This document shows positions 1-64,000 of a DNA stretch of 64,000 nucleotides, one piece after another. The position numbers and the translations under genes were made by a program. How positions within the stretch are numbered: the first letter of the stretch is position 1; each line of letters opens with the position of its first letter. Source of the DNA: Candidatus Poribacteria bacterium (lineage in GTDB: Bacteria > Poribacteria > WGA-4E > WGA-3G); contig CBDANF010000003.1 in NCBI GenBank assembly GCA_965197475.1, forward strand, positions 1,472,001 through 1,536,000. The letters run 5' to 3'. Under the pieces are notes generated by a model that did not search any database, was not told the DNA's origin, and worked only from the letters and a program-made list of their open reading frames with translations.

Positions 1-611
1 GGGCAGCTATAACCTTCCATCGTCTCACGCATACTATCCTCCCAAGGTGACTCCCTGATATTCGGACGATACGGATCGGGACCGCCATAGTTAAAATGTG
101 CTTTATGTGATCCGCTTAAGAAAGAGGTGCCACCTTGCCCAGCTCTCACCTCCTCAAGTTCCCATACGACACGAGTAAGTCCAGCGAATATTTTTCCACC
201 TGCGACCTGATACCGCATTGCATTTGCTTGCTGCGGGGGTCGGACAACATGCGGCAGACCGTTATCACCTCGTGACAACCTGCTCCAGCCGGGTTCTCGG
301 ACAGCCGTGAAAGAATTTTCACACCGAAACCCGTAGCAATCCTCAAAGATAAATCGTTCATCGGCAAGAATCTCGTTTAGAATACCTACAATTGCGGGAT
401 GATCAAGTAAGTTCTGGAGTGTTCCGTGATAACTTTGTCTGGCACCCGCATAAACTTCCGCTTTCATCTCTTCGATTTCTGACTCTGACAATACGGACGG
501 TAACAAAATCCAACCGCGAAGATCAAAGAAAAACTTCTGTTCTGGTGTCATCAACTTCTCTTCTGGAGTCAACGGTATTGGTTCATTAGTATTACGTACT
601 TCTTGCGTCAT
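1..611 (-). CDS. Phytanoyl-CoA dioxygenase (PhyH)-family protein, 3' end runs off the window
   Basis: Manual translation from ATG at 611: MTQEVRNTNEPIPLTPEKLMTPEQKFFFDLRGWILLPSVLS...LLDHP...GGTSFLSGSHK, open to position 1. The 'F..GW..LP.VL' start and 'GGT...GSHK' motif are typical of PhyH. Not in the ORF track because it is truncated. Confidence 0.8.
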   Translation of the reverse strand, partial: MTQEVRNTNEPIPLTPEEKLMTPEQKFFFDLRGWILLPSVLSESEIEEMKAEVYAGARQSYHGTLQNLLDHPAIVGILNEILADERFIFEDCYGFRCENSFTAVREPGWSRLSRGDNGLPHVVRPPQQANAMRYQVAGGKIFAGLTRVVWELEEVRAGQGGTSFLSGSHKAHFNYGGPDPYRPNIRESPWEDSMRETMEGYSC

Positions 612-645
612 AATAAAATCCTTTATAGTCAAATTGACCATGATA

Positions 646-2394
646 TTATAATGCCTGTTTCAATCCAGGCAAGAAATAATCCTTAACAACAACTTCCCAA
701 CTCATGTGAGAAGCGATATCGTAACCTTCTTTTATCATATCTTCAACATCGCGCGGTTTCCGTGGTAGACGACCAAGAAGTTTCGCTGCGATGTCACGAC
801 TATTTTCTACCTCAATCTGTGTTCGTTCAGCTAAACCGATGTTAAGCACATCTTGTAATGAAGTCGGAGGCGTATTCAAGTGCGTATAGTCGGCAATGAC
901 AACATTGGAAACCTCTTGATTATCGGTGGCACGTTGAATGAAACCGCAACACCCACACACGTTGCTAACAACACAGATTGCACCGAAACTAAGCGGCTCC
1001 ACTTGTGCGATCCCGAAAGGTTCATAAATTGACTGTCCAAATTCTGCATCACTACCTTTGCGTATGTCCATAAATTCCATATCTATCGGCATACGAGAGC
1101 CGCAAGCAGCTTGATCCCACCCAAACTGATTGACAAAAACAACCTTAATTGCTTTAGATTGGAGATTGAAGGCAGAAACGCCGTTGTTCAACTCAATCTC
1201 CGCACCAACCAGATCCGGATAACCGATCTTGTGATGGACGGGCCAACCGTATTCGCGTTCCATGTCGTGAATAGTTTCGTGGGGTCGTCCGGTTGCAATT
1301 TCTGTAGAGAGGATAAATAGTACAGCAGATTTATCATTGGAGGCGAGTAGAGAATCCAAATGTGTCAGCACTTGCAGGTCGCGCCACAACCCCTTGCTTT
1401 TGACAAGACGCGTAACATGCGTAAACACATAATCAGGACGATAGTCAAGCAGCGTTCTTGCATACTTCTGAAGACGTGCTTTTGATGCTAATTTATCCTC
1501 CAAACTCATCTCAAACGCAGGGATTCCGTTATAGACGAGGTTGATCGGAAACGCCTCAAACGGCTGTGCTAAAAAGCGGAGTTCATCTACAACGAGGTCA
1601 CCCACAGCAAAGATAGTGTCGCAGAGATGTGCTTTGTCTATCAAAGCGTGTTTGAAATACCAGAACGGATCCTCAAACACATCTTGGATTAACATGTCTT
1701 GCGCTTTAGCATGCGCTAAGGCATTGTAAAAACGGACATCGTGTCCTGGATGTCCTTCAACAATAGGTCGAATGGTAGCGACTTCATGGGCGTAAAAAAC
1801 AGTACGCATGTTTGCCATACCGTTGTCGTTTTTCCGTTCGATCTGTGTTTTAAGCGCAAGCGGCATTCCCATAAATTCATGAGAGATAATATAAACTGGT
1901 GTTTCTACCTTATCACCGATAAGGACTTGTAATGCTTGATATGCAGGTTCAGCGAGGCGGACATATTCTTCATATTCCCATTCACTTTCATAACGACTTG
2001 ATTCAATGCCAAAGTGTTCGTATAGTTGCCATTTGAGCTGCCCCGTTAGGTGTTCATTGCTGTTCGAGACATTGACTAAGATTACATCTGTCTGTGTGGT
2101 AACCTTCTGGTCTTTATTTTCAAATCGCCGTTGTCCGTAGATAAGTTCAACATGATAGGTCTTTTCAATTTCGCTGAGTGCTGCTGCGTGCGGTGTCGTT
2201 TTTATACCTTCAGCAGCGTGATACAATACTGAATCCAGAGATCCCAGATCGGCACCAGAAAAAAGAGGTCCGACGAGAAAGGTCCGTTCAATCGCTTCGT
2301 TGTAGCTGCGGGTTGTCAGCAACCCCTCCAAAACTGCACCGATACCGCCCATTTTTTGCATAGCTTCGTGTGTAACGTGCACAACAATACTCAA
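646..2394 (-). CDS. Glycogen/starch synthase-like glycosyltransferase (GT3-like, GT-B fold)
   Basis: 582 aa; N-terminal HEAMQKMGGIGAV (KxGG motif) and C-terminal SIYEPFGIAQVE; divergent from glgP and near glgC; GAGGTG RBS before the TTG start. Confidence 0.7.
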   Translation of the reverse strand: MSIVVHVTHEAMQKMGGIGAVLEGLLTTRSYNEAIERTFLVGPLFSGADLGSLDSVLYHAAEGIKTTPHAAALSEIEKTYHVELIYGQRRFENKDQKVTTQTDVILVNVSNSNEHLTGQLKWQLYEHFGIESSRYESEWEYEEYVRLAEPAYQALQVLIGDKVETPVYIISHEFMGMPLALKTQIERKNDNGMANMRTVFYAHEVATIRPIVEGHPGHDVRFYNALAHAKAQDMLIQDVFEDPFWYFKHALIDKAHLCDTIFAVGDLVVDELRFLAQPFEAFPINLVYNGIPAFEMSLEDKLASKARLQKYARTLLDYRPDYVFTHVTRLVKSKGLWRDLQVLTHLDSLLASNDKSAVLFILSTEIATGRPHETIHDMEREYGWPVHHKIGYPDLVGAEIELNNGVSAFNLQSKAIKVVFVNQFGWDQAACGSRMPIDMEFMDIRKGSDAEFGQSIYEPFGIAQVEPLSFGAICVVSNVCGCCGFIQRATDNQEVSNVVIADYTHLNTPPTSLQDVLNIGLAERTQIEVENSRDIAAKLLGRLPRKPRDVEDMIKEGYDIASHMSWEVVVKDYFLPGLKQAL

Positions 2395-2489
2395 GATTTC
2401 ACCTCGCTAAAGATTAAGGTTAGAACGTCTTAAAATTACCATGTAAAGTAGAATGGTGTCAAGTTGATTTTGAGACATTCGTCCTCACA

Positions 2490-2610
2490 CAAGGCTATTT
2501 AGTTCTCCGAATATTTAGATTTTCAATTTAAGACTTTCCGCTGTAGGAGCGATCTCCGAATCGCGACTTTTCGGATAAAATGGACAAAAAGCCTAAACTA
2601 AATAACCCTG
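2490..2610. mobile_element. MITE with 15-bp imperfect TIRs and a 9-bp target duplication
   Basis: CAAGGCTATTTAGTT ... AACTAAATAACCCTG, flanked by GTCCTCACA at 2481-2489 and 2611-2619. Confidence 0.85.
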
Positions 2611-2628
2611 GTCCTCACACTTTAAATC

Positions 2629-2657
2629 TTGACACATGGCTAAAATGAAAGTATAAT
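2629..2657 (+). promoter_or_regulatory. Sigma70 promoter of the DUF2582-glgP operon
   Basis: TTGACA-17 bp-TATAAT, perfect consensus. Confidence 0.8.
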
Positions 2658-2729
2658 TCATTTAATACACAGCGTGAAATAATCGCTGCAGAATGCTACA
2701 TCTTAAACTATACATTTTCGGAGGGAAAT

Positions 2730-2963
2730 ATGCTTGATGATATTGGAATAATAGCCGGGGAGATTTGGCACTATCTCGAAAAAAATGAGGAAGCCTCTGT
2801 CGGAAAATTGACACAAGAACTCAAACAAACTGATCGGATGATACAGCTCGGACTCGGTTGGTTAGCTCGCGAAGACAAATTAAAAATCGAAAAACGTCAA
2901 AGAGCCACCTATTTCATGTTAAATACGACATCCACTTCTGATAACGAGGAGAATGCCCCGTAA
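2730..2963 (+). CDS. Small winged-helix protein (DUF2582-like)
   Basis: 77 aa; IGIIAGEIWHYL...LGLGWLAREDK signature; GGAGG RBS. Confidence 0.8.
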   Translation: MLDDIGIIAGEIWHYLEKNEEASVGKLTQELKQTDRMIQLGLGWLAREDKLKIEKRQRATYFMLNTTSTSDNEENAP

Positions 2964-4222
2964 TGAAGCCAATTCGCCAATTATCAGTTGTGCCAACACT
3001 CCCAGAAAATCTTGAACCGCTTCGGGAATTGGCGATGAACTTGTGGTGGACTTGGGATAATGAGGCACTCAGCCTATTTCGCCACCTCGATTCAGAACTA
3101 TGGGAAGAAAGTTATCACAATCCAGTCGCGATGCTGGGAAAAATTTCACAGGAACAGTTGCATGCTGCTGCGAAAAATGAGGTCTTTTTAGCTCATCTTG
3201 ATGTAATACCCAATTAACACGAATTGTAGCGCGAGGTCCCCGTGCCTCACACTGCTGACCTTATCAAAAAACTAATAATCAAGTTAATTTGGTATAATAC
3301 ACAAAAAGTTTAAGACATACCTTTCTGCGCCTTCCTTGTTTGAGAACTATTCATAGAGAATTACGACATCTGTGTTGGGCGTTACCTTGTTGAAGGTGTT
3401 GATGTTTGGCTCAATACGCCACTGCCACTGAATGAAGCAAGCGGTACGAGTGGAATGAAAGCGGCAGCAAACGGCGCACTTAACCTCAGTATGGCTGATG
3501 GATGGTGGGAAGAAGCTGAACACCTTGGTGGTGGCTGGACGATTGAGGCTACACCTGAAGCGGATGACGCAAAATCTATTGATAAAGCCCATGCCAATGC
3601 GATCTATGATCTTCTTGAGAAAGAGGTCGTTCCCTTGTTTTATGATCGTCATCTTGTTGACGATATTCCCTACGGTTGGGTCGTAAGAATGAAGACAGCT
3701 ATGCAGAACTTGGCTCCGGTGTTTAACACAAAACGTATGGTCGCTGAATATGCAGAACGTCTCTATTTTCCTGCACATCAAAGATGGGTGAAGCTCAATC
3801 AGGATGGGGCATGTCGCAGCATCGCACTTGCCAATTGGAAAGCAAACATCCGTAAGCATTGGGGAAATTTGCGAATTGAGGAACGTCTTCCGAAAGCAGA
3901 AAAGGAATTAGCACAAAAAAGTGTCTCGGCACTATCTGTCGGAGAATCGGTTTCAATCCAGGCAGTTGTCCATACGGATGCGTTGTTTCCTAATGAGCTT
4001 GCTGTTCAAATTTATCACGGCGTTTTGGATTCAACTGGAGAAATTCAGAACGGTAGCATAACACAGATGGCGTATAAGGAAGACCTTGGGGGTAGAAAAT
4101 TTCTATTTGAAGGTGATCTTGTCCTAAATCAAACAGGTTTGCACGGCTACACGTTGCGTGTTTTACCTTCACATGAAGATTTACAATCTTTCTATGATCT
4201 TGCACTATTGACTTGGGCATAA
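2963..4222 (+). pseudogene. glgP: Alpha-glucan (glycogen) phosphorylase, interrupted by a MITE with a large internal deletion
   Basis: N-terminal fragment 2963-3206 (LRELAMNLWWTW...HNPV). C-terminal fragment from ~3347 reads FIENYD...GVDVWLNTP...EASGTSGMK (PLP lysine motif). Only ~370 codons remain of a normally ~850-aa enzyme. Confidence 0.85.
3207..3294. mobile_element. MITE family A (TIR TACCMAATTAAC, 3-bp TWA target duplication), copy 1
   Basis: TAA|TACCCAATTAAC...GTTAATTTGGTA|TAA. Confidence 0.85.
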
Positions 4223-4280
4223 TAGACAGCAAAACCGACTCGGATTTGACGTCCTCCTCTTGAGAAAACCCGTTTTTCCG

Positions 4281-4309
4281 TTGCGTAACCCGATTTTTGT
4301 GCGTATAAT
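4281..4309 (+). promoter_or_regulatory. Putative sigma70 promoter for hisB-glgC
   Basis: TTGCGT-17 bp-TATAAT. Confidence 0.55.
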
Positions 4310-4336
4310 TGAGTAGACTTGTAGTGTGTCAAGTTA

Positions 4337-4428
4337 TACCCAATTAACCCGATTTGTAGCGCGAGGTCTCTGGGTCCTCCTCACACTGCTGACTTTATCG
4401 GAAAACTTCAAATCGCGTTAATTTGGTA
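4337..4428. mobile_element. MITE family A, copy 2
   Basis: TTA|TACCCAATTAAC...GTTAATTTGGTA|TTA; interior similar to copy 1 (TGTAGCGCGAGGTC...CCTCACACTGCTGAC). Confidence 0.85.
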
Positions 4429-4497
4429 TTATACATAACAAGATTAGCACTTAATTTAAAGACATCTATAAGGGATATACCTTAACTTAGAATTAAT

Positions 4498-5085
4498 ATG
4501 GAAAGAAAAGCAGATATTTCTCGCGAAACCAGGGAAACCCAAATCCGCCTCAATCTCAACCTTGATGGAAATGGAACATCTAATATCAACACTGGCGTTG
4601 GATTTTTGGATCACATGTTGGAACTCTTTGCTAAACACGGGTTCTTTGATCTTGAAATCGAAGCAAAAGGCGATTTACATGTAGATGCCCATCATACTAC
4701 AGAAGATGTCGGCATCTGCCTGGGGCAAGCCTTTCAAAAGGCAGTAGGTGACAAAGCTGGAATGGTACGTTTCGGCAGTTTTACTGTTCCCATGTATGAA
4801 TCTCTTGCAAAGGTTGATTTGGATATCTGTGGACGCCCTTATCTCCATTACAAAACACCGCTTGAGTCGGGTAAAGTTGGTGAATTTGACATAGAATTGA
4901 CAGAAGAATTTTTCCATGGATTTGTTAACCATAGCGGCACAACATTACACATTAACGTTCCGTATGGAACAAATCAACATCACATAATTGAAGCGACATT
5001 TAAAGCAGTTGCAAAAGCCTTGGATATTGCAACGCGTATTGATACACGTATCACTGGCGTGCTTTCTACTAAAGGTAGTTTATAG
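4498..5085 (+). CDS. hisB: Imidazoleglycerol-phosphate dehydratase
   Basis: RETRETQI, GFLDHML, DAHHTTEDVG, NQHHIIEA, STKGSL motifs. Confidence 0.97.
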   Translation: MERKADISRETRETQIRLNLNLDGNGTSNINTGVGFLDHMLELFAKHGFFDLEIEAKGDLHVDAHHTTEDVGICLGQAFQKAVGDKAGMVRFGSFTVPMYESLAKVDLDICGRPYLHYKTPLESGKVGEFDIELTEEFFHGFVNHSGTTLHINVPYGTNQHHIIEATFKAVAKALDIATRIDTRITGVLSTKGSL

Positions 5086-5116
5086 GAAACCGAATTAGAA
5101 AACGCAGGTGAACTAT

Positions 5117-6409
5117 ATGAGTACAGGAAACGTTATTGCTGTAATACTGGGAGGTGGTCGTGGCACACGTCTGTTTCCATTGACACGCGACCGTGCCAAA
5201 CCGAGTGTGCCAATTGCTGGTAAGTTTAGACTGGTTGACATTCCAATTAGTAATTGCCTTCATTCAGGATTGGACCGCATTTATGTTTTAACTCAATTTA
5301 ACTCAGTCTCTTTAAACAGACACATTGCACAAGCTTACCGTTTTGATAGTTACCGCCGCGGGTTTGTGCAAATTTTGGCTGCACAACAAACCTTGTTGGG
5401 TGACGCATGGTATCAGGGAACGGCAGATGCTGTTAAACACAATCAGCCCTATATCCTGAATCCTCGGTTTCCAGATGAATACGTTCTGATTCTTGCAGGT
5501 GACCATCTCTATCGCATGGATTATCGGAAAATGCTCGCTGTTCATACTGAATCCAATGCGGACATTACCGTATCTGTAATTCCTGTAAAGAAAGAGGTTA
5601 CCAGTGGACTCGGTATTCTCCAAGCAGATGCTAATGGACGTATCACCGATTTTGTCGAAAAACCGCAAACAGAGGAGGAACTGCAGCAGTTACGTGTTGA
5701 ACCTGATGTTTTTACCTCGCGTGGAATCAAATCCCATGGTAGAGAATACATTGCCTCAATGGGGATCTATATCTTCAACCGCAATGTGCTACAGGATGTG
5801 CTTCAAGATGAATCAAACGTGGACTTTGGTAGAGATATTATTCCTAAAAGCATTAAGACGCGCACGGTTTCTGCCTACTTTTTTGATGGGTATTGGGAAG
5901 ATATAGGTACTATCCGCTCCTTTTATTCTGCCAACATTGCGCTCACCGATGTATCTCCTGAATTCAATTTTTATGATGAGCAAGCACCTATCTACACCAA
6001 CCGGCGGCATTTGCCCAGCACTAAAGTAAACAGCAGTAGTGTCCGATCCTCTATTCTCGCCGAAGGCTCTATCATTGATGATTCAGAACTTGACAGAACG
6101 ATTGTCGGTATCCGGAGTATCATCTCCAACGGAAGTCGAATATATCAGTCTGTGCTAATGGGGGCAGATTTTTATGAATCTGACACACTACAAACAGAGA
6201 ACAGACAATCAGGAATTCCGAACATAGGTATAGGCGAGAAATGTCTGATTCAAAATGCAATTATTGACAAAAATGCGCGAATCGGTGATAATGCTGTCAT
6301 CGCAAATACAAAAAATCTTGACAATCATGATTCGGATAACTATTATATACGAGATGGAATTGTAATTGTACCTAAAGACGCAACAATTCCGCCAGATACG
6401 GTTATCTAA
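5117..6409 (+). CDS. glgC: Glucose-1-phosphate adenylyltransferase
   Basis: ILGGGRGTRLFPLT, RAKPSVP, WYQGTADAV, FVEKP, YWEDIGT motifs and C-terminal hexapeptide region. Confidence 0.97.
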   Translation: MSTGNVIAVILGGGRGTRLFPLTRDRAKPSVPIAGKFRLVDIPISNCLHSGLDRIYVLTQFNSVSLNRHIAQAYRFDSYRRGFVQILAAQQTLLGDAWYQGTADAVKHNQPYILNPRFPDEYVLILAGDHLYRMDYRKMLAVHTESNADITVSVIPVKKEVTSGLGILQADANGRITDFVEKPQTEEELQQLRVEPDVFTSRGIKSHGREYIASMGIYIFNRNVLQDVLQDESNVDFGRDIIPKSIKTRTVSAYFFDGYWEDIGTIRSFYSANIALTDVSPEFNFYDEQAPIYTNRRHLPSTKVNSSSVRSSILAEGSIIDDSELDRTIVGIRSIISNGSRIYQSVLMGADFYESDTLQTENRQSGIPNIGIGEKCLIQNAIIDKNARIGDNAVIANTKNLDNHDSDNYYIRDGIVIVPKDATIPPDTVI

Positions 6410-6510
6410 AATCTGACGTTTACCACGGGCGGAATGTAAACTCCATCTGCCATGGAAATCTAAGAAAATGTGTGCTTAGTAAATACATACATGGAAGGCA
6501 TACCCTTGAT

Positions 6511-6788
6511 ATGGCTGAATTAAGACAGCAACTTCTGGTCTTACATCTACACACACCAGACCTCAACAGCCACGTCGTTGCATGGGCAATGTACGATGGC
6601 ACAGGCAATATACGCCATACAACTGGTGATAGCGATGCTCCGCCGTACAACTCAGTTGTAGAAGCAATGTGCGACGGTTGGCGGGTTATACAGTTCCCAC
6701 AACAATTCCTGCTTTTCCCGGCATGGAGTATCACACTTTATATCTAAGATTTGAATATATCTTGGAGAAATTGGAGGAAATCTCATGA
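6511..6788 (+). pseudogene. Small hypothetical protein upstream of PhyH, apparent 1-bp frameshift near 6707
   Basis: After QFPQQF the -1 frame reads PAFPGMEYHTLYLRFEYILEKLEEIS* and ends in ATGA overlapping the next start codon. Confidence 0.6.
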
Positions 6789-7603
6789 TTGACAAACAGT
6801 ATCTCCTTACCACAGAACAAGTGGCGAATTTCGTAGCCGATGGTTACCTTCGCTTTGATGATTTTATCCCCGATGAATTAAATAAAGCCGCTCATGAAGA
6901 GATGGCATCAGGTGTACCAGTTCGTGGCGGTGGCGGCACCGTATTAGACGATGTCTGGCACGATGATTCCGCTGTTGGAAAAGTCTTTCGACTCCCTCAG
7001 GTGCAAGGCATTATCAATAGCCTCGTTGGTGAGGCACCGTTGTTTGACCATCATGCTACTCACATTGTCCGACCACAGAGTGAACACGGACAGATTTGGC
7101 ACGCGGATGCTATCATTGACCTGCGAATGCACTTTGACATTCAGTTCTTCTATTTTTCACACGACACACCGCGCGAAATGGGTGGCACAATGATTTTACC
7201 GGGGAGCCACTTCCGCCGTGTTTGTGAAACCGACATCGCGCGTTACCAAAACTTCCTCGGGCAACATCCTATAGTATGCAACGCAGGAACGCTCGTTGTT
7301 GTACACCATGGAATGTGGCACTGTGCACAACCGAATCTAACTGACGAAACACGTTACATGTATAAACTACGTCTCAACCCGACTGTCCATCAATGCCAAC
7401 TTTGGAACACGGATGAGATTAATACTCCTGGTATACGCGGCATTCTGAGTCGGAATCATAGATGGTATGGTAACGATGTTCGACTTGAAGTTGTCAACCG
7501 AATAAAGTTTTGGCGTTTTCTCATCGGTGATGAGTCTTATGATGTTGGTTATTGGTTATCTCGACTTGAAAATATGCCAGAGAATGTTCCGAACGTCGCC
7601 TAA
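6785..7603 (+). CDS. Phytanoyl-CoA dioxygenase (PhyH)-family protein
   Basis: LTTEQVANFVADGYL, WHAD (HxD), GGTMILPGSH, distal MWH. Confidence 0.85.
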   Translation: MIDKQYLLTTEQVANFVADGYLRFDDFIPDELNKAAHEEMASGVPVRGGGGTVLDDVWHDDSAVGKVFRLPQVQGIINSLVGEAPLFDHHATHIVRPQSEHGQIWHADAIIDLRMHFDIQFFYFSHDTPREMGGTMILPGSHFRRVCETDIARYQNFLGQHPIVCNAGTLVVVHHGMWHCAQPNLTDETRYMYKLRLNPTVHQCQLWNTDEINTPGIRGILSRNHRWYGNDVRLEVVNRIKFWRFLIGDESYDVGYWLSRLENMPENVPNVA

Positions 7604-7645
7604 CTCCGTGATGCGTAGACGTGTTATACAACCCTATAGTACAAC

Positions 7646-7690
7646 AAAGCCCCACAAGGACCTTCATAAGTCTCTCGTGGGGTTCGTTTT
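7646..7690. terminator. Probable terminator hairpin between convergent genes
   Basis: AAAGCCCCAC...GTGGGGTTCGTTTT. Confidence 0.55.
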
Positions 7691-7724
7691 GTAATAGCTG
7701 TGAAATTACGTTGGCAAATCTAAA

Positions 7725-8513
7725 CTAACGGTCTCTTCCACGACGTCCTCTGGAACGACCGCGCTCACGAAATTCGCGTATCATCTGCTCACGATCCTCT
7801 CGAGAGGCATTCTCAAATCTTCTCCGCATCTCCTGCGCTTTTTCCATCGCTTGCGCCCTCGCTTTTTCAGCGGCTGCTTTTGCTTTAGCAGCATCTTTAT
7901 CAGCCGAAGCACTGGATCCCTTTTTGTTACCACTACTTTCGTTCTGAGCAGTCATATTTCCTCTAGGCGAACTTCCTCCGCTGCGCGAACCACTAGATTG
8001 AAACTGCATATTTCCGCCTCGGAGCGTAATGGTTTTACCATTTTTGTCCAAAATTATTTCTTTCTCTTTAATGCCCTTCACCACAGCATCACCGACTTTA
8101 TCCCCGATCTGAGCAAGATAAAATTTATTTGAACGTCGTTCAAGCACATACGCCTCTGTCATAGCTCCGTTCGGGTCTATTCGTGTACCGATGAAAGTAT
8201 ATTCCGGCTCTTTGTTCGGCGGTCTCCAACCGAGGGGTCGGAAAAGATTATTACCAACAATCACACTGTAAAAATCTGAACCGTCATTAGACTTTGCACT
8301 TTCAGAACGTCCCTGCACATCCCTATTGGAACCAGGTTGACGGTTACGAAACTGCTCCATCTTAGATGCCGATTGTGCATTCATTTCGTTTACTTTCGTA
8401 GCAATGCCGTCCTTTTTAGGCCAATTCTGAGCTTGGAGTCGTACCCCAAATATAAGTAGTAACCCTACTACACAACCGATTCCTAAAAATATCAGTATTT
8501 TTGAATATTTCAC
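7725..8513 (-). CDS. Membrane-anchored protein with a GspC/PilP-like domain and charged low-complexity tail
   Basis: N-terminal TM helix; NLFRPL...YTFIGT...IGDKVGDAVVKGIKEKEIIL.NGKTITL resembles the T2SS GspC homology region. Confidence 0.5.
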   Translation of the reverse strand: MKYSKILIFLGIGCVVGLLLIFGVRLQAQNWPKKDGIATKVNEMNAQSASKMEQFRNRQPGSNRDVQGRSESAKSNDGSDFYSVIVGNNLFRPLGWRPPNKEPEYTFIGTRIDPNGAMTEAYVLERRSNKFYLAQIGDKVGDAVVKGIKEKEIILDKNGKTITLRGGNMQFQSSGSRSGGSSPRGNMTAQNESSGNKKGSSASADKDAAKAKAAAEKARAQAMEKAQEMRRRFENASREDREQMIREFRERGRSRGRRGRDR

Positions 8514-8825
8514 TATACTCTCCTTATTTTCAGTACAAGCGAACTGCTAAAAACATGCTAAGGCGTTTTCATTTAAGTTTGACTATTTTAAACGGAAAAA
8601 GTTCATTTTTTTTACTCATTTGCGTGCAATGTATTCACTATCAATAATTTTACCATAGTTTTTACCTGGTGTCAAGTTAATGTTTTATTCGGTGTGTAAT
8701 AGTTTTCAATCCAAGTTTTTGATAAAATACTAACACCCATTTTCAAAAGGTATTGACTTTCAGAAAAAATTCGGGTACACTTAATGATAACCGTATTAAA
8801 TTGAACTGAAAGGAATTAACTTCCT

Positions 8826-9365
8826 ATGAAACATTTTAGCACAACTCCGAAATGGTTTGTCATCGGGGTATGTTGTATTTTTATCCTTAGCTTGATGATA
8901 TTACCCGCACATGCAGCAAGACGTTCGCATGGTCTTGCTATTACCTTGTTTGTATCTGGAATGGGTATGCAAGTCGGTAGTACACTGCTGGATACTTCTG
9001 CTCAAAATCAGTATGAAGATTATCTTTCTACCACAATCCAAGCAGATATTCAAAGTCAAAAAAGCACTGTTGTTGCAAGAAATAGTGCAAGCGTTGTCAT
9101 GTCTCGTGTCGGGTTTGGATGCATAGGACTTGCTGTAATTCTATCCATTCGTAACCAATTATTGGACACCACCGCAACCCCGGAGGCTCCAGTAGCACAA
9201 ACCCACGGCAACCCGAACCTCAACACACGATACGCAACAATTTTAACGTCCTCACATATATCATTGAGGTCTCAGATTTTAGGTGAATCGCAGATGTTCA
9301 GCTTTCGTCCACACTACGACTTCCAAAATCAGCGAGCCAGTCTACAATTCTTACACCGTTTCTAA
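8826..9365 (+). CDS. Hypothetical exported/membrane protein
   Basis: 179 aa; signal peptide ending AHA, hydrophobic segments, C-terminal Phe. Confidence 0.65.
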   Translation: MKHFSTTPKWFVIGVCCIFILSLMILPAHAARRSHGLAITLFVSGMGMQVGSTLLDTSAQNQYEDYLSTTIQADIQSQKSTVVARNSASVVMSRVGFGCIGLAVILSIRNQLLDTTATPEAPVAQTHGNPNLNTRYATILTSSHISLRSQILGESQMFSFRPHYDFQNQRASLQFLHRF

Positions 9366-9451
9366 TGCTTCTATCTCATCACAGTCGGCGTGTCTGAATA
9401 CGCCATATTCAAATATGAGTAAAACAATCAATTTGTGGAGGAGAAAATTAG

Positions 9452-10585
9452 ATGTATTCATTTAGTTGTTTTTTTAAAGTGCTATCAAGGTGTTTTCTGT
9501 TAAGAAACCCATCCCTACTTTTTATACCTTTGTTCCTGATAATTACGGTGTTTGTCGCATGCACTAACACCGAAGATTTCGCGAACCCGCTTGACTCAGA
9601 AAACTTGCGTACGGCAGGAGCTCCTAAAAATCTCACGCTTTACCCCGGAGATAGGGAGGTGCGTTTGACCTGGACTGAAACCGGAACGGAAGGTATAAAG
9701 GCATACAAAATCTATCGACGTTTAACAGATAATCCTGATGCACCGTTTGAGTTAGTCGCAACAGTTGATGCACCCGCAAGTGAGTTTGTGGATACTCTGA
9801 ATATCGAAAACGATCTCCGAGATTCAGAAGGAAACGTGCTCGCGTATGAATATCGCATCTCATACATTGATATGAATGATGTTGAAACGCCAGATCCGGC
9901 TAACCCGCCAAACATTACAGATCAACCTCTACGTATCTGGCAGACAGCCACTACAACACCCAGTATCCCACCACCAGTTCCAGTTGTAACTATTGGAGAA
10001 CCAACTGATCTTGTAGTGTACCTATTTTGGGAAGATTATGTAATTCCACCCGATTTTTCTATGTTTAGAGTTGACGCAGCAAGAGATCCAGGTGATGGGC
10101 AACCACTTACTTTTAAGACTGTTGCAGAGCAAAAATCTGATCAACTCTACTATCTTGATGCCAATTTCATAGAGGACAATGTCAAAAGGGTGTATCGTGT
10201 TACCGCTATTGATGAATTTGGGGTAGAAGCAACTACCACTATTAGTGCGACCACCCCCAACCTACCGCCCACACCCCCAAAAAACTTTCAGGCACTCAAT
10301 GTCCGCCTTTCCCCTTTTAACTATAAGCACAATGTTATTTTTACGTGGACTGCCAATACAGAGCAGGACATTGATGGATACCAAATCTATACGAAAGATG
10401 CTGAAGATAATCTGCTGCCGCGTCTAAAAGTTAAGCGAGACAAAGATAATGCTATCATTTATGGCCAAGACCCGGTGGTAATTGATGGAGTTCCGTCTTA
10501 TAGAAGTTACTTCATTACCGCATTCGACAACACACCACGCCCTGATGGCGAGCTTGACGAAAGCGAAATGGTAGAAGCACAATAA
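9452..10585 (+). CDS. Lipoprotein with fibronectin type III-like domains
   Basis: Lipobox FVAC; APKNLT...VRLTW...YKIYR and PPTPPKNF...FTW...DGYQIY motifs. Confidence 0.75.
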   Translation: MYSFSCFFKVLSRCFLLRNPSLLFIPLFLIITVFVACTNTEDFANPLDSENLRTAGAPKNLTLYPGDREVRLTWTETGTEGIKAYKIYRRLTDNPDAPFELVATVDAPASEFVDTLNIENDLRDSEGNVLAYEYRISYIDMNDVETPDPANPPNITDQPLRIWQTATTTPSIPPPVPVVTIGEPTDLVVYLFWEDYVIPPDFSMFRVDAARDPGDGQPLTFKTVAEQKSDQLYYLDANFIEDNVKRVYRVTAIDEFGVEATTTISATTPNLPPTPPKNFQALNVRLSPFNYKHNVIFTWTANTEQDIDGYQIYTKDAEDNLLPRLKVKRDKDNAIIYGQDPVVIDGVPSYRSYFITAFDNTPRPDGELDESEMVEAQ

Positions 10586-10637
10586 GTTTTGTAACTCACA
10601 CAGATTGATAATTACTATAGCATAGAAAGGATAAACA

Positions 10638-11588
10638 ATGTACCTTAAAAACCGAATCGTTTTTGGAATCATTTGCGTTCTCGTCACAGTTAGTTTCCCG
10701 ATTTTCGCACAATCACCACCGATTCCACAACTGACCACTATCCCAACCGCAGAACCGATGGGCAAAGGGGGCTCTTCCACGTCTTTTGGATTGTTCCAGC
10801 ATATCGATTCAATCCCGGAGGACGAGAAGGATGCTAAAATTCAGAATGTCAACATCGGAGGATTTGAAGAACGCCACCCCGTCTCACTCAAAATTGAGAC
10901 ATTTCTCATACCTGTCCGATTTACCTACGGCTTAAGTGATCAACTTGATCTGAAACTCGGTGCAACGCTCTCTACAGGTGGCGTGAAGAAAGTGGTTCAC
11001 GATTTCTATAACATAGGAGACCCGCTCCTTGAGTCAAACCGGGTTTACGAACAACCGCTCTATGATGGACTGATCGGTCTCAAATATAACATAAAGCCTG
11101 ATCTAAACGATGGATTTCCGAGTATCTCTATCGGTGGAGATGTCTATTCAGGATTCACCGCAGACGACCGCCCCAATTCTGCTGGTGAATTTCTTGACCA
11201 CAGTCCGATTGATGGCTTTCCATTTGTCGGTATCAACACCTATTTTGTCGGCACACAAAAAATCGCCAGATATCTTAAAATCCATGCGGGAGCTGGGATT
11301 TTGTTATCCTCAAAAACACTCAGAACGACTGACTTCTTTACGCTCAATTGGCAGGCCGGTGGCGAATTAGCTTTATCAGACAGCATGTGGTTCGCAGCCG
11401 ATTTTTCCCGTGAACTCCAATATGCAGGACTGAACGTCTCAAATATTATAGGTCTCGCATTTCGTTATGAAGTTTCCAATACGTTAGCATTCCAAATCGG
11501 AATCAACAACCTGCCAGGGGTTCAGTTTAATCTGACGTTAGGCGGCGAAAAGGCGAAGGAAATGGAAGAGAATAAGCTGCTATTTTAG
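10638..11588 (+). CDS. Putative outer-membrane beta-barrel protein
   Basis: Signal peptide; alternating amphipathic strands (FTYGLSDQLDLKLG, GLKYNI, AFRYEV). Confidence 0.6.
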   Translation: MYLKNRIVFGIICVLVTVSFPIFAQSPPIPQLTTIPTAEPMGKGGSSTSFGLFQHIDSIPEDEKDAKIQNVNIGGFEERHPVSLKIETFLIPVRFTYGLSDQLDLKLGATLSTGGVKKVVHDFYNIGDPLLESNRVYEQPLYDGLIGLKYNIKPDLNDGFPSISIGGDVYSGFTADDRPNSAGEFLDHSPIDGFPFVGINTYFVGTQKIARYLKIHAGAGILLSSKTLRTTDFFTLNWQAGGELALSDSMWFAADFSRELQYAGLNVSNIIGLAFRYEVSNTLAFQIGINNLPGVQFNLTLGGEKAKEMEENKLLF

Positions 11589-11701
11589 CGTCTTCCTACG
11601 TGTAGAAAAGACTACCCTGTGTCAATTTAAGGCATGGTCTCCACCGAATGCTGCGAGCGCATTCGGTGGAGACTTGTTGCCTCATCCCTATAAAAAAGTT
11701 A

Positions 11702-12151
11702 ATGAGAGCTGTTATCCAACGTGTAAAATCAGCAAGTGTGAAGGTAGAAGGTGAACTCGTTTCTGAAATTGGAGCGGGATTACTTATATTCCTTGGCATT
11801 GCGCATGACGATACCGAAGCAGAATTAGGCTATATTGCGAATAAGGTCGCGAATCTACGTATCTTTGAGGATGCGGATGGCAAAATGAACTGTTCACTCC
11901 TTGAAACCGGCGGTTCAGCACTTGTCGTCTCACAATTTACACTCTACGGTGATTGCCGCAAAGGGCGACGACCGAGTTTTATCAATGCTGCGCGTCCAGA
12001 AGTAGCAAACGCCCTTTATGAACAGTTCATCACCGCCTTAAAACAACTGGACATCCCTACACAAGGTGGTACCTTTCAAGCAATGATGGACGTGCAACTG
12101 ATTAATGACGGCCCGGTTACCATTCTGTTAGACAGCGATAAGCAGTTTTGA
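11702..12151 (+). CDS. dtd: D-aminoacyl-tRNA deacylase
   Basis: [25 protein letters not shown]. Confidence 0.97.
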
Positions 12152-12191
12152 ACTGGAATATGAAAGCGATGCACTTATAGTGTAAAATAAA

Positions 12192-13007
12192 ATGGAACAT
12201 TCTGAGAACATTGATACTATCAAACTTGGGGACTGCATTGAGTTGATGTCCGAAATACCGGATGAGTGTGTTGATCTCGTCATAACAGATCCGCCATTTG
12301 CCATTGACTTTAAAGCAACTCGACACAACTACAACCGAACAGGCAGTCGCGTTCTTCAAGGTTACAACGAAATTGAAGGACACGACTATTTTGCCTTTAC
12401 GCTTGAGTGGCTTTCACAAGCGACAAGAGTGCTAAAAGATTCTGGCAGTATGTATATCTTCTCAGGTTGGAATTACCTCAAAGACCTTTTGATAGCAATT
12501 GATGAATGTGGTCTCACGACAGTTAATCACCTCATTTGGAAATATCAGTTTGGAGTTGTCACCAAGCGTAAATACGTTACTTCTCACTACCACTGCCTCT
12601 TTTTATGTAAAGACGACAAAAAACGGCAATTTTATCCTTTCCATCGCTTTGAAAAAGATGCAAAGACCGAAACCGGAGGCTCCGCACACTACAAAGACAA
12701 GGAAGATGTCTGGGAAATCAAGAGGGAATATTGGCAGGGTGCCGTGAAAACACCCACAAAATTGCCAGCTGAACTCATTGAAAAAATTCTTGATTACTCA
12801 AGTCAGAAAGGTGATGTTGTTTTAGATCCTTTTTTGGGTTCTGGGCAGGTTGCTGTTGTCAGCAAAATGAAGGGGCGGCATTACATAGGTTTTGAGATCG
12901 TTCCTGCATATTATGAATTTGCACGCGAACGGCTTGAGTCGGGGAAATATCTAATTCATAAAACGGAAGATGAACCCTCATGGGATTTGTTCAGAGAGGA
13001 AGAATAA
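12192..13007 (+). CDS. Amino (N6/N4) DNA methyltransferase, beta class
   Basis: DPPF catalytic motif precedes DPFLGSG SAM-binding motif. Confidence 0.9.
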   Translation: MEHSENIDTIKLGDCIELMSEIPDECVDLVITDPPFAIDFKATRHNYNRTGSRVLQGYNEIEGHDYFAFTLEWLSQATRVLKDSGSMYIFSGWNYLKDLLIAIDECGLTTVNHLIWKYQFGVVTKRKYVTSHYHCLFLCKDDKKRQFYPFHRFEKDAKTETGGSAHYKDKEDVWEIKREYWQGAVKTPTKLPAELIEKILDYSSQKGDVVLDPFLGSGQVAVVSKMKGRHYIGFEIVPAYYEFARERLESGKYLIHKTEDEPSWDLFREEE

Positions 13008-13013
13008 TTTATA

Positions 13014-13679
13014 ATGTTAGAACAAAAGATCGTGGACACGGTTAAGAAATTGCAAATTGCCTCGCGAAACATACCAAAAATTTGGGATGGTAGAAACTCT
13101 ATCATTGAAATGAAAGATGCAGGATCAAAGCAGTGGAGGCAAATGGAATGGATGGGGTTTTACTTTGAATTTTTGTGTCAAAAAAATTTTGCTAACATCA
13201 TTGATATGCCCGGAAAAAAGTATGGCAATACAGAGCTTGACGCATTTAGTGGAATTTCATGGGACTTTAAAGCACATGCAGCTAATACGACAAACCATAC
13301 GGTCATTACAAATGATGCGGAAGCAATTGCAAACACGATAGATGATTACGATTACTACGGATTAATTCTTGCAATAGGTGAAGTAGAGTACAATGACGAA
13401 GAAAGAACCTTCAAAAAATGGCATGATGAACTGAAAGAGGGAATCAGCAAATATGAAGTGAACCGAATAAACAGAGGAGCGATGTCACGAAGACGTAAAA
13501 CAGAGTTTGTTTTGTCGGAAATCCACTTTATCTGTTTTGAGACTGAAACACTAAGTCTATGTTGTGGTTCATTTCAGAAAGGTTTTAGAAATGCCGACGG
13601 TAGTCCAAGACGCGAGAAAATCACGGTAAATATCCGCAAAATTCCAGATGCAGCCCTAATTGCCACTGAGGAATTTTAG
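13014..13679 (+). CDS. Probable type II restriction endonuclease
   Basis: Starts 6 bp after the MTase; GFYFE...ELDAF...WDFK fits a PD-(D/E)XK core. Confidence 0.65.
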   Translation: MLEQKIVDTVKKLQIASRNIPKIWDGRNSIIEMKDAGSKQWRQMEWMGFYFEFLCQKNFANIIDMPGKKYGNTELDAFSGISWDFKAHAANTTNHTVITNDAEAIANTIDDYDYYGLILAIGEVEYNDEERTFKKWHDELKEGISKYEVNRINRGAMSRRRKTEFVLSEIHFICFETETLSLCCGSFQKGFRNADGSPRREKITVNIRKIPDAALIATEEF

Positions 13680-13704
13680 AAAATAGGATTTTTCAAATTG
13701 CAAA

Positions 13705-13730
13705 GTAGGCGCGCTTACAAAGCGCGCCTA
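13705..13730. repeat. REP-like palindrome (GTAG class)
   Basis: GTAGGCGCGCTTACAAAGCGCGCCTA; related copies at ~13787-13807 and ~17268-17290. Confidence 0.7.
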
Positions 13731-13744
13731 TCAACTTTATGTAA

Positions 13745-13996
13745 TACCAAATTAACGGGATTAGTCTTATTTTTCTGGGCAGACTGCGCGCTTACAAGCG
13801 CGCCTACCGAGTGGGATCAAGTTAATTTGGTATAATACCCAATTAACGCTTTTTTATTGTGATATCTCTATGCATTGCAAGGGACATTTTCAGAAAGTTC
13901 TAATCAGGTTAATAAGGATGGACTCAAAACCCAAATCAGACAAGATGTCAATCAGTTACAGACGAAATAATGCAATACAATCTCTTAGAAATGGTA
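13745..13996. mobile_element. Two tandem MITE family A copies (13745-13832 and degenerate 13836-13996)
   Basis: TAA|TACCAAATTAAC...GTTAATTTGGTA|TAA|TACCCAATTAAC...TTAGAAATGGTA|TAA. Confidence 0.75.
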
Positions 13997-14224
13997 TAAT
14001 ATACTATTTGAGTTTGAATATATGTTTATTAGGATGATATCCCATGCGCGATAAAAATTAAGTAAATTTATACAGTCAAAACGCATTTTCATGATGTTAT
14101 ACCCTTTTTGATGTGATTATCATTAGGGACCAGACGATTGTAAGAAATATCAGTAACTTTAATGTGAAAAAACGGGAAAACGGTGATAGTGAGTGGTTGA
14201 GAAAGCACAATTGAAATTTCCAAT

Positions 14225-14956
14225 CTATAGCAAATTAACATAGTTGCAAAGGTCTCGGAGTGCAATGACATTATAACCATTTTCGGCAAGATAAGCCATA
14301 TAGGCTTCAAATGCTTCAGGTTCCGTATGAACCCATGGATGTTCCAGATCGGGAACACCGTGAAATGTCAGAACAGGAATATTTCCTTCTGTTGCTTGTG
14401 CAAGTGCCCACGTGAAATCATCAAAATTCCAATTCGGTCCCGAAGCACCTGTCGTTGGAATCAAAAGTGGATGATGAACTGTCGGATTATAAACAGGACC
14501 CCGACCCCCTTCAGAGTTGTAGGAAAACTCAGGAGCAACGCCACGACGGGCAAAATGGAAACCGTGTTCATCCAGAACCCTGACTGCCGCTTCATTATGA
14601 TTGTAACCTGGATAACAAAAGGTTGTCGGACGTGAGATGCCATATTCTTCACAACGTGCATCAATATGCTGTAGATCGTCTTTCAACTCTTGGTCTGATT
14701 GTTGCGTAACGTTTCGGTGATGGTGGGTGTGGTTCCCGATTTCAAACCCAGTATCATGTAATCCACGTACCTCTTCCCATGTCATATAGGCTTCTTTATT
14801 GTTCAGAAAGCCAAGACCTTCAGTAATATAGAAAGTTGCACCGAAGCCGTACCTTGTCAAGATTGGTGCTGCAAAGGTTGCTTGCGATTTACATCCATCA
14901 TCAAACGTGAGGACAACAAGTTTATCTGGTATCGGTTTGTGTGAAATCTGAGTCAT
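14225..14956 (-). CDS. Polysaccharide deacetylase (NodB/CE4) family protein
   Basis: VLTFDDG, ATFYI, EIGNHTHHH, FCYPG, LTFHG. Confidence 0.9.
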   Translation of the reverse strand: MTQISHKPIPDKLVVLTFDDGCKSQATFAAPILTRYGFGATFYITEGLGFLNNKEAYMTWEEVRGLHDTGFEIGNHTHHHRNVTQQSDQELKDDLQHIDARCEEYGISRPTTFCYPGYNHNEAAVRVLDEHGFHFARRGVAPEFSYNSEGGRGPVYNPTVHHPLLIPTTGASGPNWNFDDFTWALAQATEGNIPVLTFHGVPDLEHPWVHTEPEAFEAYMAYLAENGYNVIALRDLCNYVNLL

Positions 14957-15123
14957 ATTGGTAAAACTACCTGTTCAAGAAGTTTAGGATGTCAACACTA
15001 TCTCAAATACCACATTATTATACATCAGAGAATTGTGTAGGTCAAGCAAAACCTTATTAAAGAATAATAATTTTCTTGACAAAATTGAGGTGCGATTGTA
15101 AGATGGAATTGGAGGTGAAAACT

Positions 15124-16116
15124 ATGATTGATCGACGTGAATTTCTAAAGTCAATTGCAGGTTTGACAACGGGAATCCTTCTATCTTCAGGAGGTGTAGA
15201 GGGTCAGGAATCGAAACCTTCAAGCGACCGTTTAGGGACACTCCTACCGATGCGAAAATTCGGCAGAACAGATGAAGCTATAACAATGCTGGGAGTCGGT
15301 GGTTGGCACATTGGTGATATGGAAGAAGCTGAAGCACAAAAGACAATTGAGACCGCTCTTGAAGGTGGTGTCCGTTTCTTTGATTCCGCGGAATCCTACC
15401 AAGCTGGCGGAAGTGAGAAACGCTTAGGAAAATTGCTTATTCCAAAATATCGCGATGATGTTTTTGTCATGAGTAAGACAACTGCACGTGATGCCGAAAC
15501 TGCCAGAAAACATCTTGAAGGTTCACTGAAACGCCTCAATACCGAGCGGCTTGACCTCTGGCAGGTACACGCTGTCCGTAACCCTGCAGATGTAGATGAG
15601 AGGATTGATAAAAAGGTTTTTGATGTGATGGTTGAAGCAAAGGAATCCGGGAAAACCCGTTTTATTGGGTTTACAGGACATACGAGCCCGTCTGCACATC
15701 AACGTGTATTAGAGAAATCCAGCATTTTTGATGCTTGTCAACTGCCAGTAAACCTTGCCGACATGAGTTACGAAAGTTTTATTGAGGGCGTAATTCCTAA
15801 GCTTGTTGAGCGGAACATAGGCGTAATTGGAATGAAATCATTAGCAAATGGAGGCTTCTTCGGTGGTTCTAAACATGGCAAACACGGTCCAAACCCAAGA
15901 GTCGTCCCGAATTGGGTAAGTATTCCAGAAGCCCTCCGTTTTGTCTGGTCATTCCCTGTCAGCACGCTTGTCACCGGTCCTGATAATGCAGTACAGATGC
16001 AAGAAAAAATTGATATCGCCAGGGCTTTCTCTGGCATGAATGAGACTGAACGGAAAAAACTGATAGATAAAGTTGCGGACATGGCTGGCACAAAAGTTGA
16101 ATTCTACAAAGCATAA
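15124..16116 (+). CDS. Tat-exported aldo/keto reductase
   Basis: DRREFLK twin-arginine signal; FFDSAESY, SKT, SLKRLNTERLDLWQVH. Confidence 0.9.
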   Translation: MIDRREFLKSIAGLTTGILLSSGGVEGQESKPSSDRLGTLLPMRKFGRTDEAITMLGVGGWHIGDMEEAEAQKTIETALEGGVRFFDSAESYQAGGSEKRLGKLLIPKYRDDVFVMSKTTARDAETARKHLEGSLKRLNTERLDLWQVHAVRNPADVDERIDKKVFDVMVEAKESGKTRFIGFTGHTSPSAHQRVLEKSSIFDACQLPVNLADMSYESFIEGVIPKLVERNIGVIGMKSLANGGFFGGSKHGKHGPNPRVVPNWVSIPEALRFVWSFPVSTLVTGPDNAVQMQEKIDIARAFSGMNETERKKLIDKVADMAGTKVEFYKA

Positions 16117-16238
16117 TAGTCTTGATGAATTTCTGTTTTCCGTTGATACAAGTTTTTCGTGAAATTTGACCTGTTACTCCAATAATATAATTCTCTTAGT
16201 ACTTACGAAATTTTCACAATTTATCAATAAACTATTTC

Positions 16239-17224
16239 GGCTCATGTAAAAAGTAAGTGCTATTTTTTCAAAGTTATGTTAGCGTGTTACCTATGGACTT
16301 TCCAATACAATCTCTCCTGGATGAAGAAAAAACTCAAGCGTGGGTGTTGGATCATTTCCACCCTCAAGGGCTGTGTTGCCCAAAATGCCAAGCGAGCGTG
16401 GCGGAGGCACGCAAGTTCCGTCCGACTGAAACAAGTGGTCTACAAGTGTATCGCTGCAAACACTGTGAGAGCATCTACAACCTCTATACCGGGACGGTCT
16501 TTGCTGGCACGCAGTTTCGTCCCTCACAGGTCGTTCTGCTTTTGCGCGGTGTCTGTCAAGGTGTTTCAAGTGCACAACTCGGGTGTGAACTGGGTCTAAG
16601 TCGTCAAACCGTTCTTTCTATAAGACGTAAACTCCAAACTTCGGCAGAGCAGATACAACCCGAAGCTGCTTTACCTGATACTGAAGTCGAAACAGATGAG
16701 ATGTTTCAAAACGCCGGTGAAAAAGGCGATAAGCACGTTGATGCTTCGGATCCGCCGCGTCGGCGTGGCAATAAACGCAGGGGACATGGGACTTATGACA
16801 ATGATCGTCCGCCTATTGTTGGGACGAAAGGTCGCGAAAGCGGTCTCCTGAGATTACGTGTTGTGCGGCACACCGATTCTGCGACGCTTTCAACACACGT
16901 TCATCAGTGGACGTTGCCGACTTCAACGGTGTATACGGATGGTTGGCGTGGCTATAACCGTATTCAGCGCGCCCGTGAGATTGTTCTCCATAAGGATGGC
17001 GAGTGGGCAAGAGACGCAGACGGTGATGGTCTTTACGAGATCCATACAAGGACGATTGAAGGTGCCTGGACGACGCTGCGAAACTTCCTTCGTCCCTTTC
17101 GTGGCGTTCATAAAAAGTTCCTCGCCGGTTACGTCGCAATCTGTGAGTTCGTCATGAATCTAAAAGCTGTCAGTGTTGATTTTATAGCAAAACTTGTCAA
17201 AAGCACTTACTCTTGACATGAGCG
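16239..17224 (+). mobile_element. IS1595-family (ISXO2-like) insertion sequence, copy 1
   Basis: TIRs GGCTCATGTAAAAAGTAAGTGC / GCACTTACTCTTGACATGAGCG; 8-bp target duplication ACTATTTC (16231-16238, 17225-17232). Confidence 0.95.
16293..17216 (+). CDS. IS1595-family transposase
   Basis: CPKC...CKHC zinc ribbon, HTH, ETDE, YTDGW, HTRTIEG. Confidence 0.92.
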   Translation: MDFPIQSLLDEEKTQAWVLDHFHPQGLCCPKCQASVAEARKFRPTETSGLQVYRCKHCESIYNLYTGTVFAGTQFRPSQVVLLLRGVCQGVSSAQLGCELGLSRQTVLSIRRKLQTSAEQIQPEAALPDTEVETDEMFQNAGEKGDKHVDASDPPRRRGNKRRGHGTYDNDRPPIVGTKGRESGLLRLRVVRHTDSATLSTHVHQWTLPTSTVYTDGWRGYNRIQRAREIVLHKDGEWARDADGDGLYEIHTRTIEGAWTTLRNFLRPFRGVHKKFLAGYVAICEFVMNLKAVSVDFIAKLVKSTYS

Positions 17225-17327
17225 ACTATTTCTTGGTAGCTGTGATTTTCACCACGACTTTTGGGAAGGCGCGCTTACAAAGCCGCCTACTGCAATGCGT
17301 AAGTCGTGTTCCTCACGGGGACAAAAG

Positions 17328-18155
17328 ATGCGTCAGTTTTTTTATTTTACACTACTGATAACAGTTCTTTGTGGTTTAGCTAATAGCGCGAATGCTGCGA
17401 ATATTGAAGATGGTCTCTGGATGTATCTACCTTTGAACGAGGGAAAAGGTGAAAAAGTTCGAGACCACGGACCCCACAAATTTGAAACGGAACTAAGTCC
17501 GGAAATTCCTAAATGGGTTGAGGCAAAGCATGACATCATCAAAGATGCGATGGAATTTAATGGAAAAACAAACTATGTGAAAATTGACATGGAGAGTCAA
17601 GGGCATGACATTGACTCTCATTTTGACGAAAAGAGAGGTCTTACAATCTGTGCTTGGGTGAAAGTGGTGGCAACAGCAGTTGATGAACATGGGCAAACGC
17701 GCCAACCAATAGTTATTAAAGGCTTCCATGATGTATGGGAATTCGCTCTTTACATATACGACGACTTCGGCGCGGGTTTGTCGGTTTGGAACTGTGCAGG
17801 TGGTGGTGTTGCTGAAACGAGTAGTCCAGAAGCTGCGCCGCAGGGAACTTGGATCCACCAATGTGGCACTTTTAAAATAAAGGAAGGCTCCCGTGTTTAT
17901 GTCAACGGCAACAAAGATCCGGTTGCACAAACAGTTGATAATGGGATGATACCTTGTGAAACAGGAACACGACCTGTTTTTATAGCACACCGCGAGGATG
18001 GGCAGTGGTTGAACGCTGTAATTGCTGAAGTCTATATATGGGACAGAGTGATTGATATTGATGAGATGAATCTTGCTATGAAAACAATCGGCAGGTTAGC
18101 CGTTCAACCGGGCGGTAAACTGACCACTACTTGGGGCAACGTCAAACGCAGATAA
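17328..18155 (+). CDS. Secreted LamG/concanavalin A-like domain protein with a C-terminal GKLTTTWG motif
   Basis: Signal peptide; LTICAWVK, WIHQCGT, RVYVNG, IAEVYIWDR; ends LAVQPGGKLTTTWGNVKRR. Confidence 0.85.
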   Translation: MRQFFYFTLLITVLCGLANSANAANIEDGLWMYLPLNEGKGEKVRDHGPHKFETELSPEIPKWVEAKHDIIKDAMEFNGKTNYVKIDMESQGHDIDSHFDEKRGLTICAWVKVVATAVDEHGQTRQPIVIKGFHDVWEFALYIYDDFGAGLSVWNCAGGGVAETSSPEAAPQGTWIHQCGTFKIKEGSRVYVNGNKDPVAQTVDNGMIPCETGTRPVFIAHREDGQWLNAVIAEVYIWDRVIDIDEMNLAMKTIGRLAVQPGGKLTTTWGNVKRR

Positions 18156-18301
18156 ACATGATAGTCTATCTCATTAATCATTTGTAAGGCAGAATCAACA
18201 CTGAATGCGCGTTTAACATTCAGCGGGTTTCTGTGCCCGCTAATGCCACACGTGTATTCGGCGATGATTCAAAAGAAACTCCTCCGAAAACTGACAACCC
18301 C

Positions 18302-19765
18302 TTAAAAATCAAACAACGTCGGCTGCATCTGTTTGCCTGTCCACGGATTCGCAAGCGATGGCAATTTCAAAATCCGATTCGGGTTTTGATCAAAACGGAA
18401 ATACTCTTCAACCGAAAAGCACTGGATAGGCGGATACTCAGACGCACCGATCTTGACCGGATCTAAAGTATGCCTCCAATTCCGTTGCGCGGTTTGTGCA
18501 TTGAGCGTGATTAGAATACCCATCGCAGCGTTTTCGTTACGGATATTTGCATGGAGTCGATCATACTTAGCTTTCTGTGGTCCAGAAGCACCGGTGACCT
18601 GCACGATAATCGCTTTACGATCCATGTTATCGGGCTTATTGAACAGCATCCCGAACCCGTCGACACCATCGTCGCCGACTTTTTTTGGATTGGCAGCGAA
18701 CCCATCAATAAGCGAAACCGCCCAGTCTTGAAATTTGAAATGGTCAGATTTGACTAACTGTCTTGCTGTCTCCATATCAACAGGAATACCCTACATCGAA
18801 AAATCTTCTCTACCATGCGGTTTGATGCGATGTTCATTGATTAAACGGAGCGCGAACGGAAGAATGTCAATACCAATTACATTACGTTGATTGATAAGGG
18901 CAGCTTCAACCGTTGTACCGCACCCTGCAAACGGGTCGAGCACAAGATCGCCAGGGTTGGAGGAGGCTTTGATGATACGGTCATAGAGTTTGATCGGTTT
19001 TTGCGTAGGATAATCGAGGCGTTCTTTTGCCATTGCGTTGATAATAGGAATATCCCAAACATCACGCATCCTCTGATGCGTTCTCATATATTGTCTGTGA
19101 ATACTCCCATCTTTGTGACGTATCTCTTTATATCTTCCTTTCTCATCTTCACGGGTGTACTTACTTTTAGAAAAATCACTTATAGGTTCGTTACTACCAT
19201 CATCACTAAAAAACGAATCTTTAGATTTTGCATAAAATAAGATCGTATCATGTTTTCTCTTGAAGGCATTACGAGGTTGTCCTGTTCCTTGATAAGACCA
19301 AATAATCTCATTTCGATAGTTTTCTTCACCAAAAATCGCATCTAAAATGAGTTTCAGATAATGGCTTGCATACGGATCGCAATGCAGATAGATGCTACCG
19401 GTATCTTTCAAAATGCGGTGCATCACAAACAACCGCTCTGCCATATAAGAAGTATACGACAACATCTTGCTCTGCGGGATAAACCCTTCAAACCCAGCAA
19501 TTACTTTTGATGCAGGGTTTGCCACAGCATTTTTGAGGCGTTGCACGCGTTCTGCCGATTGGTCGTCCCAGTGCCACACATCGTCAAAAGCTTTGATTTG
19601 TGCTTCGGTTTTCAAACCAGAGTTCTTAAAAATGTTATTATATCTGCGGTCGGAGTTAAAGGGTGGGTCCAGGCAGATAAGGTCAACGCTTTTTTCGGGG
19701 AAGTCTGCCATGATGTCAAGGCAGTCGCCGTAGTATAATGTGTTCGGTTCAAATTTTATGTTCAT
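18302..19765 (-). pseudogene. DNA methyltransferase fused to an Mrr-like nuclease domain, split by an in-frame TAG
   Basis: DPPF, YPTQKP, DPFAGCGT; TAG at 18791-18793 followed in frame by GIPVD-METARQL...FQDWA...DDGVDG...VQV. Confidence 0.8.
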
Positions 19766-20010
19766 GGGAGTTGTGTTTTTACTTCACGTAAACCTTCACC
19801 CTTAAAGATAATATTTCGAAGTGAATTATCGTCTGGAATCGTGTTGTATGCTTCAGTTGCTAAATGTATGGCAGTATATTCTGCAATAAGGGTAAACTTT
19901 TGAAATACTATTAATATTGAATTACCACATAGTTTTGCATCAAGTATTAAATTATCGTCTCTTATATGGACTATAACTGAATTATCGTCTCTTATTTGTA
20001 CTGTGAACAT
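19762..20010 (-). CDS. Small hypothetical protein overlapping the MTase start
   Basis: ATGA overlap at 19762-19765; AAGGA RBS; internal IRDDN duplication. Confidence 0.45.
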   Translation of the reverse strand: MFTVQIRDDNSVIVHIRDDNLILDAKLCGNSILIVFQKFTLIAEYTAIHLATEAYNTIPDDNSLRNIIFKGEGLREVKTQLP

Positions 20011-20823
20011 TGTTTTTCCTTTGAGGGTATTGGTTAAATAATGATGCAAGAATTAGCGGGATACCCTCTGAACTGCGCTGCATCATATTTCAGTTGCGGT
20101 AATGATAACACTTACTGATATTTCTCAGAATAGTCTTGAACCTAATAATAATCAATAGAAACAAGGTATAGCACCATGAAAATGCGTTTTTGCTGTGTCC
20201 ATTTTCCTTGACTTTTATAGCATGAGATAGCATCCTAATTACAGATTTGAATATAAACAAACATTAGGAGGATATCTCATGCTAACTCAGCTTATCAAAT
20301 CTACCACTTTTTTTCAAGAACTTCTGTCTTCACAGTTTCGGACCTTGAAACAGCATTTTGTTCATACCTTAGTGTTTTTGTCAACCTGCCATCTGTTTGG
20401 GCTCACTAACCCGAATCAAGTGGCGGATGCGTTGTCTATTCCGAAAACGAGGCTATATCGGGAACTGAACACGATGAGTCTTTATCTCTGGCAGCATCTT
20501 TTTGTGCGTATCGGGTGCTATTGCGTTAGAGGTGCTACAGGAGGCAGTATCAAAAAGTGCTGCTTCTCTATCGCGTCTACGTATCGTCATCAGTGTGGAT
20601 GATACCTTTGTTTTCCGCTATGGAGAGGGTCTCGCCTACACATCCAATTGGTGGTCTTCTCAAGCAAAACAGCCGATGAAGGGGCAAAATATATTGGGGA
20701 TCGTCCTAAAGATTGGAAAACGGATCATTCCCCTGAATATGCGACTGATCAGCAAACAAGGACGCGGGAATACGGATAAACCCTCCTGTGTCATCACTAT
20801 GTTCAAGGAAATCTTGTCTTTCT

Positions 20824-21809
20824 GGCTCATGTAAAAAGTAAGTGCTATTTTTTCAAAGTTATGTTAGAGTGTTACCTATGGACTTTCCAATACAATCTCT
20901 CATGGATGAAGAAAAAACTCAAGCGTGGGTGTTGGATCATTTCCACCCTCAAGGGCTGTGTTGCCCAAAATGCCAAGCGAGCGTGGCGGAGGCACGCAAG
21001 TTCCGTCCGACTGAAACAAGTGGTCTACAAGTGTATCGCTGCAAACACTGTGAGAGCATCTACAACCTCTATACCGGGACGGTCTTTGCTGGCACGCAGT
21101 TTCGTCCCTCACAGGTCGTTCTGCTTTTGCGCGGTGTCTGTCAAGGTGTTTCAAGTGCACAACTCGGGTGTGAACTGGGTCTAAGTCGTCAAACCGTTCT
21201 TTCTATAAGACGTAAACTCCAAACTTCGGCAGAGCAGATACAACCCGAAGCTGCTTTACCTGATGCTGAAGTCGAAACAGATGAGATGTTTCAAAACGCC
21301 GGTGAAAAAGGCGATAAGCACGTTGATGCTTCGGATCCGCCGCGTCGGCGTGGCAATAAACGCAGGGGACATGGGACTTATGACAATGATCGTCCGCCTA
21401 TTGTTGGGACGAAAGGTCGCGAAAGCGGTCTCCTGAGATTACGTGTTGTGCGGCACACCGATTCTGCGACGCTTTCAACACACGTTCATCAGTGGACGTT
21501 GCCGACTTCAACGGTGTATACGGATGGTTGGCGTGGCTATAACCGTATTCAGCGCGCCCGTGAGATTGTTCTCCATAAGGATGGCGAGTGGGCAAGAGAC
21601 GCAGACGGTGATGGTCTTTACGAGATCCATACAAGGACGATTGAAGGTGCCTGGACGACGCTGCGAAACTTCCTTCGTCCCTTTCGTGGCGTTCATAAAA
21701 AGTTCCTCGCCGGTTACGTCGCAATCTGTGAGTTCGTCATGAATCTAAAAGCTGTCAGTGTTGATTTTATAGCAAAACTCGTCAAAAGCACTTACTCTTG
21801 ACATGAGCG
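20824..21809 (+). mobile_element. IS1595-family insertion sequence, copy 2
   Basis: Same TIRs as copy 1; 8-bp target duplication GTCTTTCT (20816-20823, 21810-21817); about 4 substitutions versus copy 1 seen by eye. Confidence 0.95.
20878..21801 (+). CDS. IS1595-family transposase
   Basis: Near-identical to 16293-17216. Confidence 0.92.
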   Translation: MDFPIQSLMDEEKTQAWVLDHFHPQGLCCPKCQASVAEARKFRPTETSGLQVYRCKHCESIYNLYTGTVFAGTQFRPSQVVLLLRGVCQGVSSAQLGCELGLSRQTVLSIRRKLQTSAEQIQPEAALPDAEVETDEMFQNAGEKGDKHVDASDPPRRRGNKRRGHGTYDNDRPPIVGTKGRESGLLRLRVVRHTDSATLSTHVHQWTLPTSTVYTDGWRGYNRIQRAREIVLHKDGEWARDADGDGLYEIHTRTIEGAWTTLRNFLRPFRGVHKKFLAGYVAICEFVMNLKAVSVDFIAKLVKSTYS

Positions 21810-22572
21810 GTCTTTCTTTGAAGGGACCGGAATAGATATTCGAAACTATCCGGTCACCTTTGATTCGTGGTATGGTAGCCGCCACTTGATTGACACCTTG
21901 CGAGAAATGGGATTTGAAACGATCCTTGTGCACGGAAAAAGCAACTATGTGATGACGATTGATGAAAAAAGGGCGAAACTCTCGGAACATAAAAAGTCGA
22001 TCCAACTCCTCTCCAATCAATGGGGGTGGGATAAACCGGTCTATCGGACTAAAGCCACAAGTCCAACTTTTGGAAAAGTAGTGGTGTTGTTCTTTGCAGA
22101 CCGTGGCAAAGTCCGAACAATGCTCGTATTCGGGAAACCGCTGCGTGCGTGTGAAATCCTGCGGATATGGTCTCAACACCACGGTATAGAACAGTATTGG
22201 CGGTATCTAAAAACAGACCTAAACCTTGCATCCATGAGCCTAAAAGGACGGAATGGCGCGTATGTGAACTTAGGTGTGAAAGTGATGAGCTACCTTTTGA
22301 TACAGCAGGTCAGTCGCTCCGTGCGAAAAACCTTTCATCAAGGACAACTTGAACTTTCAGGACAGAGGCAGATGCTGTCTGATCTCAGCGAGCATTTTCA
22401 TGAACAAATACCAAGAAAACATTGATAAACATTGACATATGAAGAATTTTGATAAATATCAGACTTATAACGAGAGTTGTCAATGAAAAAATCAGACTGA
22501 TTTTCATTGACTTATATGCCTAAAACTTGTATCCTCATTGAAACAACTCATTTCTACTCACAGGAGGATACC

Positions 22573-23301
22573 ATGAAAGCGTGTCCAAGATGTCAACATA
22601 TTCACTTCGTCAAAAACGGGTTCGTCAACGCAAAACAACGCTATAAATGTCCAAGTTGCCACTATCAATTCACACGCAAAACACCACGAGGTAAACCCCA
22701 GACACATAAAACCCTCGCTCTGCTCTTGGACTGCCACGGTATTTCAATGAATGCTATCTCAAAACTCTTCAACATTCATGTAACAACTGTTCTCAAATGG
22801 GGACGCTCCTATGCGAAAAAACACGCCCCGAAACGGACATTTTCACCCGGATCCACCGTAGTTTTGGAGCTTGATGAAATGTGGCATTATATCGGAAAGA
22901 AGAAAAACAAACTTTGGATATGGAAAGCACTTGACAGGAACACAGGATACCTCATAGATTGGCAATGCGGCGGACGCAACACAGAAACCCTTGAAAAACT
23001 GACGCATCGCCTCAAAGCCTTGAATGTCAAAATGTCCTACACCGACAAGTGGCAGGTGGACGAATCCATCCTACCTGCTTCAAAACATGTTCAAACGAAG
23101 GCGGAGACACATCGCATTGAACGCAACAATTGCTTGATGCGGCACTGGTTCGGCCGGTTCAAACGTCCGTCCATTATTGTTTCAAAAAGTGTGGAGATGG
23201 TGAACCTAACGATTGCCTTGTTCGCACGATTTCGTGTTAATGGAGACGTGTTTGACATTTTAAAACTTGGCGGAATGGAAACCATGAATATCATTAGTTA
23301 G
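22573..23301 (+). CDS. IS1-family transposase (InsA-InsB in one frame)
   Basis: CPRC...KNG...QRYKCPSC zinc finger; LELDEMWHYIGKKKNKLWIW; YTDKW; RIERNN; right end GGCAATACC at 23301-23309. Confidence 0.88.
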   Translation: MKACPRCQHIHFVKNGFVNAKQRYKCPSCHYQFTRKTPRGKPQTHKTLALLLDCHGISMNAISKLFNIHVTTVLKWGRSYAKKHAPKRTFSPGSTVVLELDEMWHYIGKKKNKLWIWKALDRNTGYLIDWQCGGRNTETLEKLTHRLKALNVKMSYTDKWQVDESILPASKHVQTKAETHRIERNNCLMRHWFGRFKRPSIIVSKSVEMVNLTIALFARFRVNGDVFDILKLGGMETMNIIS

Positions 23302-23339
23302 GCAATACCCTCTTTCCTTTATTATGCGTGGTCAAACTT

Positions 23340-23708
23340 TTAATCCCATGGGGTATTCGCACGAATTGGATAAACACCTGGAGGGGGTTCACCTTCCAAT
23401 AGATTAAATTTATCGTGAAAATATTTCTCAATGCCAAGTCTATCAGGTTCTAAATAAACTTGTGCCCACGTAACAAACAAAGTATAGTTTGAATAATTTT
23501 GAATTCGTGAATCTAAACGATGTGCTGCTATCCTCTCTCTAATATTACCTTGTCCAACGTAAACCATTGTTGAGGTGTTTGATGCTGTTATATACCAAAT
23601 AATATAAACACCTTTGAATTCATCATAGTTAGTATGAGATAAATCAACTCTGTTAAGTTCATAATAATGATTGTTGTTGTCTTTAAGATACCAATCAAGT
23701 TGGGGCAT
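23340..23708 (-). CDS. Small GIY-YIG-like nuclease
   Basis: GVYIIW...VYVGQG.IRERI..H...IEKY. Confidence 0.7.
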   Translation of the reverse strand: MPQLDWYLKDNNNHYYELNRVDLSHTNYDEFKGVYIIWYITASNTSTMVYVGQGNIRERIAAHRLDSRIQNYSNYTLFVTWAQVYLEPDRLGIEKYFHDKFNLLEGEPPPGVYPIRANTPWD

Positions 23709-23709
23709 A

Positions 23710-24219
23710 TCAATACTCCTTTTGAGTTGGATATATTCCGAGATGCTGCAATGCATTCGAAACAAATTCTTGTAATTCGATAGTAACTGGATGAATTCCC
23801 GGTCCCGTAGATGGAATGGTTAACAGGGTTAAAATTTCTTGCGTTTCATTTTTACTAATTTTGATTTGCCCTGAAATACGAAAAGTTTCTACAATATAGT
23901 CTGCGTCAGTAGATTCGCGCACACGATAAGTCTCAATCAAAGCTTTTCCTGCTGTCTCCGATACTTGTTCCGAAGTTGCTTTACCTTTTCCTTGTGCTTG
24001 TTCTGTTTGTATCTGTTTTATGCCAGGATGTTGAATAACTTTAACACCAGCACTAATAAGATATTTTTCAATACGATTAGCAAACGTAACTTCACTATAC
24101 GCATAACTTGCGGGGATGACAGTAAAAGTGGGATTTTTTGGCACGTCACGTAAAACAATGAACTCTTTTGATGCACAACTTGTTAGGATTAGCAATAGGA
24201 AAATACACAGTTTTTTCAT
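23710..24219 (-). CDS. Hypothetical lipoprotein
   Basis: MKKLCIFLLLILTSC lipobox; its stop lies 1 bp before the GIY-YIG start. Confidence 0.75.
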   Translation of the reverse strand: MKKLCIFLLLILTSCASKEFIVLRDVPKNPTFTVIPASYAYSEVTFANRIEKYLISAGVKVIQHPGIKQIQTEQAQGKGKATSEQVSETAGKALIETYRVRESTDADYIVETFRISGQIKISKNETQEILTLLTIPSTGPGIHPVTIELQEFVSNALQHLGIYPTQKEY

Positions 24220-24353
24220 AATAGCCCTCTGTTTGTAGTCGCGCAATTCATTGCGTCTCTTTTGTCTGAATCGCGGATTATCACGGATTACACGGATTAT
24301 AGTTGAATATAGCGTTCACTCTACCCAAGCTATAGCCCTTATAATGTGAAACC

Positions 24354-24773
24354 TTATGGTAAGTTAACACGGATCGGAGGGACGTTTGCTGGAAAGCGTT
24401 GATTTAGTACAGGGTGCAGAACTGATCCAAGATACCTTTCAATCCCTTGGTAGGTATCTATAACTTGATCTGTGGATAATGTGAGTGAGACATTCAAAGG
24501 TAATGTTGCCCATGTAGTATACAATTCGCGAGACTTATATCGCTGAAATGTGTTTTTTCTTAGGTGCATTTCAAACCTATCTTTGATCAATCCCGTTCCG
24601 ACATACAAATAGGTTCGGTTAACCTGTGATGCCCAAATGATGTAAACACCGTAGATGCTCGTCTTAGATGGGGTCTGTATGACAAGACGCGGATCATCTA
24701 AGATATTAGAGTCAAATCTACTCCAAGATATATTGAACCGATCTTTTTTCCAGTGTAGTATTATTGTATGCAT
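24354..24773 (-). CDS. Small GIY-YIG-like nuclease (paralog of 23340-23708)
   Basis: GVYIIW...LYVGTG.IKDRF..H...TWA...GIERY...PIRVNLP. Confidence 0.7.
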   Translation of the reverse strand: MHTIILHWKKDRFNISWSRFDSNILDDPRLVIQTPSKTSIYGVYIIWASQVNRTYLYVGTGLIKDRFEMHLRKNTFQRYKSRELYTTWATLPLNVSLTLSTDQVIDTYQGIERYLGSVLHPVLNQRFPANVPPIRVNLP

Positions 24774-24786
24774 AACAGGTTACCTA

Positions 24787-25275
24787 TTACTCTGTTGAAG
24801 ATTGTTCTCCTTCATCTGACTGTTGTAATATTTGTGGTAGTGGTTCTGTGAAGTATTCACCACTTGCTGCGGCTTCTTCACGTCTCCGCTCCCAATCAGC
24901 CAGTTGTTGAGAAATCCTTTCTTCAGCCTCTTTTATGCCCTCGAGTCTTCCAATTGTTCTTTCAATCTCTTTTCTTTCCTTCAATTTTTCAAGAAACCAG
25001 TCGGACAAAAATATGAACACATCAAAACCTCCTATTATAATTGCAGAACCTGCTGTGCCTACAGGAATAAATTGTGAAACTCGTTCCACCCAGTTATCCA
25101 AAGACTGGTGCCCATTCCAACCTTGATCTAATTCATAAATTAGGGTGATATATCCGTACACAAGGAAAGAGATAGAGGCAATAATCAATCCTGAAGTGAC
25201 TTTGTTTTTTTTCCAATAGTTTCTAAATCTTTCCCAATACATAACTTTCAAAATGTCCCAGATACTTGAAGGCAT
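24787..25275 (-). CDS. Two-TM membrane protein with a charged C-terminal tail
   Basis: Two hydrophobic segments; tail WERRREEAAASGEYFTEPLP. Confidence 0.65.
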   Translation of the reverse strand: MPSSIWDILKVMYWERFRNYWKKNKVTSGLIIASISFLVYGYITLIYELDQGWNGHQSLDNWVERVSQFIPVGTAGSAIIIGGFDVFIFLSDWFLEKLKERKEIERTIGRLEGIKEAEERISQQLADWERRREEAAASGEYFTEPLPQILQQSDEGEQSSTE

Positions 25276-25554
25276 TATACCATATAAATAATAAAATATA
25301 CCAACAAAATATGAGGGGTTTTAGCGTCTCCCCGCAGTCCGTAGGTTGGTAGAGCTTGCGAAACCCGACAAAATTATGTTGTAGAATATATCATAGACAA
25401 AAGGTGTCCTCTCCCCGATAATGCTATTAAAGCATAGTACAGATTTAACGAAATGTCAAGCCTTTTTTGCAATCTTGTAATCCTGAGAATCCTGGTTCAG
25501 ACAAACAAGGCGGGGCACAGAGACCCTGCCCTACTACCTTAAGCACGTCTTAGG

Positions 25555-26538
25555 TTAATTGGGTAAGCGAATTCGCTGTCCCGTATGTGCGGATTCGTGC
25601 AATGCGTCAATGACACGCATATTTCCCAGTGCATCTGCAATTGGCAAACGGAGCGGAGTGCCATTTTCTAACGTTTCACATAGATTCAAAATCTCAGCGG
25701 CATAAGGATTCACACCGTTAACACTGACAGTTTCTCCGTTTACGGTGAAGTGCGATTCCCCTTCACCGTTTCCCCATGCCTTTTGAACAAAGAGACTTCC
25801 CTTTGTGCCAGCAACTTCATAGCATTCGCGCCATGTCCAACCGAAACTGCAATCAAATTGTCCGGTGACACCATCACCAAAGTCTAATGTTCCGATGAGG
25901 GTTTCCCAGACATTGTTAAGCGGCTCGTATTTACCTGTAGCCCATGCAGACTGCGGTTCTTGCCCAACAAGGTAACGGATGATGTTGATGCAATAGCATC
26001 CTAAATCCATAACAGCACCGCCACCGAGGTCACCTCTTAAACGCCAATTTTGTCTATCTGTGAGTTGCGTTGAAAAAGTGGAGCGTACGTATCGGACATC
26101 ACCTATTGCACCCTCCTCAATTTTCTGCTTTACAGCTAACGTCAATGGGTGGTGTCGGTACATAAACGCTTCCATCAGATTGATGTTCGCGCGTTCTGTA
26201 ACCTGAATCATCTGTTCAAGTTGTGACGTATTGACAGCAATAGGCTTTTCAACGAGGATTCCCTTAATACCACATCGCACGGCTTCAAGGACATTTTTCA
26301 GATGACTTGAGGGCCACGTGGCAACCACGAGGATATCAGGCTGCTGTTTCTCCAGCATCTGCCGAAGGTCCTTATAGGTATTTTGAACGTTATATTCGGT
26401 AGCAAAGCGCGAAAGTGCCTCAAATTTCTCATCACAAGCACCGACAATCTCAATTTCCGGCACGTTACGCCAAGCGTTTCCGTGCGCGTGTGAGATTCCA
26501 CCGCACCCAACGATTGCCACGCGATATTTTTTCGCCAT
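25555..26538 (-). CDS. Gfo/Idh/MocA-family oxidoreductase
   Basis: VAIVGCGGI, VEKP, GGGAVMDLGCY. Confidence 0.92.
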   Translation of the reverse strand: MAKKYRVAIVGCGGISHAHGNAWRNVPEIEIVGACDEKFEALSRFATEYNVQNTYKDLRQMLEKQQPDILVVATWPSSHLKNVLEAVRCGIKGILVEKPIAVNTSQLEQMIQVTERANINLMEAFMYRHHPLTLAVKQKIEEGAIGDVRYVRSTFSTQLTDRQNWRLRGDLGGGAVMDLGCYCINIIRYLVGQEPQSAWATGKYEPLNNVWETLIGTLDFGDGVTGQFDCSFGWTWRECYEVAGTKGSLFVQKAWGNGEGESHFTVNGETVSVNGVNPYAAEILNLCETLENGTPLRLPIADALGNMRVIDALHESAHTGQRIRLPN

Positions 26539-26548
26539 TATTCTCACC

Positions 26549-27520
26549 TCATAGCGAAGAAATTTGGACAAGCCTATTCTCTTGTCCTGAGAGATTTGCT
26601 GCGAGTGATATTTCAAGTGATTTAACCGCATCGGTATATGGACTCAAAATCTGTGATGCATCACTACTACGGACTGCATTTACAAAAACTTCGTCAATGG
26701 TGGGACCAGGCTCTGTTTTATCCACCCATTCGCCGCCTTCATGGACCGAGACTCTTGCGGGATTCCAATTCAACAATTCACCGTCATATAGGATATCTAA
26801 CACATTCGCATTGTCCCAACCACCCGCATAAGCCCAAGCAGCTGTCATTGAACCGACCGCGCCGTTGGTAAATTGGAGTGTCACACTGTTGCTATCTGGA
26901 CAATCGATCTGTTTCAAAAAACGATTTGCCTGCATCGCGTAGACCGATTCCACATCGCCAATCAGATTACGCATCATATCAATTGTGTGTGTTGCCTGTT
27001 CAACTAATTGACCACCTGACTTGTTCATCTGCCGCAACCAACCTTCAGGATTACCCCGACCGCTGCCGCACCAATACTTGCCGACAACCATGTTAATCGT
27101 CTTTCCTTCAAGAATTTCCTTCGTTATCCGCGTTGAACCGAGATAACGGAGTTGGTATCCGACACAGGTTATCAGTCCCGCTTTTGTCACCGCAGCTTCA
27201 ACTTCACGTGCGATGTCAATGTTGATTGCTACCGGTTTCTCAACGAAGAACGGTAACCCCCGCTCAATCACGTCTAACTCAGGTTGACCGTGTACAAAAA
27301 CGGGTAGACTCAAATAGATAGCGTCCAAGTCATCCCGTTCCAACATTGCGCGATGTTCTGTATATGGATCCGCGTTATGTTTTTCCGCTGCATTTTGCGC
27401 CTTTTGAGGTACAATATCACATATCGCAACGACGTTCGCGCCTTCCATATCAGATAACCGATTCATGTGACCGTTCGCATTGCCACCAGATCCAATAAAA
27501 CCAATTTTAACTTCTTTCAT
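26549..27520 (-). CDS. Gfo/Idh/MocA-family oxidoreductase
   Basis: IGFIGSGG, VEKP, GYQLRY, SGGQLVEQATH. Confidence 0.92.
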   Translation of the reverse strand: MKEVKIGFIGSGGNANGHMNRLSDMEGANVVAICDIVPQKAQNAAEKHNADPYTEHRAMLERDDLDAIYLSLPVFVHGQPELDVIERGLPFFVEKPVAINIDIAREVEAAVTKAGLITCVGYQLRYLGSTRITKEILEGKTINMVVGKYWCGSGRGNPEGWLRQMNKSGGQLVEQATHTIDMMRNLIGDVESVYAMQANRFLKQIDCPDSNSVTLQFTNGAVGSMTAAWAYAGGWDNANVLDILYDGELLNWNPARVSVHEGGEWVDKTEPGPTIDEVFVNAVRSSDASQILSPYTDAVKSLEISLAANLSGQENRLVQISSL

Positions 27521-27615
27521 ATTTTACCTTTCTGTTATTTGAAGTCTATAGGCAAATTCAAAGCTACAGATTATCCGATGTTTTGGATACTGCAGCTTAT
27601 TGCTACGCGCCTTGG

Positions 27616-28830
27616 TTAGCGCGCCTTAAAATTAACTTGTAATGCCTTTTCAATATCTTCACGTGGATGAATCCCATACTGTTCCTCAAAATTCCTGTCA
27701 AATGCAGCTTCTTCGTCCGGATCAGGTTGAATCGGGAGTTGAATCGGTTGCCGATTCTTATGCACAGAACGGTGTGCAGCAATAACCATTTCCTGATCCG
27801 CTCTACCCATTTCTCCGGTCCAAAGCGGTTGTGTGTCTTCTCTAACTGCGCGTCCGATACCATCAAGCATTGCCGCAAGTGAAATACCGCCCTCGGAGAT
27901 TTGGGTGTCTTGATAAGGATTACGCCATTCAATTGTACCGCCAATGGATGGTGGGAGTTCAACAAAGATACGCTGCAGAACCTTATCCTCACCGTATTCT
28001 CTCTGAAATTCGTAAGTTCGTGCCTTTCCTCCGCGTTGGCTAATATCTTCATCTGTGCAAACGTTGACGGTTTCGCTGCCGGAAGCACCTTGGTTGCCAT
28101 TTGTGATAATTGTGCCGCGTTCACCGCACGTCTCAAAACCGACAAGTTTGTTCCGTCCGAGACATCCGTTCTTATTGCCTACCATTGCGATACCGAGTCC
28201 GCCATTGTCAAAATCAACTGCGTAGAATTCAAGACCTTCCCGATTGTAGTCGCGTTTTGCCCGGTCAACATAAGGCACAATAGGCATTGAATGTCCGATG
28301 CTACTTACTGTTGTTGGGGCAGCATTCATCCGACACCGTATTGCGGCAAGTCCATGGTAACCGGTCGTGGAAAACAACCGATAGCACTTATGCACCTTGC
28401 CGATTACATCTTCCTGAATGAGTTTGCAGACAAACTGTTCTACAGGGACAAAGGGAAAGTTCTCGGATGTTTGCAATTTTACACCGTTTTCAGCTGCATC
28501 CGCTATCATCATATCCATCAAACCGAGTGTCGGCGCAAGCGGGGTTTCCACATTATGTGATATACCGCAACGGGACAGGTAACAGGAAACGATATGATGC
28601 AGTGGTGCAGGCACGACAACATCGCAAACATCGGGTGACACTTCGTCAATGAGTTTTCGGACATCGGTATATGCCTTAACGCTGAGTCTTGCTGCGCCTG
28701 TCTCAGCGGATTCCTGATGTGCATCACACACAGCGACGACTTCAAAGGTATCTTTTAGTGCAGCAGCAGTTGACAGATGCGCTGAGCCTCGTCGTCCATG
28801 ACCGATTAATGCATATTTTAAACGTGACAT
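27616..28830 (-). CDS. Gfo/Idh/MocA-family oxidoreductase
   Basis: YALIGHGRRG, VVAVCD, VETP variant. Confidence 0.85.
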   Translation of the reverse strand: MSRLKYALIGHGRRGSAHLSTAAALKDTFEVVAVCDAHQESAETGAARLSVKAYTDVRKLIDEVSPDVCDVVVPAPLHHIVSCYLSRCGISHNVETPLAPTLGLMDMMIADAAENGVKLQTSENFPFVPVEQFVCKLIQEDVIGKVHKCYRLFSTTGYHGLAAIRCRMNAAPTTVSSIGHSMPIVPYVDRAKRDYNREGLEFYAVDFDNGGLGIAMVGNKNGCLGRNKLVGFETCGERGTIITNGNQGASGSETVNVCTDEDISQRGGKARTYEFQREYGEDKVLQRIFVELPPSIGGTIEWRNPYQDTQISEGGISLAAMLDGIGRAVREDTQPLWTGEMGRADQEMVIAAHRSVHKNRQPIQLPIQPDPDEEAAFDRNFEEQYGIHPREDIEKALQVNFKAR

Positions 28831-28900
28831 TTTCTATCAACCTTCTGAGAATTTATCCAAGCACAAAGTCAACACGGAGGTCACAGTCCCACCGTGTTTT

Positions 28901-29623
28901 TCACTCCACAATGAGGATATTCTCACTGCTGTATTTTCCTCTTTCACCATCAATGCTAATCTCGCAGACCAATCTGTATTGACCCGAACTAGTTGGCGTA
29001 TAAGAACATAACCCTCCATCTTTCTTAGTATCTGGAACATCAATCCACGGACTTGTTGTATCTTCTCGCCGTTGCCATTTTGAATAATGAGTGTTGTATG
29101 TCACTCCGTTAATATTCGCACCACCGAGATTGATACAACGCCCTGCTGAGGCAAATAAGAATTGAACTCTGCCGTTTGACACGACGAGTCCTTCTAACGG
29201 TTGATATGGATCAATAGGTTCTTCAGGAGTCTCATCAGGTGGTGGATTATTGATGGAGACCTTAAACGTTACCTGGTTCGCCTCTGCATTGTTCTCGCTG
29301 CTATCATCTGTAGCAGAGACTGTGATGGTTGCAGTTCCCGCTGCTTTACCCGTGATAGTTAGGGATGCCTCATCAACTAAGACAGTAGCAACGCTCGTAT
29401 CGTCAGAAGATGCCCTGATAGTATGTGTGTCATCAACATCCGCATCGGTGATGTTAACCTCCACAGTTCTTTCGTCACCTACATCTAACGTTATATCTGA
29501 AATGGGTTTAATTGTTGGTTGTGTGTTTTCGTCAAGCTCACCCTCACCACAACTGCTGAAAAGAAGTAGTGATATAACCAGCATGATAATTGTGAAAAAT
29601 GAAATTAAGGTTTTACGGTTCAT
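28901..29623 (-). CDS. Lipoprotein with an Ig/cadherin-like domain and an uncharacterised C-terminal domain
   Basis: Lipobox FSSC; NTQPTI...DADVD...GTATITVSATD; C-terminal domain shared with the N-terminus of the 3475-aa protein. Confidence 0.8.
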   Translation of the reverse strand: MNRKTLISFFTIIMLVISLLLFSSCGEGELDENTQPTIKPISDITLDVGDERTVEVNITDADVDDTHTIRASSDDTSVATVLVDEASLTITGKAAGTATITVSATDDSSENNAEANQVTFKVSINNPPPDETPEEPIDPYQPLEGLVVSNGRVQFLFASAGRCINLGGANINGVTYNTHYSKWQRREDTTSPWIDVPDTKKDGGLCSYTPTSSGQYRLVCEISIDGERGKYSSENILIVE

Positions 29624-29664
29624 CTATGTATTCTCCTTGGGTATTCCTTGTAGGAGCAATGAAA

Positions 29665-29830
29665 TTACTTGCGTATCAACATTTTTCGCGTTGCAGTAAA
29701 GTCGCCTGCGGTAAGGGTATAGAAATAGACACCACTTGCAACAGATTCACCAAACTCATTTTTACCATCCCAATACGCCGCACGGCTGCGGCTATGGTAG
29801 ATTCCTGCCGATTGATGTCCAAGTGCCACT
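29665..29830 (-). pseudogene. Orphan 3' fragment of a FlgD/T9SS-like C-terminal domain
   Basis: Manual translation: VALGHQSAGIYHSRSRAAYWDGKNEFGESVASGVYFYTLTAGDFTATRKMLIRK*; no start codon; matches the tails of the 34104 and 44642 genes. Confidence 0.85.
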
Positions 29831-29840
29831 TTAATGCAAT

Positions 29841-31958
29841 TTAGTCCTGCAATTTAAAATCGCCCCACCTTGTAATGAGTTTACCACTTGCGGACACAAG
29901 CCCTCTCAACCGCACCGTGGCCAACTGCTCGCGAACCCCCGCATGCGACACATCCTCTATCCGATAATAGTAGACCGTATTCAATTTCGCTGTGGTATCA
30001 GTCCAGGTATATTCGTTGCGTTCACCTATGGTGCCAGCACCTTGAATGAGTTCGGCGTTGACAACTTTGAATTCACCATCCTTTGTTTCACTACGGTAGA
30101 TGTAAAAACCCGCGTTGTCCACCTCCGACTCCGTTGTCCATTTGAGGATAACACCAGTCGCTGAGTGTTCTGCTCGGAAATGGGATAGGGTGACGGGCAA
30201 CGCACCACCGCTTCCAACACCTGGTGCCCCGATGTCGTTAGGATGACCATAATAGGAGGTAGTCCTAGTAAGAAGTTTCGTATTTTTTGCGGAAATCCAT
30301 TCAGCTGCATCGGTTCCAAGGCGTGACACATCATCGTTATACCGACGAATCATTGAGGTGCGTATTCCATCTTTAGTCACACTTTTTGGAAGGACCCAGA
30401 CAAGTTTATCCTCAGCGTTTGCACTACTATTGATGTTTCCTACCTCATCAATTAGTTTATCTGATTGTGTCAGTTTGAGATGAAATCCTTTTTCACTTAG
30501 TATTTTACCCTTCAAACCGTGCAGTACATTTATGTCATAAACTTGTTCCTTTGAAATAGTGTTGGAGAATCGTCCTCGTTTCGAGATGATCAAGAGTGTA
30601 TCTTTAGGTTCAATTATTCTCTTTTTAAAGTTGATCGTTACATTCAACTTTCCATTAAAGTCTGCTGATTGCTGGTTTTGTATATCAAGTTTCCAACCTT
30701 CCAGATTTATCTCGTCTGTATTTGACAGATTGCAAAGTTCTATCCACTGTGGTAAACGACCGTCATTTGAAGCAACCATAATTTCACTGATGATGATTTC
30801 AGGTATTTGTGCTGCGGTGATAATCGACTTTAAATGTTTTGGATGGGGCATCAGTATTCCATTACGAGGTTCATCCCATTGAAAGAAATCCGGGTTGTCA
30901 GCCTTGTGGACAATTACATCATTAAACTGTTCAATGAGAGCTTGTGGTGCCCTGTTGTCAATCATATATTGGTACAAATCGGCACCGACAGGATAATCAA
31001 CACCGACTCTGTCATAGAACGCGATAAAGTTTGGGCTGAACCTACGAAAAGCCTCACACGAATAAAGATAATTGGCTTGAGCGACTTGGTTGCTTATCAT
31101 ATTGTTTCGTGAATATTCATACGCTTTTCGTATTAGGTCAATACGGCCTATGAGTACGTCCTCAAGATTTGGATTGGCCGCAAACAGGTTGTGATACTGA
31201 TGGTCAGGATTGATTTCATGAATTTTCTCAATAGTCCAATCATCCAACGTATACCCGCCGTTGGGCAAGTCTGAAGCGACATAATATCTTGCATACTTAG
31301 AAAAAATATGCAAGTCTTCAAAGCCTGCTTTGTTACAGGGTCCACCCATATCAATGACACCTAACAGTTTGCCCAACGACTCACTCCAGAAACTCAAAAA
31401 CGCATCTGCGTGATCCGGATTCAATTGTCCCGCAAATAACCTGCCACCAGGTCCTCCATGCCCACTATACGCTAAATGATGTTCAGAACTTGGGTGCTGA
31501 TTCACTAAATATAACACAATATCCATGAACGTTGATTTTAGGAAGAGACTTCTCTCAACGGTCCAAGCGTCCGGCATGTCTGTATATTTTCGTATCAGGA
31601 ATTGCTCTCGATAAGCACTCATTTGCTCACCAGTCTTCTTTTCGTCTGGGATTAATCCATAAGAACCGTCATAATCATTGGGGAGCTCATAAAGATGTAC
31701 AGAAGAAGTTTCCTCCCATATAGCGACTTCATAATATTTGAGAACTTCGCTTTCCTTTAGCAGAACAGCTTGGGTCCAGCCACCTGCAGACGCAAAGGGC
31801 ATCCAATCTGGGGTGACACGCACAACCCTTAGCATTACATTGGGAACAGATACCGGCGGCGGTGGCGAGGTGCCGCCCGGTGCTGATTCAGATTTAGTTG
31901 TCATTGCGCACAAAAAACTCAAAAGAATGAAATAAAATATACATCTTCGCAATTTCAT
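29841..31958 (-). CDS. Secreted clostripain/caspase-fold peptidase-like protein with a lamin-tail domain and GKLITRWG tail
   Basis: AYSGHGG (His-Gly) and DMGGPC (Cys) dyad pattern; IIISEIM...QWIEL.N lamin-tail motif; LPVTLSHF...WTTESEVDNAGF. Confidence 0.7.
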   Translation of the reverse strand: MKLRRCIFYFILLSFLCAMTTKSESAPGGTSPPPPVSVPNVMLRVVRVTPDWMPFASAGGWTQAVLLKESEVLKYYEVAIWEETSSVHLYELPNDYDGSYGLIPDEKKTGEQMSAYREQFLIRKYTDMPDAWTVERSLFLKSTFMDIVLYLVNQHPSSEHHLAYSGHGGPGGRLFAGQLNPDHADAFLSFWSESLGKLLGVIDMGGPCNKAGFEDLHIFSKYARYYVASDLPNGGYTLDDWTIEKIHEINPDHQYHNLFAANPNLEDVLIGRIDLIRKAYEYSRNNMISNQVAQANYLYSCEAFRRFSPNFIAFYDRVGVDYPVGADLYQYMIDNRAPQALIEQFNDVIVHKADNPDFFQWDEPRNGILMPHPKHLKSIITAAQIPEIIISEIMVASNDGRLPQWIELCNLSNTDEINLEGWKLDIQNQQSADFNGKLNVTINFKKRIIEPKDTLLIISKRGRFSNTISKEQVYDINVLHGLKGKILSEKGFHLKLTQSDKLIDEVGNINSSANAEDKLVWVLPKSVTKDGIRTSMIRRYNDDVSRLGTDAAEWISAKNTKLLTRTTSYYGHPNDIGAPGVGSGGALPVTLSHFRAEHSATGVILKWTTESEVDNAGFYIYRSETKDGEFKVVNAELIQGAGTIGERNEYTWTDTTAKLNTVYYYRIEDVSHAGVREQLATVRLRGLVSASGKLITRWGDFKLQD

Positions 31959-32045
31959 TAAGTTACCTCACTTTTTATGTTATTGCGTCTATAACTTCTG
32001 ATTATGTTTGAGATCACTCCATTTTGTTAGAAGTTTACCATGGGT

Positions 32046-32070
32046 GGAAGGGTGTTGTTTTCACCCTTCC
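32046..32070. terminator. Hairpin, probably the original 3' terminator of the 3475-aa gene
   Basis: GGAAGGGTG-7 nt-CACCCTTCC perfect 9-bp stem, 30 bp from the element edge. Confidence 0.45.
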
Positions 32071-32194
32071 GGTTGTATAGATACAATTTACTTATAGTTT
32101 GTATCAAATGACCCCATGAGTTATACTATTAGTATTCGTTAAACTAACGAGTAGATGTCCTCGGATCCCCGATAATCTATTCATGGAGGTCAAT

Positions 32195-32995
32195 ATGAAC
32201 CGCAAGAAGGATACCGCTTACGGTATCACTCGGCTCGAATCCAAGAATGCCAGAGCCGCGATTATTCAGAAGATTTCAGCAGACTTTAATCTAATGCCTC
32301 TCGTTGCTGAAGCCTACTATAAACAGATTTCCACCTACTTTGAACAACACGCCGATGTGCACCTGACATCAGGGCAAATCTGCTACGAGGCAGTCGCCGC
32401 AGAGGAACCCGCAGGTAAACATATCGCTTTAGCGAAAAAAGTTTCCTGTCGGCTAACTCTCAATGACACAAACGCCGATCTTGAAGTCTTAGCGAATTAT
32501 GGTCTCGCAGGACTCAGACGGCATCGGATCCTCCGATTGACCCAAGAAGCTTATGACCAAGATGCCTTACTGAGCTACGAGGATTTAGCTGTATTATTAA
32601 CCACCAGTCCTGCTACAGTCAAACGCGACATTCGACACTTGAAGCAGGATGGGTATTTCGTTATGACGCGCGGGACGAAACACGACATGGGCCCCGGCAC
32701 TTCTCATAAAACCCAGGTCCTGGAGTTATATTTCAAAGCCTATACCTTCACCGAAATCGAGAAAAAGACGAACCACAGCGAACGAGCTGTCTACCGCTAC
32801 TTGAAAGACTTTACACAAGTCGCTACGCTCCATCATCAAGGCTTTCCTAACGCACAGATACGCCTGATCACCCATCTATCTGACCGGTTGATCCGCGAGT
32901 ATCTCTCACTCTATGAGGAATACCAACACACAGATCGCATAACCCAACTCCTTCACCCAGAACCTGAGGACACAAAAAAGGGGGACCTCTCATGA
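32195..32995 (+). CDS. DUF1670-like protein A (multiple HTH-like segments)
   Basis: GGAGG RBS; EAYDQDALLSYEDLAVLL, TRGTKHDMGPGTSHK, HSERAVYRY; family recognised from memory. Confidence 0.75.
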   Translation: MNRKKDTAYGITRLESKNARAAIIQKISADFNLMPLVAEAYYKQISTYFEQHADVHLTSGQICYEAVAAEEPAGKHIALAKKVSCRLTLNDTNADLEVLANYGLAGLRRHRILRLTQEAYDQDALLSYEDLAVLLTTSPATVKRDIRHLKQDGYFVMTRGTKHDMGPGTSHKTQVLELYFKAYTFTEIEKKTNHSERAVYRYLKDFTQVATLHHQGFPNAQIRLITHLSDRLIREYLSLYEEYQHTDRITQLLHPEPEDTKKGDLS

Positions 32996-33876
32996 GCAAA
33001 CCTCTAACCCGCACGCAAATCAACGAGAAGAAATTCAGACGCATCAACGATAAGTCCCTACGACAGTTGCTCATTCACCGCTTTCTCAATGACTATGGTT
33101 ATGACAAAGGCGAAGTCACTGCCACCGCCATTGTTGATGATATTCTTAAGACCGTTGAAGACTATTTCGTGATTACCCTTCCTTTGGAGAAACTCGCCAC
33201 CGGCGATCAACTCCCGGATGAGCGTTTCTTGAGTTATGGACAACTCGTTTGGATGGCCGTCCCTATTGAAGAGCATCCAGAAAGAGGAAAGTCCATCGTC
33301 AAAACCCGCATGAAACCCGTCATCCTGACTTACCTCGCCGCAGAGGATATTGAATCCTTTCGCAACGGTTTCACCTCCCGGCAATTGCGGATCAATCGCT
33401 TGGTCCGCTGGTGTCATCAAGCTTATGACCAAGGGGCATTATTGACACAACTCGACTTGGCAGTTTTGCTCAATGTCTGCGATGCCGTTGTCTGTGATTA
33501 TGTTAATGAATGGCAAAAAACCACTGGAGAACTCTTGCCCACCCGTGGCAATATCCATGACTTATCGGGGGCTATTACCCATAAGAAAGAGATCATAACC
33601 CTCTATCTTCAAGGACATCTCACCCCCAGGATTGCCGCAAAGACCAAACACTCTAAGGAGGCAGTTGACCGATACATTCGCGATTATGAGAGCGTCAAAG
33701 TCGTTCGGAAAGCAACCGCAGATATTGATAAAATCTCACAGATTACACGACTTTCTAAACGCGTCATCTCTCAATATCTCGACCTCATACCGCAGCACCA
33801 ACTCCAAGCCATAGATGCAGACCTTGCCAATTCAGACTCAAACGATGAAGCCACTCACCAAGGAGAAGCCCAATGA
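32992..33876 (+). CDS. DUF1670-like protein B, paralog of A, translationally coupled
   Basis: ATGA overlap; QAYDQGALLTQLDLAVLL, PTRGNIHDLSGAITHK, HSKEAVDRY. Confidence 0.75.
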   Translation: MSKPLTRTQINEKKFRRINDKSLRQLLIHRFLNDYGYDKGEVTATAIVDDILKTVEDYFVITLPLEKLATGDQLPDERFLSYGQLVWMAVPIEEHPERGKSIVKTRMKPVILTYLAAEDIESFRNGFTSRQLRINRLVRWCHQAYDQGALLTQLDLAVLLNVCDAVVCDYVNEWQKTTGELLPTRGNIHDLSGAITHKKEIITLYLQGHLTPRIAAKTKHSKEAVDRYIRDYESVKVVRKATADIDKISQITRLSKRVISQYLDLIPQHQLQAIDADLANSDSNDEATHQGEAQ

Positions 33877-33943
33877 GACCCTAATCCTATGTTCCCGACG
33901 AACTTTACTTCGCAAAACCGGGGCAGGTGCCTTGAAAATATGG

Positions 33944-33972
33944 TTGACAACCGCTACTGGTTTTGCTATACT
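33944..33972 (+). promoter_or_regulatory. Consensus sigma70 promoter inside the element's right end
   Basis: TTGACA-17 bp-TATACT with extended -10 TG. Confidence 0.75.
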
Positions 33973-33978
33973 TTAGAC

Positions 33979-34104
33979 ACGTTTATCGCTAAACGCATCA
34001 TTTCTCAAAGAGGATGCTCGCGATCCCAACGCAACCCACTCATCAACGATCGCTGGGAAGCCAATAAACATCAGCCTTCCAGCTATCCTATGGTCATTTG
34101 ATAC
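33979..34104 (+). ncRNA. Candidate structured non-coding RNA
   Basis: Downstream of the promoter with no credible ORF; successive stems CGTTTA/TAAACG, GCATC/GATGC, GCGATC/GATCGC (22-nt loop), GCTGGGAAGC/GCCTTCCAGC. Confidence 0.4.
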
Positions 34105-37100
34105 TATTTTCGTATTAACATTTTGCGTGTAGCAGTGAAATCGCCAGCAGTGAACATATAGAAGTAGACACCACTTGCCACCTTTTCACCGATGTTGTTT
34201 CTGCCATCCCAATGCGCAGCACGGCTGCGAGCCTGATACAGGCCTGCACGCTGATGTCCTAAGTCTAATGTACGCACTACATGTCCCTTGATGTCGTATA
34301 TTGTCAACGTGACATCGGCAGGTTTTGACAACTGATACGGTATCCACGTCTCTGGGTTAAACGGGTTGGGGTAGTTTGCTGCAAGCGCGTTCTCTCGACT
34401 CGCAGTAACCGTTACTTGCGCGGTAAGTGCTGGTCCGTTGTATTCTGCGATAGCGTCTGCGCCAACGGTTATGGTCAACGTGCCATCTGTAGTGAGATTT
34501 CCGTCAAAGGTCAATTCAATGGTGATCTCCGTGTCGCTTTGTCGGTCTATGTCAAAGGTGCCTACGGTAACACCCGATATACCGGTAACAGATACGGCAT
34601 CACTAATGACAAAGATAGACCTTTCAAATTTCCTGCCGCTGAGTGTGAGTGTAATGACGCTCCCATCCAGTGCAGCCTCAGTCAAAGGTGCAGCAGTTGA
34701 GGCAGACACTGATTCTGAAACAGCAGCGACAGATATTTGTGTCGTGAGTGCTGGTCCGTTGTATCCTGCGATAGCGTCTGCGCCAACGGTTATGGTCAAC
34801 GTGCCATCTGTAGTGAGATTTCCGTCAAAGGTCAATTCAATGGTGATCTCCGTGTCGCTTTGTCGGTCTATGTCAAAGGTGCCTACGGTAACACCCGATA
34901 TACCGGTAACAGATACGGCATCACTAATGACAAAGATAGACCTTTCAAATTTCCTGCCGCTGAGCGTGAGTGTAATGACGCTCCCATCCAGTGCAGCCTC
35001 AGTCAAAGGTGCAGCAGTTGAGGCTGCCACCGATTCTGAAACGGCAGCGACAGATATTTGTGTCGTGAGTGCTGGTCCGTTGTATCCCGCGATAGCTTCC
35101 GCTTCAACGGTGATAGTAAGCGTTGCATTGGTATCAAAGTTAGTGCCGTCAAATTCAAGTTTTATAGTAGCTTCCGTATCGCTTTCTTTGTCAGGGTCGT
35201 GCCAAGGGATTGTTACGCCAGCAATACCAGAAACAGATACCGCATTTCTAATGTCAATAGAACTTGCGTATTTCCTACCACTCAGTGTGAGTGTGACGAC
35301 ACTTCCGTGTAGGGTCGCCTCTGTCAAAGGTTCAGTAGTTGAGGCAGACACAGACTCCGTGTTAGCAGTGACCGGTATTTGTGCTATGAGATTGTCTCCA
35401 TCATAATCTTTAATTGCCGCTGCTCCTACAGATACCGTGAGTGTGTCATCAACAGTTAGATTGCCTTCATATTCAAGTTCAATCGTAACTTGTGTATCAC
35501 CGACACGAGTCACACCAAAGGTGTCAACGGTTACCCCTGTTATTCCGGATAGTGTGATTGCATTTCTGATTGTAACACTGGAACGATCAAAAACACCATT
35601 AACAAGTTTTAGAGTAATGACACTTCCATGCAATGTTGCTTCTGTAAGTGAAGCACCTTTGGATACGGTTAAGGTAGGGGTTGCGCCAACAGATTGTGGT
35701 TCGCTTTCGTCCTCATCATCTTCAACCACTTCAACTTCTTCAAGCTCCTCACTCTCTTTGATCTCTTCTTTTGGCGTTACTTCTTTTATCTGCCACGTAT
35801 TACCATCTATTCGCTCAGCAACAAAATTATGCTTCACGCCATTGATCGTACCCTTACTTTGAATGATCGTATTCTTACCTTGAGCGATTTGAAATAAACC
35901 ACCACCTACATGTGATGCAGAACCGTTTTCACGAACTGTAAATGTGCTATTTGTGCCGGGGTCAATACAACTGTCGCCTGGTTCCAACAGGTCTCCCACC
36001 GCACAGTAGTTTTGATCAGAAACATCCGTTTCTGAAACATCTGTTATGTTGATGGTGATATCAATACTATCAGTACCTCCGTTCCCATCCGAAACAGAGA
36101 CCGTAACAGAATAAGATGACTTCGTTTCATAATCCAATGCTGCGTTTGTCTGCAGTTGCCCAGTGGAAGTATCAATGCTAAACGCAGCCGCGTCCGTGCC
36201 AGTAAGGCTATATGTAAGTGTATCCTCACTATCCGCATCGGTTGCAGCGACAGCAGTCCCTATATTTTCACCCGCAGCAGTGTTCTCGGCAATGGAGCGT
36301 GTGGTGCTGTCGCCATCACTAAATACAGGGGCATTGTTTAAGGTTGCATCATCAGGTTGTGTATTACTCCTGTTATCTGCAATCTCCTTGATTTCCCAAG
36401 AATTTCCATCAACCTTTGTAGCGACGAAGCGGTATTCCTTATTATCTACCGTTGCGGAGATACTCATTGAATCATCATTAGAAACTTGGTTTATCCAGCT
36501 GAGCAACCATGGTAAGTTCGGAATATTCCATTTCGACCTCCCATCTTCTGACACTGAGAAAACAGCCTCAGAATCGGGATAGGTGCAGCTTTGTCCTGGT
36601 GTAAGAATGTCTCCTACCTGACACACGTTAGTTGTTGTATCAGTTCCAACCGATTCTGTTTCCGCTACATCAGTGATATTGATGGTGATCTCTATCGTAT
36701 CAGTGCCGCCTCTGGCATCAGAGACAGTGATGATGACAGAAAAGGATGACTGAGTCTCATAATCCAAAGCAGCCATTGTTTGCAGTTGCCCCGTAGCAGT
36801 ATCAATACTAAACGCTGCAGCATCCGTGCCACTAAGGCTATATGTAAGTGTGTCTCCGCTATCGGCATCAGCTGCAGAAACTGGTGTGCCGATGTTTTGC
36901 CCCGATTCAGTGTTTTCGGCGACAGAACGTGTCGTGCTGCTACCATCCGTGAAAACTGGTGCTGTGTTTGTAACGACAGCATCGAATACTGCCAGAGGTA
37001 GTTCTGCAGATTTGACAAACGCATATCCACTGTGGTTATGAGGTAATTCCGGTAATGTGTCAATATCCACAAGCACAGCATCCGTTGTTCCAGTAGTTCG

Positions 37101-40100
37101 ACTTACTGTAAAGACTTCACTCTCTACACTACCTGCAGAAATCGTAATATTCGTTGTACCACCGCTGATGCTCCCATCGGTAACGCTGATCAGCAGCACA
37201 ATATCAAACGGCGCGCCCGTGGGTGCTACTGCCTTAAACTGTCCATCTGCTACCTTTTCCAGTGAAACGTTAATAGGAAATGGGTCAACTGTGTTACCAC
37301 CCAAGCTGACCAAACTCAGCCTATTTAAACCTTTAAAGATGCCATCCGGCAGCGCACTCAAATCGTTGTTAGCCAACGAGAGTTCACTTAGTGATGTAAG
37401 TCTGTCAAAGATGCCAGCAGGCAACGTGGTAAAAGCATTGTTACCCAAGTGGAGCGTCGTCAGTGCGGTGATATCATCAAAGATGCCAGCAGGCAACGTG
37501 GTCAACTCGTTGGCATACAAGTAGAGGCTGTCGAGTGCGGTGAGACCATCAAAGATGTCAGCCGGCAAAGTGGTAAAAGAGTTGGCATACAAGGCGAGGC
37601 TGTCGAGTGCGGTGAGACCATCAAAGATGTCAGCCGGCAAAGTGGTAAAAGAGTTGTTACTCAAGTAGAGCGTCGTCAGTGTGGTGAGACCATCAAAGAT
37701 GTCAGCCGGCAACGTCGTCAACTCGTTGTCCCTCAAGTAGAGGTTGTCAAGTGCGGTGAGACCATCAAAGATGTCAGCCGGCAAAGTGGTCAACTCGTTG
37801 TCCCATAATCTGATCGTTGTCAGCGCGGTGAGACCGTCAAAATCACCGGATTTTAGGGCTGTGATGCCTTTGTTACTTAAGTTGAGTACCGTAATAGCGG
37901 CGAGGTGTGCTTCAGTCACATCCGCTGCATTATTTACGCCCGGCACTGCCTCCACAATCGCATCGCGCACCTGCGGCGTGCGGTTCCCTAACAAAGAACG
38001 GATTTCTGGTAATGGGTAGCTTAATGGTAAATCCGCAGATTTAACGAGTGTATACCCAGCGTGGTTTGATGGGAGGTTCGGTAATGTCCCGATATTTACG
38101 GTGACAGCCCCGGTGGTGTCAGGGGTTCGCGTCACTGTAAGCACTTCACTTTCCACACTACCTACGGAGATTGTGATAGTGCTTGCACCGCCTACAATGC
38201 TACCATTCGTTACGCTAATCGGTAACACAATAGTGAACGTCGCACCAGCGGGTGCAACTGCTTTGAACTGCCCATCTGCAACTTTTTCCAAAGAGATATT
38301 TAACGGTAGCGGATCAACTCCGATTTCACTTAATTGGAGTCCATTTAGTGAGGTAAGTCCGTCAAAAATTCCTGCGGGTAACGCAGTTAAAGCATTTCCG
38401 GTAAGGCCAATCCCTTGCAGTGCGGTAAGTCCCTCAAATACACCCGCTGGCAGTGTTGTCAATTGGTTGTGAGATAGGTCAATCTCTTGCAGTATGGTAA
38501 GTCCCTCAAATACACCCGCTGGCAGTGTTGTCAATTGGTTGTGAGATAGGTTAATCCCTTGCAGTGCGGTAAGTCCCTCAAATACACCCACTGGTAACGA
38601 GGTTATATTGTTACCAGGCATGTGGATACTTATAAGTTCAATGAGTCTGTCAAATACACCCAGTGGTAATGTGTTCAATTGGTTGTTTTCTATTGCAAGT
38701 TTTGTCAGTGAAGTAAGTCCGTCAAATATTCCCGCTGGCAGTGTGGTCAATGGGTTGCCAGATAGCCCGAGTGTTTCAAGTGCGGTGAGTCCGTTAAAAA
38801 TATCCGCTGGTAAGGATATTAATTCGCAGTCGAATATAGTGAGAGTATTAAGCGAAGTGAGACCGTCGAAATCACCGTGCTTTAGTGTAGTGATGTTCTG
38901 ATCAGATATATCCAACTCTTCAATAACAGTAAGGTGTGACTTCGTCACTTCCGCAGCAGAATTTACGTCCGGTATTGCATCCACAATAGCATTGACTACC
39001 TGTGGGGTGCGATGGCTGATCGGTGTGAATACTTCACCACCAAACTCGTTGAACACTAGTGGCAGATCATCGGATTTGACAAGTGTATAGCCAGAATGTT
39101 TTTCTGCTAACTGCGGTAATGTCTCAATATCCGCAGTAACTGCAAACGTTGTGCCGGGAATGCGGCTGACAGAGAAGATTTCGCTTTCCACATCTCCTAC
39201 TGGAATTGTAATATTTTCAACACCGACATCAATAACTCCATAAGCGATCCTGAGTGTGAGTTCAAGATCAAAAGGTGCACCAGAAGGAACAACTGCTTTA
39301 AACTGACCGTCACCAGCATGTTCAAGGCCGACACTAAGCGGCAGCGGGTCAACAGGATTACCTTTCAGATTGATAGTGGTGTCTGGGATAACTAAGTCAT
39401 CTGGTATTATGGAATCCTGTGAAATCACCTCACCTGTGATCAAATAGATGTAAAATGCTTTTATGGTAAAGTCATCTCTGTCATCAAAAATTCCTTTGAA
39501 GATACCTGTTGTCAATGAACGGAACTGGTTGTTCGCCAAATTAACGGCATTCAATGATGGAAGATTCTCAAATAGTCCTGCTGGTAACATCCTCAACTGA
39601 TTGTTACTCATATCTAATATTACCAATTTCGTGAGATTGTCAAAAATACCATCCGGTATTGAATTTAATTCGTTAGAGGATAGATTGAGCACGTTCAGGT
39701 TGGTGAACGTGTCAAAAATAGTGATTGGTAACGAGTTCAAATTGGTATTGGATATAAACAGGGTTCTCAGATTCGTGAGATATTGGAAGATGTTATCTGG
39801 CAATGTTGTGAATTCGTTGTTGTCTAACCCGAGTGCATCAAGGTTGGGCATGCCATCAAAATCACCGGGTTTTAGTTCTGTAATGTTCTTATTGGTCAGA
39901 TCCAGCACGGTAATAGCTGCGAGATGTACCTCAGTTATATCTGTAGCAGTATTGACACCCGGTACTGCGGCTACGATCGCATCTTGCACCTGTTGCGTTC
40001 GGTCAGTTACAGGTGTGTCACCGCTAAAGTCTGGTACTTGTGTCCCAGATATATCGTCTGGTAGAGTCAATACGATTAGGTTCGTCAGGTGGTCAAAATC

Positions 40101-43100
40101 GCTCCTTTGCACAGATATCAACGGGTTATTCGACAGATACAGGTGTGTCAGGTTGGTAAGATTGTGAAAGGGTCTGTCTGGCAGTGAATTCAACTGATTG
40201 CTGCTTAGGTTCAGTGTTGTCAGATGAGTAAGATTGTCAAAGAGCCCCTCTGGTAATGAACTCAACTGGTTGTTGTTTATGTAAAGTTCTTGCAGGTTGG
40301 TGTTATTGTCAAAAATGCCGACTGGTAAAGTGCTGATAACGTTGCTGCTTAGGTTCAGTGTTGTCAGATGAGTAAGATTGTCAAAGATCCTATCGGGTAT
40401 TGAACTCAACTTATTCCCATCCAAACGGATTTCTATGAGGTTATCCAGTCCGTCAAAATCACCGTATTTCAGTTCTGTAAGAGCCTGTGAATCACTAAAC
40501 CAATTGCCTCCAAGGTCTAAGTTAGACCCGCCAGAAGACGCATTTAGGGTGGTAATAGCTGTTAGATGTGCTTCCGTAACAAAGTGCCCCATATTATAAT
40601 TTTTCTTAGAATAAACACCATCAATTATGTATTCCCTCTCTACATTATGTAAAGTAGGATCTATCTCAGGTACTGATCCGATGATAGCATCAAGTATCTT
40701 TGGCGAACGTTCTGATACGGGTGTGGGGGCTCCAGGTAAGGCACTTATTACTGTTAGCGGTAATGATGATCTTAAGAATTCATGTACTATTCGACCGTCA
40801 GAGTTTGATAGACTCGGCAATGATACAATGTCTACAATAACTGCAGCAGTTGTGTTAGGAGTACGAGTCATTGTGAGAAGTCCACTTTCTGAATTACCTT
40901 TGGGTATCGTGATGCTGGTTGCACCACCATTGATACTACCATTTGCAAAGATAAGAGGTAGTTCCAAGTCAATCGGTGCAGGGGTTGGTAAAACAGCCTT
41001 AAATTGACCTTCACCAATCTTTTCCAATCCTATGGATAGAGGATAAGGCTTATTTTTGTGATTGAGATATAAAAGCGAGGTAAGGTTATCAAATATACCC
41101 GGTGGTAAGCTCGTTAGATAGTTGTTAAACAGGTGGAGCCTTTCAAGTGCTGTGAGGTTATCAAATATGCCAGCTGGTAATGTCGTTAGAAGGTTGTTAT
41201 GCAGGTGGAGGATTTCAAGTGCTGTGAGGTTATCAAATATGCCAGCTGGTAATGTCGTTAGAAGGTTGTTATGCAGGTGGAGGATTTCAAGTGCTGTGAG
41301 GTTATCAAATAATCCCTGTGGCAACGATGATAACGGGGTGTTATGCAGGTAGAGCACTTCCAACTCACTGAGGTTATCAAATATGCCAGCTGGTAATGTC
41401 GTTAGAAGGTTGTTATGCAGGTAAAGACCTTTAAGCGATGTGAGGTTATCAAATAAACCCTGTGGCAACGATGATAACTGGTTGTAAGACAGGGAGAGAC
41501 TTTCAAGTGCTGTGAGGTTATCAAATATACTCGGTGGCAACGATGATAACTGGTTGCCAGAACTGTAGAGAGACAGGTAGAGCCCTTCCAATGCGGTGAG
41601 GTCATCAAACAAACCCTGTGGCAACGATGATAACTGGTTGCCAGACAGGTCGAGCCTTTGAAGTGCTGTCAAACCACTGAAATCGCCGTGTTTTAGAGAT
41701 GTAATGTTTTGACGACGCAGATATAAATACGTAATTCCAGCAAGATGACTGGCGGTGATATCCGCAATACTCGAAACATTAAGATCATTTGATTTGACCG
41801 CGTTGAGAATCGCTTCTGCTACCTGCGGTGTCCGAACACCGAAAATATACTGGGATGCCGCCGTTGCAGTGAATGTAATCGTCTGCGAAACGTCTTGCAC
41901 ACTGACATCCACGGTGCTTATGCCTACTATATTGCCAAGCGTCAGTGTGCTTTCTGCTATACCGTCTGCATTGGTCGTGACGTTTATTGTGCTGAGTGTA
42001 CCACCCCCTGCTGTGACAGAAAACGTTACAGGCACACCTTCAAATGCTACATCGCTTGCATCCCGCACTTCCACAACAAACGGCTGTGCAAGCGTTGTGC
42101 CGATGTCCGCCTGCTGTGTATCCCCTGATATTTTCTCAACTGCTGTTACCGTGCGATTGTCAAAGTCTACAATAACATTTCTCACCTGCAGTGTAGGTAT
42201 GTGCGTATAGATAGATGGATAACTCAACAGATTACCCCGCGCATCTATCTCGTCATCCATCCCCAATTCTGTGTTTGCCACTAACGGTGATAGATCGGAT
42301 ACAGCGTTATTCTGAAAATATAACTTTCCCAGACTGGTCAAGTTTTGGACAGCGGATATATCCGATATGCTGTTGTTCGGCATATCTAACCACTCAAGAT
42401 TGATTAGGTTCTGAATAGACGATATACCTGATATTGTGTTATTGCCGATGACGAGTTCTGTTAGGTTCGTTAAGCCTGCAACCGCAGAAATATCCGTAAT
42501 AGTGTTTTCATTCAGATATAACTGTGTCAAATTTATCAGATTTGATACCGTTGATATATCTGTAATACTATTTTCATTGAGTCGCAGCTGCGTGAGATTT
42601 ATCAAACCTGATAAATGAGATATATCTGAAATACTGTTCCCCCATAAATATAGCTTAGATAAATTCGTTAAGCCTGATAGAGAGGAAAAGTTCGTGATAT
42701 TGTTATCCCACAGCTGCAACTCTGCGAGGTTCGTCAGTCCCGCAAGTGCAGATATATCCGAAACCGAGTTGTCGCCAAGAATGAGCGTTGTCAGATTGGT
42801 GGCTGTCTCAAGTCCTGTTAAGTTGTTGATACTGGCAGCTTGGGCATTCAACGTCGTGAGTGTTTCCATCTCTGTTTCTGAAATAGTGGCACCAGATGTT
42901 TTACCGAGCGCGGATTCTATTTTTGCACGTAGATTCGCATCGGGAATGTCTACGATAACCTCTGCAGGTGCGGTTACGGTGACACTGACGGCAATGGAGC
43001 AATTGTTATCAGTATTACTCTCACCGGTGACACTATCCACGCAGGCACCGTAATAGTAAGTGCCAGGGGTTGTTGGTGCAGTAACTGTAATATAGCGACG

Positions 43101-44531
43101 GATGGTGTCATTTACACCCAGTGGGTTACTGGGGTATCCACGGATCTGCGTATCCTCTGTCGAGATGACTGCATCCGAGGAGCGATAATACGTTAGGGTT
43201 GTCGCACTCGATTCTGCTGTGCCAGCATTTCTGAGGGTTGCATAGAGTCTAAACTGCTCTCCAGGTTCAACGGTATCGGGAACTGCCTCCACCGCTTCAA
43301 CGACCAAGTCAGGTGTTGATGGGACAACTTCTGCGGGGATACCGAGGGCAATACCGTCTGGAACATTCAACCCAGTGATGACGTCCTCAACGTTTGAACC
43401 ATCCAAGTTCGCACGCTGGATTTTACCGTTAGTAAACCTTTCCGTAGCAGGATTCCAGTCCGTATGTGTCCAATACATCTTTCCACCCACAACATCTAAT
43501 GCTATACCCCATGGAGCCTCCAGTCCGCTTGTGATGAGGTCTTGCACATTAGAGCCATCAAGGTTGGCACGTTGGATTTTATCCGTGCCATGGTCTATCC
43601 AGTACATCTTACCACCCGATACATCTAACGCTATACCTCTTGGAATGCTCAATCCCTGTGTAACGAGGTCTTCGACGTTGGAACCATCCAAATTCGCACG
43701 TTGGATTTTACTAGGACGCAAATTTGTCCAGTACATCTTACCACCCGACACGTCTAACGTTAAACCTGTTGGAGCGTCCAATCCCTGTGTAACGAGGTCT
43801 TCGACGTTGGAACCATCCAAATTCGCACGTTGGATTTTATCTGTCTGATTATCTACCCAGTACATCTTACCACCCGCTATATCTAACGCTATACCAAATG
43901 GAGAAGTTAGTCCGCTTGTGACGAGGTCTTGAACATTAGAGCCGTCAAGGTTTACGCGCTGGATTTTATCCGTGCCAGCATCTGTCCAATATATCGGTGG
44001 GCTATCGGGGTCAACGACAAGGACTTTGGGTTTGGTGGTTGCTGTCGGGGGTGTTGACGGTAAGTCTCCTGTGACCCGAAGAAGAGTTGAACTGACGTAT
44101 TTTTCCCTGACACCATCAACGTTCATCTCGATAACCACCGTGTATTCACCTGCGCTTGTTGGCGAATAGCCGCACAACTCTTGATCGCGTGCTGTAGTCG
44201 GAACATCAACCCATGGACTTGTTGAATTGTCTCGCCTTATCCATTTTGAACTGTGCATTTGGTAGCTGACACCGTTAATCGAAATGGTACCCTCGCCCTG
44301 TATACAACCTCCGATCCCAACACTTTGAAATAGACCTCCAATTCTGAAGACAATGCGATCTTCTGATACAGTAAGTCCGTCTAACACAGTATATCCGGTA
44401 GGTGGCGAGACGTAATTTTCGACGACTTCTATGCTTAATGCGTAACCAACACAAGGCAGCCCACATATCAACAATACCACTATAAGAATTGACATGTTGA
44501 TTTTTCGATTCACAACTAACATTTTCATCAT
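34104..44531 (-). CDS. Giant secreted repeat protein (YWTD/LDL-receptor class B, CARDB, internalin-type and typical LRRs, Big_1, cadherin, tandem ~107-aa repeats, FlgD/T9SS-like C-terminus)
   Basis: 3475 aa; KMYWTD...KIQRANLDGS repeats, PDLVVE, LPAGIFDGLTAL LRRs, NTAPVF...AEN...LDYE cadherins, NYPNPFNPETWIPY...RKMLIRK. Confidence 0.92.
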   Translation of the reverse strand: MMKMLVVNRKINMSILIVVLLICGLPCVGYALSIEVVENYVSPPTGYTVLDGLTVSEDRIVFRIGGLFQSVGIGGCIQGEGTISINGVSYQMHSSKWIRRDNSTSPWVDVPTTARDQELCGYSPTSAGEYTVVIEMNVDGVREKYVSSTLLRVTGDLPSTPPTATTKPKVLVVDPDSPPIYWTDAGTDKIQRVNLDGSNVQDLVTSGLTSPFGIALDIAGGKMYWVDNQTDKIQRANLDGSNVEDLVTQGLDAPTGLTLDVSGGKMYWTNLRPSKIQRANLDGSNVEDLVTQGLSIPRGIALDVSGGKMYWIDHGTDKIQRANLDGSNVQDLITSGLEAPWGIALDVVGGKMYWTHTDWNPATERFTNGKIQRANLDGSNVEDVITGLNVPDGIALGIPAEVVPSTPDLVVEAVEAVPDTVEPGEQFRLYATLRNAGTAESSATTLTYYRSSDAVISTEDTQIRGYPSNPLGVNDTIRRYITVTAPTTPGTYYYGACVDSVTGESNTDNNCSIAVSVTVTAPAEVIVDIPDANLRAKIESALGKTSGATISETEMETLTTLNAQAASINNLTGLETATNLTTLILGDNSVSDISALAGLTNLAELQLWDNNITNFSSLSGLTNLSKLYLWGNSISDISHLSGLINLTQLRLNENSITDISTVSNLINLTQLYLNENTITDISAVAGLTNLTELVIGNNTISGISSIQNLINLEWLDMPNNSISDISAVQNLTSLGKLYFQNNAVSDLSPLVANTELGMDDEIDARGNLLSYPSIYTHIPTLQVRNVIVDFDNRTVTAVEKISGDTQQADIGTTLAQPFVVEVRDASDVAFEGVPVTFSVTAGGGTLSTINVTTNADGIAESTLTLGNIVGISTVDVSVQDVSQTITFTATAASQYIFGVRTPQVAEAILNAVKSNDLNVSSIADITASHLAGITYLYLRRQNITSLKHGDFSGLTALQRLDLSGNQLSSLPQGLFDDLTALEGLYLSLYSSGNQLSSLPPSIFDNLTALESLSLSYNQLSSLPQGLFDNLTSLKGLYLHNNLLTTLPAGIFDNLSELEVLYLHNTPLSSLPQGLFDNLTALEILHLHNNLLTTLPAGIFDNLTALEILHLHNNLLTTLPAGIFDNLTALERLHLFNNYLTSLPPGIFDNLTSLLYLNHKNKPYPLSIGLEKIGEGQFKAVLPTPAPIDLELPLIFANGSINGGATSITIPKGNSESGLLTMTRTPNTTAAVIVDIVSLPSLSNSDGRIVHEFLRSSLPLTVISALPGAPTPVSERSPKILDAIIGSVPEIDPTLHNVEREYIIDGVYSKKNYNMGHFVTEAHLTAITTLNASSGGSNLDLGGNWFSDSQALTELKYGDFDGLDNLIEIRLDGNKLSSIPDRIFDNLTHLTTLNLSSNVISTLPVGIFDNNTNLQELYINNNQLSSLPEGLFDNLTHLTTLNLSSNQLNSLPDRPFHNLTNLTHLYLSNNPLISVQRSDFDHLTNLIVLTLPDDISGTQVPDFSGDTPVTDRTQQVQDAIVAAVPGVNTATDITEVHLAAITVLDLTNKNITELKPGDFDGMPNLDALGLDNNEFTTLPDNIFQYLTNLRTLFISNTNLNSLPITIFDTFTNLNVLNLSSNELNSIPDGIFDNLTKLVILDMSNNQLRMLPAGLFENLPSLNAVNLANNQFRSLTTGIFKGIFDDRDDFTIKAFYIYLITGEVISQDSIIPDDLVIPDTTINLKGNPVDPLPLSVGLEHAGDGQFKAVVPSGAPFDLELTLRIAYGVIDVGVENITIPVGDVESEIFSVSRIPGTTFAVTADIETLPQLAEKHSGYTLVKSDDLPLVFNEFGGEVFTPISHRTPQVVNAIVDAIPDVNSAAEVTKSHLTVIEELDISDQNITTLKHGDFDGLTSLNTLTIFDCELISLPADIFNGLTALETLGLSGNPLTTLPAGIFDGLTSLTKLAIENNQLNTLPLGVFDRLIELISIHMPGNNITSLPVGVFEGLTALQGINLSHNQLTTLPAGVFEGLTILQEIDLSHNQLTTLPAGVFEGLTALQGIGLTGNALTALPAGIFDGLTSLNGLQLSEIGVDPLPLNISLEKVADGQFKAVAPAGATFTIVLPISVTNGSIVGGASTITISVGSVESEVLTVTRTPDTTGAVTVNIGTLPNLPSNHAGYTLVKSADLPLSYPLPEIRSLLGNRTPQVRDAIVEAVPGVNNAADVTEAHLAAITVLNLSNKGITALKSGDFDGLTALTTIRLWDNELTTLPADIFDGLTALDNLYLRDNELTTLPADIFDGLTTLTTLYLSNNSFTTLPADIFDGLTALDSLALYANSFTTLPADIFDGLTALDSLYLYANELTTLPAGIFDDITALTTLHLGNNAFTTLPAGIFDRLTSLSELSLANNDLSALPDGIFKGLNRLSLVSLGGNTVDPFPINVSLEKVADGQFKAVAPTGAPFDIVLLISVTDGSISGGTTNITISAGSVESEVFTVSRTTGTTDAVLVDIDTLPELPHNHSGYAFVKSAELPLAVFDAVVTNTAPVFTDGSSTTRSVAENTESGQNIGTPVSAADADSGDTLTYSLSGTDAAAFSIDTATGQLQTMAALDYETQSSFSVIITVSDARGGTDTIEITINITDVAETESVGTDTTTNVCQVGDILTPGQSCTYPDSEAVFSVSEDGRSKWNIPNLPWLLSWINQVSNDDSMSISATVDNKEYRFVATKVDGNSWEIKEIADNRSNTQPDDATLNNAPVFSDGDSTTRSIAENTAAGENIGTAVAATDADSEDTLTYSLTGTDAAAFSIDTSTGQLQTNAALDYETKSSYSVTVSVSDGNGGTDSIDITINITDVSETDVSDQNYCAVGDLLEPGDSCIDPGTNSTFTVRENGSASHVGGGLFQIAQGKNTIIQSKGTINGVKHNFVAERIDGNTWQIKEVTPKEEIKESEELEEVEVVEDDEDESEPQSVGATPTLTVSKGASLTEATLHGSVITLKLVNGVFDRSSVTIRNAITLSGITGVTVDTFGVTRVGDTQVTIELEYEGNLTVDDTLTVSVGAAAIKDYDGDNLIAQIPVTANTESVSASTTEPLTEATLHGSVVTLTLSGRKYASSIDIRNAVSVSGIAGVTIPWHDPDKESDTEATIKLEFDGTNFDTNATLTITVEAEAIAGYNGPALTTQISVAAVSESVAASTAAPLTEAALDGSVITLTLSGRKFERSIFVISDAVSVTGISGVTVGTFDIDRQSDTEITIELTFDGNLTTDGTLTITVGADAIAGYNGPALTTQISVAAVSESVSASTAAPLTEAALDGSVITLTLSGRKFERSIFVISDAVSVTGISGVTVGTFDIDRQSDTEITIELTFDGNLTTDGTLTITVGADAIAEYNGPALTAQVTVTASRENALAANYPNPFNPETWIPYQLSKPADVTLTIYDIKGHVVRTLDLGHQRAGLYQARSRAAHWDGRNNIGEKVASGVYFYMFTAGDFTATRKMLIRK
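34426..35096. repeat. Near-identical 321-bp tandem intragenic duplication
   Basis: AGTGCTGGTCCGTTGTAT recurs every 321 bp; two encoded 107-aa units are essentially identical. Confidence 0.9.
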
Positions 44532-44641
44532 AAACTCCTTTTGAGTGATTTTCCGATTGCAATGTGCAATCGGGGTATTGAATGGAAGGCTGGAAGCGTG
44601 TTATCTTCATCTTCTAACCTTCCATGTTTCTCTAATATGCG

Positions 44642-47600
44642 TTACTTCCGTATCAACATCTTGCGGGTTGCGGTGAAATCGCCTGCGGTGAGGGTGTAAA
44701 AATAGACACCACTTGCAGCAGGTTCACCGACTGCGTTTCTGCCATCCCAATGCGCAGCACGGCTGCGAGCCTGATACAGGCCTGCACGCTGATGCCCCAA
44801 ATCTAAGACACGTATAACATGTCCCTTGATGTCATATATCGTCAGTGTGACATCGGCAGGTTTTGACAACTGATACGGTATCCACGTCTCTGGGTTGAAC
44901 GGGTTCGGATAATTCGCAAGCAGTGCGGTTTCTTCCGGTGTGAACAGTGCCAAGAGTCGCTCCAGAACAGCAATACCCCGTTGGTAGGTGCGAGAGGTGT
45001 TTCCTGATGCGCGTGCCTCAATGAGATATCCTTGGAGTTGTGCTTTCGTGAAATGTGATTGCACATGCGCGCGGGCAGCGGGTGCAGCTGCCGCACTGTC
45101 TACCGCGGCCGCAACCAAGATGAAATCGTCCACGTTGACAATTTCATCTCCGTTGACATCCGCAGCATTGCTCCCGGTACGTCCATACCGTTGTGCGACT
45201 ACAATCAGATCATTAACATCCACAATCCCATCACGGTTCACGTCCTCCTTTACGATTGCGGGATTAACTGGAGAAAAAATGCCAATGGCTATGCCGTCTG
45301 GCCTGTCTAATCCTTGTGTGACGAGGTCTTCGATGTTTGAGCCGTCCAAGTTCGCACGTTGGATTTTATCTGTGCCAAAATCTGTCCAATACATCTTGCC
45401 ACCCACAACATCTAACGCTATGCTCCTTGGATATCTCAATCCTTGTGTGACAAGGTCTTCAACATTGGATCCATCCAGGTTTGCCCGTTGGATTTTATCT
45501 GTGCCAAAATCTGTCCAATACATCTTGCCACCTACCTCGTCTAACGCTATGCCCCTTGGCAAGCTCAATCCTTGTGTGACAAGGTCTTGAACGTCTGATC
45601 CATCAAAGTTTGCCCGTTGGATTTTTGTTGTGCCAAAATCCGTCCAATACATCTTGCCATCCACAACATTTAACGCTATACCCCTTGGCTCCTCCAATCC
45701 TTGTGTGACAAGGTCTTCAACATTGGATCCATCCAGGTTGGCACGTTGGATTTTATCTGTGCCATTATCAGTCCAATACATCTTGCCACCCACAACATCT
45801 AACGCTATGCTCCCTGGATATCTCAATCCTTGTGTGACAAGGTCTTCAACATTGGATCCATCCAGGTTTGCCCGTTGGATTTTATCTGTGCCAAAATCTG
45901 TCCAATACATCTTGCCACCTGCCACGTCTAACGCTATGCCCCTTGGCAAGCTCAATCCTTGTGTGACAAGGTCTTGAACGTCTGATCCATCAAGGTTTGC
46001 CCGTTGGATTTTTGTTGTGCCAAAATCCGTCCAAAAAATGGTTAGCCGAGCTTCATCTCTATTTGCAGTGACAAGTATTTCTGTGGTTAGCGCGGTGCCT
46101 TTATGGTTAGTTATCGCACCATCGGCAACGTTGAAGGTTAGTGGGGTATCAGTGAATAAGTCAGTACCATCAAATTTTAGTTCAAACGTCACTTGTCTAT
46201 CACTGATACGTTGCACTGTATCGGTATCTAAGGTTACACCGTTGATACCAGAAACGTTCACCGCCTCTTTGATTGTGGCAATATCCTCCTCAAAAGCGGC
46301 CCCCGTAATTGCTAACTTGACAGTGCTCCCATTCAACGTTGCTTCTGTCAACGGAGACACGGCCGAAGCGGAAATAAATTCTTTCAAAGCAGTGACAGGT
46401 ATTTCTGTCGTAATATCTTCACCTATATTGTTGGCTATTGCTCCTGTTGCGATGCTAAAGGTGAGTGCGGAATTCGTATCAAAATCGGTGTCATCATAAT
46501 TCAGTTCAACTGTAATTTCTGTATCGCTAATACGTTGCGCAGTAGTGGTATCTAAGGTTACACCACTTATGCCAGAGACCTTCAACGCCTCTCTAATTGT
46601 GGAGATGTCTTGTTCATAAGCGGCACCAGTCAGTGTCAGGGTGACAGTGCTTCCATCCAGCGTCGTTTCTGTCAACGAAGACACAACCGAAGCAGAAACA
46701 CCTTCTTTGATAGTGGTTACAGATATTTCTGTCGTAATATCTTCACCTATATTGTTGGCTATTGCTCCTGTTGCGATGCTAAAGGTGAGTGTGGAATCCG
46801 TATCAAAATCGGTGTCATCATAATCCAGTTCAACTGTAATTTCTGTATCGCTAATACGTTGCGCAGTAATGGTATCTAAGGTTACACCGTTGATACCAGA
46901 GACGGTTACTGCCTCTTTGATTTTGGAGATGTCCTGCTCAAAAACAGCATCTGTAAGGATTAGCGTGACAGTGCTTCCATCCAGCGTCGTTTCTGTCAAT
47001 GGAGACACGACCGAAGCAGAAACAAACTCTTTCACAGCAGTGACAGGTATTTCTGAGGTAAGTGTTTCTCCTATGTCACCTACGATAGCTGATGCATCAA
47101 TACTAAAGGTAAGGACTGTATCCGTGTCAAAGTCAGTATCATCAAAATCCAGTCCAACCGTTATTTCTCTATCGCTGAGGCGTTGTGCTGTAGCAGTGTC
47201 TATCGTTACGCCATCGATACCTGTTACCGTCACGGCATTTATGATCGTGGCAACGTCCGCCTCGTAAGCACCAGTACCCCAACTTAATGTCAATGTGATC
47301 ATACTCTCATCCAAAGTTGTCTCTGTCAACGGAGGTGTAGCGGATGCAAATACGCCTTTATAAGGGGTGACTGGGACTTCTGCAGTGAGTGCGGGACCGT
47401 CGTAGTTATCGATTGCAGCTGCTTCAACGGTGAAGGTGAGCGTGGCATCGGTCTCAAAGTCACCGTCAAATTTAAGCTCAACCGTGACCGTTGTGTCATT
47501 TACTCTATTCACCCGTTCTACCTGCCTGTATCTGGTTTCATAGTATCCCGCACACCATCCGACACAGAACGGATTGAACGGGACGAATTGCCTGTAGCTC

Positions 47601-47869
47601 TCCTGATGTCCATTGAGAAGGACCCCTTCAATGCCTGACACTGATAGCGCATCTGTGATACTTTTCTCGCTCTCGATCCATGTCTGATCGGTCAGTTTCA
47701 ACGTCACCGTCTGCCCATCCAAGTCCGCCTCTGTCAACGTCTGTACTGTTTCTACTTGCAATTCAACAGCAGGATCAGCGGCGGAACTCACGCCTTGTAA
47801 TCCACATAGCAACACTAACATCACGAGAATTGACAAAATAATTTTCCTATTCGTAACTAACATTTTCAT
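44642..47869 (-). CDS. Secreted repeat protein (tandem ~108-aa repeats, YWTD propeller, dockerin-like, FlgD/T9SS-like C-terminus)
   Basis: AAGGAG RBS; signal peptide similar to the 3475-aa gene; LTE.TLDGS repeats; six YWTD repeats; EDVNRDGIVDVND / ADVNGDEIVNVDD; NYPNPFNPETW tail. Confidence 0.9.
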   Translation of the reverse strand: MKMLVTNRKIILSILVMLVLLCGLQGVSSAADPAVELQVETVQTLTEADLDGQTVTLKLTDQTWIESEKSITDALSVSGIEGVLLNGHQESYRQFVPFNPFCVGWCAGYYETRYRQVERVNRVNDTTVTVELKFDGDFETDATLTFTVEAAAIDNYDGPALTAEVPVTPYKGVFASATPPLTETTLDESMITLTLSWGTGAYEADVATIINAVTVTGIDGVTIDTATAQRLSDREITVGLDFDDTDFDTDTVLTFSIDASAIVGDIGETLTSEIPVTAVKEFVSASVVSPLTETTLDGSTVTLILTDAVFEQDISKIKEAVTVSGINGVTLDTITAQRISDTEITVELDYDDTDFDTDSTLTFSIATGAIANNIGEDITTEISVTTIKEGVSASVVSSLTETTLDGSTVTLTLTGAAYEQDISTIREALKVSGISGVTLDTTTAQRISDTEITVELNYDDTDFDTNSALTFSIATGAIANNIGEDITTEIPVTALKEFISASAVSPLTEATLNGSTVKLAITGAAFEEDIATIKEAVNVSGINGVTLDTDTVQRISDRQVTFELKFDGTDLFTDTPLTFNVADGAITNHKGTALTTEILVTANRDEARLTIFWTDFGTTKIQRANLDGSDVQDLVTQGLSLPRGIALDVAGGKMYWTDFGTDKIQRANLDGSNVEDLVTQGLRYPGSIALDVVGGKMYWTDNGTDKIQRANLDGSNVEDLVTQGLEEPRGIALNVVDGKMYWTDFGTTKIQRANFDGSDVQDLVTQGLSLPRGIALDEVGGKMYWTDFGTDKIQRANLDGSNVEDLVTQGLRYPRSIALDVVGGKMYWTDFGTDKIQRANLDGSNIEDLVTQGLDRPDGIAIGIFSPVNPAIVKEDVNRDGIVDVNDLIVVAQRYGRTGSNAADVNGDEIVNVDDFILVAAAVDSAAAAPAARAHVQSHFTKAQLQGYLIEARASGNTSRTYQRGIAVLERLLALFTPEETALLANYPNPFNPETWIPYQLSKPADVTLTIYDIKGHVIRVLDLGHQRAGLYQARSRAAHWDGRNAVGEPAASGVYFYTLTAGDFTATRKMLIRK

Positions 47870-47963
47870 AAGAAACTCCTTTGTAAACATTCCTTGAAGA
47901 TCAGGTGGACAAAGCCACCCACCATTTTTGAAATAGGTTGTAGTTGAGTTGGTTAATGCATTC

Positions 47964-48194
47964 AGGACTTACGCAAAATCCTATTATACCAAATTTATTT
48001 GATTCATCGTCTTCACATACCGCTCCGCTGGAGCGGAAGACAGAAAACTCCGCGTGTACTATAAACATACCGCTCCGCTGGAGCGAAAGAGTGAAAAAAG
48101 CACTGGAAAAAACAAGACGAATTACGTTAATTTGGTATTATTTGTAGTTGCGGCGAGGTCAGAAAACCTGCTTACTATGGGGTGCGTAGGTCCT
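47964..48194. mobile_element. MITE family B (AGGACTTACGCA ends) containing a nested MITE family A copy (47987-48137)
   Basis: AGGACTTACGCA ... TGCGTAGGTCCT; inner TTA|TACCAAATT...GTTAATTTGGTA|TTA with a duplicated ACATACCGCTCCGCTGGAGCG. Confidence 0.7.
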
Positions 48195-48401
48195 AAGTAA
48201 TTCCGAACGATCTTTCATGCAAGACAATTAGTTAGTTTTGTAAAATTAATATATAATTGACTTATATGAAGTATATGCCAGGCATTAAATAGAGTCAAGC
48301 AAAAAATGAAATTTAGTGGGGTTTTGGGAAAATTAGTCGGATTTTTAAGTGTTAAGGCATCATAATATCATCGGATAACATAATTCTAAAATGCGTAAGT
48401 C

Positions 48402-49500
48402 CTAGCATTTATATCCAACCGCTCCAAGTTCATTCCGAATTTTGTTTATTTCAGCAGTAGACAATTGACACAGTGGTCTGCGCATGGTCATTGATGGAAA
48501 TCTACCCATCAACCATCTGGCACACTTCATCCGCTGGTGTGCATCGCTACTCGGTTCACCGAAGTTATAAACAATCCGAGCCAAAGTATCTACCTGATTG
48601 CGTGCCTTACGTGCGCCTATCAAATCGTTGTTGAGCGCGGCGTGTACGACAGCAACCATCAATTCTGGGACAAATCCAGCAAATCCGATGAGCGCGCCGT
48701 CGCTGCCTTCTAAAAGTGAAGCAAGCAAATATTCGTCATGACAGGTTAAAATAGGGACATGCGGTGCAGCTTCTTTCAATTGTTCGTAATCCCACCGCCA
48801 ACGTGCCATGTCGCGGGTGCCCATTTTGATGCAGACAACTTGTGGAATTTTCACTATCTCCAACATCTCTTCAAGGCTATATCCCGCCTTTGTCCAAGCA
48901 GGGTATTGATGCATAATAATGGGTATATCCGCACCTTCAGCGACATCTTGAAAGTAACCGACTGCTGTTTCAGGTGTCCTACCGAAACGTAACCAGTGAT
49001 GCGCAGGCATCAACAGAATCGCATCTGCCCCCGCTTCCTTCGCTGCAAGTGCATCGTCAATTGCAGGCAAACTCCCTTCCGCACTAACGCCCGAAACAAC
49101 TTTAACCTTTTCACCAACAGCTTCGGCAGTGATTTGGGTGACGCGCTGCCGTTCATGTGGACAGAGCGACATGATTTCACCGGTGTGCCCGTTACAGACA
49201 ACCCCTTTTATGCCATCAACGCTGGCAAGTTCCTGCATATACCGACATAAACCGGCTTCATCAATTGATTCATCTGAATGGAAAGGACAGAGCGTTGCCG
49301 GAAGGACACCTGCCCATGGATGTTGTTGCCAATTATAGTAGATTTTAGAATTACTTGGACATTGTTATCGGTCCAGTTGGGAAACAGTTCCTACCGCATA
49401 TTTTGTAGCACAAACTTTTAGTTTGTGTCGTCCTTGCGCAAACTGAAAGTGGACGCTACAGCAGTGTCCAGATAATTACAGATTTTACTATAAGATTCAT
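48402..49500 (-). pseudogene. Dihydrodipicolinate synthase-family (class I aldolase) gene with a disrupted 5' end
   Basis: GVVCNGHTGE, QYP, IKMG motifs. The in-frame upstream NWQQHPWAGVLPATLCPF has no start; the probable ATG at 49500 (GAGG RBS) is separated by an insertion. Confidence 0.7.
49348..49479. mobile_element. MITE family C with an 8-bp target duplication
   Basis: GAATTACTTGGACA...TGTCCAGATAATTAC flanked by AGATTTTA (49340-49347, 49480-49487). Confidence 0.8.
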
Positions 49501-49803
49501 GGGGTTATCAATACCTCTCTTTCATTAGAGATGAGGAAAACGCATTGACGCATCAAATCACTTGGTCGAATGTCATAAGCGCATTCAGCGTTGATTTGCT
49601 ACCATAATAAATAAGGATAAACACGGAATTCCGTAATAGTTTTCAATTTGACATCATTTTAACTTGATTTTGAATCCAAAGTCAAGTATTATTTTAAGAT
49701 AAAGAATTCATTCCTATCCAAGTTTTACTGATTTTCAACAACTATAGTTGAGTCCGTTAGGACGTTCTAAGAGACTTTTCGTATTGTTACGGAGGTAGTT
49801 AAC

Positions 49804-50235
49804 ATGAAACAGAGACGAATGAAGATTATCGCTGCCAGTGTCATTATATTCAGTGCTTTAGTGGTATTGGTGGTTGCGGGGATTAGAAACACGGGCGTGC
49901 GACATTTTACCCCTGCTGACCTTGTTGCTAATGCCAATACAATGGACAATCAAAATGTTCAGGTTGATGGAGTCATTGCTGAGGAAAGTTCTACATGGGA
50001 TGCTGCCAATTTTAAGTTGACCTTTGCTATACAAGAACGGGAAGGCAGTGAGACAGTCAACGTTATTTACGCTAAACGTCTTAAACCGGACAACTTCACT
50101 GATGGTGGCAGCGTTTTTGTAGAAGGCAAATATAACGCGGAGAAAAACCTGATTGTCGCTTCAAAACTACAAACGAAATGTGCTTCCAAATACGAAGGCG
50201 CGGAGAGTGCTACATCTAAAAGTGTTTCCTACTAA
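49804..50235 (+). CDS. ccmE: Cytochrome c maturation heme chaperone, CxxxY variant
   Basis: N-terminal TM, PDNF..G..VFVEG, TKCASKY. Confidence 0.9.
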   Translation: MKQRRMKIIAASVIIFSALVVLVVAGIRNTGVRHFTPADLVANANTMDNQNVQVDGVIAEESSTWDAANFKLTFAIQEREGSETVNVIYAKRLKPDNFTDGGSVFVEGKYNAEKNLIVASKLQTKCASKYEGAESATSKSVSY

Positions 50236-50292
50236 TTTTGCATATCAAGAACTCGCGACACTTTGTTCCAGTGATATTATTAGAGGGTCAAT

Positions 50293-52434
50293 ATGCTCAT
50301 AGAGAAGCTTGTGGAAGGTATTCAAGGGGTGGCAGCGGAACTTGGTCAAGCCGCGATATGGCTTTCCATACTCTCTGCGATATGGGCAATTGGCGCACTC
50401 AGCATCGGATTACGGCAGAAAAAATTCAATGTAGTCCAGAGTGGCAGGAACGCCGTTATTGCGACCTTTGCTCTTATCACCGTTGCCACAACCGCATTAA
50501 TCTTTGGCTTTGTAACTGATGATTTCTCAATGAAGTATGTCGTTGAGGTATCCAGTGCAGCACAACCCCTCCTCTATAAATTTACTGCCCTCTGGGGGCG
50601 AATGTCTGGTTCACTCCTATTCTGGCTTTGGTTGCTCACTCTTGGCGGGATTATAGTTGTTTGGCAAAACAGGAAAGCAACTGATACGTTATCAGATTAC
50701 GCGCTGATTCCTATCGCCATCGTACAGCTCTTTTTCATTATCCTTGTGACCGGTTTAATTGAAGGGGTCTACAATCCCCTGGACCGATTTCCTAATGGGC
50801 AGGTGGCAGCTGACGGTCGAGGGATGAACCCACTCCTCCAGACACCCAGCATGGCATTCCATCCACCAACTCTGTATGTCGGTTGGATTAGTTTGACGGT
50901 GCCGTTTGCGTTTGCTGTGGGCGCGCTTGCGTCTGGCAAAATTGGAAGCGATTGGATACTCCGTTCTCGAAGGTGGATGCTATTTTCATGGATTATTCTC
51001 ACTATCGGCATCACCCTTGGCGGTAATTGGGCATATCGCGAACTTGGATGGGGTGGATACTGGGCATGGGACCCGGTTGAAAACGCTTCCTTTATGCCGT
51101 GGCTACTCGGCACCGCTTATCTGCACTCTGTGATGATTCAAGAGAAGCGGAATATGCTCAAAATGTGGAATATCCTCCTGATTACCTTAGCGTTCCAATT
51201 CACCCTATTAGGAACATTTATTACCCGAAGTGGAATTATAACTTCGGTGCATGCTTTCGCACAATCAGACATTGGCGGGTATTTTCTTGGGTTTATCATC
51301 GCTTCAACCGCGGGTGTGCTCGGACTTGTGGCATATCGTTGGCAACGACTCAAAAGTGCTAATCGTCTTGAATCTCTTCTCTCACGTGAAAGTGCTTTTG
51401 TCCTGAACAATTGGCTCCTTGTTGGATTAACGTTGATCATTCTTTGGGGAACATTGTGGCCTATCATCTCAGAAGCGATTCAGGGTGAAAAGACAGCTGT
51501 TCCCGAAGCGTTTTTCAATCAGGTTGTCATTATTCCAGGATTGCTGCTTCTCTTTTTAACCGGTGCCGGTCCTATTATCTCATGGAAGAAGATCACGCCT
51601 AACAATTTTCGCCGTATGTTTGTATCGCCACTTCTTATCGGTTTGGCAGCAGCAGCAGTAGCATGGATATTTCTTGCTTTCAGAGCGCACGCTGCTGCAT
51701 CTGTTACAGCAGTTGCCCCAGAGATAACTACAAATAATTTGTTTATGCAGGCATGGGAATTTCTTGTTTTCAGCGGACAGTCGATCCCTATTTACTCAGT
51801 GCTTTGTGTTTTTGCAAGTGTGTTTGTGTTCGTTGCGATCTTTAGCGAATTTTATCGCGGTGCTAAATTGCGGGCAAAACGGCAGGAGACATCTTTACTC
51901 AACGGACTGTGGCTCCTGCTCCAACGCAACAAACGCCGTTATGGCGGTTATATTGTCCATATCGGAATCGTTATTGTCTACATAGGTATTATGGGGTCCA
52001 AAGGGTATTTTTTACTCAAATCCGAAAGTCTCAAACTGGGACAATCAATGGATGTAGGTTCGTATCAACTTACGATGAAAGATTCATTTCAGGAAGAACA
52101 CGAAAACTTTCTCCGAGCGGGAGTTGTTTTCGATGTTGCAAAAAATGGGCGAAAAGAGACAACGATGAGACCTGCGCGCCACTTCTACTATAAAGCAGGA
52201 CAAGGCGATCAAGATACGATTGAGTCGGCGATCCGCCATAACGGTGTGAATGACCTCTATATCGCCCTCGGGCCTTTGCCATCAAAGATAGATGCAGACA
52301 CCGATGTAACCGTCCAGGTCTACCATAACCCCCTTATTGGAGTTGTCTGGATCGGTGTCGCCGTGATGGTGTTAGGTGGAATTATCGCGATAATTGAGAG
52401 GTCTGACCCTAAACCAAGTTCCCAAACAACATAG
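50293..52434 (+). CDS. ccmF: Cytochrome c heme lyase
   Basis: HPPTLYVG, WAYRELGWGGYWAWDPVENAS, SVHAFA. Confidence 0.96.
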   Translation: MLIEKLVEGIQGVAAELGQAAIWLSILSAIWAIGALSIGLRQKKFNVVQSGRNAVIATFALITVATTALIFGFVTDDFSMKYVVEVSSAAQPLLYKFTALWGRMSGSLLFWLWLLTLGGIIVVWQNRKATDTLSDYALIPIAIVQLFFIILVTGLIEGVYNPLDRFPNGQVAADGRGMNPLLQTPSMAFHPPTLYVGWISLTVPFAFAVGALASGKIGSDWILRSRRWMLFSWIILTIGITLGGNWAYRELGWGGYWAWDPVENASFMPWLLGTAYLHSVMIQEKRNMLKMWNILLITLAFQFTLLGTFITRSGIITSVHAFAQSDIGGYFLGFIIASTAGVLGLVAYRWQRLKSANRLESLLSRESAFVLNNWLLVGLTLIILWGTLWPIISEAIQGEKTAVPEAFFNQVVIIPGLLLLFLTGAGPIISWKKITPNNFRRMFVSPLLIGLAAAAVAWIFLAFRAHAAASVTAVAPEITTNNLFMQAWEFLVFSGQSIPIYSVLCVFASVFVFVAIFSEFYRGAKLRAKRQETSLLNGLWLLLQRNKRRYGGYIVHIGIVIVYIGIMGSKGYFLLKSESLKLGQSMDVGSYQLTMKDSFQEEHENFLRAGVVFDVAKNGRKETTMRPARHFYYKAGQGDQDTIESAIRHNGVNDLYIALGPLPSKIDADTDVTVQVYHNPLIGVVWIGVAVMVLGGIIAIIERSDPKPSSQTT

Positions 52435-52443
52435 GTGATTACA

Positions 52444-52962
52444 ATGAAAACCCTAAATTCACAGTTGGTTAAAAAGGTTTGTGCCTCTATACTGGCGATC
52501 ATTGTGCTATTTATTTTCGTCAGCACTACCTCTGCACAAGAACAGGCAGAGGACATGAGAGACGTAAAAATCATTGATTATGAATCTGAATTAGAAGAAC
52601 TGATAACCACAGTTTACTGTTACTGTGGCTGTACGCGGGAAACCATCAAGGCATGTGTATGTCCAACGGCGCAAAACGTTGAAACAGATTTCCGTAATAA
52701 ATTACTACGCGGTGACACAGTTGATGAAATTCGCACCGAGTATCTTGAAAAATGGGGACCTCAGTTTTCCGCAGTTATGAAGAATCTGATTGCTTATATA
52801 ATGCCCGCAGTTATCCTGATAGCTATTGGTGGTGTTATTTTTATTGTTCGGCATCAATCACGCGGAAACAAGTTACCATCAACACAACATGACAATCAGA
52901 TTTCTGATGAGTTGCAACAACAGGTTGAAGCGGAACTCGAAAAATATAAGGAACAAAATTAG
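52444..52962 (+). CDS. ccmH: Cytochrome c biogenesis protein CcmH-like
   Basis: Signal peptide, YCYCGC...CVC, 'DEIRTEYLEKWG', C-terminal TM; follows ccmF. Confidence 0.7.
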   Translation: MKTLNSQLVKKVCASILAIIVLFIFVSTTSAQEQAEDMRDVKIIDYESELEELITTVYCYCGCTRETIKACVCPTAQNVETDFRNKLLRGDTVDEIRTEYLEKWGPQFSAVMKNLIAYIMPAVILIAIGGVIFIVRHQSRGNKLPSTQHDNQISDELQQQVEAELEKYKEQN

Positions 52963-52971
52963 GGGATTGTA

Positions 52972-53307
52972 ATGGTTTTCCTTGTGCTTTTGTGGATTAT
53001 TCTTCTTGGAACGGCACTTTTGGTATATCTCATATTACCGCTTTTTAACAGATCGGATATCTTCCCAGAAGTTAATCCAACGGAGGCACGCATGCAAACC
53101 CTCTCTCTGGAACGCGAACAGAGTTATTCTGCATTAGTTGACCTTGATGAAGATTATGAAACGGGAAAACTTTCAAAAAAAGATTATCAAGAATTACGTG
53201 CCGCTCTCATGCAAGATACGGCTCGTATTATTAGTCAACTGGAAACCGATGCCATGACAGATGTTGAATCTGAGATTGAAAGGTATAAACAGCAGAAACG
53301 CAGATAA
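52972..53307 (+). CDS. CcmI N-terminal-like membrane protein
   Basis: TM followed by LVDLDEDYETGKLSKKDY. Confidence 0.6.
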   Translation: MVFLVLLWIILLGTALLVYLILPLFNRSDIFPEVNPTEARMQTLSLEREQSYSALVDLDEDYETGKLSKKDYQELRAALMQDTARIISQLETDAMTDVESEIERYKQQKRR

Positions 53308-54602
53308 TGAAAACACACAGTAGTCCATTATTAATCAAAAAGAGATGCCACACCTTAAAACATGTGGAAACCGTTAGGTATCTTAGTAATCTGTTAGTAA
53401 TAGTTTTCACTTTTCTGTTGTGGCTTCCTGCCACCTATTCCCAAAATGAAGTTGGTAATATTCATGGCAAACTAACTGACATAAAGTTGGACAAACCTAT
53501 CGCTAACCATCTTGTTACGCTCAATATCTATAATGCGGCGGACGTTACGCGACAGGAAACGAAAACTGATGAAAACGGAACCTATCGTTTTGAAAATCTG
53601 CCGATTGATGCCGAGACACACTATACAATCTCTACAACTTACAATAGCGTTGCGTATACAGAGAAAGATTTAGTGCTTTCTTCATTCGTGCCAAATCTCC
53701 CTGTTAACATTGAAATCACCGCTCCGACAGATGACCCATCGCAGATTCGAATAAAGTCATATACAATTGTTATCGGATTACCCCCTGAAGACCATGCAAC
53801 AGATGGTGCCGTGACGGTTATTGAGGCTTTAGATGTTGAAAACCTGAGTAACTCACCGTTCCAAACCACTCGCGAAAATAAAGTCGTTGGGTTCAATCTC
53901 GATCTTCCGAAAGGGTATGAGGCGTTTCACCCCCATGTACCTACGTCCCTAAAACGCAGTTCTACCGGCAATCGTATCGTTCTCTCGGATCCGTTACCTC
54001 CCGGGCCGACACAAGTAGGATACAGGTACATCTTTCATGCTAATAAGAACAAACTTGATTTATCTCGGCGGCTGCATTTTCGTGCGGATCAGATCTCTAT
54101 CCTTATTCCAGCAGGTATCAACTTGGCTCCACATTCAAAGTATTTTAAGACGACTGACTATGAAGTGATTAACAATGTGGTTTACAAAGTTTACCCAGCA
54201 GCCCCGGCCAGTGGATTCTCAGCAGGCAAAACAGTGAGTTTAAAATTGGGGATACCTAAGCAAAAATTTAATATCGGACAGGTGGTATTTATTGCGATTG
54301 CTGCCTCTTTGGCAGGTGGATTTCTTGCCGCAGCGATTTTTATGCTCCGAGCGAGGCATCGTACCCCTGTTGAATCCGACGCCTCACAGGCAGTAACATT
54401 TGATTCGGGTTGGCTCCGTAAACTTAGAGATGCTGACCTTGAGCACGCCCGTACCACACGGCTTGAATTTATAACCCTGCTTGATAAGGCACACGAAAAA
54501 CAGGAGATTTCGGAACGGGTTTACAACCGATTACGTAAGGAACAGACCGAGCGGCTCACTGAGATAATTAACCAACGCCAAGAACGAGGATTAGATAACT
54601 GA
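53307..54602 (+). CDS. Membrane protein with a carboxypeptidase-regulatory-like (SdrD B-type) domain, ccm-associated
   Basis: GNIHGKL...KTDENGTYRFENL; TM; C-terminal LDKAHEKQEISERVY. Confidence 0.65.
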   Translation: MKTHSSPLLIKKRCHTLKHVETVRYLSNLLVIVFTFLLWLPATYSQNEVGNIHGKLTDIKLDKPIANHLVTLNIYNAADVTRQETKTDENGTYRFENLPIDAETHYTISTTYNSVAYTEKDLVLSSFVPNLPVNIEITAPTDDPSQIRIKSYTIVIGLPPEDHATDGAVTVIEALDVENLSNSPFQTTRENKVVGFNLDLPKGYEAFHPHVPTSLKRSSTGNRIVLSDPLPPGPTQVGYRYIFHANKNKLDLSRRLHFRADQISILIPAGINLAPHSKYFKTTDYEVINNVVYKVYPAAPASGFSAGKTVSLKLGIPKQKFNIGQVVFIAIAASLAGGFLAAAIFMLRARHRTPVESDASQAVTFDSGWLRKLRDADLEHARTTRLEFITLLDKAHEKQEISERVYNRLRKEQTERLTEIINQRQERGLDN

Positions 54603-54809
54603 AGGGTGTGCATAAAAAACCGATTTAAATGTGCGCTTAAAAGTAGTAGGCACACCCCACCAAATACCATACGCGCATTCTGCGTTAATTTGGCGCGCCA
54701 TAACCAAGTCCAAAGAGGCGCGTAAATTTGCGCGACTACAAACGCCGCAAATCTAAAGAAAATGTAATGTATAGGTATTTTAGATTTGACTATAAAAGGA
54801 TTTTATAGG

Positions 54810-55415
54810 ATGAGTAATGAACAATGTATCGCTGACTTGATTGAGGATTTCTCGGAGCTTGACGATGATGTGCGTGATGCTGCGAAGGCAGAGTTGATTG
54901 CTATCGGTGAACCCGCAATACCACAACTCATTGAGGCACTTGCCGATAATTTATGGGATATCGCTGATCAAGCCGCCGATGTCTTAGCAGCAATCGGTGA
55001 ACCCACAATACCTGCACTCATGGAAGAGATGGAGATTGCCGAAAGACATCAAGGTTTCGCTCTCAGCAGTACATTTACTCGTATAGGTGAGCCGGCAATA
55101 CCTGCTTTGGTTGAAGCATTAAATAACAAACTGAATGAAGAGCTTCGAGAATATGCCGTTCGCGCGCTCAGTGGAATGGGCGTTGCCGCAATTAGCGCAA
55201 TACCCGCACTTATTCAAGCTTTGAGCGATCCCGCGGACGAGGTTCGAACTTATACAGCCTACGCACTCGCTAAAATGGAGGAAGCAGCAGCGGATGCTGT
55301 GCCTGCTCTCATCAAAGCTCTTGAAGATGATTCTGAACGCGTTCAACACCATGTGGCATTTGCATTAGACAAAATTGGGACCCCAGAGGCACAGGAAGCA
55401 CTTAGATCTCTGTAG
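54810..55415 (+). CDS. HEAT/PBS-lyase repeat protein
   Basis: Repeats IGEPAIP.LIEAL, VR...A.AL. Confidence 0.9.
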   Translation: MSNEQCIADLIEDFSELDDDVRDAAKAELIAIGEPAIPQLIEALADNLWDIADQAADVLAAIGEPTIPALMEEMEIAERHQGFALSSTFTRIGEPAIPALVEALNNKLNEELREYAVRALSGMGVAAISAIPALIQALSDPADEVRTYTAYALAKMEEAAADAVPALIKALEDDSERVQHHVAFALDKIGTPEAQEALRSL

Positions 55416-55430
55416 GAGAAGGAGATAGTC

Positions 55431-56270
55431 ATGGCTGAAGCAAGACAAAAACTTGATGATATAAGAATGGAAGAAACTCATCGAAAACGTGCCAATGAAC
55501 TTGATGGTAAAACGTGGTTGCGATATTCAGTATCAGTATGGAGTGATATTAGAAAAACAAAGGAAGAAACTGCGCTAAAACACCCCGCAATGTTTCCCAT
55601 TGCACTCGCGTGTCGTCTTATTGAATGTTTTACAAATTCTGATGCTTCTTTAATATTGGATCCCTTCGCTGGAGTTGGTTCTACATTACTCGCTGCTAAG
55701 GAGTCGGGCAAAGATGCTATCGGATTAGAGATTTCTCCTGAATTCGTCCAGATTGCCGAAGGTCGCCTAAGTCAAATGAACCTGTTTGGAGAGGAGACTG
55801 AGATAAAAATTCATACTGCCGATAGTCGTGAACTTTATCGGTATATTTCCCCAAACAGTGTGGATATGGTAGTAACATCACCTCCGTATTGGGATATTCT
55901 GTTGCAAAAAAGGACTGCTGATAATAAAGAGCAGCGGGATTATGGGGATACAGTGGCAGACTTAGGAAAAATTCGAGATTATGAGAAATTCTTATTAGAA
56001 CTTCGCAAAATTTTTGAGCAAGTCTATGGTGTGATGAAGCCCGAAAGTTATTGTTGTGTTATCGTCATGGATTTGCGAAAAAAGAACCGGTTTTATCCCT
56101 ATCATATTGACATTTCTCAGTTGATGGTGGATATCGGTTTTAATTTCGATGACACTATTATATGGAACCGAGCACAAGAATATAACAACTTGCGGCCGTT
56201 AGGCTATCCGAGTGTCTTCCGTGTTAATAAAGTCCATGAGTTTATTTTGATTTTCCAAAAGCCCGCATAA
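55431..56270 (+). CDS. Amino DNA methyltransferase, alpha order (probably N4-cytosine)
   Basis: HPAMFP, DPFAGVGST preceding TSPPY. Confidence 0.9.
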   Translation: MAEARQKLDDIRMEETHRKRANELDGKTWLRYSVSVWSDIRKTKEETALKHPAMFPIALACRLIECFTNSDASLILDPFAGVGSTLLAAKESGKDAIGLEISPEFVQIAEGRLSQMNLFGEETEIKIHTADSRELYRYISPNSVDMVVTSPPYWDILLQKRTADNKEQRDYGDTVADLGKIRDYEKFLLELRKIFEQVYGVMKPESYCCVIVMDLRKKNRFYPYHIDISQLMVDIGFNFDDTIIWNRAQEYNNLRPLGYPSVFRVNKVHEFILIFQKPA

Positions 56271-56302
56271 GCATTCACATTTTGTAGGCATGGACATATC
56301 CA

Positions 56303-57262
56303 ATGAGTTTAATCGAAGTAATAGACTATATTGACGCGGATGTTGCCTATCTGTTAGGTATGATTACGGCACGAGGTAGAATCTCTGAAAGTGGAGGCGT
56401 TAAGCAAATTATTGAGTTTCCTTATCATGCACTTAGAGTTGATGGTGTCTCTGGCACTTTTGACACTGATACGTCTATACGGTTGGGTTTGCAACAGATA
56501 CAAGAACGGGTTTTTGAGTTAACTGGAGCGGATGTCAGTATTGTTAGTGGTGAGAATAATGTTGCCCTCGTGTTACGTTTTCTTAGAAATACGATGGTGT
56601 GGCGAAATATTTTGATGCATACACAGGAACGCACGGGGTATGAATATTTTGGAGTTCCAGAGATATTTTTTTCTTCATCTGTTCCTAAGGATTGGAAACG
56701 GGAATATCTCAGGGGTTTTGCCGATGTTGCTGGAAATGTCAGGCGTGCAAATCGTTATATAGATAAATCAAACCGCGTTCGACTTGATGTATTAAACTAT
56801 CCTACAAACTGGGACATGCCGGTTCAACTCTGTACTCTTCTGGAAGAGCATTTAACGATTCCCGTTCAGTTAATCACTTGGGGACATCCCAATTTGGGAC
56901 GGGATTTTCGTGAACATCAAATCAATATCTTTGCTGTTCCATTTGGAAATATCGGTTTTTCATTGCCACACAAGCAAAATATTTTGGAAGAATTTATTGA
57001 GCAGGACAAGAAAAATCATCCTCAGAAAACTTACAGTCCCTGTCTTGGCAGACGAAAGTTAAGAAAAGGAAAACGAAAATCGAAGGACGATAGAGAAAAT
57101 TCCGAAAAACTTGATGATCGGTTAAATGACAAACATTTCAACGCGTACCGGCAAATTTGCAAAAAGTTAGGGTGTCCGCGCACACCGAAAATTCTCCAAC
57201 AAGGAGATTGGAGGGTTGACGCACAGGACGCATTAGAGGAAGTAACAGAGGATAAAGTATAA
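56303..57262 (+). CDS. Protein with two degenerate LAGLIDADG-like motifs
   Basis: AYLLGMITARG and EYLRGFADVAG, about 120 aa apart. Confidence 0.55.
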   Translation: MSLIEVIDYIDADVAYLLGMITARGRISESGGVKQIIEFPYHALRVDGVSGTFDTDTSIRLGLQQIQERVFELTGADVSIVSGENNVALVLRFLRNTMVWRNILMHTQERTGYEYFGVPEIFFSSSVPKDWKREYLRGFADVAGNVRRANRYIDKSNRVRLDVLNYPTNWDMPVQLCTLLEEHLTIPVQLITWGHPNLGRDFREHQINIFAVPFGNIGFSLPHKQNILEEFIEQDKKNHPQKTYSPCLGRRKLRKGKRKSKDDRENSEKLDDRLNDKHFNAYRQICKKLGCPRTPKILQQGDWRVDAQDALEEVTEDKV

Positions 57263-57275
57263 ATCCGAAAAGGAT

Positions 57276-57761
57276 ATGTACCCTAATGTTTGTGAGTGGT
57301 TAGCGGATTTTCTAAAGGACCGCTTCAAAAAAGCACATGTTGAGGTCTATGAACTTTCTCAAAAGCCAATTTCCCGTTTTCTCAGAACATATAACCGAGG
57401 TAACTTTCCCGCAGAATGGGTCACATGGAACATCAAGGTTGATGTTGTTGGATTTGTGCACCGTTCAAACAAACCAACCTCAATGGCTTTTGTGGAATGC
57501 AAAAATACCAAACTTACAATGGCACACCTTTCGCAACTCTTGGGCTACAGCCGCATTGCACAACCCCTTTATTCATTTCTGATTTCTCCTATAGGTTTTT
57601 CTCCAACGCTTGTCTCTTTGCTTCAAGAATATCGGAGACAGGATGTGTTGGAATATCAGTGGGAAACTGGGAGAATACCACGGAAAATTGTCTTAGCACA
57701 GTGGGATATGGCTACAGCTAATCTGAATAGACATACTATGATAGGAGGAATAGGGGTATAA
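57276..57761 (+). CDS. Small PD-(D/E)XK nuclease
   Basis: KVDVVG...FVECK...SQLLGY. Confidence 0.7.
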   Translation: MYPNVCEWLADFLKDRFKKAHVEVYELSQKPISRFLRTYNRGNFPAEWVTWNIKVDVVGFVHRSNKPTSMAFVECKNTKLTMAHLSQLLGYSRIAQPLYSFLISPIGFSPTLVSLLQEYRRQDVLEYQWETGRIPRKIVLAQWDMATANLNRHTMIGGIGV

Positions 57762-57827
57762 AACCTGATATTTCTGAATGTAGATACAAAGTAAACATTA
57801 TGGTAAATTGTTGGATTAAATAAAAAC

Positions 57828-57856
57828 TTGAAAACAATATGTAAATATGATATAAT
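57828..57856 (+). promoter_or_regulatory. Sigma70 promoter for korAB
   Basis: TTGAAA-17 bp-TATAAT with extended TG. Confidence 0.65.
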
Positions 57857-57979
57857 TAGAAAAAGTGGAATACAAGGATTGTTATAAAGGAAATTTCACG
57901 AACCTCATTCAAGAAAACGCGAATTAATAAAAATAATTAACAGTCGAACGAATTTGCTTACAATTAGAAAGGAGCCAAG

Positions 57980-59773
57980 ATGGCAAAGTACGATTTTGTA
58001 GTCGCCATAGGTGGGGCACCGGGGCAAGGTATAGCTACAGCAGGAAAAAACTTGAGTCAACTCTGTGCTCAGCACGGTCTCCATGTTTTTGCTTATAGTG
58101 CTTACCAATCCCTCATCCGTGGCGGTCATACCTTCCTTACTATCAGAATTAGTTCTGAACCTGTCTCAAACCACGGCGACAAGATTGACCTTATCATTGC
58201 TCTTGATCGTAACAGTTTAGAAAAACATGTGCCGCATGTCAGACCCGGCGGTGCAATTATATATAACAGTAATGATGTAAAAAAACAGGCACCAGAACGA
58301 GACGATATCCAGTTGTGTCCTATTCCTTATAAAGAATACTCCAGCGTAATTGAAGATAGAAAGTTACAGAGAGCATGTCTGAATACGTGTCTGCTTGGTG
58401 CTGCTTTGGCACTCGTGGGTGCAGATTTAACGATGCTTGAGGAGATAATAACCGCTGCGCTTCTCAAAAAAGGACAGGAAGTTGTGGATGCCAACATCTC
58501 GGTGGCGACTGCAGGTTATGAGCACGCTATCCAGCACTTCACGCAATTTGATACCAAGTTTGAGAAACACGGACCTCCACTTGCTTTCGGTCAAGGCAAT
58601 TCTCTTATGGCAATGGGTGGTGCAGCAGCAGGTGTAAAATTTTATTGTGCCTACCCAATGAGTCCCTCAACCGGTGTTCTACATTGGATGGCGAGAAACG
58701 CTCGTGATCTCAATATTATGGTCCGTCAATGTGAAGACGAAATCAGTGTTGTCAACATGGTAATCGGTGCAGCACATGCTGGATGCCGTGCGATGTGTGC
58801 AACATCTGGTGGTGGATTTGCACTCATGTCAGAAGCAATCGGGAGTGCTGGTATGATGGAAATTCCGATTGTTGTCATTAATGTTCAACGTGGGGGGCCT
58901 TCTACAGGTTTGCCAACGAAAACTGAACAGGGTGATCTATGGCAGATACTTGGGGCAAGTCAAGGTGACTTTCCCAAAATCGTTGTCGCGCCTACCAGTA
59001 TTATTGATGGGTTTAATACTATCCCTGAACTTTTCAATCTCGTTGATAAATTCCAGTGTCCCGGTATGGTTCTCTCAGATCTTATGCTCGGCGAAGGTTA
59101 TACTACATTTGAGCCAGATTCTATCAATTGGCAACCAGAAATTGACCGTGGCGAGATGATAACTGAACTTGGACAAACAGATGGAGAATACCTGCGTTAC
59201 CAGATTACCGACAGTGGAATTTCACCACGGGCAATCCCAGGCACAGCTGATCATGTGCACGTCGTCGCTACCGATGACCATGATCAAGATGGCGGACTAA
59301 TTAGTGATGAATTTACGGACCCGCATAAACGACGTGACATCATGGAAAAACGGCAACGGAAAATGGACGGTATCGTTGAACTGCTCCCACCCCCAACGCT
59401 TGAAGGACCTGAAGATGCAGAAGTCACGCTCATTGGATGGGGGTCTACACACGGTGTCATTAGTGAAGCAGCACAAATGTTGAATGAAGATGGTATTAAG
59501 ACTAACCATATCCAATTCAAATGGCTCTATCCGATGGACGAAGATGCTGTAAATGAAGTGTTGGCAAATTCAGGACACGCTATTATTGTTGAGTGCAACT
59601 ACACAGGCCAGTTCGCTCGGTTCTTGCGGGGCGAAACAGGCTTTAAGGCAGATGGACACATCCGCAAGTATGATGGTGAACCGTTTATGCCACACCACAT
59701 CGTTGACGGAGCCCGTGAACTATTAATCGATAAAACTGAACTCTACGTCCCATACCAGGAAATTGTTGTCTAA
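57980..59773 (+). CDS. korA: 2-oxoacid:ferredoxin oxidoreductase alpha subunit (fused gamma domain)
   Basis: GGAPGQG, YQSLIRGG, AYPMSPST, ATSGGG, QRGGPSTGLPT. Confidence 0.92.
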   Translation: MAKYDFVVAIGGAPGQGIATAGKNLSQLCAQHGLHVFAYSAYQSLIRGGHTFLTIRISSEPVSNHGDKIDLIIALDRNSLEKHVPHVRPGGAIIYNSNDVKKQAPERDDIQLCPIPYKEYSSVIEDRKLQRACLNTCLLGAALALVGADLTMLEEIITAALLKKGQEVVDANISVATAGYEHAIQHFTQFDTKFEKHGPPLAFGQGNSLMAMGGAAAGVKFYCAYPMSPSTGVLHWMARNARDLNIMVRQCEDEISVVNMVIGAAHAGCRAMCATSGGGFALMSEAIGSAGMMEIPIVVINVQRGGPSTGLPTKTEQGDLWQILGASQGDFPKIVVAPTSIIDGFNTIPELFNLVDKFQCPGMVLSDLMLGEGYTTFEPDSINWQPEIDRGEMITELGQTDGEYLRYQITDSGISPRAIPGTADHVHVVATDDHDQDGGLISDEFTDPHKRRDIMEKRQRKMDGIVELLPPPTLEGPEDAEVTLIGWGSTHGVISEAAQMLNEDGIKTNHIQFKWLYPMDEDAVNEVLANSGHAIIVECNYTGQFARFLRGETGFKADGHIRKYDGEPFMPHHIVDGARELLIDKTELYVPYQEIVV

Positions 59774-59791
59774 CAATGGAGGATGAATCAA

Positions 59792-60682
59792 ATGGCAAAA
59801 AAAGAAAGACCTATTCAAGGTGCTCCTACTGCGAGAGATTTTAAAGGCGATGTTAATCCCGATTGGTGTCCCGGTTGTGGTGATTTCGGTGTGCTTAATG
59901 CGCTACAAAATGCTTATGCCAAACTCGGTCGTGGCAATCATGATCACCTTACCGTCAGCGGAATCGGGTGTTCCTCTAATCTGCCTGGCTTCATTCGTAC
60001 TTACGGAATGCACACCCTACATGGACGTTCACTTGCCGTAGCAACGGGTGCTAAACTCGCTAATCATGAGTTGAATGTCGTCGTCACTGGTGGTGATGGA
60101 GATGGATACGGCATCGGCGGAAATCACTTCATTCACACGATGCGAAAAAATATTGATCTCCTCTACATTGTGATGAACAACGAGACTTACGGGTTAACTG
60201 TCGGTCAAGCCTCACCTACGACGCAAGTAGACGAGATAACCAATAGCACCCCGTTCGGCAATATAGAAACACCTCTCAATCCCGTAGCAATGGCAATTGT
60301 CGCAGGTGCTACTTATGTCGCAAGAGCATTTAGTTCTGAAGGAAAACCACTCGCTGAATTAATGTACAACGGGATGCAGCACAAAGGTTTTGCGTTTATT
60401 GATGTTATCAGTCCTTGTTTGACGTGGAAGGGTGATGAAATTTTCGATTATTGGAAAGAACGTGTCAACTCTCTTGAAAATCATGACACAAGTGACAAAG
60501 CTGCGGCACTTGAACAAGCGGTCAAGACCGGTCATGACACTCAGCTTGGGTTATTCTATCACGATACAAGTCGTCCCTCCTTGGAACAGTTGGAACCCGT
60601 TTTGGAAAACGGTCCTATGGTACATCAACCCCTCGGCATTACCCCAGAGCAGGGTGCCTCAATCATCCAGCGCATGATGTAA
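59792..60682 (+). CDS. korB: 2-oxoacid:ferredoxin oxidoreductase beta subunit
   Basis: WCPGCGD, SGIGCS, HGR, GGDGD...NN TPP motif. Confidence 0.92.
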   Translation: MAKKERPIQGAPTARDFKGDVNPDWCPGCGDFGVLNALQNAYAKLGRGNHDHLTVSGIGCSSNLPGFIRTYGMHTLHGRSLAVATGAKLANHELNVVVTGGDGDGYGIGGNHFIHTMRKNIDLLYIVMNNETYGLTVGQASPTTQVDEITNSTPFGNIETPLNPVAMAIVAGATYVARAFSSEGKPLAELMYNGMQHKGFAFIDVISPCLTWKGDEIFDYWKERVNSLENHDTSDKAAALEQAVKTGHDTQLGLFYHDTSRPSLEQLEPVLENGPMVHQPLGITPEQGASIIQRMM

Positions 60683-60694
60683 AACATATCGGTT

Positions 60695-60726
60695 AGGGCA
60701 GGCATTGTTCCTGCCCTTTTCTTTTT
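60695..60726 (+). terminator. Rho-independent terminator
   Basis: AGGGCAGG-7 nt-CCTGCCCT followed by TTTCTTTTT. Confidence 0.85.
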
Positions 60727-60769
60727 GAATTTACGACGGTGCTGAAACCACAAATTTCTCCTACACCCT

Positions 60770-61489
60770 ATGCGTCTTTTTGCTTCCCAGATCACAAAAA
60801 ATTTCGGGCACCGAACGATTGTCAGAAACGTATCGCTCACGATAAACCCTGGGGAAGTCGTTGCGATCTTCGGACCGAACGGCGCAGGTAAGACGACGCT
60901 TATCAAAATTCTGGCAACTCTCCTCCGCCCAACATCCGGGAAGTTTGAGATCGAAGGCACGGACGCAATTGCAGACTACGCACAAGTGCGAAACGTTTTA
61001 GGTGTCGTTATCCATGAGCATTTGGCGTACCCTGCTTTGACCCCGTATGAAAATCTGAAGTTTTTCGGACAGATGTACGGCATCAATCACTTAGAAACCC
61101 GATGCAAAACACTTCTTTATGAAGTCGGCTTAAGCCGCTTTATCCATGAACCGCTTCACATCTTTTCACGTGGCATGACCCAACGTTTTATGATTGCCAG
61201 AGCCCTCCTCCATCACCCCTCAATTTTATTACTTGATGAGCCCTTCTCTGGACTTGATGCGTCTGCGAAGCAGTTTGTCATAGATCGCATCGCACAAGAA
61301 CAACAAAACGGGAAAAGTATACTCATTACAACACATAACACCGAATTGGGGCACCTTGTAGGGTCAAGATTTTGCTTTATGATAAATGGTGAATTGGAAG
61401 AGATTGCACAAAAGGATGAAATTTCTGAAGATGTGTTACTGAGCATGTATGAGGAGAGATTATTAGACACCGCTTCAAAACGGTTGTAG
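60770..61489 (+). CDS. ccmA: Heme exporter ATP-binding protein
   Basis: GPNGAGKT, FSRGM, LLLDEP; adjacent to ccmB. Confidence 0.85.
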   Translation: MRLFASQITKNFGHRTIVRNVSLTINPGEVVAIFGPNGAGKTTLIKILATLLRPTSGKFEIEGTDAIADYAQVRNVLGVVIHEHLAYPALTPYENLKFFGQMYGINHLETRCKTLLYEVGLSRFIHEPLHIFSRGMTQRFMIARALLHHPSILLLDEPFSGLDASAKQFVIDRIAQEQQNGKSILITTHNTELGHLVGSRFCFMINGELEEIAQKDEISEDVLLSMYEERLLDTASKRL

Positions 61490-61514
61490 GTGGCTCTTTC
61501 AAATTGAGACAAAC

Positions 61515-62207
61515 ATGAAGGCACTCCGACAGATTGCAGCGTTGATTCGCAAAGACCTATGGATTCAATTCCGTTCAAAGGAAACGCTGGCGTTAATTTT
61601 CGTTTTTAGTGTACTCGTTGTCCTCATTTTTGTTTTTGCGTTTGGACAGGAATTCCCTGAAAAGATTGAACGTAGTAAATTAACCGCTAGTGTCCTCTGG
61701 GCAACATTCGTTTTTGCAGGAATTATCACCTTGAATCGTTCATTCGCGTTAGAACGTACACATGGGGCTTTGCACGGTATCCGGCTTACCGGTGTTGATG
61801 CGAGCAATGTTTACCTTTCCAAAGTTATCAGTAACGTCGTTTTCCTATTGCTACTGGAAGTCGTTATTACTCCCATCGCACTTCAATTCTTGGATCTATT
61901 TGATGAAGTGACGGTGGGTATGTTGCTAAAACTGCTTGGTGTGCTGAGTATCGGCACGCTCGGATTTTGTGCTGTTGGTGTGCTGTTAGCTGGGATGTCT
62001 ACAACCACAGATGGTGGTGAAAGCTTACTTTCTGTCATCTTACTTCCGCTTGTTATTCCAATTATTATGGGTGGTGCAAAATGCACCGTTTCTATTTTGA
62101 TAACCGGTGGCTTAGAAGAAGGATTCTGGTTGAGTATGTTGGTAGGTTCAAGTCTTGTTTTTTTGGCATCAGCATATCTGCTTGCCGATGCTGTTATTGA
62201 GGAATAG
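61515..62207 (+). CDS. ccmB: Heme exporter permease
   Basis: KDLWIQFRS, RSFALER, LLPLVIP; six TM segments. Confidence 0.88.
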   Translation: MKALRQIAALIRKDLWIQFRSKETLALIFVFSVLVVLIFVFAFGQEFPEKIERSKLTASVLWATFVFAGIITLNRSFALERTHGALHGIRLTGVDASNVYLSKVISNVVFLLLLEVVITPIALQFLDLFDEVTVGMLLKLLGVLSIGTLGFCAVGVLLAGMSTTTDGGESLLSVILLPLVIPIIMGGAKCTVSILITGGLEEGFWLSMLVGSSLVFLASAYLLADAVIEE

Positions 62208-62218
62208 TGGTAGCGTAA

Positions 62219-63664
<1,446 letters not shown>

Positions 63665-63764
63665 ACCTTACCGAATCAAAGCAGAATGCGCGTTCGGCAT
63701 TCTGCGTATCAATATTGGGACAGTGCTTGTACTGTTCCAATACGCGCTCTTGAAGGTTAGTCTT

Positions 63765-64000
63765 ATGCGTATTTTTCGCGCCATCTTACTTATTATCGCA
63801 TTAGCACTACTTATAGTCAGCATTAGACAATTCCAGCGTGGTTATAGAGACTGGCAACATGCACAAAGCGTTGAGGAAGGCTACCAAGATGAGCTTCGTA
63901 GGCTTGAAACTGAGCGTGACGAGTTAAAGCATCGCGTAGAATTGTTAAAAAATGATACCCTAACCAAGGAACGCCTCGTCAGAAAAAGATTTGGTTATGT
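63765..64000 (+). CDS. ftsB: Septum formation initiator (FtsB/DivIC), runs off the window
   Basis: MRIFRAILLIIALALL TM, coiled coil, ERLVRKRFGY; classic position after eno. Confidence 0.8.
   Translation, partial: MRIFRAILLIIALALLIVSIRQFQRGYRDWQHAQSVEEGYQDELRRLETERDELKHRVELLKNDTLTKERLVRKRFGY

Follow-up and report, generated by a model that had tools for sequence, protein, structure and literature searches.

A 2014-bp mobile element with paired DUF1670 genes and no recognisable transposase inserts at the stop codons of type IX sorting tails

We found that the window, the 64,000-nucleotide stretch of Poribacteria DNA analysed here, holds a 2014-bp element that is mobile, multi-copy and recently active, and that inserts in a single orientation between the lysine and stop codons of secreted-protein genes ending in type IX sorting tails. 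The element carries two paralogous genes, orfA and orfB, whose products resemble no known DNA-cutting enzyme, and thus its movement may use an undescribed mechanism. We consider the chances about even that it is an autonomous, site-specific insertion sequence, belonging to a widespread unclassified family defined by an ordered DUF1670 pair (A, then B), in which the A and B proteins would constitute an undescribed recombinase or transposase and would themselves carry out breakage and joining. In window coordinates, the features are:

32089-32093, + strand: left junction TACTT, target-derived, as read from the empty allele of the close relative G003 and from metagenome contigs
32094-34107, + strand: the element proper, 2014 bp, ATAG...CTAT, delimited by copy alignments, the empty allele and metagenome contigs
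32094-32113, + strand: left end, ATAG-TTTG-TATCAAATGACC, containing the 13-bp inverted repeat at 32101-32113
32183-32995, + strand: orfA, 270 aa, A-type DUF1670
32992-33876, + strand: orfB, 294 aa, B-type DUF1670, with an ATGA overlap with orfA
33839-33938, + strand: stretch with the highest conservation among the 18 full copies, running across the orfB stop into the ~60 non-coding bases that follow
34092-34107, + strand: right end, GGTCATTTGATA-CTAT
34104-44531, - strand: target gene, 3475 aa, with a C-terminal type IX secretion type A sorting domain
34108-34109, + strand: second TT copy, placed by 2 ambiguous bases in metagenome contigs and by the G003 empty allele
34110-34135, - strand: coding tail ...ATRKMLIR of the target gene, delimited by right-flank conservation over 20 copies

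The initial annotation had described a 2004-bp unit bounded by perfect 13-bp terminal inverted repeats. The repeats are as it gave them (GTATCAAATGACC at 32101-32113, with its reverse complement at 34092-34104), but the unit fell 7 bp short on the left and 3 bp short on the right: the ATAGTTT and the TAT flanking the repeats are parts of the element, and the left inverted repeat sits 4 bp further inward than the repeat of the right end. The inserted DNA comes to 2016 bp, that is, the element and one extra TT, and the first TT copy lies at 32092-32093. The 12-mer end core has 39 exact occurrences in the genome, every one within the 20 copies, which is far beyond chance expectation. A model with a TA duplication, in which the element would start from CTTATAG, was ruled out, because the empty allele reads TACTT. 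This model is also contradicted by the bases found at the left junction, where the third-base position of the Lys codon is C in 14 and T in 6 of the 20 copies, close to the use of AAG (14) and AAA (7) in the Lys codon of unoccupied tails.

That the unit is a mobile element, as had been claimed, is established by its copies and by empty alleles. The genome contains 18 full-length copies (92-100% identical) and two internally deleted ones, all at different loci; nine of the copies are at least 99.5% identical, and one of the deleted copies is only 432 bp long with both ends kept. Both ORFs are intact in 15 of the 18 full copies, and orfA and orfB are fused in frame in one copy in the genome. In G003 the same locus is empty, the allele reading aatt-TACTT-tcg, and metagenome contigs from three runs in three studies skip exactly 2016 bp, joining 32091 to 34108 with 2 ambiguous bases and with 242-251 bases on each side. 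Further searches for empty sites, made for two other copies, yielded only orthologous tails that were not syntenic, in G020 and G050. Carriers are patchily distributed: they make up 35 of the 151 sampled genomes of the phylum (G000 included), with 1 to 9 or more pairs each, and 11 of the 41 congeneric genomes searched (G000 included). We considered that the two genes might be an immobile, resident pair of regulators lying by chance between short inverted repeats, a reading that the Pfam HTH matches and some names given in the source annotation, 'biotin operon repressor' among them, would favour. We give it almost no credence, however, since it is refuted by 20 copies with identical ends at unrelated loci, by the G003 allele and by the 2016-bp skip in the metagenomes, and it is at odds with the patchy occurrence among congeners.

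The arrangement of a circle or tandem (right end, TT, left end) gave 0 matches in metagenome contigs, only 4 of which hold the left end, and one exact match in the 151 phylum genomes, in G098, where a right-end-like stretch of 16-18 bp abuts a left end; this junction could be a relic, or could reflect insertion next to an older copy. Repeats of the element break metagenome assemblies into contigs of ~2 kb. In contigs of metatranscriptome run X14, a single library in which DNA carry-over is possible, depth was 50-486 over the element and 0-21 over the flanks. The genome is that of a sponge-symbiont bacterium.

The target gene has an intact reading frame, and base 34104, the right end of the unit as first drawn, is indeed the third base of its stop codon, TAG. 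Sorting-tail tests returned 38.4 and 39.9 bits against TIGR04183 (cut-off 23) and 28.8 and 27.0 bits against PF18962 (cut-off 27), the first value of each pair being that of the C-terminus of the target gene. On the - strand, the TACTT of the left junction corresponds to the orphaned original Lys codon AAG and the TA of the original TAA stop, and the right end of the element completes the Lys codon with its third base and provides the entire TAG stop of the host gene. Both the lysine and the stop are thereby rebuilt, and the host protein is unchanged. Removal of the unit had been expected to restore RKMLIRK-TAA, as in sibling tails; the ...TRKMLIRK* tails do exist at 44642 and 29665, but the ancestral gene end, as read from the empty allele, is AAG-TAA and not the AAA-TAA that a plain deletion of 32101-34104 would leave.

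The choice of site is equally consistent elsewhere. In every one of the 20 copies of this genome we found the right flank TATTT and a TT on either side; in related genomes the same ends are flanked by TT and TT at 27 of 29 loci, and at 27 of 27 where both ends were found. The paired TT reflects either duplication of 2 bp of the target or a crossover with a 2-bp core. Stop-codon tails of the form ...RKM(L/V)IxK*, which match the type IX secretion type A sorting domain, harbour 18 of the 20 copies. TAYTT sites number 31,204 in the genome; 37 tails genome-wide fit the search pattern for this class, and 16 of them are occupied. The coding tail at 34110-34135 is probably the recognition sequence and may be read by the proteins of the element; it includes TATTAAC, similar to the end core TATCAAA.

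Within the element, the two genes run opposite to their - strand neighbours (29841-31958 and 34104-44531), and they were correctly described as coupled paralogs: they share the ATGA overlap, and OrfA and OrfB are 35% identical over 192 aa (E 1e-27). Their assignment as DUF1670-like likewise held, with PF07900 scores of 209.9 bits (E 4e-62) for OrfA and 208.3 bits (E 1.2e-61) for OrfB (cut-off 25 bits). Values of dN/dS across copies (0.06-0.17 for orfA; 0.03-0.19 for orfB) show that both genes are under purifying selection. We found no further gene or structured RNA in the element. A small ORF at 33889-34101 and three further internal ORFs had no family match in Pfam, and the small ORF was rejected as a gene of the element, since distant DUF1670 elements, in which only about 60-75 bp lie outside the two genes, cannot house it. 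The stretch at 33839-33938, with 0 of 50 and 1 of 50 variable columns in the alignment of the 18 full copies, is possibly a cis site. An RNA component was rejected because an Rfam E-value scan was empty (best, mir-4178, E 0.76), because the fold of 33860-34109 had a z-score of -1.17 and, additionally, because the distant elements lack the space.

The check proposed for other DUF1670 pairs, whether they too have repeat-bounded ends, came out positive in distant phyla. Actinomycetota, an ANME-3 archaeon and Methanosarcinales carry discrete repeats of 1703-1730 bp (99.0-99.9% identity), and Pontiellaceae carry repeats of about 1865 bp, 83-84% identical between genomes; inverted repeats lie at or near the ends in all four groups. 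At E<=0.001 the family is large, with 1254 cluster representatives drawn from many phyla of Bacteria and Archaea. The order A then B was found at 60 of 80 loci, taken from many phyla, and 46 of those 60 have a 4-bp overlap; natural fusions combine 2-3 DUF1670 units and no other catalytic domain. These fusions and the conserved order suggest that A and B may be partners in a heteromer; a complex prediction for OrfA and OrfB scored 0.19 (mark 0.32).

These data also bear on whether the element might be non-autonomous and mobilised in trans by a conventional transposase whose gene lies elsewhere in the genome, A and B then being cargo or regulators. No catalytic domain is found inside the element, and the retention of both ends in the 432-bp copy would suit such an arrangement, but we regard it as very improbable: the end 12-mer never occurs outside the 20 copies, so that no master element shares these ends; selection on both genes among the copies is strongly purifying; and the two-gene unit recurs as a whole element in distant phyla.

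The initial annotation had also stated that no transposase was recognisable, and our Pfam, NCBIfam, PDB profile and fold searches agree. Neither protein matched a transposase family in Pfam or NCBIfam, the sole NCBIfam match being to the IS1 family at 13.4 bits (cut-off 100). In the PDB profile search a 'CAP repeat' chain was the only match (E 4e-4), and in PHROGs 'transcriptional regulator' was the only one (E 1.2e-5), while PADLOC found nothing, plasmid tblastn gave no match and the ESM Atlas gave no score of at least 0.9. Public names of such genes are 'DUF1670 domain-containing protein', 'hypothetical protein' and 'biotin operon repressor', and there was no mention of DUF1670 or PF07900 in the literature searched (supplements outside its scope). 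The AF2 model of OrfA (pLDDT 90.1) shows a helical fold that has a single beta-hairpin and includes a winged HTH plus two other HTH-like units; that of OrfB (pLDDT 78.6) is a helical multi-HTH fold, also with one beta-hairpin. Foldseek matched neither model to a solved structure in the PDB at E<=0.001. Its best matches were DNA-binding proteins (SelB winged helices, MntR, Pax and the Tc3 DNA-binding domain, E>=0.06), the OrfB model being weakly similar to Pax paired domains and to the bipartite DNA-binding domain of Tc3, and the only recombinase matches among those listed were gamma-delta resolvase (E 1.2) and the Tc3 DNA-binding domain (E 1.1).

Nine residues are invariant, or almost invariant, in both paralogs (R118, R163, D168, H175, K176, H198, R205, Y206 and Y240, OrfA numbering). 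Some of these polar residues fall within predicted recognition helices, and so they could be mere DNA contacts. We considered that DUF1670 might belong, in strongly diverged form, to a known catalytic class, such as one with a helical active site like that of tyrosine recombinases or topoisomerase IB; the element would then represent a new family within an established mechanistic class. The invariant set, with three Arg, one Lys, two His and two Tyr, is of the tyrosine-recombinase kind, and the fold is largely helical, as in those enzymes. Nevertheless, this seems improbable: Pfam, NCBIfam and PDB profiles gave no recombinase match, the Foldseek matches listed include no catalytic domain of a recombinase or transposase (and 0 at E<=0.001), and the order of the residues along the chain departs from RKHRHY, the catalytic order of tyrosine recombinases.

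If the element is indeed autonomous, A and B would act jointly as multi-HTH proteins, binding the offset inverted repeats at both ends of the element and also, in the tail, the end-like sequence whose coding strand reads TTGATA and which is complementary to the end core TATCAA. They would then themselves perform 2-bp staggered breakage and joining at TT, with an active site drawn from the nine residues named above. Counting against a catalytic role for A and B are the lack of a recognisable catalytic domain and the models, which are arrays of helical HTH units with one beta-hairpin; neither circle junctions nor excision products nor covalent intermediates were seen. A broader reading, which we hold tentatively and at somewhat less than even chances, is that the ordered A/B pair represents a new mechanistic class, with no DDE, HUH, DEDD, serine- or tyrosine-recombinase domain in either protein: a helical, multi-HTH heteromer that would drive insertion sequences of 1.7-2.0 kb in Bacteria and Archaea by 2-bp staggered exchange, its Poribacteria branch having specialised on the stop codons of type IX tails as a harmless, multi-copy landing site.

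We also considered that A and B might only bind, pair and aim the ends of a mobile element, cutting and joining being left to a recruited, ubiquitous host enzyme, for example a tyrosine recombinase of the Xer type or a topoisomerase, as happens with elements hijacking XerCD. Both proteins look, in their predicted structures, like pure DNA-binding arrays, and after insertion the right junction reads TTGATAC-TATTTnn-GTATCAA, with inverted arms and a 7-bp spacer like the core site of a recombinase; this arrangement was read from the flanks of the copies, and the window's own copy is degenerate (GTATTAA). We nonetheless think this unlikely, though it deserves weight. The family is present in both Bacteria and Archaea, and a recruited enzyme would need to be common to all hosts; the element has many target sites in each genome, whereas known XerCD hijackers use one dif site; and no dif-like 11-6-11 site was apparent by eye against the consensus.

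To our knowledge, only a handful of enzyme classes move DNA. If an abundant element indeed lacks all of them, there is either a new class or spread to many sites by host enzymes alone, and either way a function would be assigned to a domain of unknown function, DUF1670. The element also illustrates a way of being harmless, in which a conserved coding tail is read, the stop codon is the landing point and a replacement stop is carried along. For targeted integration, there could be practical interest in proteins that steer insertion to a defined stretch of ~20-30 bp.

Like insertion sequences in general, the element has many copies with identical ends and an empty site that differs by the element and a short duplication. 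Short terminal inverted repeats and a 2-bp target duplication recall IS630 and Tc1-mariner, and the weak likeness of the modelled fold to Tc3 and Pax may recall the bipartite, paired-like HTH by which those elements bind their ends. It differs from them in using TT rather than TA, in having two paralogous proteins rather than one, in its strict targeting of gene tails and in the lack of a DDE/D RNase-H-like domain; neither the DDE triad nor this domain (IS630, IS3, IS1, IS5 and others) appeared in Pfam, NCBIfam, the models or Foldseek matches at E<=0.001. In IS1 and IS3, too, an upstream gene for an HTH protein overlaps a downstream gene, but there the second frame carries the DDE domain and is reached by frameshifting, whereas here paralogous genes are joined by an ATGA overlap and neither has DDE. 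IS607-type and other small serine recombinases exchange DNA at a 2-bp core and join an HTH to a small second domain; TT at both junctions would suit such an exchange and an HTH is likewise joined to a small second domain here, but Pfam shows no resolvase-type domain (PF00239 is not among the matches at E<=1) and the models show no alpha/beta catalytic fold. For tyrosine recombinases (PF00589) there was no Pfam, PDB profile or listed Foldseek match, and a tyrosine-based active site could conceivably have arisen in DUF1670 by convergence. Neither the Y1/Y2 HUH domain of IS200/IS605 and IS91 nor the RuvC-like DEDD domain of IS110 was matched in Pfam or NCBIfam, and the tightness of the distant elements leaves little room for a guide RNA. 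IMEX are integrating elements that hijack XerCD at the single chromosomal dif site; they too are mobile DNA without a recognisable recombinase gene, but the present element is found at about 20 sites of a single genome, and its kind occurs in Archaea and Bacteria. Tn7 inserts at attTn7, downstream of glmS, directed by TnsD and carried out by the TnsABC enzymes. Like Tn7, the element selects its target by the conserved 3' end of a host coding sequence and leaves the host protein intact; unlike Tn7, it has no gene for a TnsA/B-like enzyme, it targets a tail that many genes share, present in multiple copies, and it inserts at the stop codon itself, which it rebuilds.

Two genes lie between the inverted repeats of the element, on the strand opposite to their neighbors:

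32183-32995, + strand: orfA, open reading frame of 270 aa (OrfA, A-type DUF1670), between the inverted repeats
32992-33876, + strand: orfB, open reading frame of 294 aa (OrfB, B-type DUF1670), between the inverted repeats
29841-31958 and 34104-44531, - strand: flanking genes, opposite to both open reading frames

The two genes overlap at ATGA; no other open reading frame inside the element had a family match, and the right non-coding part (230 bp) had neither an Rfam match nor an unusually stable RNA fold. The 13-bp inverted repeat described in the initial annotation is present (GTATCAAATGACC at 32101-32113; GGTCATTTGATAC at 34092-34104), and the element is real, but its ends, placed there at 32101 and 34104 (2004 bp), needed correction. 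Beyond these positions all 20 copies in this genome carry ATAGTTT on the left and TAT on the right, and these shared bases together with empty alleles extend the element to 32094-34107. According to the empty alleles, the inserted DNA is ATAG-TTTG-TATCAAATGACC ... GGTCATTTGATA-CTAT, 2014 bp, plus one extra TT. The left triplet TAY (C in 14 of 20 copies, T in six) is retained from the target and the invariant right triplet TAT (20/20) comes from the element, since the last Lys codon of unoccupied target tails in this genome is AAG in 14 cases and AAA in seven. Among 29 loci from further genomes of this order, 27 have these ends, bordered by TT on either side; at the remaining two, we did not find both ends. 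Both a 2-bp duplication left by staggered cuts and conservative exchange across a 2-bp core would account for the TT.

Copies of the element are numerous and closely related. In the genome of the window (5.70 Mb, 3 contigs) we counted 18 full-length copies, 92.1-100% identical, plus two with internal deletions, spread over two contigs; nine copies match that in the window at 99.5% identity or more, and all 39 exact occurrences of the 12-base end core fall within element copies. Both open reading frames are intact in 15 of the 18 full copies; orfA is broken in two, and A and B are fused into a single 564-aa frame in one, L011 (C3:685919-687923, 1 bp longer), a parallel to natural two-unit fusions in other lineages. 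L011 is also one of three mosaic copies (with L012, C2:1472043, and L013, C2:37436), in which orfA differs from that of the window's copy at dS 0.36-0.44 and orfB at dS 0.015-0.057, which suggests recombination between element lineages. One of the deleted copies, L020 (C3:94120-94551), is a 432-bp derivative at a sorting tail that keeps both ends (element bases 1-286 and 1854-2004); it either arose by deletion in place or is a miniature element that was mobilized in trans. At another locus, L001 (bases ~1020-1170; C3 ~3316150-3316300), we noted a ~137-bp repeat with inverted ends that resembles a miniature transposable element, with five matches in this genome and dozens in the related genomes G003 and G020 at 86-99% identity.

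An empty allele is found in the close relative G003, in which the left flank (99% identical) is joined directly to the right flank (...gatacaatt-TACTT-tcgtattaac...). Likewise, contigs from three DNA runs of three studies join 32091 to 34108, skipping exactly 2016 bases (two bases fit either side; 242-251 bases on the shorter side); thus, the insertion at this locus is polymorphic in natural populations. Sponge metagenomes are among the sequencing runs that contain the element. DUF1670 occurred in 11 of 41 related genomes searched and in 35 of 151 genomes sampled from the phylum (this genome included in both); the 35 all belong to one order, and the number of pairs per genome ranges from one to at least nine.

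The usual target is the end of a gene with a type IX secretion sorting tail. At 18 of 20 insertion sites, an open frame ends in ...(T)RKM(L/V)IxK*, and the element is always convergent to the target gene. Two very large adjoining - strand genes, 34104-44531 (3475 aa) and 44642-47890 (1082 aa), have near-identical tails that match the type IX secretion type A sorting domain and score 38.4 and 39.9 bits with TIGR04183 (cut-off 23) and 28.8 and 27.0 bits with PF18962 (cut-off 27); the element occupies one of these tails and the other is free. An orphan tail fragment on the - strand at 29665-29730, whose last 19 codons (FYTLTAGDFTATRKMLIRK*) match intact genes, is preceded by five stops within 140 codons; it is a vacant target sequence that belongs to no gene. 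On the gene strand the junction reads ...CGA AAA TAG, in which the element supplies the last base of the Lys codon as well as the entire stop, while the original AAG-TAA is stranded at its opposite end; therefore, the host protein is unchanged. Since the genome contains 31,204 TAYTT sites compared to 37 tails that match the class pattern, 16 of which are occupied, recognition must reach into the coding tail; the opposite side of the insertion point had no consensus in the 20 copies. The tail coding strand ATG TTG ATA C resembles the end core CATTTGATAC, and the right junction is near-palindromic once the element is inserted. The element's proteins may read this mimic, whose conservation is confounded with coding constraint and which is absent at both copies outside tails. 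In other species of this genus, all six full elements lie at this kind of tail. We consider the element confirmed as a real, recently active and strongly site-specific insertion sequence.

Flanks differ at a minimum of five loci from other families of the order (L054, L055, L060, L062, L082). In L054 and L055 (genomes G035 and G126), from another lineage, the element sits between short, hairpin-like inverted-repeat arms (aaaccgagtttt ... aaaactcggttt) and not at a sorting tail; within the family, this is a distinct target preference. At L082/L167 (G098:C1:247724-247751), 16-18 bp resembling the right end directly abut a left end, separated from it by a single TT, and unrelated DNA lies ahead of them; this may be a remnant of tandem insertion or of a circle-junction-like arrangement.

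The pair extends far beyond this phylum. Scanning all 1.84 billion cluster representatives yielded 1254 relatives at E<=0.001, including proteins of 500-550 aa that contain two DUF1670 units and others of ~940 aa that contain three, in which we found no additional domain besides HTH families. We kept 80 of 155 stretches encoding relatives (one genome per species), from Archaea (Methanomicrobiales, Methanosarcinales, Methanotrichaceae, ANME archaea, Thermoplasmatota) and Bacteria (Chloroflexota, Actinomycetota, Atribacteria, Kiritimatiellales, Halanaerobium, Calditrichota, KSB1, Armatimonadia, Bacteroidales, others). An A-type frame is directly followed by a B-type frame in 60 of the 80, with the identical 4-bp overlap in 46; loci lacking this order are mostly broken or truncated by contig ends. 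Where several loci came from one genome or lineage, similarity had sharp limits:

Actinomycetota, one genome, five loci: 1719-1730 bp repeat, 99.7-99.8% identity
ANME-3 archaeon: 1703 bp repeat, 99.9% identity
Methanosarcinales genome: 1730 bp repeat, 99.0% identity
Four Pontiellaceae/Kiritimatiellales genomes: ~1865 bp repeat, 83-84% identical

All these distant elements have inverted repeats of 17-49 bp at or near their ends and merely ~60-75 bp outside the two genes; thus, the A/B pair is the whole coding content of the family, which is one of old, widespread, insertion-sequence-like elements. At the five Actinomycetota loci (L102, L104, L105, L109, L120; 1.72-kb element), the right flank is semi-conserved (g(c/t)gcgcgttc...), and TC flanks ACTCTGGG...ACTAT on both sides, a hint that the whole family may insert site-specifically with a 2-bp repeat.

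Both proteins match nearly the whole Pfam DUF1670 model (E 4e-62 and 1.2e-61) and share 35% identity (E 1e-27), bearing out the likeness and paralogy first proposed. Between copies as well as between species, both genes evolve under purifying selection (dN/dS 0.03-0.19, 37 comparisons). Their other Pfam matches are weak ones to HTH families; nothing in NCBIfam exceeded its cut-off, the sole transposase model listed being IS1 (13.4 bits, cut-off 100). The AlphaFold model of OrfA (pLDDT 90.1, 75-row alignment) is helical except for one beta-hairpin, with a winged HTH and further HTH-like units, and that of OrfB (pLDDT 78.6, 46 rows) is similar. Neither model had a Foldseek match in the PDB at E<=0.001; the top rows were all DNA-binding proteins, with SelB winged helices and MntR for OrfA (E>=0.06) and, for OrfB (E>=0.1), SdiA, Pax paired domains and the Tc3 bipartite DNA-binding domain. 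The family profile matched a single PDB sequence, a 'CAP repeat' chain (E 4e-4). Residues R118, A123, Q126, R163-G164, D168, H175-K176, H198, R205-Y206 and Y240 (OrfA numbering) are invariant or almost invariant across the two paralogs. As a set they would suit an active site, but several fall in predicted recognition helices and may contact DNA. The mobile element of the initial annotation stands. Its proposal that the DUF1670 pair is the recombinase, the most economical reading, has in our judgment about an even chance; the main rival is that the two proteins merely bind and aim DNA, and that a host enzyme does the cutting and joining.

Source annotations name the proteins 'DUF1670 domain-containing protein [Candidatus Poribacteria bacterium]', 'hypothetical protein' or 'biotin operon repressor', and we found neither 'DUF1670' nor 'PF07900' in any paper of the library consulted. 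Comparison with the libraries used (e.g., Pfam, NCBIfam, PDB) supports a place for the element outside the classified families, and whether the pair is itself the recombinase or directs a host enzyme, it would be new in either case.

Follow-up and report, generated by a model that had tools for sequence, protein, structure and literature searches.

A probable promoter-driven non-coding unit at the right end of a poribacterial insertion sequence with two DUF1670 genes

We analysed a stretch of 64,000 nucleotides from a Candidatus Poribacteria bacterium (the window; contig CBDANF010000003.1, positions 1,472,001 to 1,536,000). It contains an insertion sequence (IS) whose two genes both encode DUF1670 proteins. 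We think it probable that the interval between the second gene and the right end of the IS is a non-coding unit driven by a promoter, as opposed to a guide RNA. We propose tentatively that this right-end module is a clade-specific insulator or antisense unit that faces the transcription of the host gene. The features are listed in Table 1.

Table 1. Features of the IS, its right end, and its flanks (window coordinates)
Feature	Position	Strand	Details
Left-flank hairpin, GGAAGGGTG...CACCCTTCC	32046..32070	-	Read from sequence; ~20 nt past the TAA stop in the empty site
Target-site duplication TT, left copy	32092..32093		Empty site in G003 has one TT
Insertion sequence	32094..34107	+	2,014 bp; termini ATAG...CTAT; defined by empty site and genome copies
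Left inverted-repeat core, GTATCAAATGACC	32101..32113	+	Perfect 13-nt inverted repeat with 34092-34104
ORF1	32183..32995	+	270 aa; DUF1670 (PF07900) with HTH motifs; Pfam E = 4e-62
ORF2	32992..33876	+	294 aa; DUF1670 paralogue; 4-nt overlap with ORF1; Pfam E = 1.2e-61
Outward sigma-70-type promoter (predicted)	33944..33972	+	TTGACA 33944-33949, 17-nt spacer, TG 33964-33965, TATACT 33967-33972
Predicted non-coding transcript body	33979..34107	+	Putative start 7 nt past the -10 hexamer
5'-terminal hairpin H1, CGTTTA-TCGC-TAAACG	33980..33995	+	-3.5 kcal/mol, z = -2.3 (weak)
Central segment with the arms of the middle helices	34006..34038	+	Approximate coordinates; not structurally conserved
Hairpin H4, GAT-c-GCTGGGA-a-GC, loop CAATAAACATCA, GC-c-TTCCAGC-t-ATC	34048..34087		Folds on either strand
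Right inverted repeat and terminus, GGTCATTTGATAC-TAT	34092..34107	+	Invariant across 36 aligned relatives
Host gene, 3' end	34104..34466	-	Gene 34104-44531, 3,475 aa (adhesin); C-terminal domain is a T9SS sorting domain
Target-site duplication TT, right copy	34108..34109		On the minus strand, bases 1-2 of the host's final Lys codon

Results

The IS and its proteins

The genome has 20 left ends and 20 right ends of the IS, in differing contexts. At the orthologous empty site in G003, a single TT joins both flanks of the window, which proves the boundaries of the IS and its 2-bp duplication. The element is thus an insertion sequence by its multiple copies, its inverted repeats, and a duplication when compared to an empty site. 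A first-pass annotation of the window had noticed the right terminal inverted repeat, and this repeat is indeed present, with two perfect 13-nt arms. Its core occurs 41 times in the genome: at the 20 left ends, at the 20 right ends, and at one other place. The right repeat is also retained by distant metagenomic relatives. Past the 13-nt core, we found no inverted similarity between the ends of the IS (internal alignment score 13, versus 15.1 +/- 2.4 for shuffles). A search of the IS's own genome for other elements with the same inverted repeat, which might mobilise the IS in trans, found none.

By their folds, both proteins seem to be DNA-binding proteins. A search for transposase catalytic domains gave only DUF1670 and HTH matches, with the N-terminal 125 residues barely covered. 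Fold searches of the ORF2 protein (AF2 model, pLDDT 85) found only winged-helix and HTH matches; those from VIA-align (wide) had Z <= 6.2 and were tied among unrelated regulators. With Foldseek, nothing matched at E <= 0.001, NCBIfam yielded no more than HTH matches below threshold, a sequence search of the PDB gave no meaningful match, and the ESM Atlas gave only HTH clusters, all below 0.9. There was no match from tblastn against plasmids. In a literature search at the level of titles and abstracts, we found no paper on ISs with DUF1670/PF07900 or on poribacterial ISs that target a last codon.

Insertion into the last codon of T9SS cargo genes

The IS inserts inside the last codon of genes whose products carry a type IX secretion system (T9SS) C-terminal domain. 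It does so in a single orientation and is always convergent with the host gene. T9SS-type C-termini are encoded by 18 of the 20 right flanks, and of the 41 such gene ends that a motif search of this genome found with a final lysine codon and a stop, 18 are occupied by the IS. In the window, the C-terminus of the host protein matches Por_Secre_tail (PF18962) with 29.3 bits, where the cut-off is 27 (profile positions 2-75 of 75; residues 32-118 of 120). The end of the host gene reads ...CGA AAG TAA in the empty site. In the window, its last codon is AAA (34107-34109) and its TAG stop codon (34104-34106) comes from the IS. Since the terminus ATAG restores both the lysine and the stop codon, the host protein is unchanged.

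What does change is the region downstream of the gene, because the insertion separates the host gene from its own downstream hairpin (the left-flank hairpin in Table 1). As judged from its sequence and position, this hairpin, which now lies 2 kb from the gene, is likely its native terminator.

Not all relatives share this target. The target of the B-type relatives is a REP-like palindrome with 42 and 70 occurrences in their genomes; the insertion lies in its loop, and the adjoining genes are in mixed orientation (by rough ORF calls). This resembles IS1397 and ISKpn1, which target REP loops; such targets spare genes. In contrast, the IS type in the window enters T9SS cargo genes at their last codon, which it restores along with the stop.

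A conserved outward promoter

The first-pass annotation had proposed that a consensus promoter with an extended -10 element lies beyond the last gene and points at the right end. This proposal holds up. The predicted promoter matches the consensus hexamers at 11 of 12 positions, which is the best score among the 8 promoter-like sites in 31500-35000. Shuffled sequences give 5.1 +/- 2.4 such sites as compared to these 8, so a single site is not above chance by count, and the case for the predicted promoter is one of conservation, not of site count. Among 53 distinct related right ends (200 nt each), 44 match the hexamers at 10 or more of 12 positions and 49 keep the TG. The hexamers, the length of the spacer, and the TG are conserved across three subtypes. 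The spacing between the -10 hexamer and the IS end is also constrained: it is 134-136 nt in 39 of the 53 right ends and 102 nt in 7 of them. Across the region, conservation is 0.63-0.74, versus 0.49-0.62 in the spacer upstream. Between the promoter and the end of the IS, there are no terminator-like sites on the + strand.

Another kind of right end, the L109 type (168 nt), has a putative Bacteroidota-type promoter motif. This right end folds no better than its shuffles (z = -0.87).

As to what the promoter would transcribe, the earlier claim that no credible ORF lies downstream also stands. A caveat is that a 70-aa ATG ORF (33889-34101) overlaps the region. We rejected it as coding: it has no Pfam match, its start is upstream of the promoter, and it is not kept in relatives. 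Over 27 loci, the final 240 nt hold a longest + strand ATG-ORF of 19 to 78 aa, and in just 6 loci does it reach 60 aa. A small ATG...TAA ORF inside the RNA was likewise rejected, as it has 17 codons in the window and 6-10 in relatives. The region from 31500 to 35000 has no match in Rfam at E <= 1 on either strand. A covariance model for the predicted RNA (R1) matches the genome at exactly the 20 right ends of the IS. Contigs from four metatranscriptome runs (from one study) contain the whole IS sequence, including 33951-34109, although these contigs are unstranded and DNA carry-over is possible. The contigs stop at the end of the IS and leave the left flank (31800-32072) uncovered, which carries no weight for assembled contigs.

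Which helices are conserved

The whole segment has a minimum free energy of -27.8 kcal/mol (z = -2.45). RNAalifold found no consensus fold for 19 sequences (-0.93 kcal/mol). The individual helices differ, and of those in the first-pass annotation, the outer two survived and the inner ones did not.

First, the 5'-terminal hairpin (CGTTTA/TAAACG, or H1) has compensatory changes, at 3 of its 6 pairs in 24 sequences and at all 6 pairs in a model-fitted alignment of 39 sequences. Its covariation score is 0.188, as compared to 0.144 +/- 0.014 for shuffles (0 of 500 reach the observed score); if the partners are slid, the score is at most 0.096. On the 39 model-aligned sequences, the score is 0.259, versus 0.172, and again none of 500 shuffles reach it. 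The U-G wobbles in the predicted H1 point to the + strand.

Second, the GCTGGGAAGC/GCCTTCCAGC hairpin (H4) is conserved but barely covaries. On the + strand its energy is -13.3 kcal/mol (z = -3.1) and 88-91% of cells are paired, with almost no compensatory change. Its 3' arm and everything beyond that are nearly invariant, while its 5' arm drifts. The mean energy is -11.1 kcal/mol on the plus strand and -13.1 kcal/mol on the minus strand, and the hairpin is stronger on the minus strand in 23 of 39 sequences. In most B-type relatives it is weak on both strands (-4.4 to -5.7 kcal/mol).

Third, neither of the two middle helices (GCATC/GATGC and GCGATC/GATCGC) has changes on both sides of a pair in 24 sequences. 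Two pairs of GCGATC/GATCGC are broken, in 13 and 11 of the 24. Furthermore, the central segment that holds these arms is missing from the short (102-nt) variants. The alternative pairing of AGGATGCT with AGCTATCCT, which was supposed to close a multibranch fold, fares no better: it does not covary, and at three of its pairs, 14, 7, and 11 of the 24 sequences lack pairing. H1 is the only one of the five proposed helices to pass a check for covariation among homologous IS ends. Several unpaired motifs in the segment are also conserved, namely CATCATTTCT, CCAAC, CTCAT, and the loop AATAAACATCA.

Discussion

A proposed insulating or antisense module

The reading that we prefer, tentatively, is that the right end faces the transcription of the host gene. 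Transcription of the host gene would read into the IS, antisense to both IS genes. On the minus strand, H4 may serve the host mRNA as a substitute 3'-end or terminator structure. From about 33979 on the plus strand, the promoter would fire a stable non-coding RNA, which would run head-on out of the IS and would be antisense both to read-through RNA from the host gene and to that gene's 3' end. The choice of target would be made by the proteins, not by the RNA. That an outward promoter might produce RNA antisense to the adhesin gene had been suggested before, and the geometry is compatible with this: the promoter is conserved, no terminator-like site follows on the + strand, and the adhesin gene lies convergent to it, with a stop codon that overlaps the terminus of the IS. 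The transcript itself is a prediction.

The minus strand of H4 has an energy of -18.7 kcal/mol and begins 16 nt past the host stop codon. No hairpin in the 80 nt that follow each of 23 unoccupied gene ends is as strong (the strongest has -17.4 kcal/mol). On that strand, H4 does not look like an intrinsic terminator, as it has no U tract (the tail is GTTGATGAGT) and is not among the 5 terminator-like sites. A U tract is likewise missing from most of the native hairpins that this genome has past its unoccupied gene ends.

Several points count against our preferred reading. H1 is thermodynamically weak, RNAalifold gives no consensus fold, and H4 has almost no compensatory change, is weak in most B-type relatives, and has no U tract on the minus strand. 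Insulation alone leaves the conserved unpaired motifs and the fixed length unexplained. Two distant relatives (L111 and L112) manage without the module. And a strong antisense promoter would seem at odds with the IS's care to leave the host protein intact.

A close known counterpart is the pOUT/RNA-OUT system of IS10/Tn10, in which a strong outward promoter near the end of the IS makes a small hairpin-stabilised antisense RNA that limits the element's own cost. Both have an outward promoter near the IS end, and we propose a hairpin-stabilised antisense RNA here as well. However, it is the 5' end of the transposase mRNA that RNA-OUT overlaps, whereas the unit described here lies past the stop codon of ORF2 (33876) and overlaps no gene of the IS, including the translation start of the putative transposase; its partner would be host read-through RNA. 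We also considered pairing in trans between the RNA body and the leader of ORF1 and rejected it (z of about -1.7 to +1.3 in 20 variants of the element, with no conserved site). We found no similarity to RNA-OUT by sequence or in Rfam.

Outward (Pout) promoters are also known from ISAba1, IS1, and IS2, where they drive or disturb neighbouring genes. The IS in the window is similar in that a complete sigma-70 promoter reads outward from the terminal ~150 bp. Unlike those promoters, it cannot activate the neighbouring gene, because that gene is always convergent. Another difference is that the leader here shows covariation at the RNA level.

Possible binding sites in the DNA

An alternative that we consider unlikely is that the motifs in 33980-34090 act as DNA. 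They would be subterminal sites that bind the DUF1670 proteins or a host factor and are needed in cis for transposition, and the promoter and RNA would be by-products (for example, an autoregulated or incidental outward promoter). This would fit the fixed spacing of the -10 hexamer and the IS end, the near-invariance of H4 from its 3' arm onward while the 5' arm drifts, and a miniature derivative of the IS that retains exactly its last 150 bp. In the B-type relatives, a near-copy of the terminal repeat (CTCATTTGATGAT versus GTCATTTGATACT) also recurs inside the IS, some 60-75 nt from its end. On the other hand, the compensatory changes and U-G wobbles in H1 suit RNA better than duplex DNA, and it is hard to see why a by-product would keep its promoter hexamers, spacer, and TG across three subtypes. 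Also, nothing at the left end matches the subterminal motifs, and L111 and L112 transpose with a right-end spacer of about 30 nt.

A possible promoter across joined ends

Other IS families are known to have promoters that work across joined ends. In an excised circle or a head-to-tail dimer, the right-end promoter would drive ORF1 and ORF2 in a burst of transposase synthesis, with the long leader stabilised by the 5' hairpin. A complete promoter is aimed at the end of the IS with no terminator in between, and ORF1 begins just 89 nt inside the left end. Nevertheless, we think that this explanation is quite improbable. No right-left junction was present in the bacterium's own genome, in JGI metagenome contigs, or in the genomes of GTDB species (transient circles are still possible), and no back-joining joint was present among the contigs from RNA libraries. 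As read from the sequence, the left end has a promoter-like site of its own, TTGTAT-17-TATACT at 32099-32127. Finally, known junction promoters are split across the two ends, but the right-end promoter is complete and would be always on.

The RNA is not a likely guide

The first-pass annotation had raised the possibility that the RNA is a cofactor or guide for the DUF1670 pair, by analogy to the bridge RNAs of IS110 and the omega-RNAs of IS200/IS605. In such a scheme, bridge-RNA-like loops would pair with the target or the donor, or an omega-RNA-like scaffold would present a flank-derived 3' guide to the DUF1670 proteins. We found no support for this idea and consider it very improbable.

The layout does have some resemblance to these systems. 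IS110/IS1111 bridge RNAs are structured non-coding RNAs from a non-coding IS end, and these elements have strong site specificity; the IS in the window would likewise make RNA from a non-coding end and is site-specific. As for omega-RNAs, the promoter, the scaffold of ~130 nt, the right end of the IS, and the flank are in the same order as for TnpB of IS200/IS605, so that a read-out transcript would carry 3' sequence derived from the flank. Between the conserved CTCAT and GCTGG, there is a short hypervariable segment. Within the genome, there is a weak hint of a link between it and the flank: flanks of ATCAAC accompany 0 of 7 copies with the TAAT variant and 6 of 11 with the CAAC variant (one-sided p of about 0.025, by hand and uncorrected). 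For T versus non-T at flank position 8, p is about 0.12 (by hand). These values are suggestive, yet the pattern does not prove robust once the wider set of sites is tabulated.

Across 86 distinct insertion sites, we saw no part of the RNA, its most variable segment included, that consistently follows the flanking target. The unrelated variable segments AAAC and TAGGGG are also found at ATCAAC flanks, and at L012 and L016, two variants of the RNA lie within identical 40-nt flanks. Conversely, near-identical B-type RNAs are found at both classes of target, at a palindrome loop in L031 and at the end of a T9SS gene in L085. The RNA and the flanks share 6-mers at the level expected by chance (about 1.3 matches per strand per comparison of 115 x 45 nt, by our own arithmetic). 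Relatives that lack the segment have the same target: L111 and L112, whose right inverted repeat follows the stop codon of ORF2 by just ~30 nt, still target the ends of genes with T9SS C-terminal domains.

The proteins do not fit either. Both ORFs match DUF1670 only, with no DEDD recombinase of the IS110 family beside the RNA, and profile and fold searches of the IS found DNA-binding folds but no RuvC-type RNA-guided nuclease (TnpB or IscB) or recombinase domain. Compared to IS110/IS1111, then, there is no DEDD/RuvC-like or Tnp recombinase, there is no loop that covaries with target or donor, and the RNA is missing from relatives with the same target; the IS also has inverted repeats and a 2-bp duplication. 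The repeats and the duplication distinguish it from IS200/IS605 as well, as does the lack of a TnpB/IscB nuclease, and any processing or guide function is hypothetical. The absence of an Rfam match also counts against a cofactor.

We give least credence of all to the speculation that the DUF1670 HTH pair might bind a read-out transcript (the ~130-nt scaffold plus an antisense copy of the occupied T9SS gene end) that would steer insertions to paralogous gene ends; if true, it would be a self-updating, omega-RNA-like guide, in a poribacterial branch, whose proteins have no known nuclease or recombinase fold.

Implications

Our analysis removes an attractive but unsupported reading, the guide RNA, and puts a testable anatomy in its place. 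The IS family is more unusual than its RNA: it has two HTH-only proteins with no recognisable catalytic domain, and it lands in the last codon of a T9SS cargo gene, restoring this codon as well as the stop. Should the right-end module indeed shield the IS from host read-through, then this IS would have evolved a boundary element of its own for life at the 3' ends of genes. This would bear on how the genomes of sponge symbionts tolerate heavy loads of ISs, and on the expression of adhesin-like surface proteins.

The element and its insertion sites

The limits of the element can be read from another genome of the same genus (G003), which contains the window's left flank (392/392 identity) joined straight to the right flank via a single TT. 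This empty site fixes the element at 32094-34107 (2,014 bp, with termini ATAG...CTAT and 13-nt perfect inverted repeats) and the duplication as the 2-bp TT. Unoccupied, the site reads ...CGA AAG TAA; occupied, it reads ...CGA AA/A TAG (the slash marks the insertion point), continuing into the element; the original AAG TAA remains on the far side. So the insertion point follows the second base of the host gene's final codon, and the element's terminus restores the lysine and the stop codon, which leaves the host protein unchanged.

The host gene's protein matches Por_Secre_tail (the T9SS sorting domain) up to its last residues and is presumably a T9SS-secreted, adhesin-like protein. (LTD and Big_2 domains are found in minus-strand ORFs that adjoin this giant ORF.) The insertion moved a hairpin in the left flank 2 kb away from the host gene. 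In G003, the counterpart of this hairpin lies ~20 nt past the gene's TAA stop codon; the hairpin is therefore the probable terminator of the host gene.

Features of the element, its flanks, and related loci
Feature	Position	Strand	Description
Left-flank hairpin	32046-32070		9 bp, GGAAGGGTG/CACCCTTCC
Promoter-like site	32099-32127		TTGTAT-17-TATACT at left end; -35 hexamer within left inverted repeat
ORF1	32183-32995		DUF1670/PF07900 (E 4e-62); several HTH motifs
ORF2	32992-33876		DUF1670/PF07900 (E 1.2e-61); several HTH motifs; overlaps ORF1
Promoter/RNA interval	33944-34104		Between the ORF2 stop and the stop of the convergent giant ORF
Giant ORF (host gene)	34104-44531	-	3,475 aa; C-terminal FlgD_ig and Por_Secre_tail domains
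Miniature copy (L020)	G000:C3:94121-94563		Left ~297 bp plus right 150 bp; at a T9SS gene end
REP-like palindrome	loci L051-L068		AACCGAGTTTT-TTCTTC-AAAACTCGGTT; loop is the usual B-type insertion site

The window's own genome (G000; 5.7 Mb in 3 contigs) has 18 full copies of the element (92-100% identity), a further one that is internally deleted, and a miniature copy; it has exactly 20 left ends and 20 right ends. ORF2 is intact in 19 copies. On the minus strand, 18 of the 20 right flanks encode ends like ...GVYFYTLTAGDFTATRKMLILK followed by a stop. A motif search of this genome found 41 T9SS-type gene ends with a lysine before the stop, and 18 of these 41 hold the element.

Some copies are unusual. 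The miniature copy retains the -10 region and the entire transcribed segment (the predicted RNA), and it has lost the -35 hexamer. In the copy L011 (G000:C3:686097-687692), ORF1 and ORF2 form one open frame of 585 aa (compare proteins P0133, P0135, and P0183). The copies L014 (G000:C3:845191-847207) and L015 (C2:1160549-1162565) share a left flank of at least 40 nt and have different right flanks, one of which is not a T9SS-type end. This pattern suggests recombination between copies or duplication.

The promoter-like site at the left end was read by eye and is under the threshold of our promoter scan. It is predicted to be positioned to drive ORF1.

The proteins and their relatives

Sequence-library searches with the element's proteins found nothing beyond DUF1670 and HTH, and an AF2 model of ORF2 (pLDDT 85) gave matches to winged-helix and HTH domains only. 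DUF1670 is a large family (1,017 clusters at 50% identity, E <= 0.001), and our literature search by family name or identifier (DUF1670 or PF07900) found no paper that names it. Most metagenomic members come from contigs of 1-3.5 kb, which is typical of repeats, and metagenomic homologues of 520-950 aa combine two or three DUF1670 units. Close homologues are labelled Candidatus Poribacteria. Within this phylum, 43 of the 176 genomes searched have PF07900 matches, all from one order.

The right ends are of type A (the window's), type B (with proteins ~80% identical to the window's), or type C (a short form that lacks ~33 central nucleotides). A distant relative on three metagenome contigs (L109, L110, and L119) has a G+C-rich non-coding right end of ~185 nt, in which we found no sigma-70 promoter and no fold better than those of shuffles. 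It does have a TTTG-19-TATTATTG motif, which resembles the Bacteroidota promoter consensus.

Structure of the predicted right-end RNA

Four metatranscriptome runs from one sponge study contain ~60% of the element's sampled words. Contigs of these runs span the whole element, including 33951-34109; they are uninformative on strand, start, and level, and could derive from DNA carry-over.

Taken by itself, the segment has a folding energy of -27.8 kcal/mol (z -2.45, and -1.27 for the opposite strand). It matches no Rfam family, and RNAalifold found no consensus fold for 19 sequences. We tested the four helices of the first-pass annotation singly on 24 A-type sequences, and two of them held up. 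In the 5' hairpin (H1, CGTTTA/TAAACG), both partners vary in 3 of the 6 pairs (C-G 12, U-G 6, U-A 5; U-A 13, G-C 5, C-G 1; G-C 21, U-A 1). The second hairpin (H4, GCTGGGAAGC/GCCTTCCAGC) is 91% paired, with a both-sided change in the innermost pair only. GCATC/GATGC and GCGATC/GATCGC have no compensatory changes, and about half of the sequences disrupt the latter. The proposed alternative closing helix likewise fails the covariation test.

A covariance model built from H1 and H4 finds exactly the 20 right ends in the window's genome. When 39 distinct relatives are aligned to it, 84% of cells are paired, and the covariation score is 0.259, a value that none of 500 shuffles (0.172) attains; this alignment is model-fitted and leans towards the model. 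H4 can form on either strand, with a mean of -11.1 kcal/mol for the plus strand and -13.1 for the minus strand, which is stronger in 23 of 39. The U-G wobbles in H1 favor the plus strand.

Possible roles of the right end

The geometry of insertion is constant: in every case the element's right end faces an expressed host gene at that gene's 3' end. Read on the minus strand, the right end forms a hairpin of -18.7 kcal/mol, 16 nt past the rebuilt stop codon; none of 23 unoccupied gene ends is followed by a hairpin as strong. Insertion has removed the host gene's own downstream hairpin, and the right end would supply a minus-strand substitute. On the plus strand, the near-consensus promoter would yield a transcript that opens with the covarying hairpin H1; a scan of 31500-35000 found no plus-strand terminator before the flank. 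Given the constant geometry, the minus-strand hairpin, and the plus-strand promoter and RNA, we tentatively read the right end as an insulator or antisense unit.

This reading accounts neither for the conserved motifs that are unpaired nor for the fixed length. Those motifs could be binding sites at the DNA level, which we think is unlikely. Across 17 whole elements, column conservation is about 0.8-0.85 in the genes, 0.49-0.62 in the pre-promoter spacer versus 0.63-0.74 in the transcribed segment, and 0.88-1.0 over the final 34 nt.

It is quite improbable that the promoter is a junction promoter. The promoter itself was correctly recognized in the first-pass annotation as a consensus promoter with an extended -10: TTGACA-17-TATACT with its TG extension scored 11/12 in a consensus scan, the top of 8 promoter-like sites in 31500-35000. 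Among 53 distinct right ends from relatives, 44 have a promoter of at least 10/12 and 49 retain the TG. From the -10 hexamer to the element's end is 134-136 nt in 39 of the 53 and 102 nt in 7.

Finally, an RNA cofactor is very unlikely, and several observations bear on the earlier suggestion of a guide or bridge-like RNA. First, variation in the RNA does not track the insertion site: across 86 distinct sites, the hypervariable segment (CTCAT to GCTGG) does not predict the flank, and identical flanks are occupied by two variants of this segment. Exact 6-mer matches between RNA and flank recur (ATCAAC and AACATC), but not above chance for these lengths. Second, B-type RNAs have no consistent match, at homologous positions, to B-type targets, and two of them (L085 and L092) are at T9SS gene ends despite the usual palindrome target. 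(The palindrome occurs 42 times in G060 and 70 times in G047, two genomes with B-type elements, and once in the window's genome; in G060 and G047, it is partly in tandem arrays.)

Third, and the strongest evidence against a guide role, are distant metagenomic relatives, which we reached via a homologue only ~39% identical to ORF2. These have the same terminal repeat and the same mode of insertion at Por_Secre_tail gene ends; in one, arginine and stop are rebuilt from a CG duplication. In two of them (L111 and L112), only ~30 nt separate the ORF2 stop from the repeat, too little to hold the RNA. Since these relatives choose the same target, target choice would lie with the proteins or the core element, and the right-end module would be a later addition. 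Overall, this looks like a kind of IS that has not been described before: its two DUF1670 genes are HTH-only, it makes a 2-bp duplication, and it inserts into the last codon of T9SS C-terminal-domain genes.
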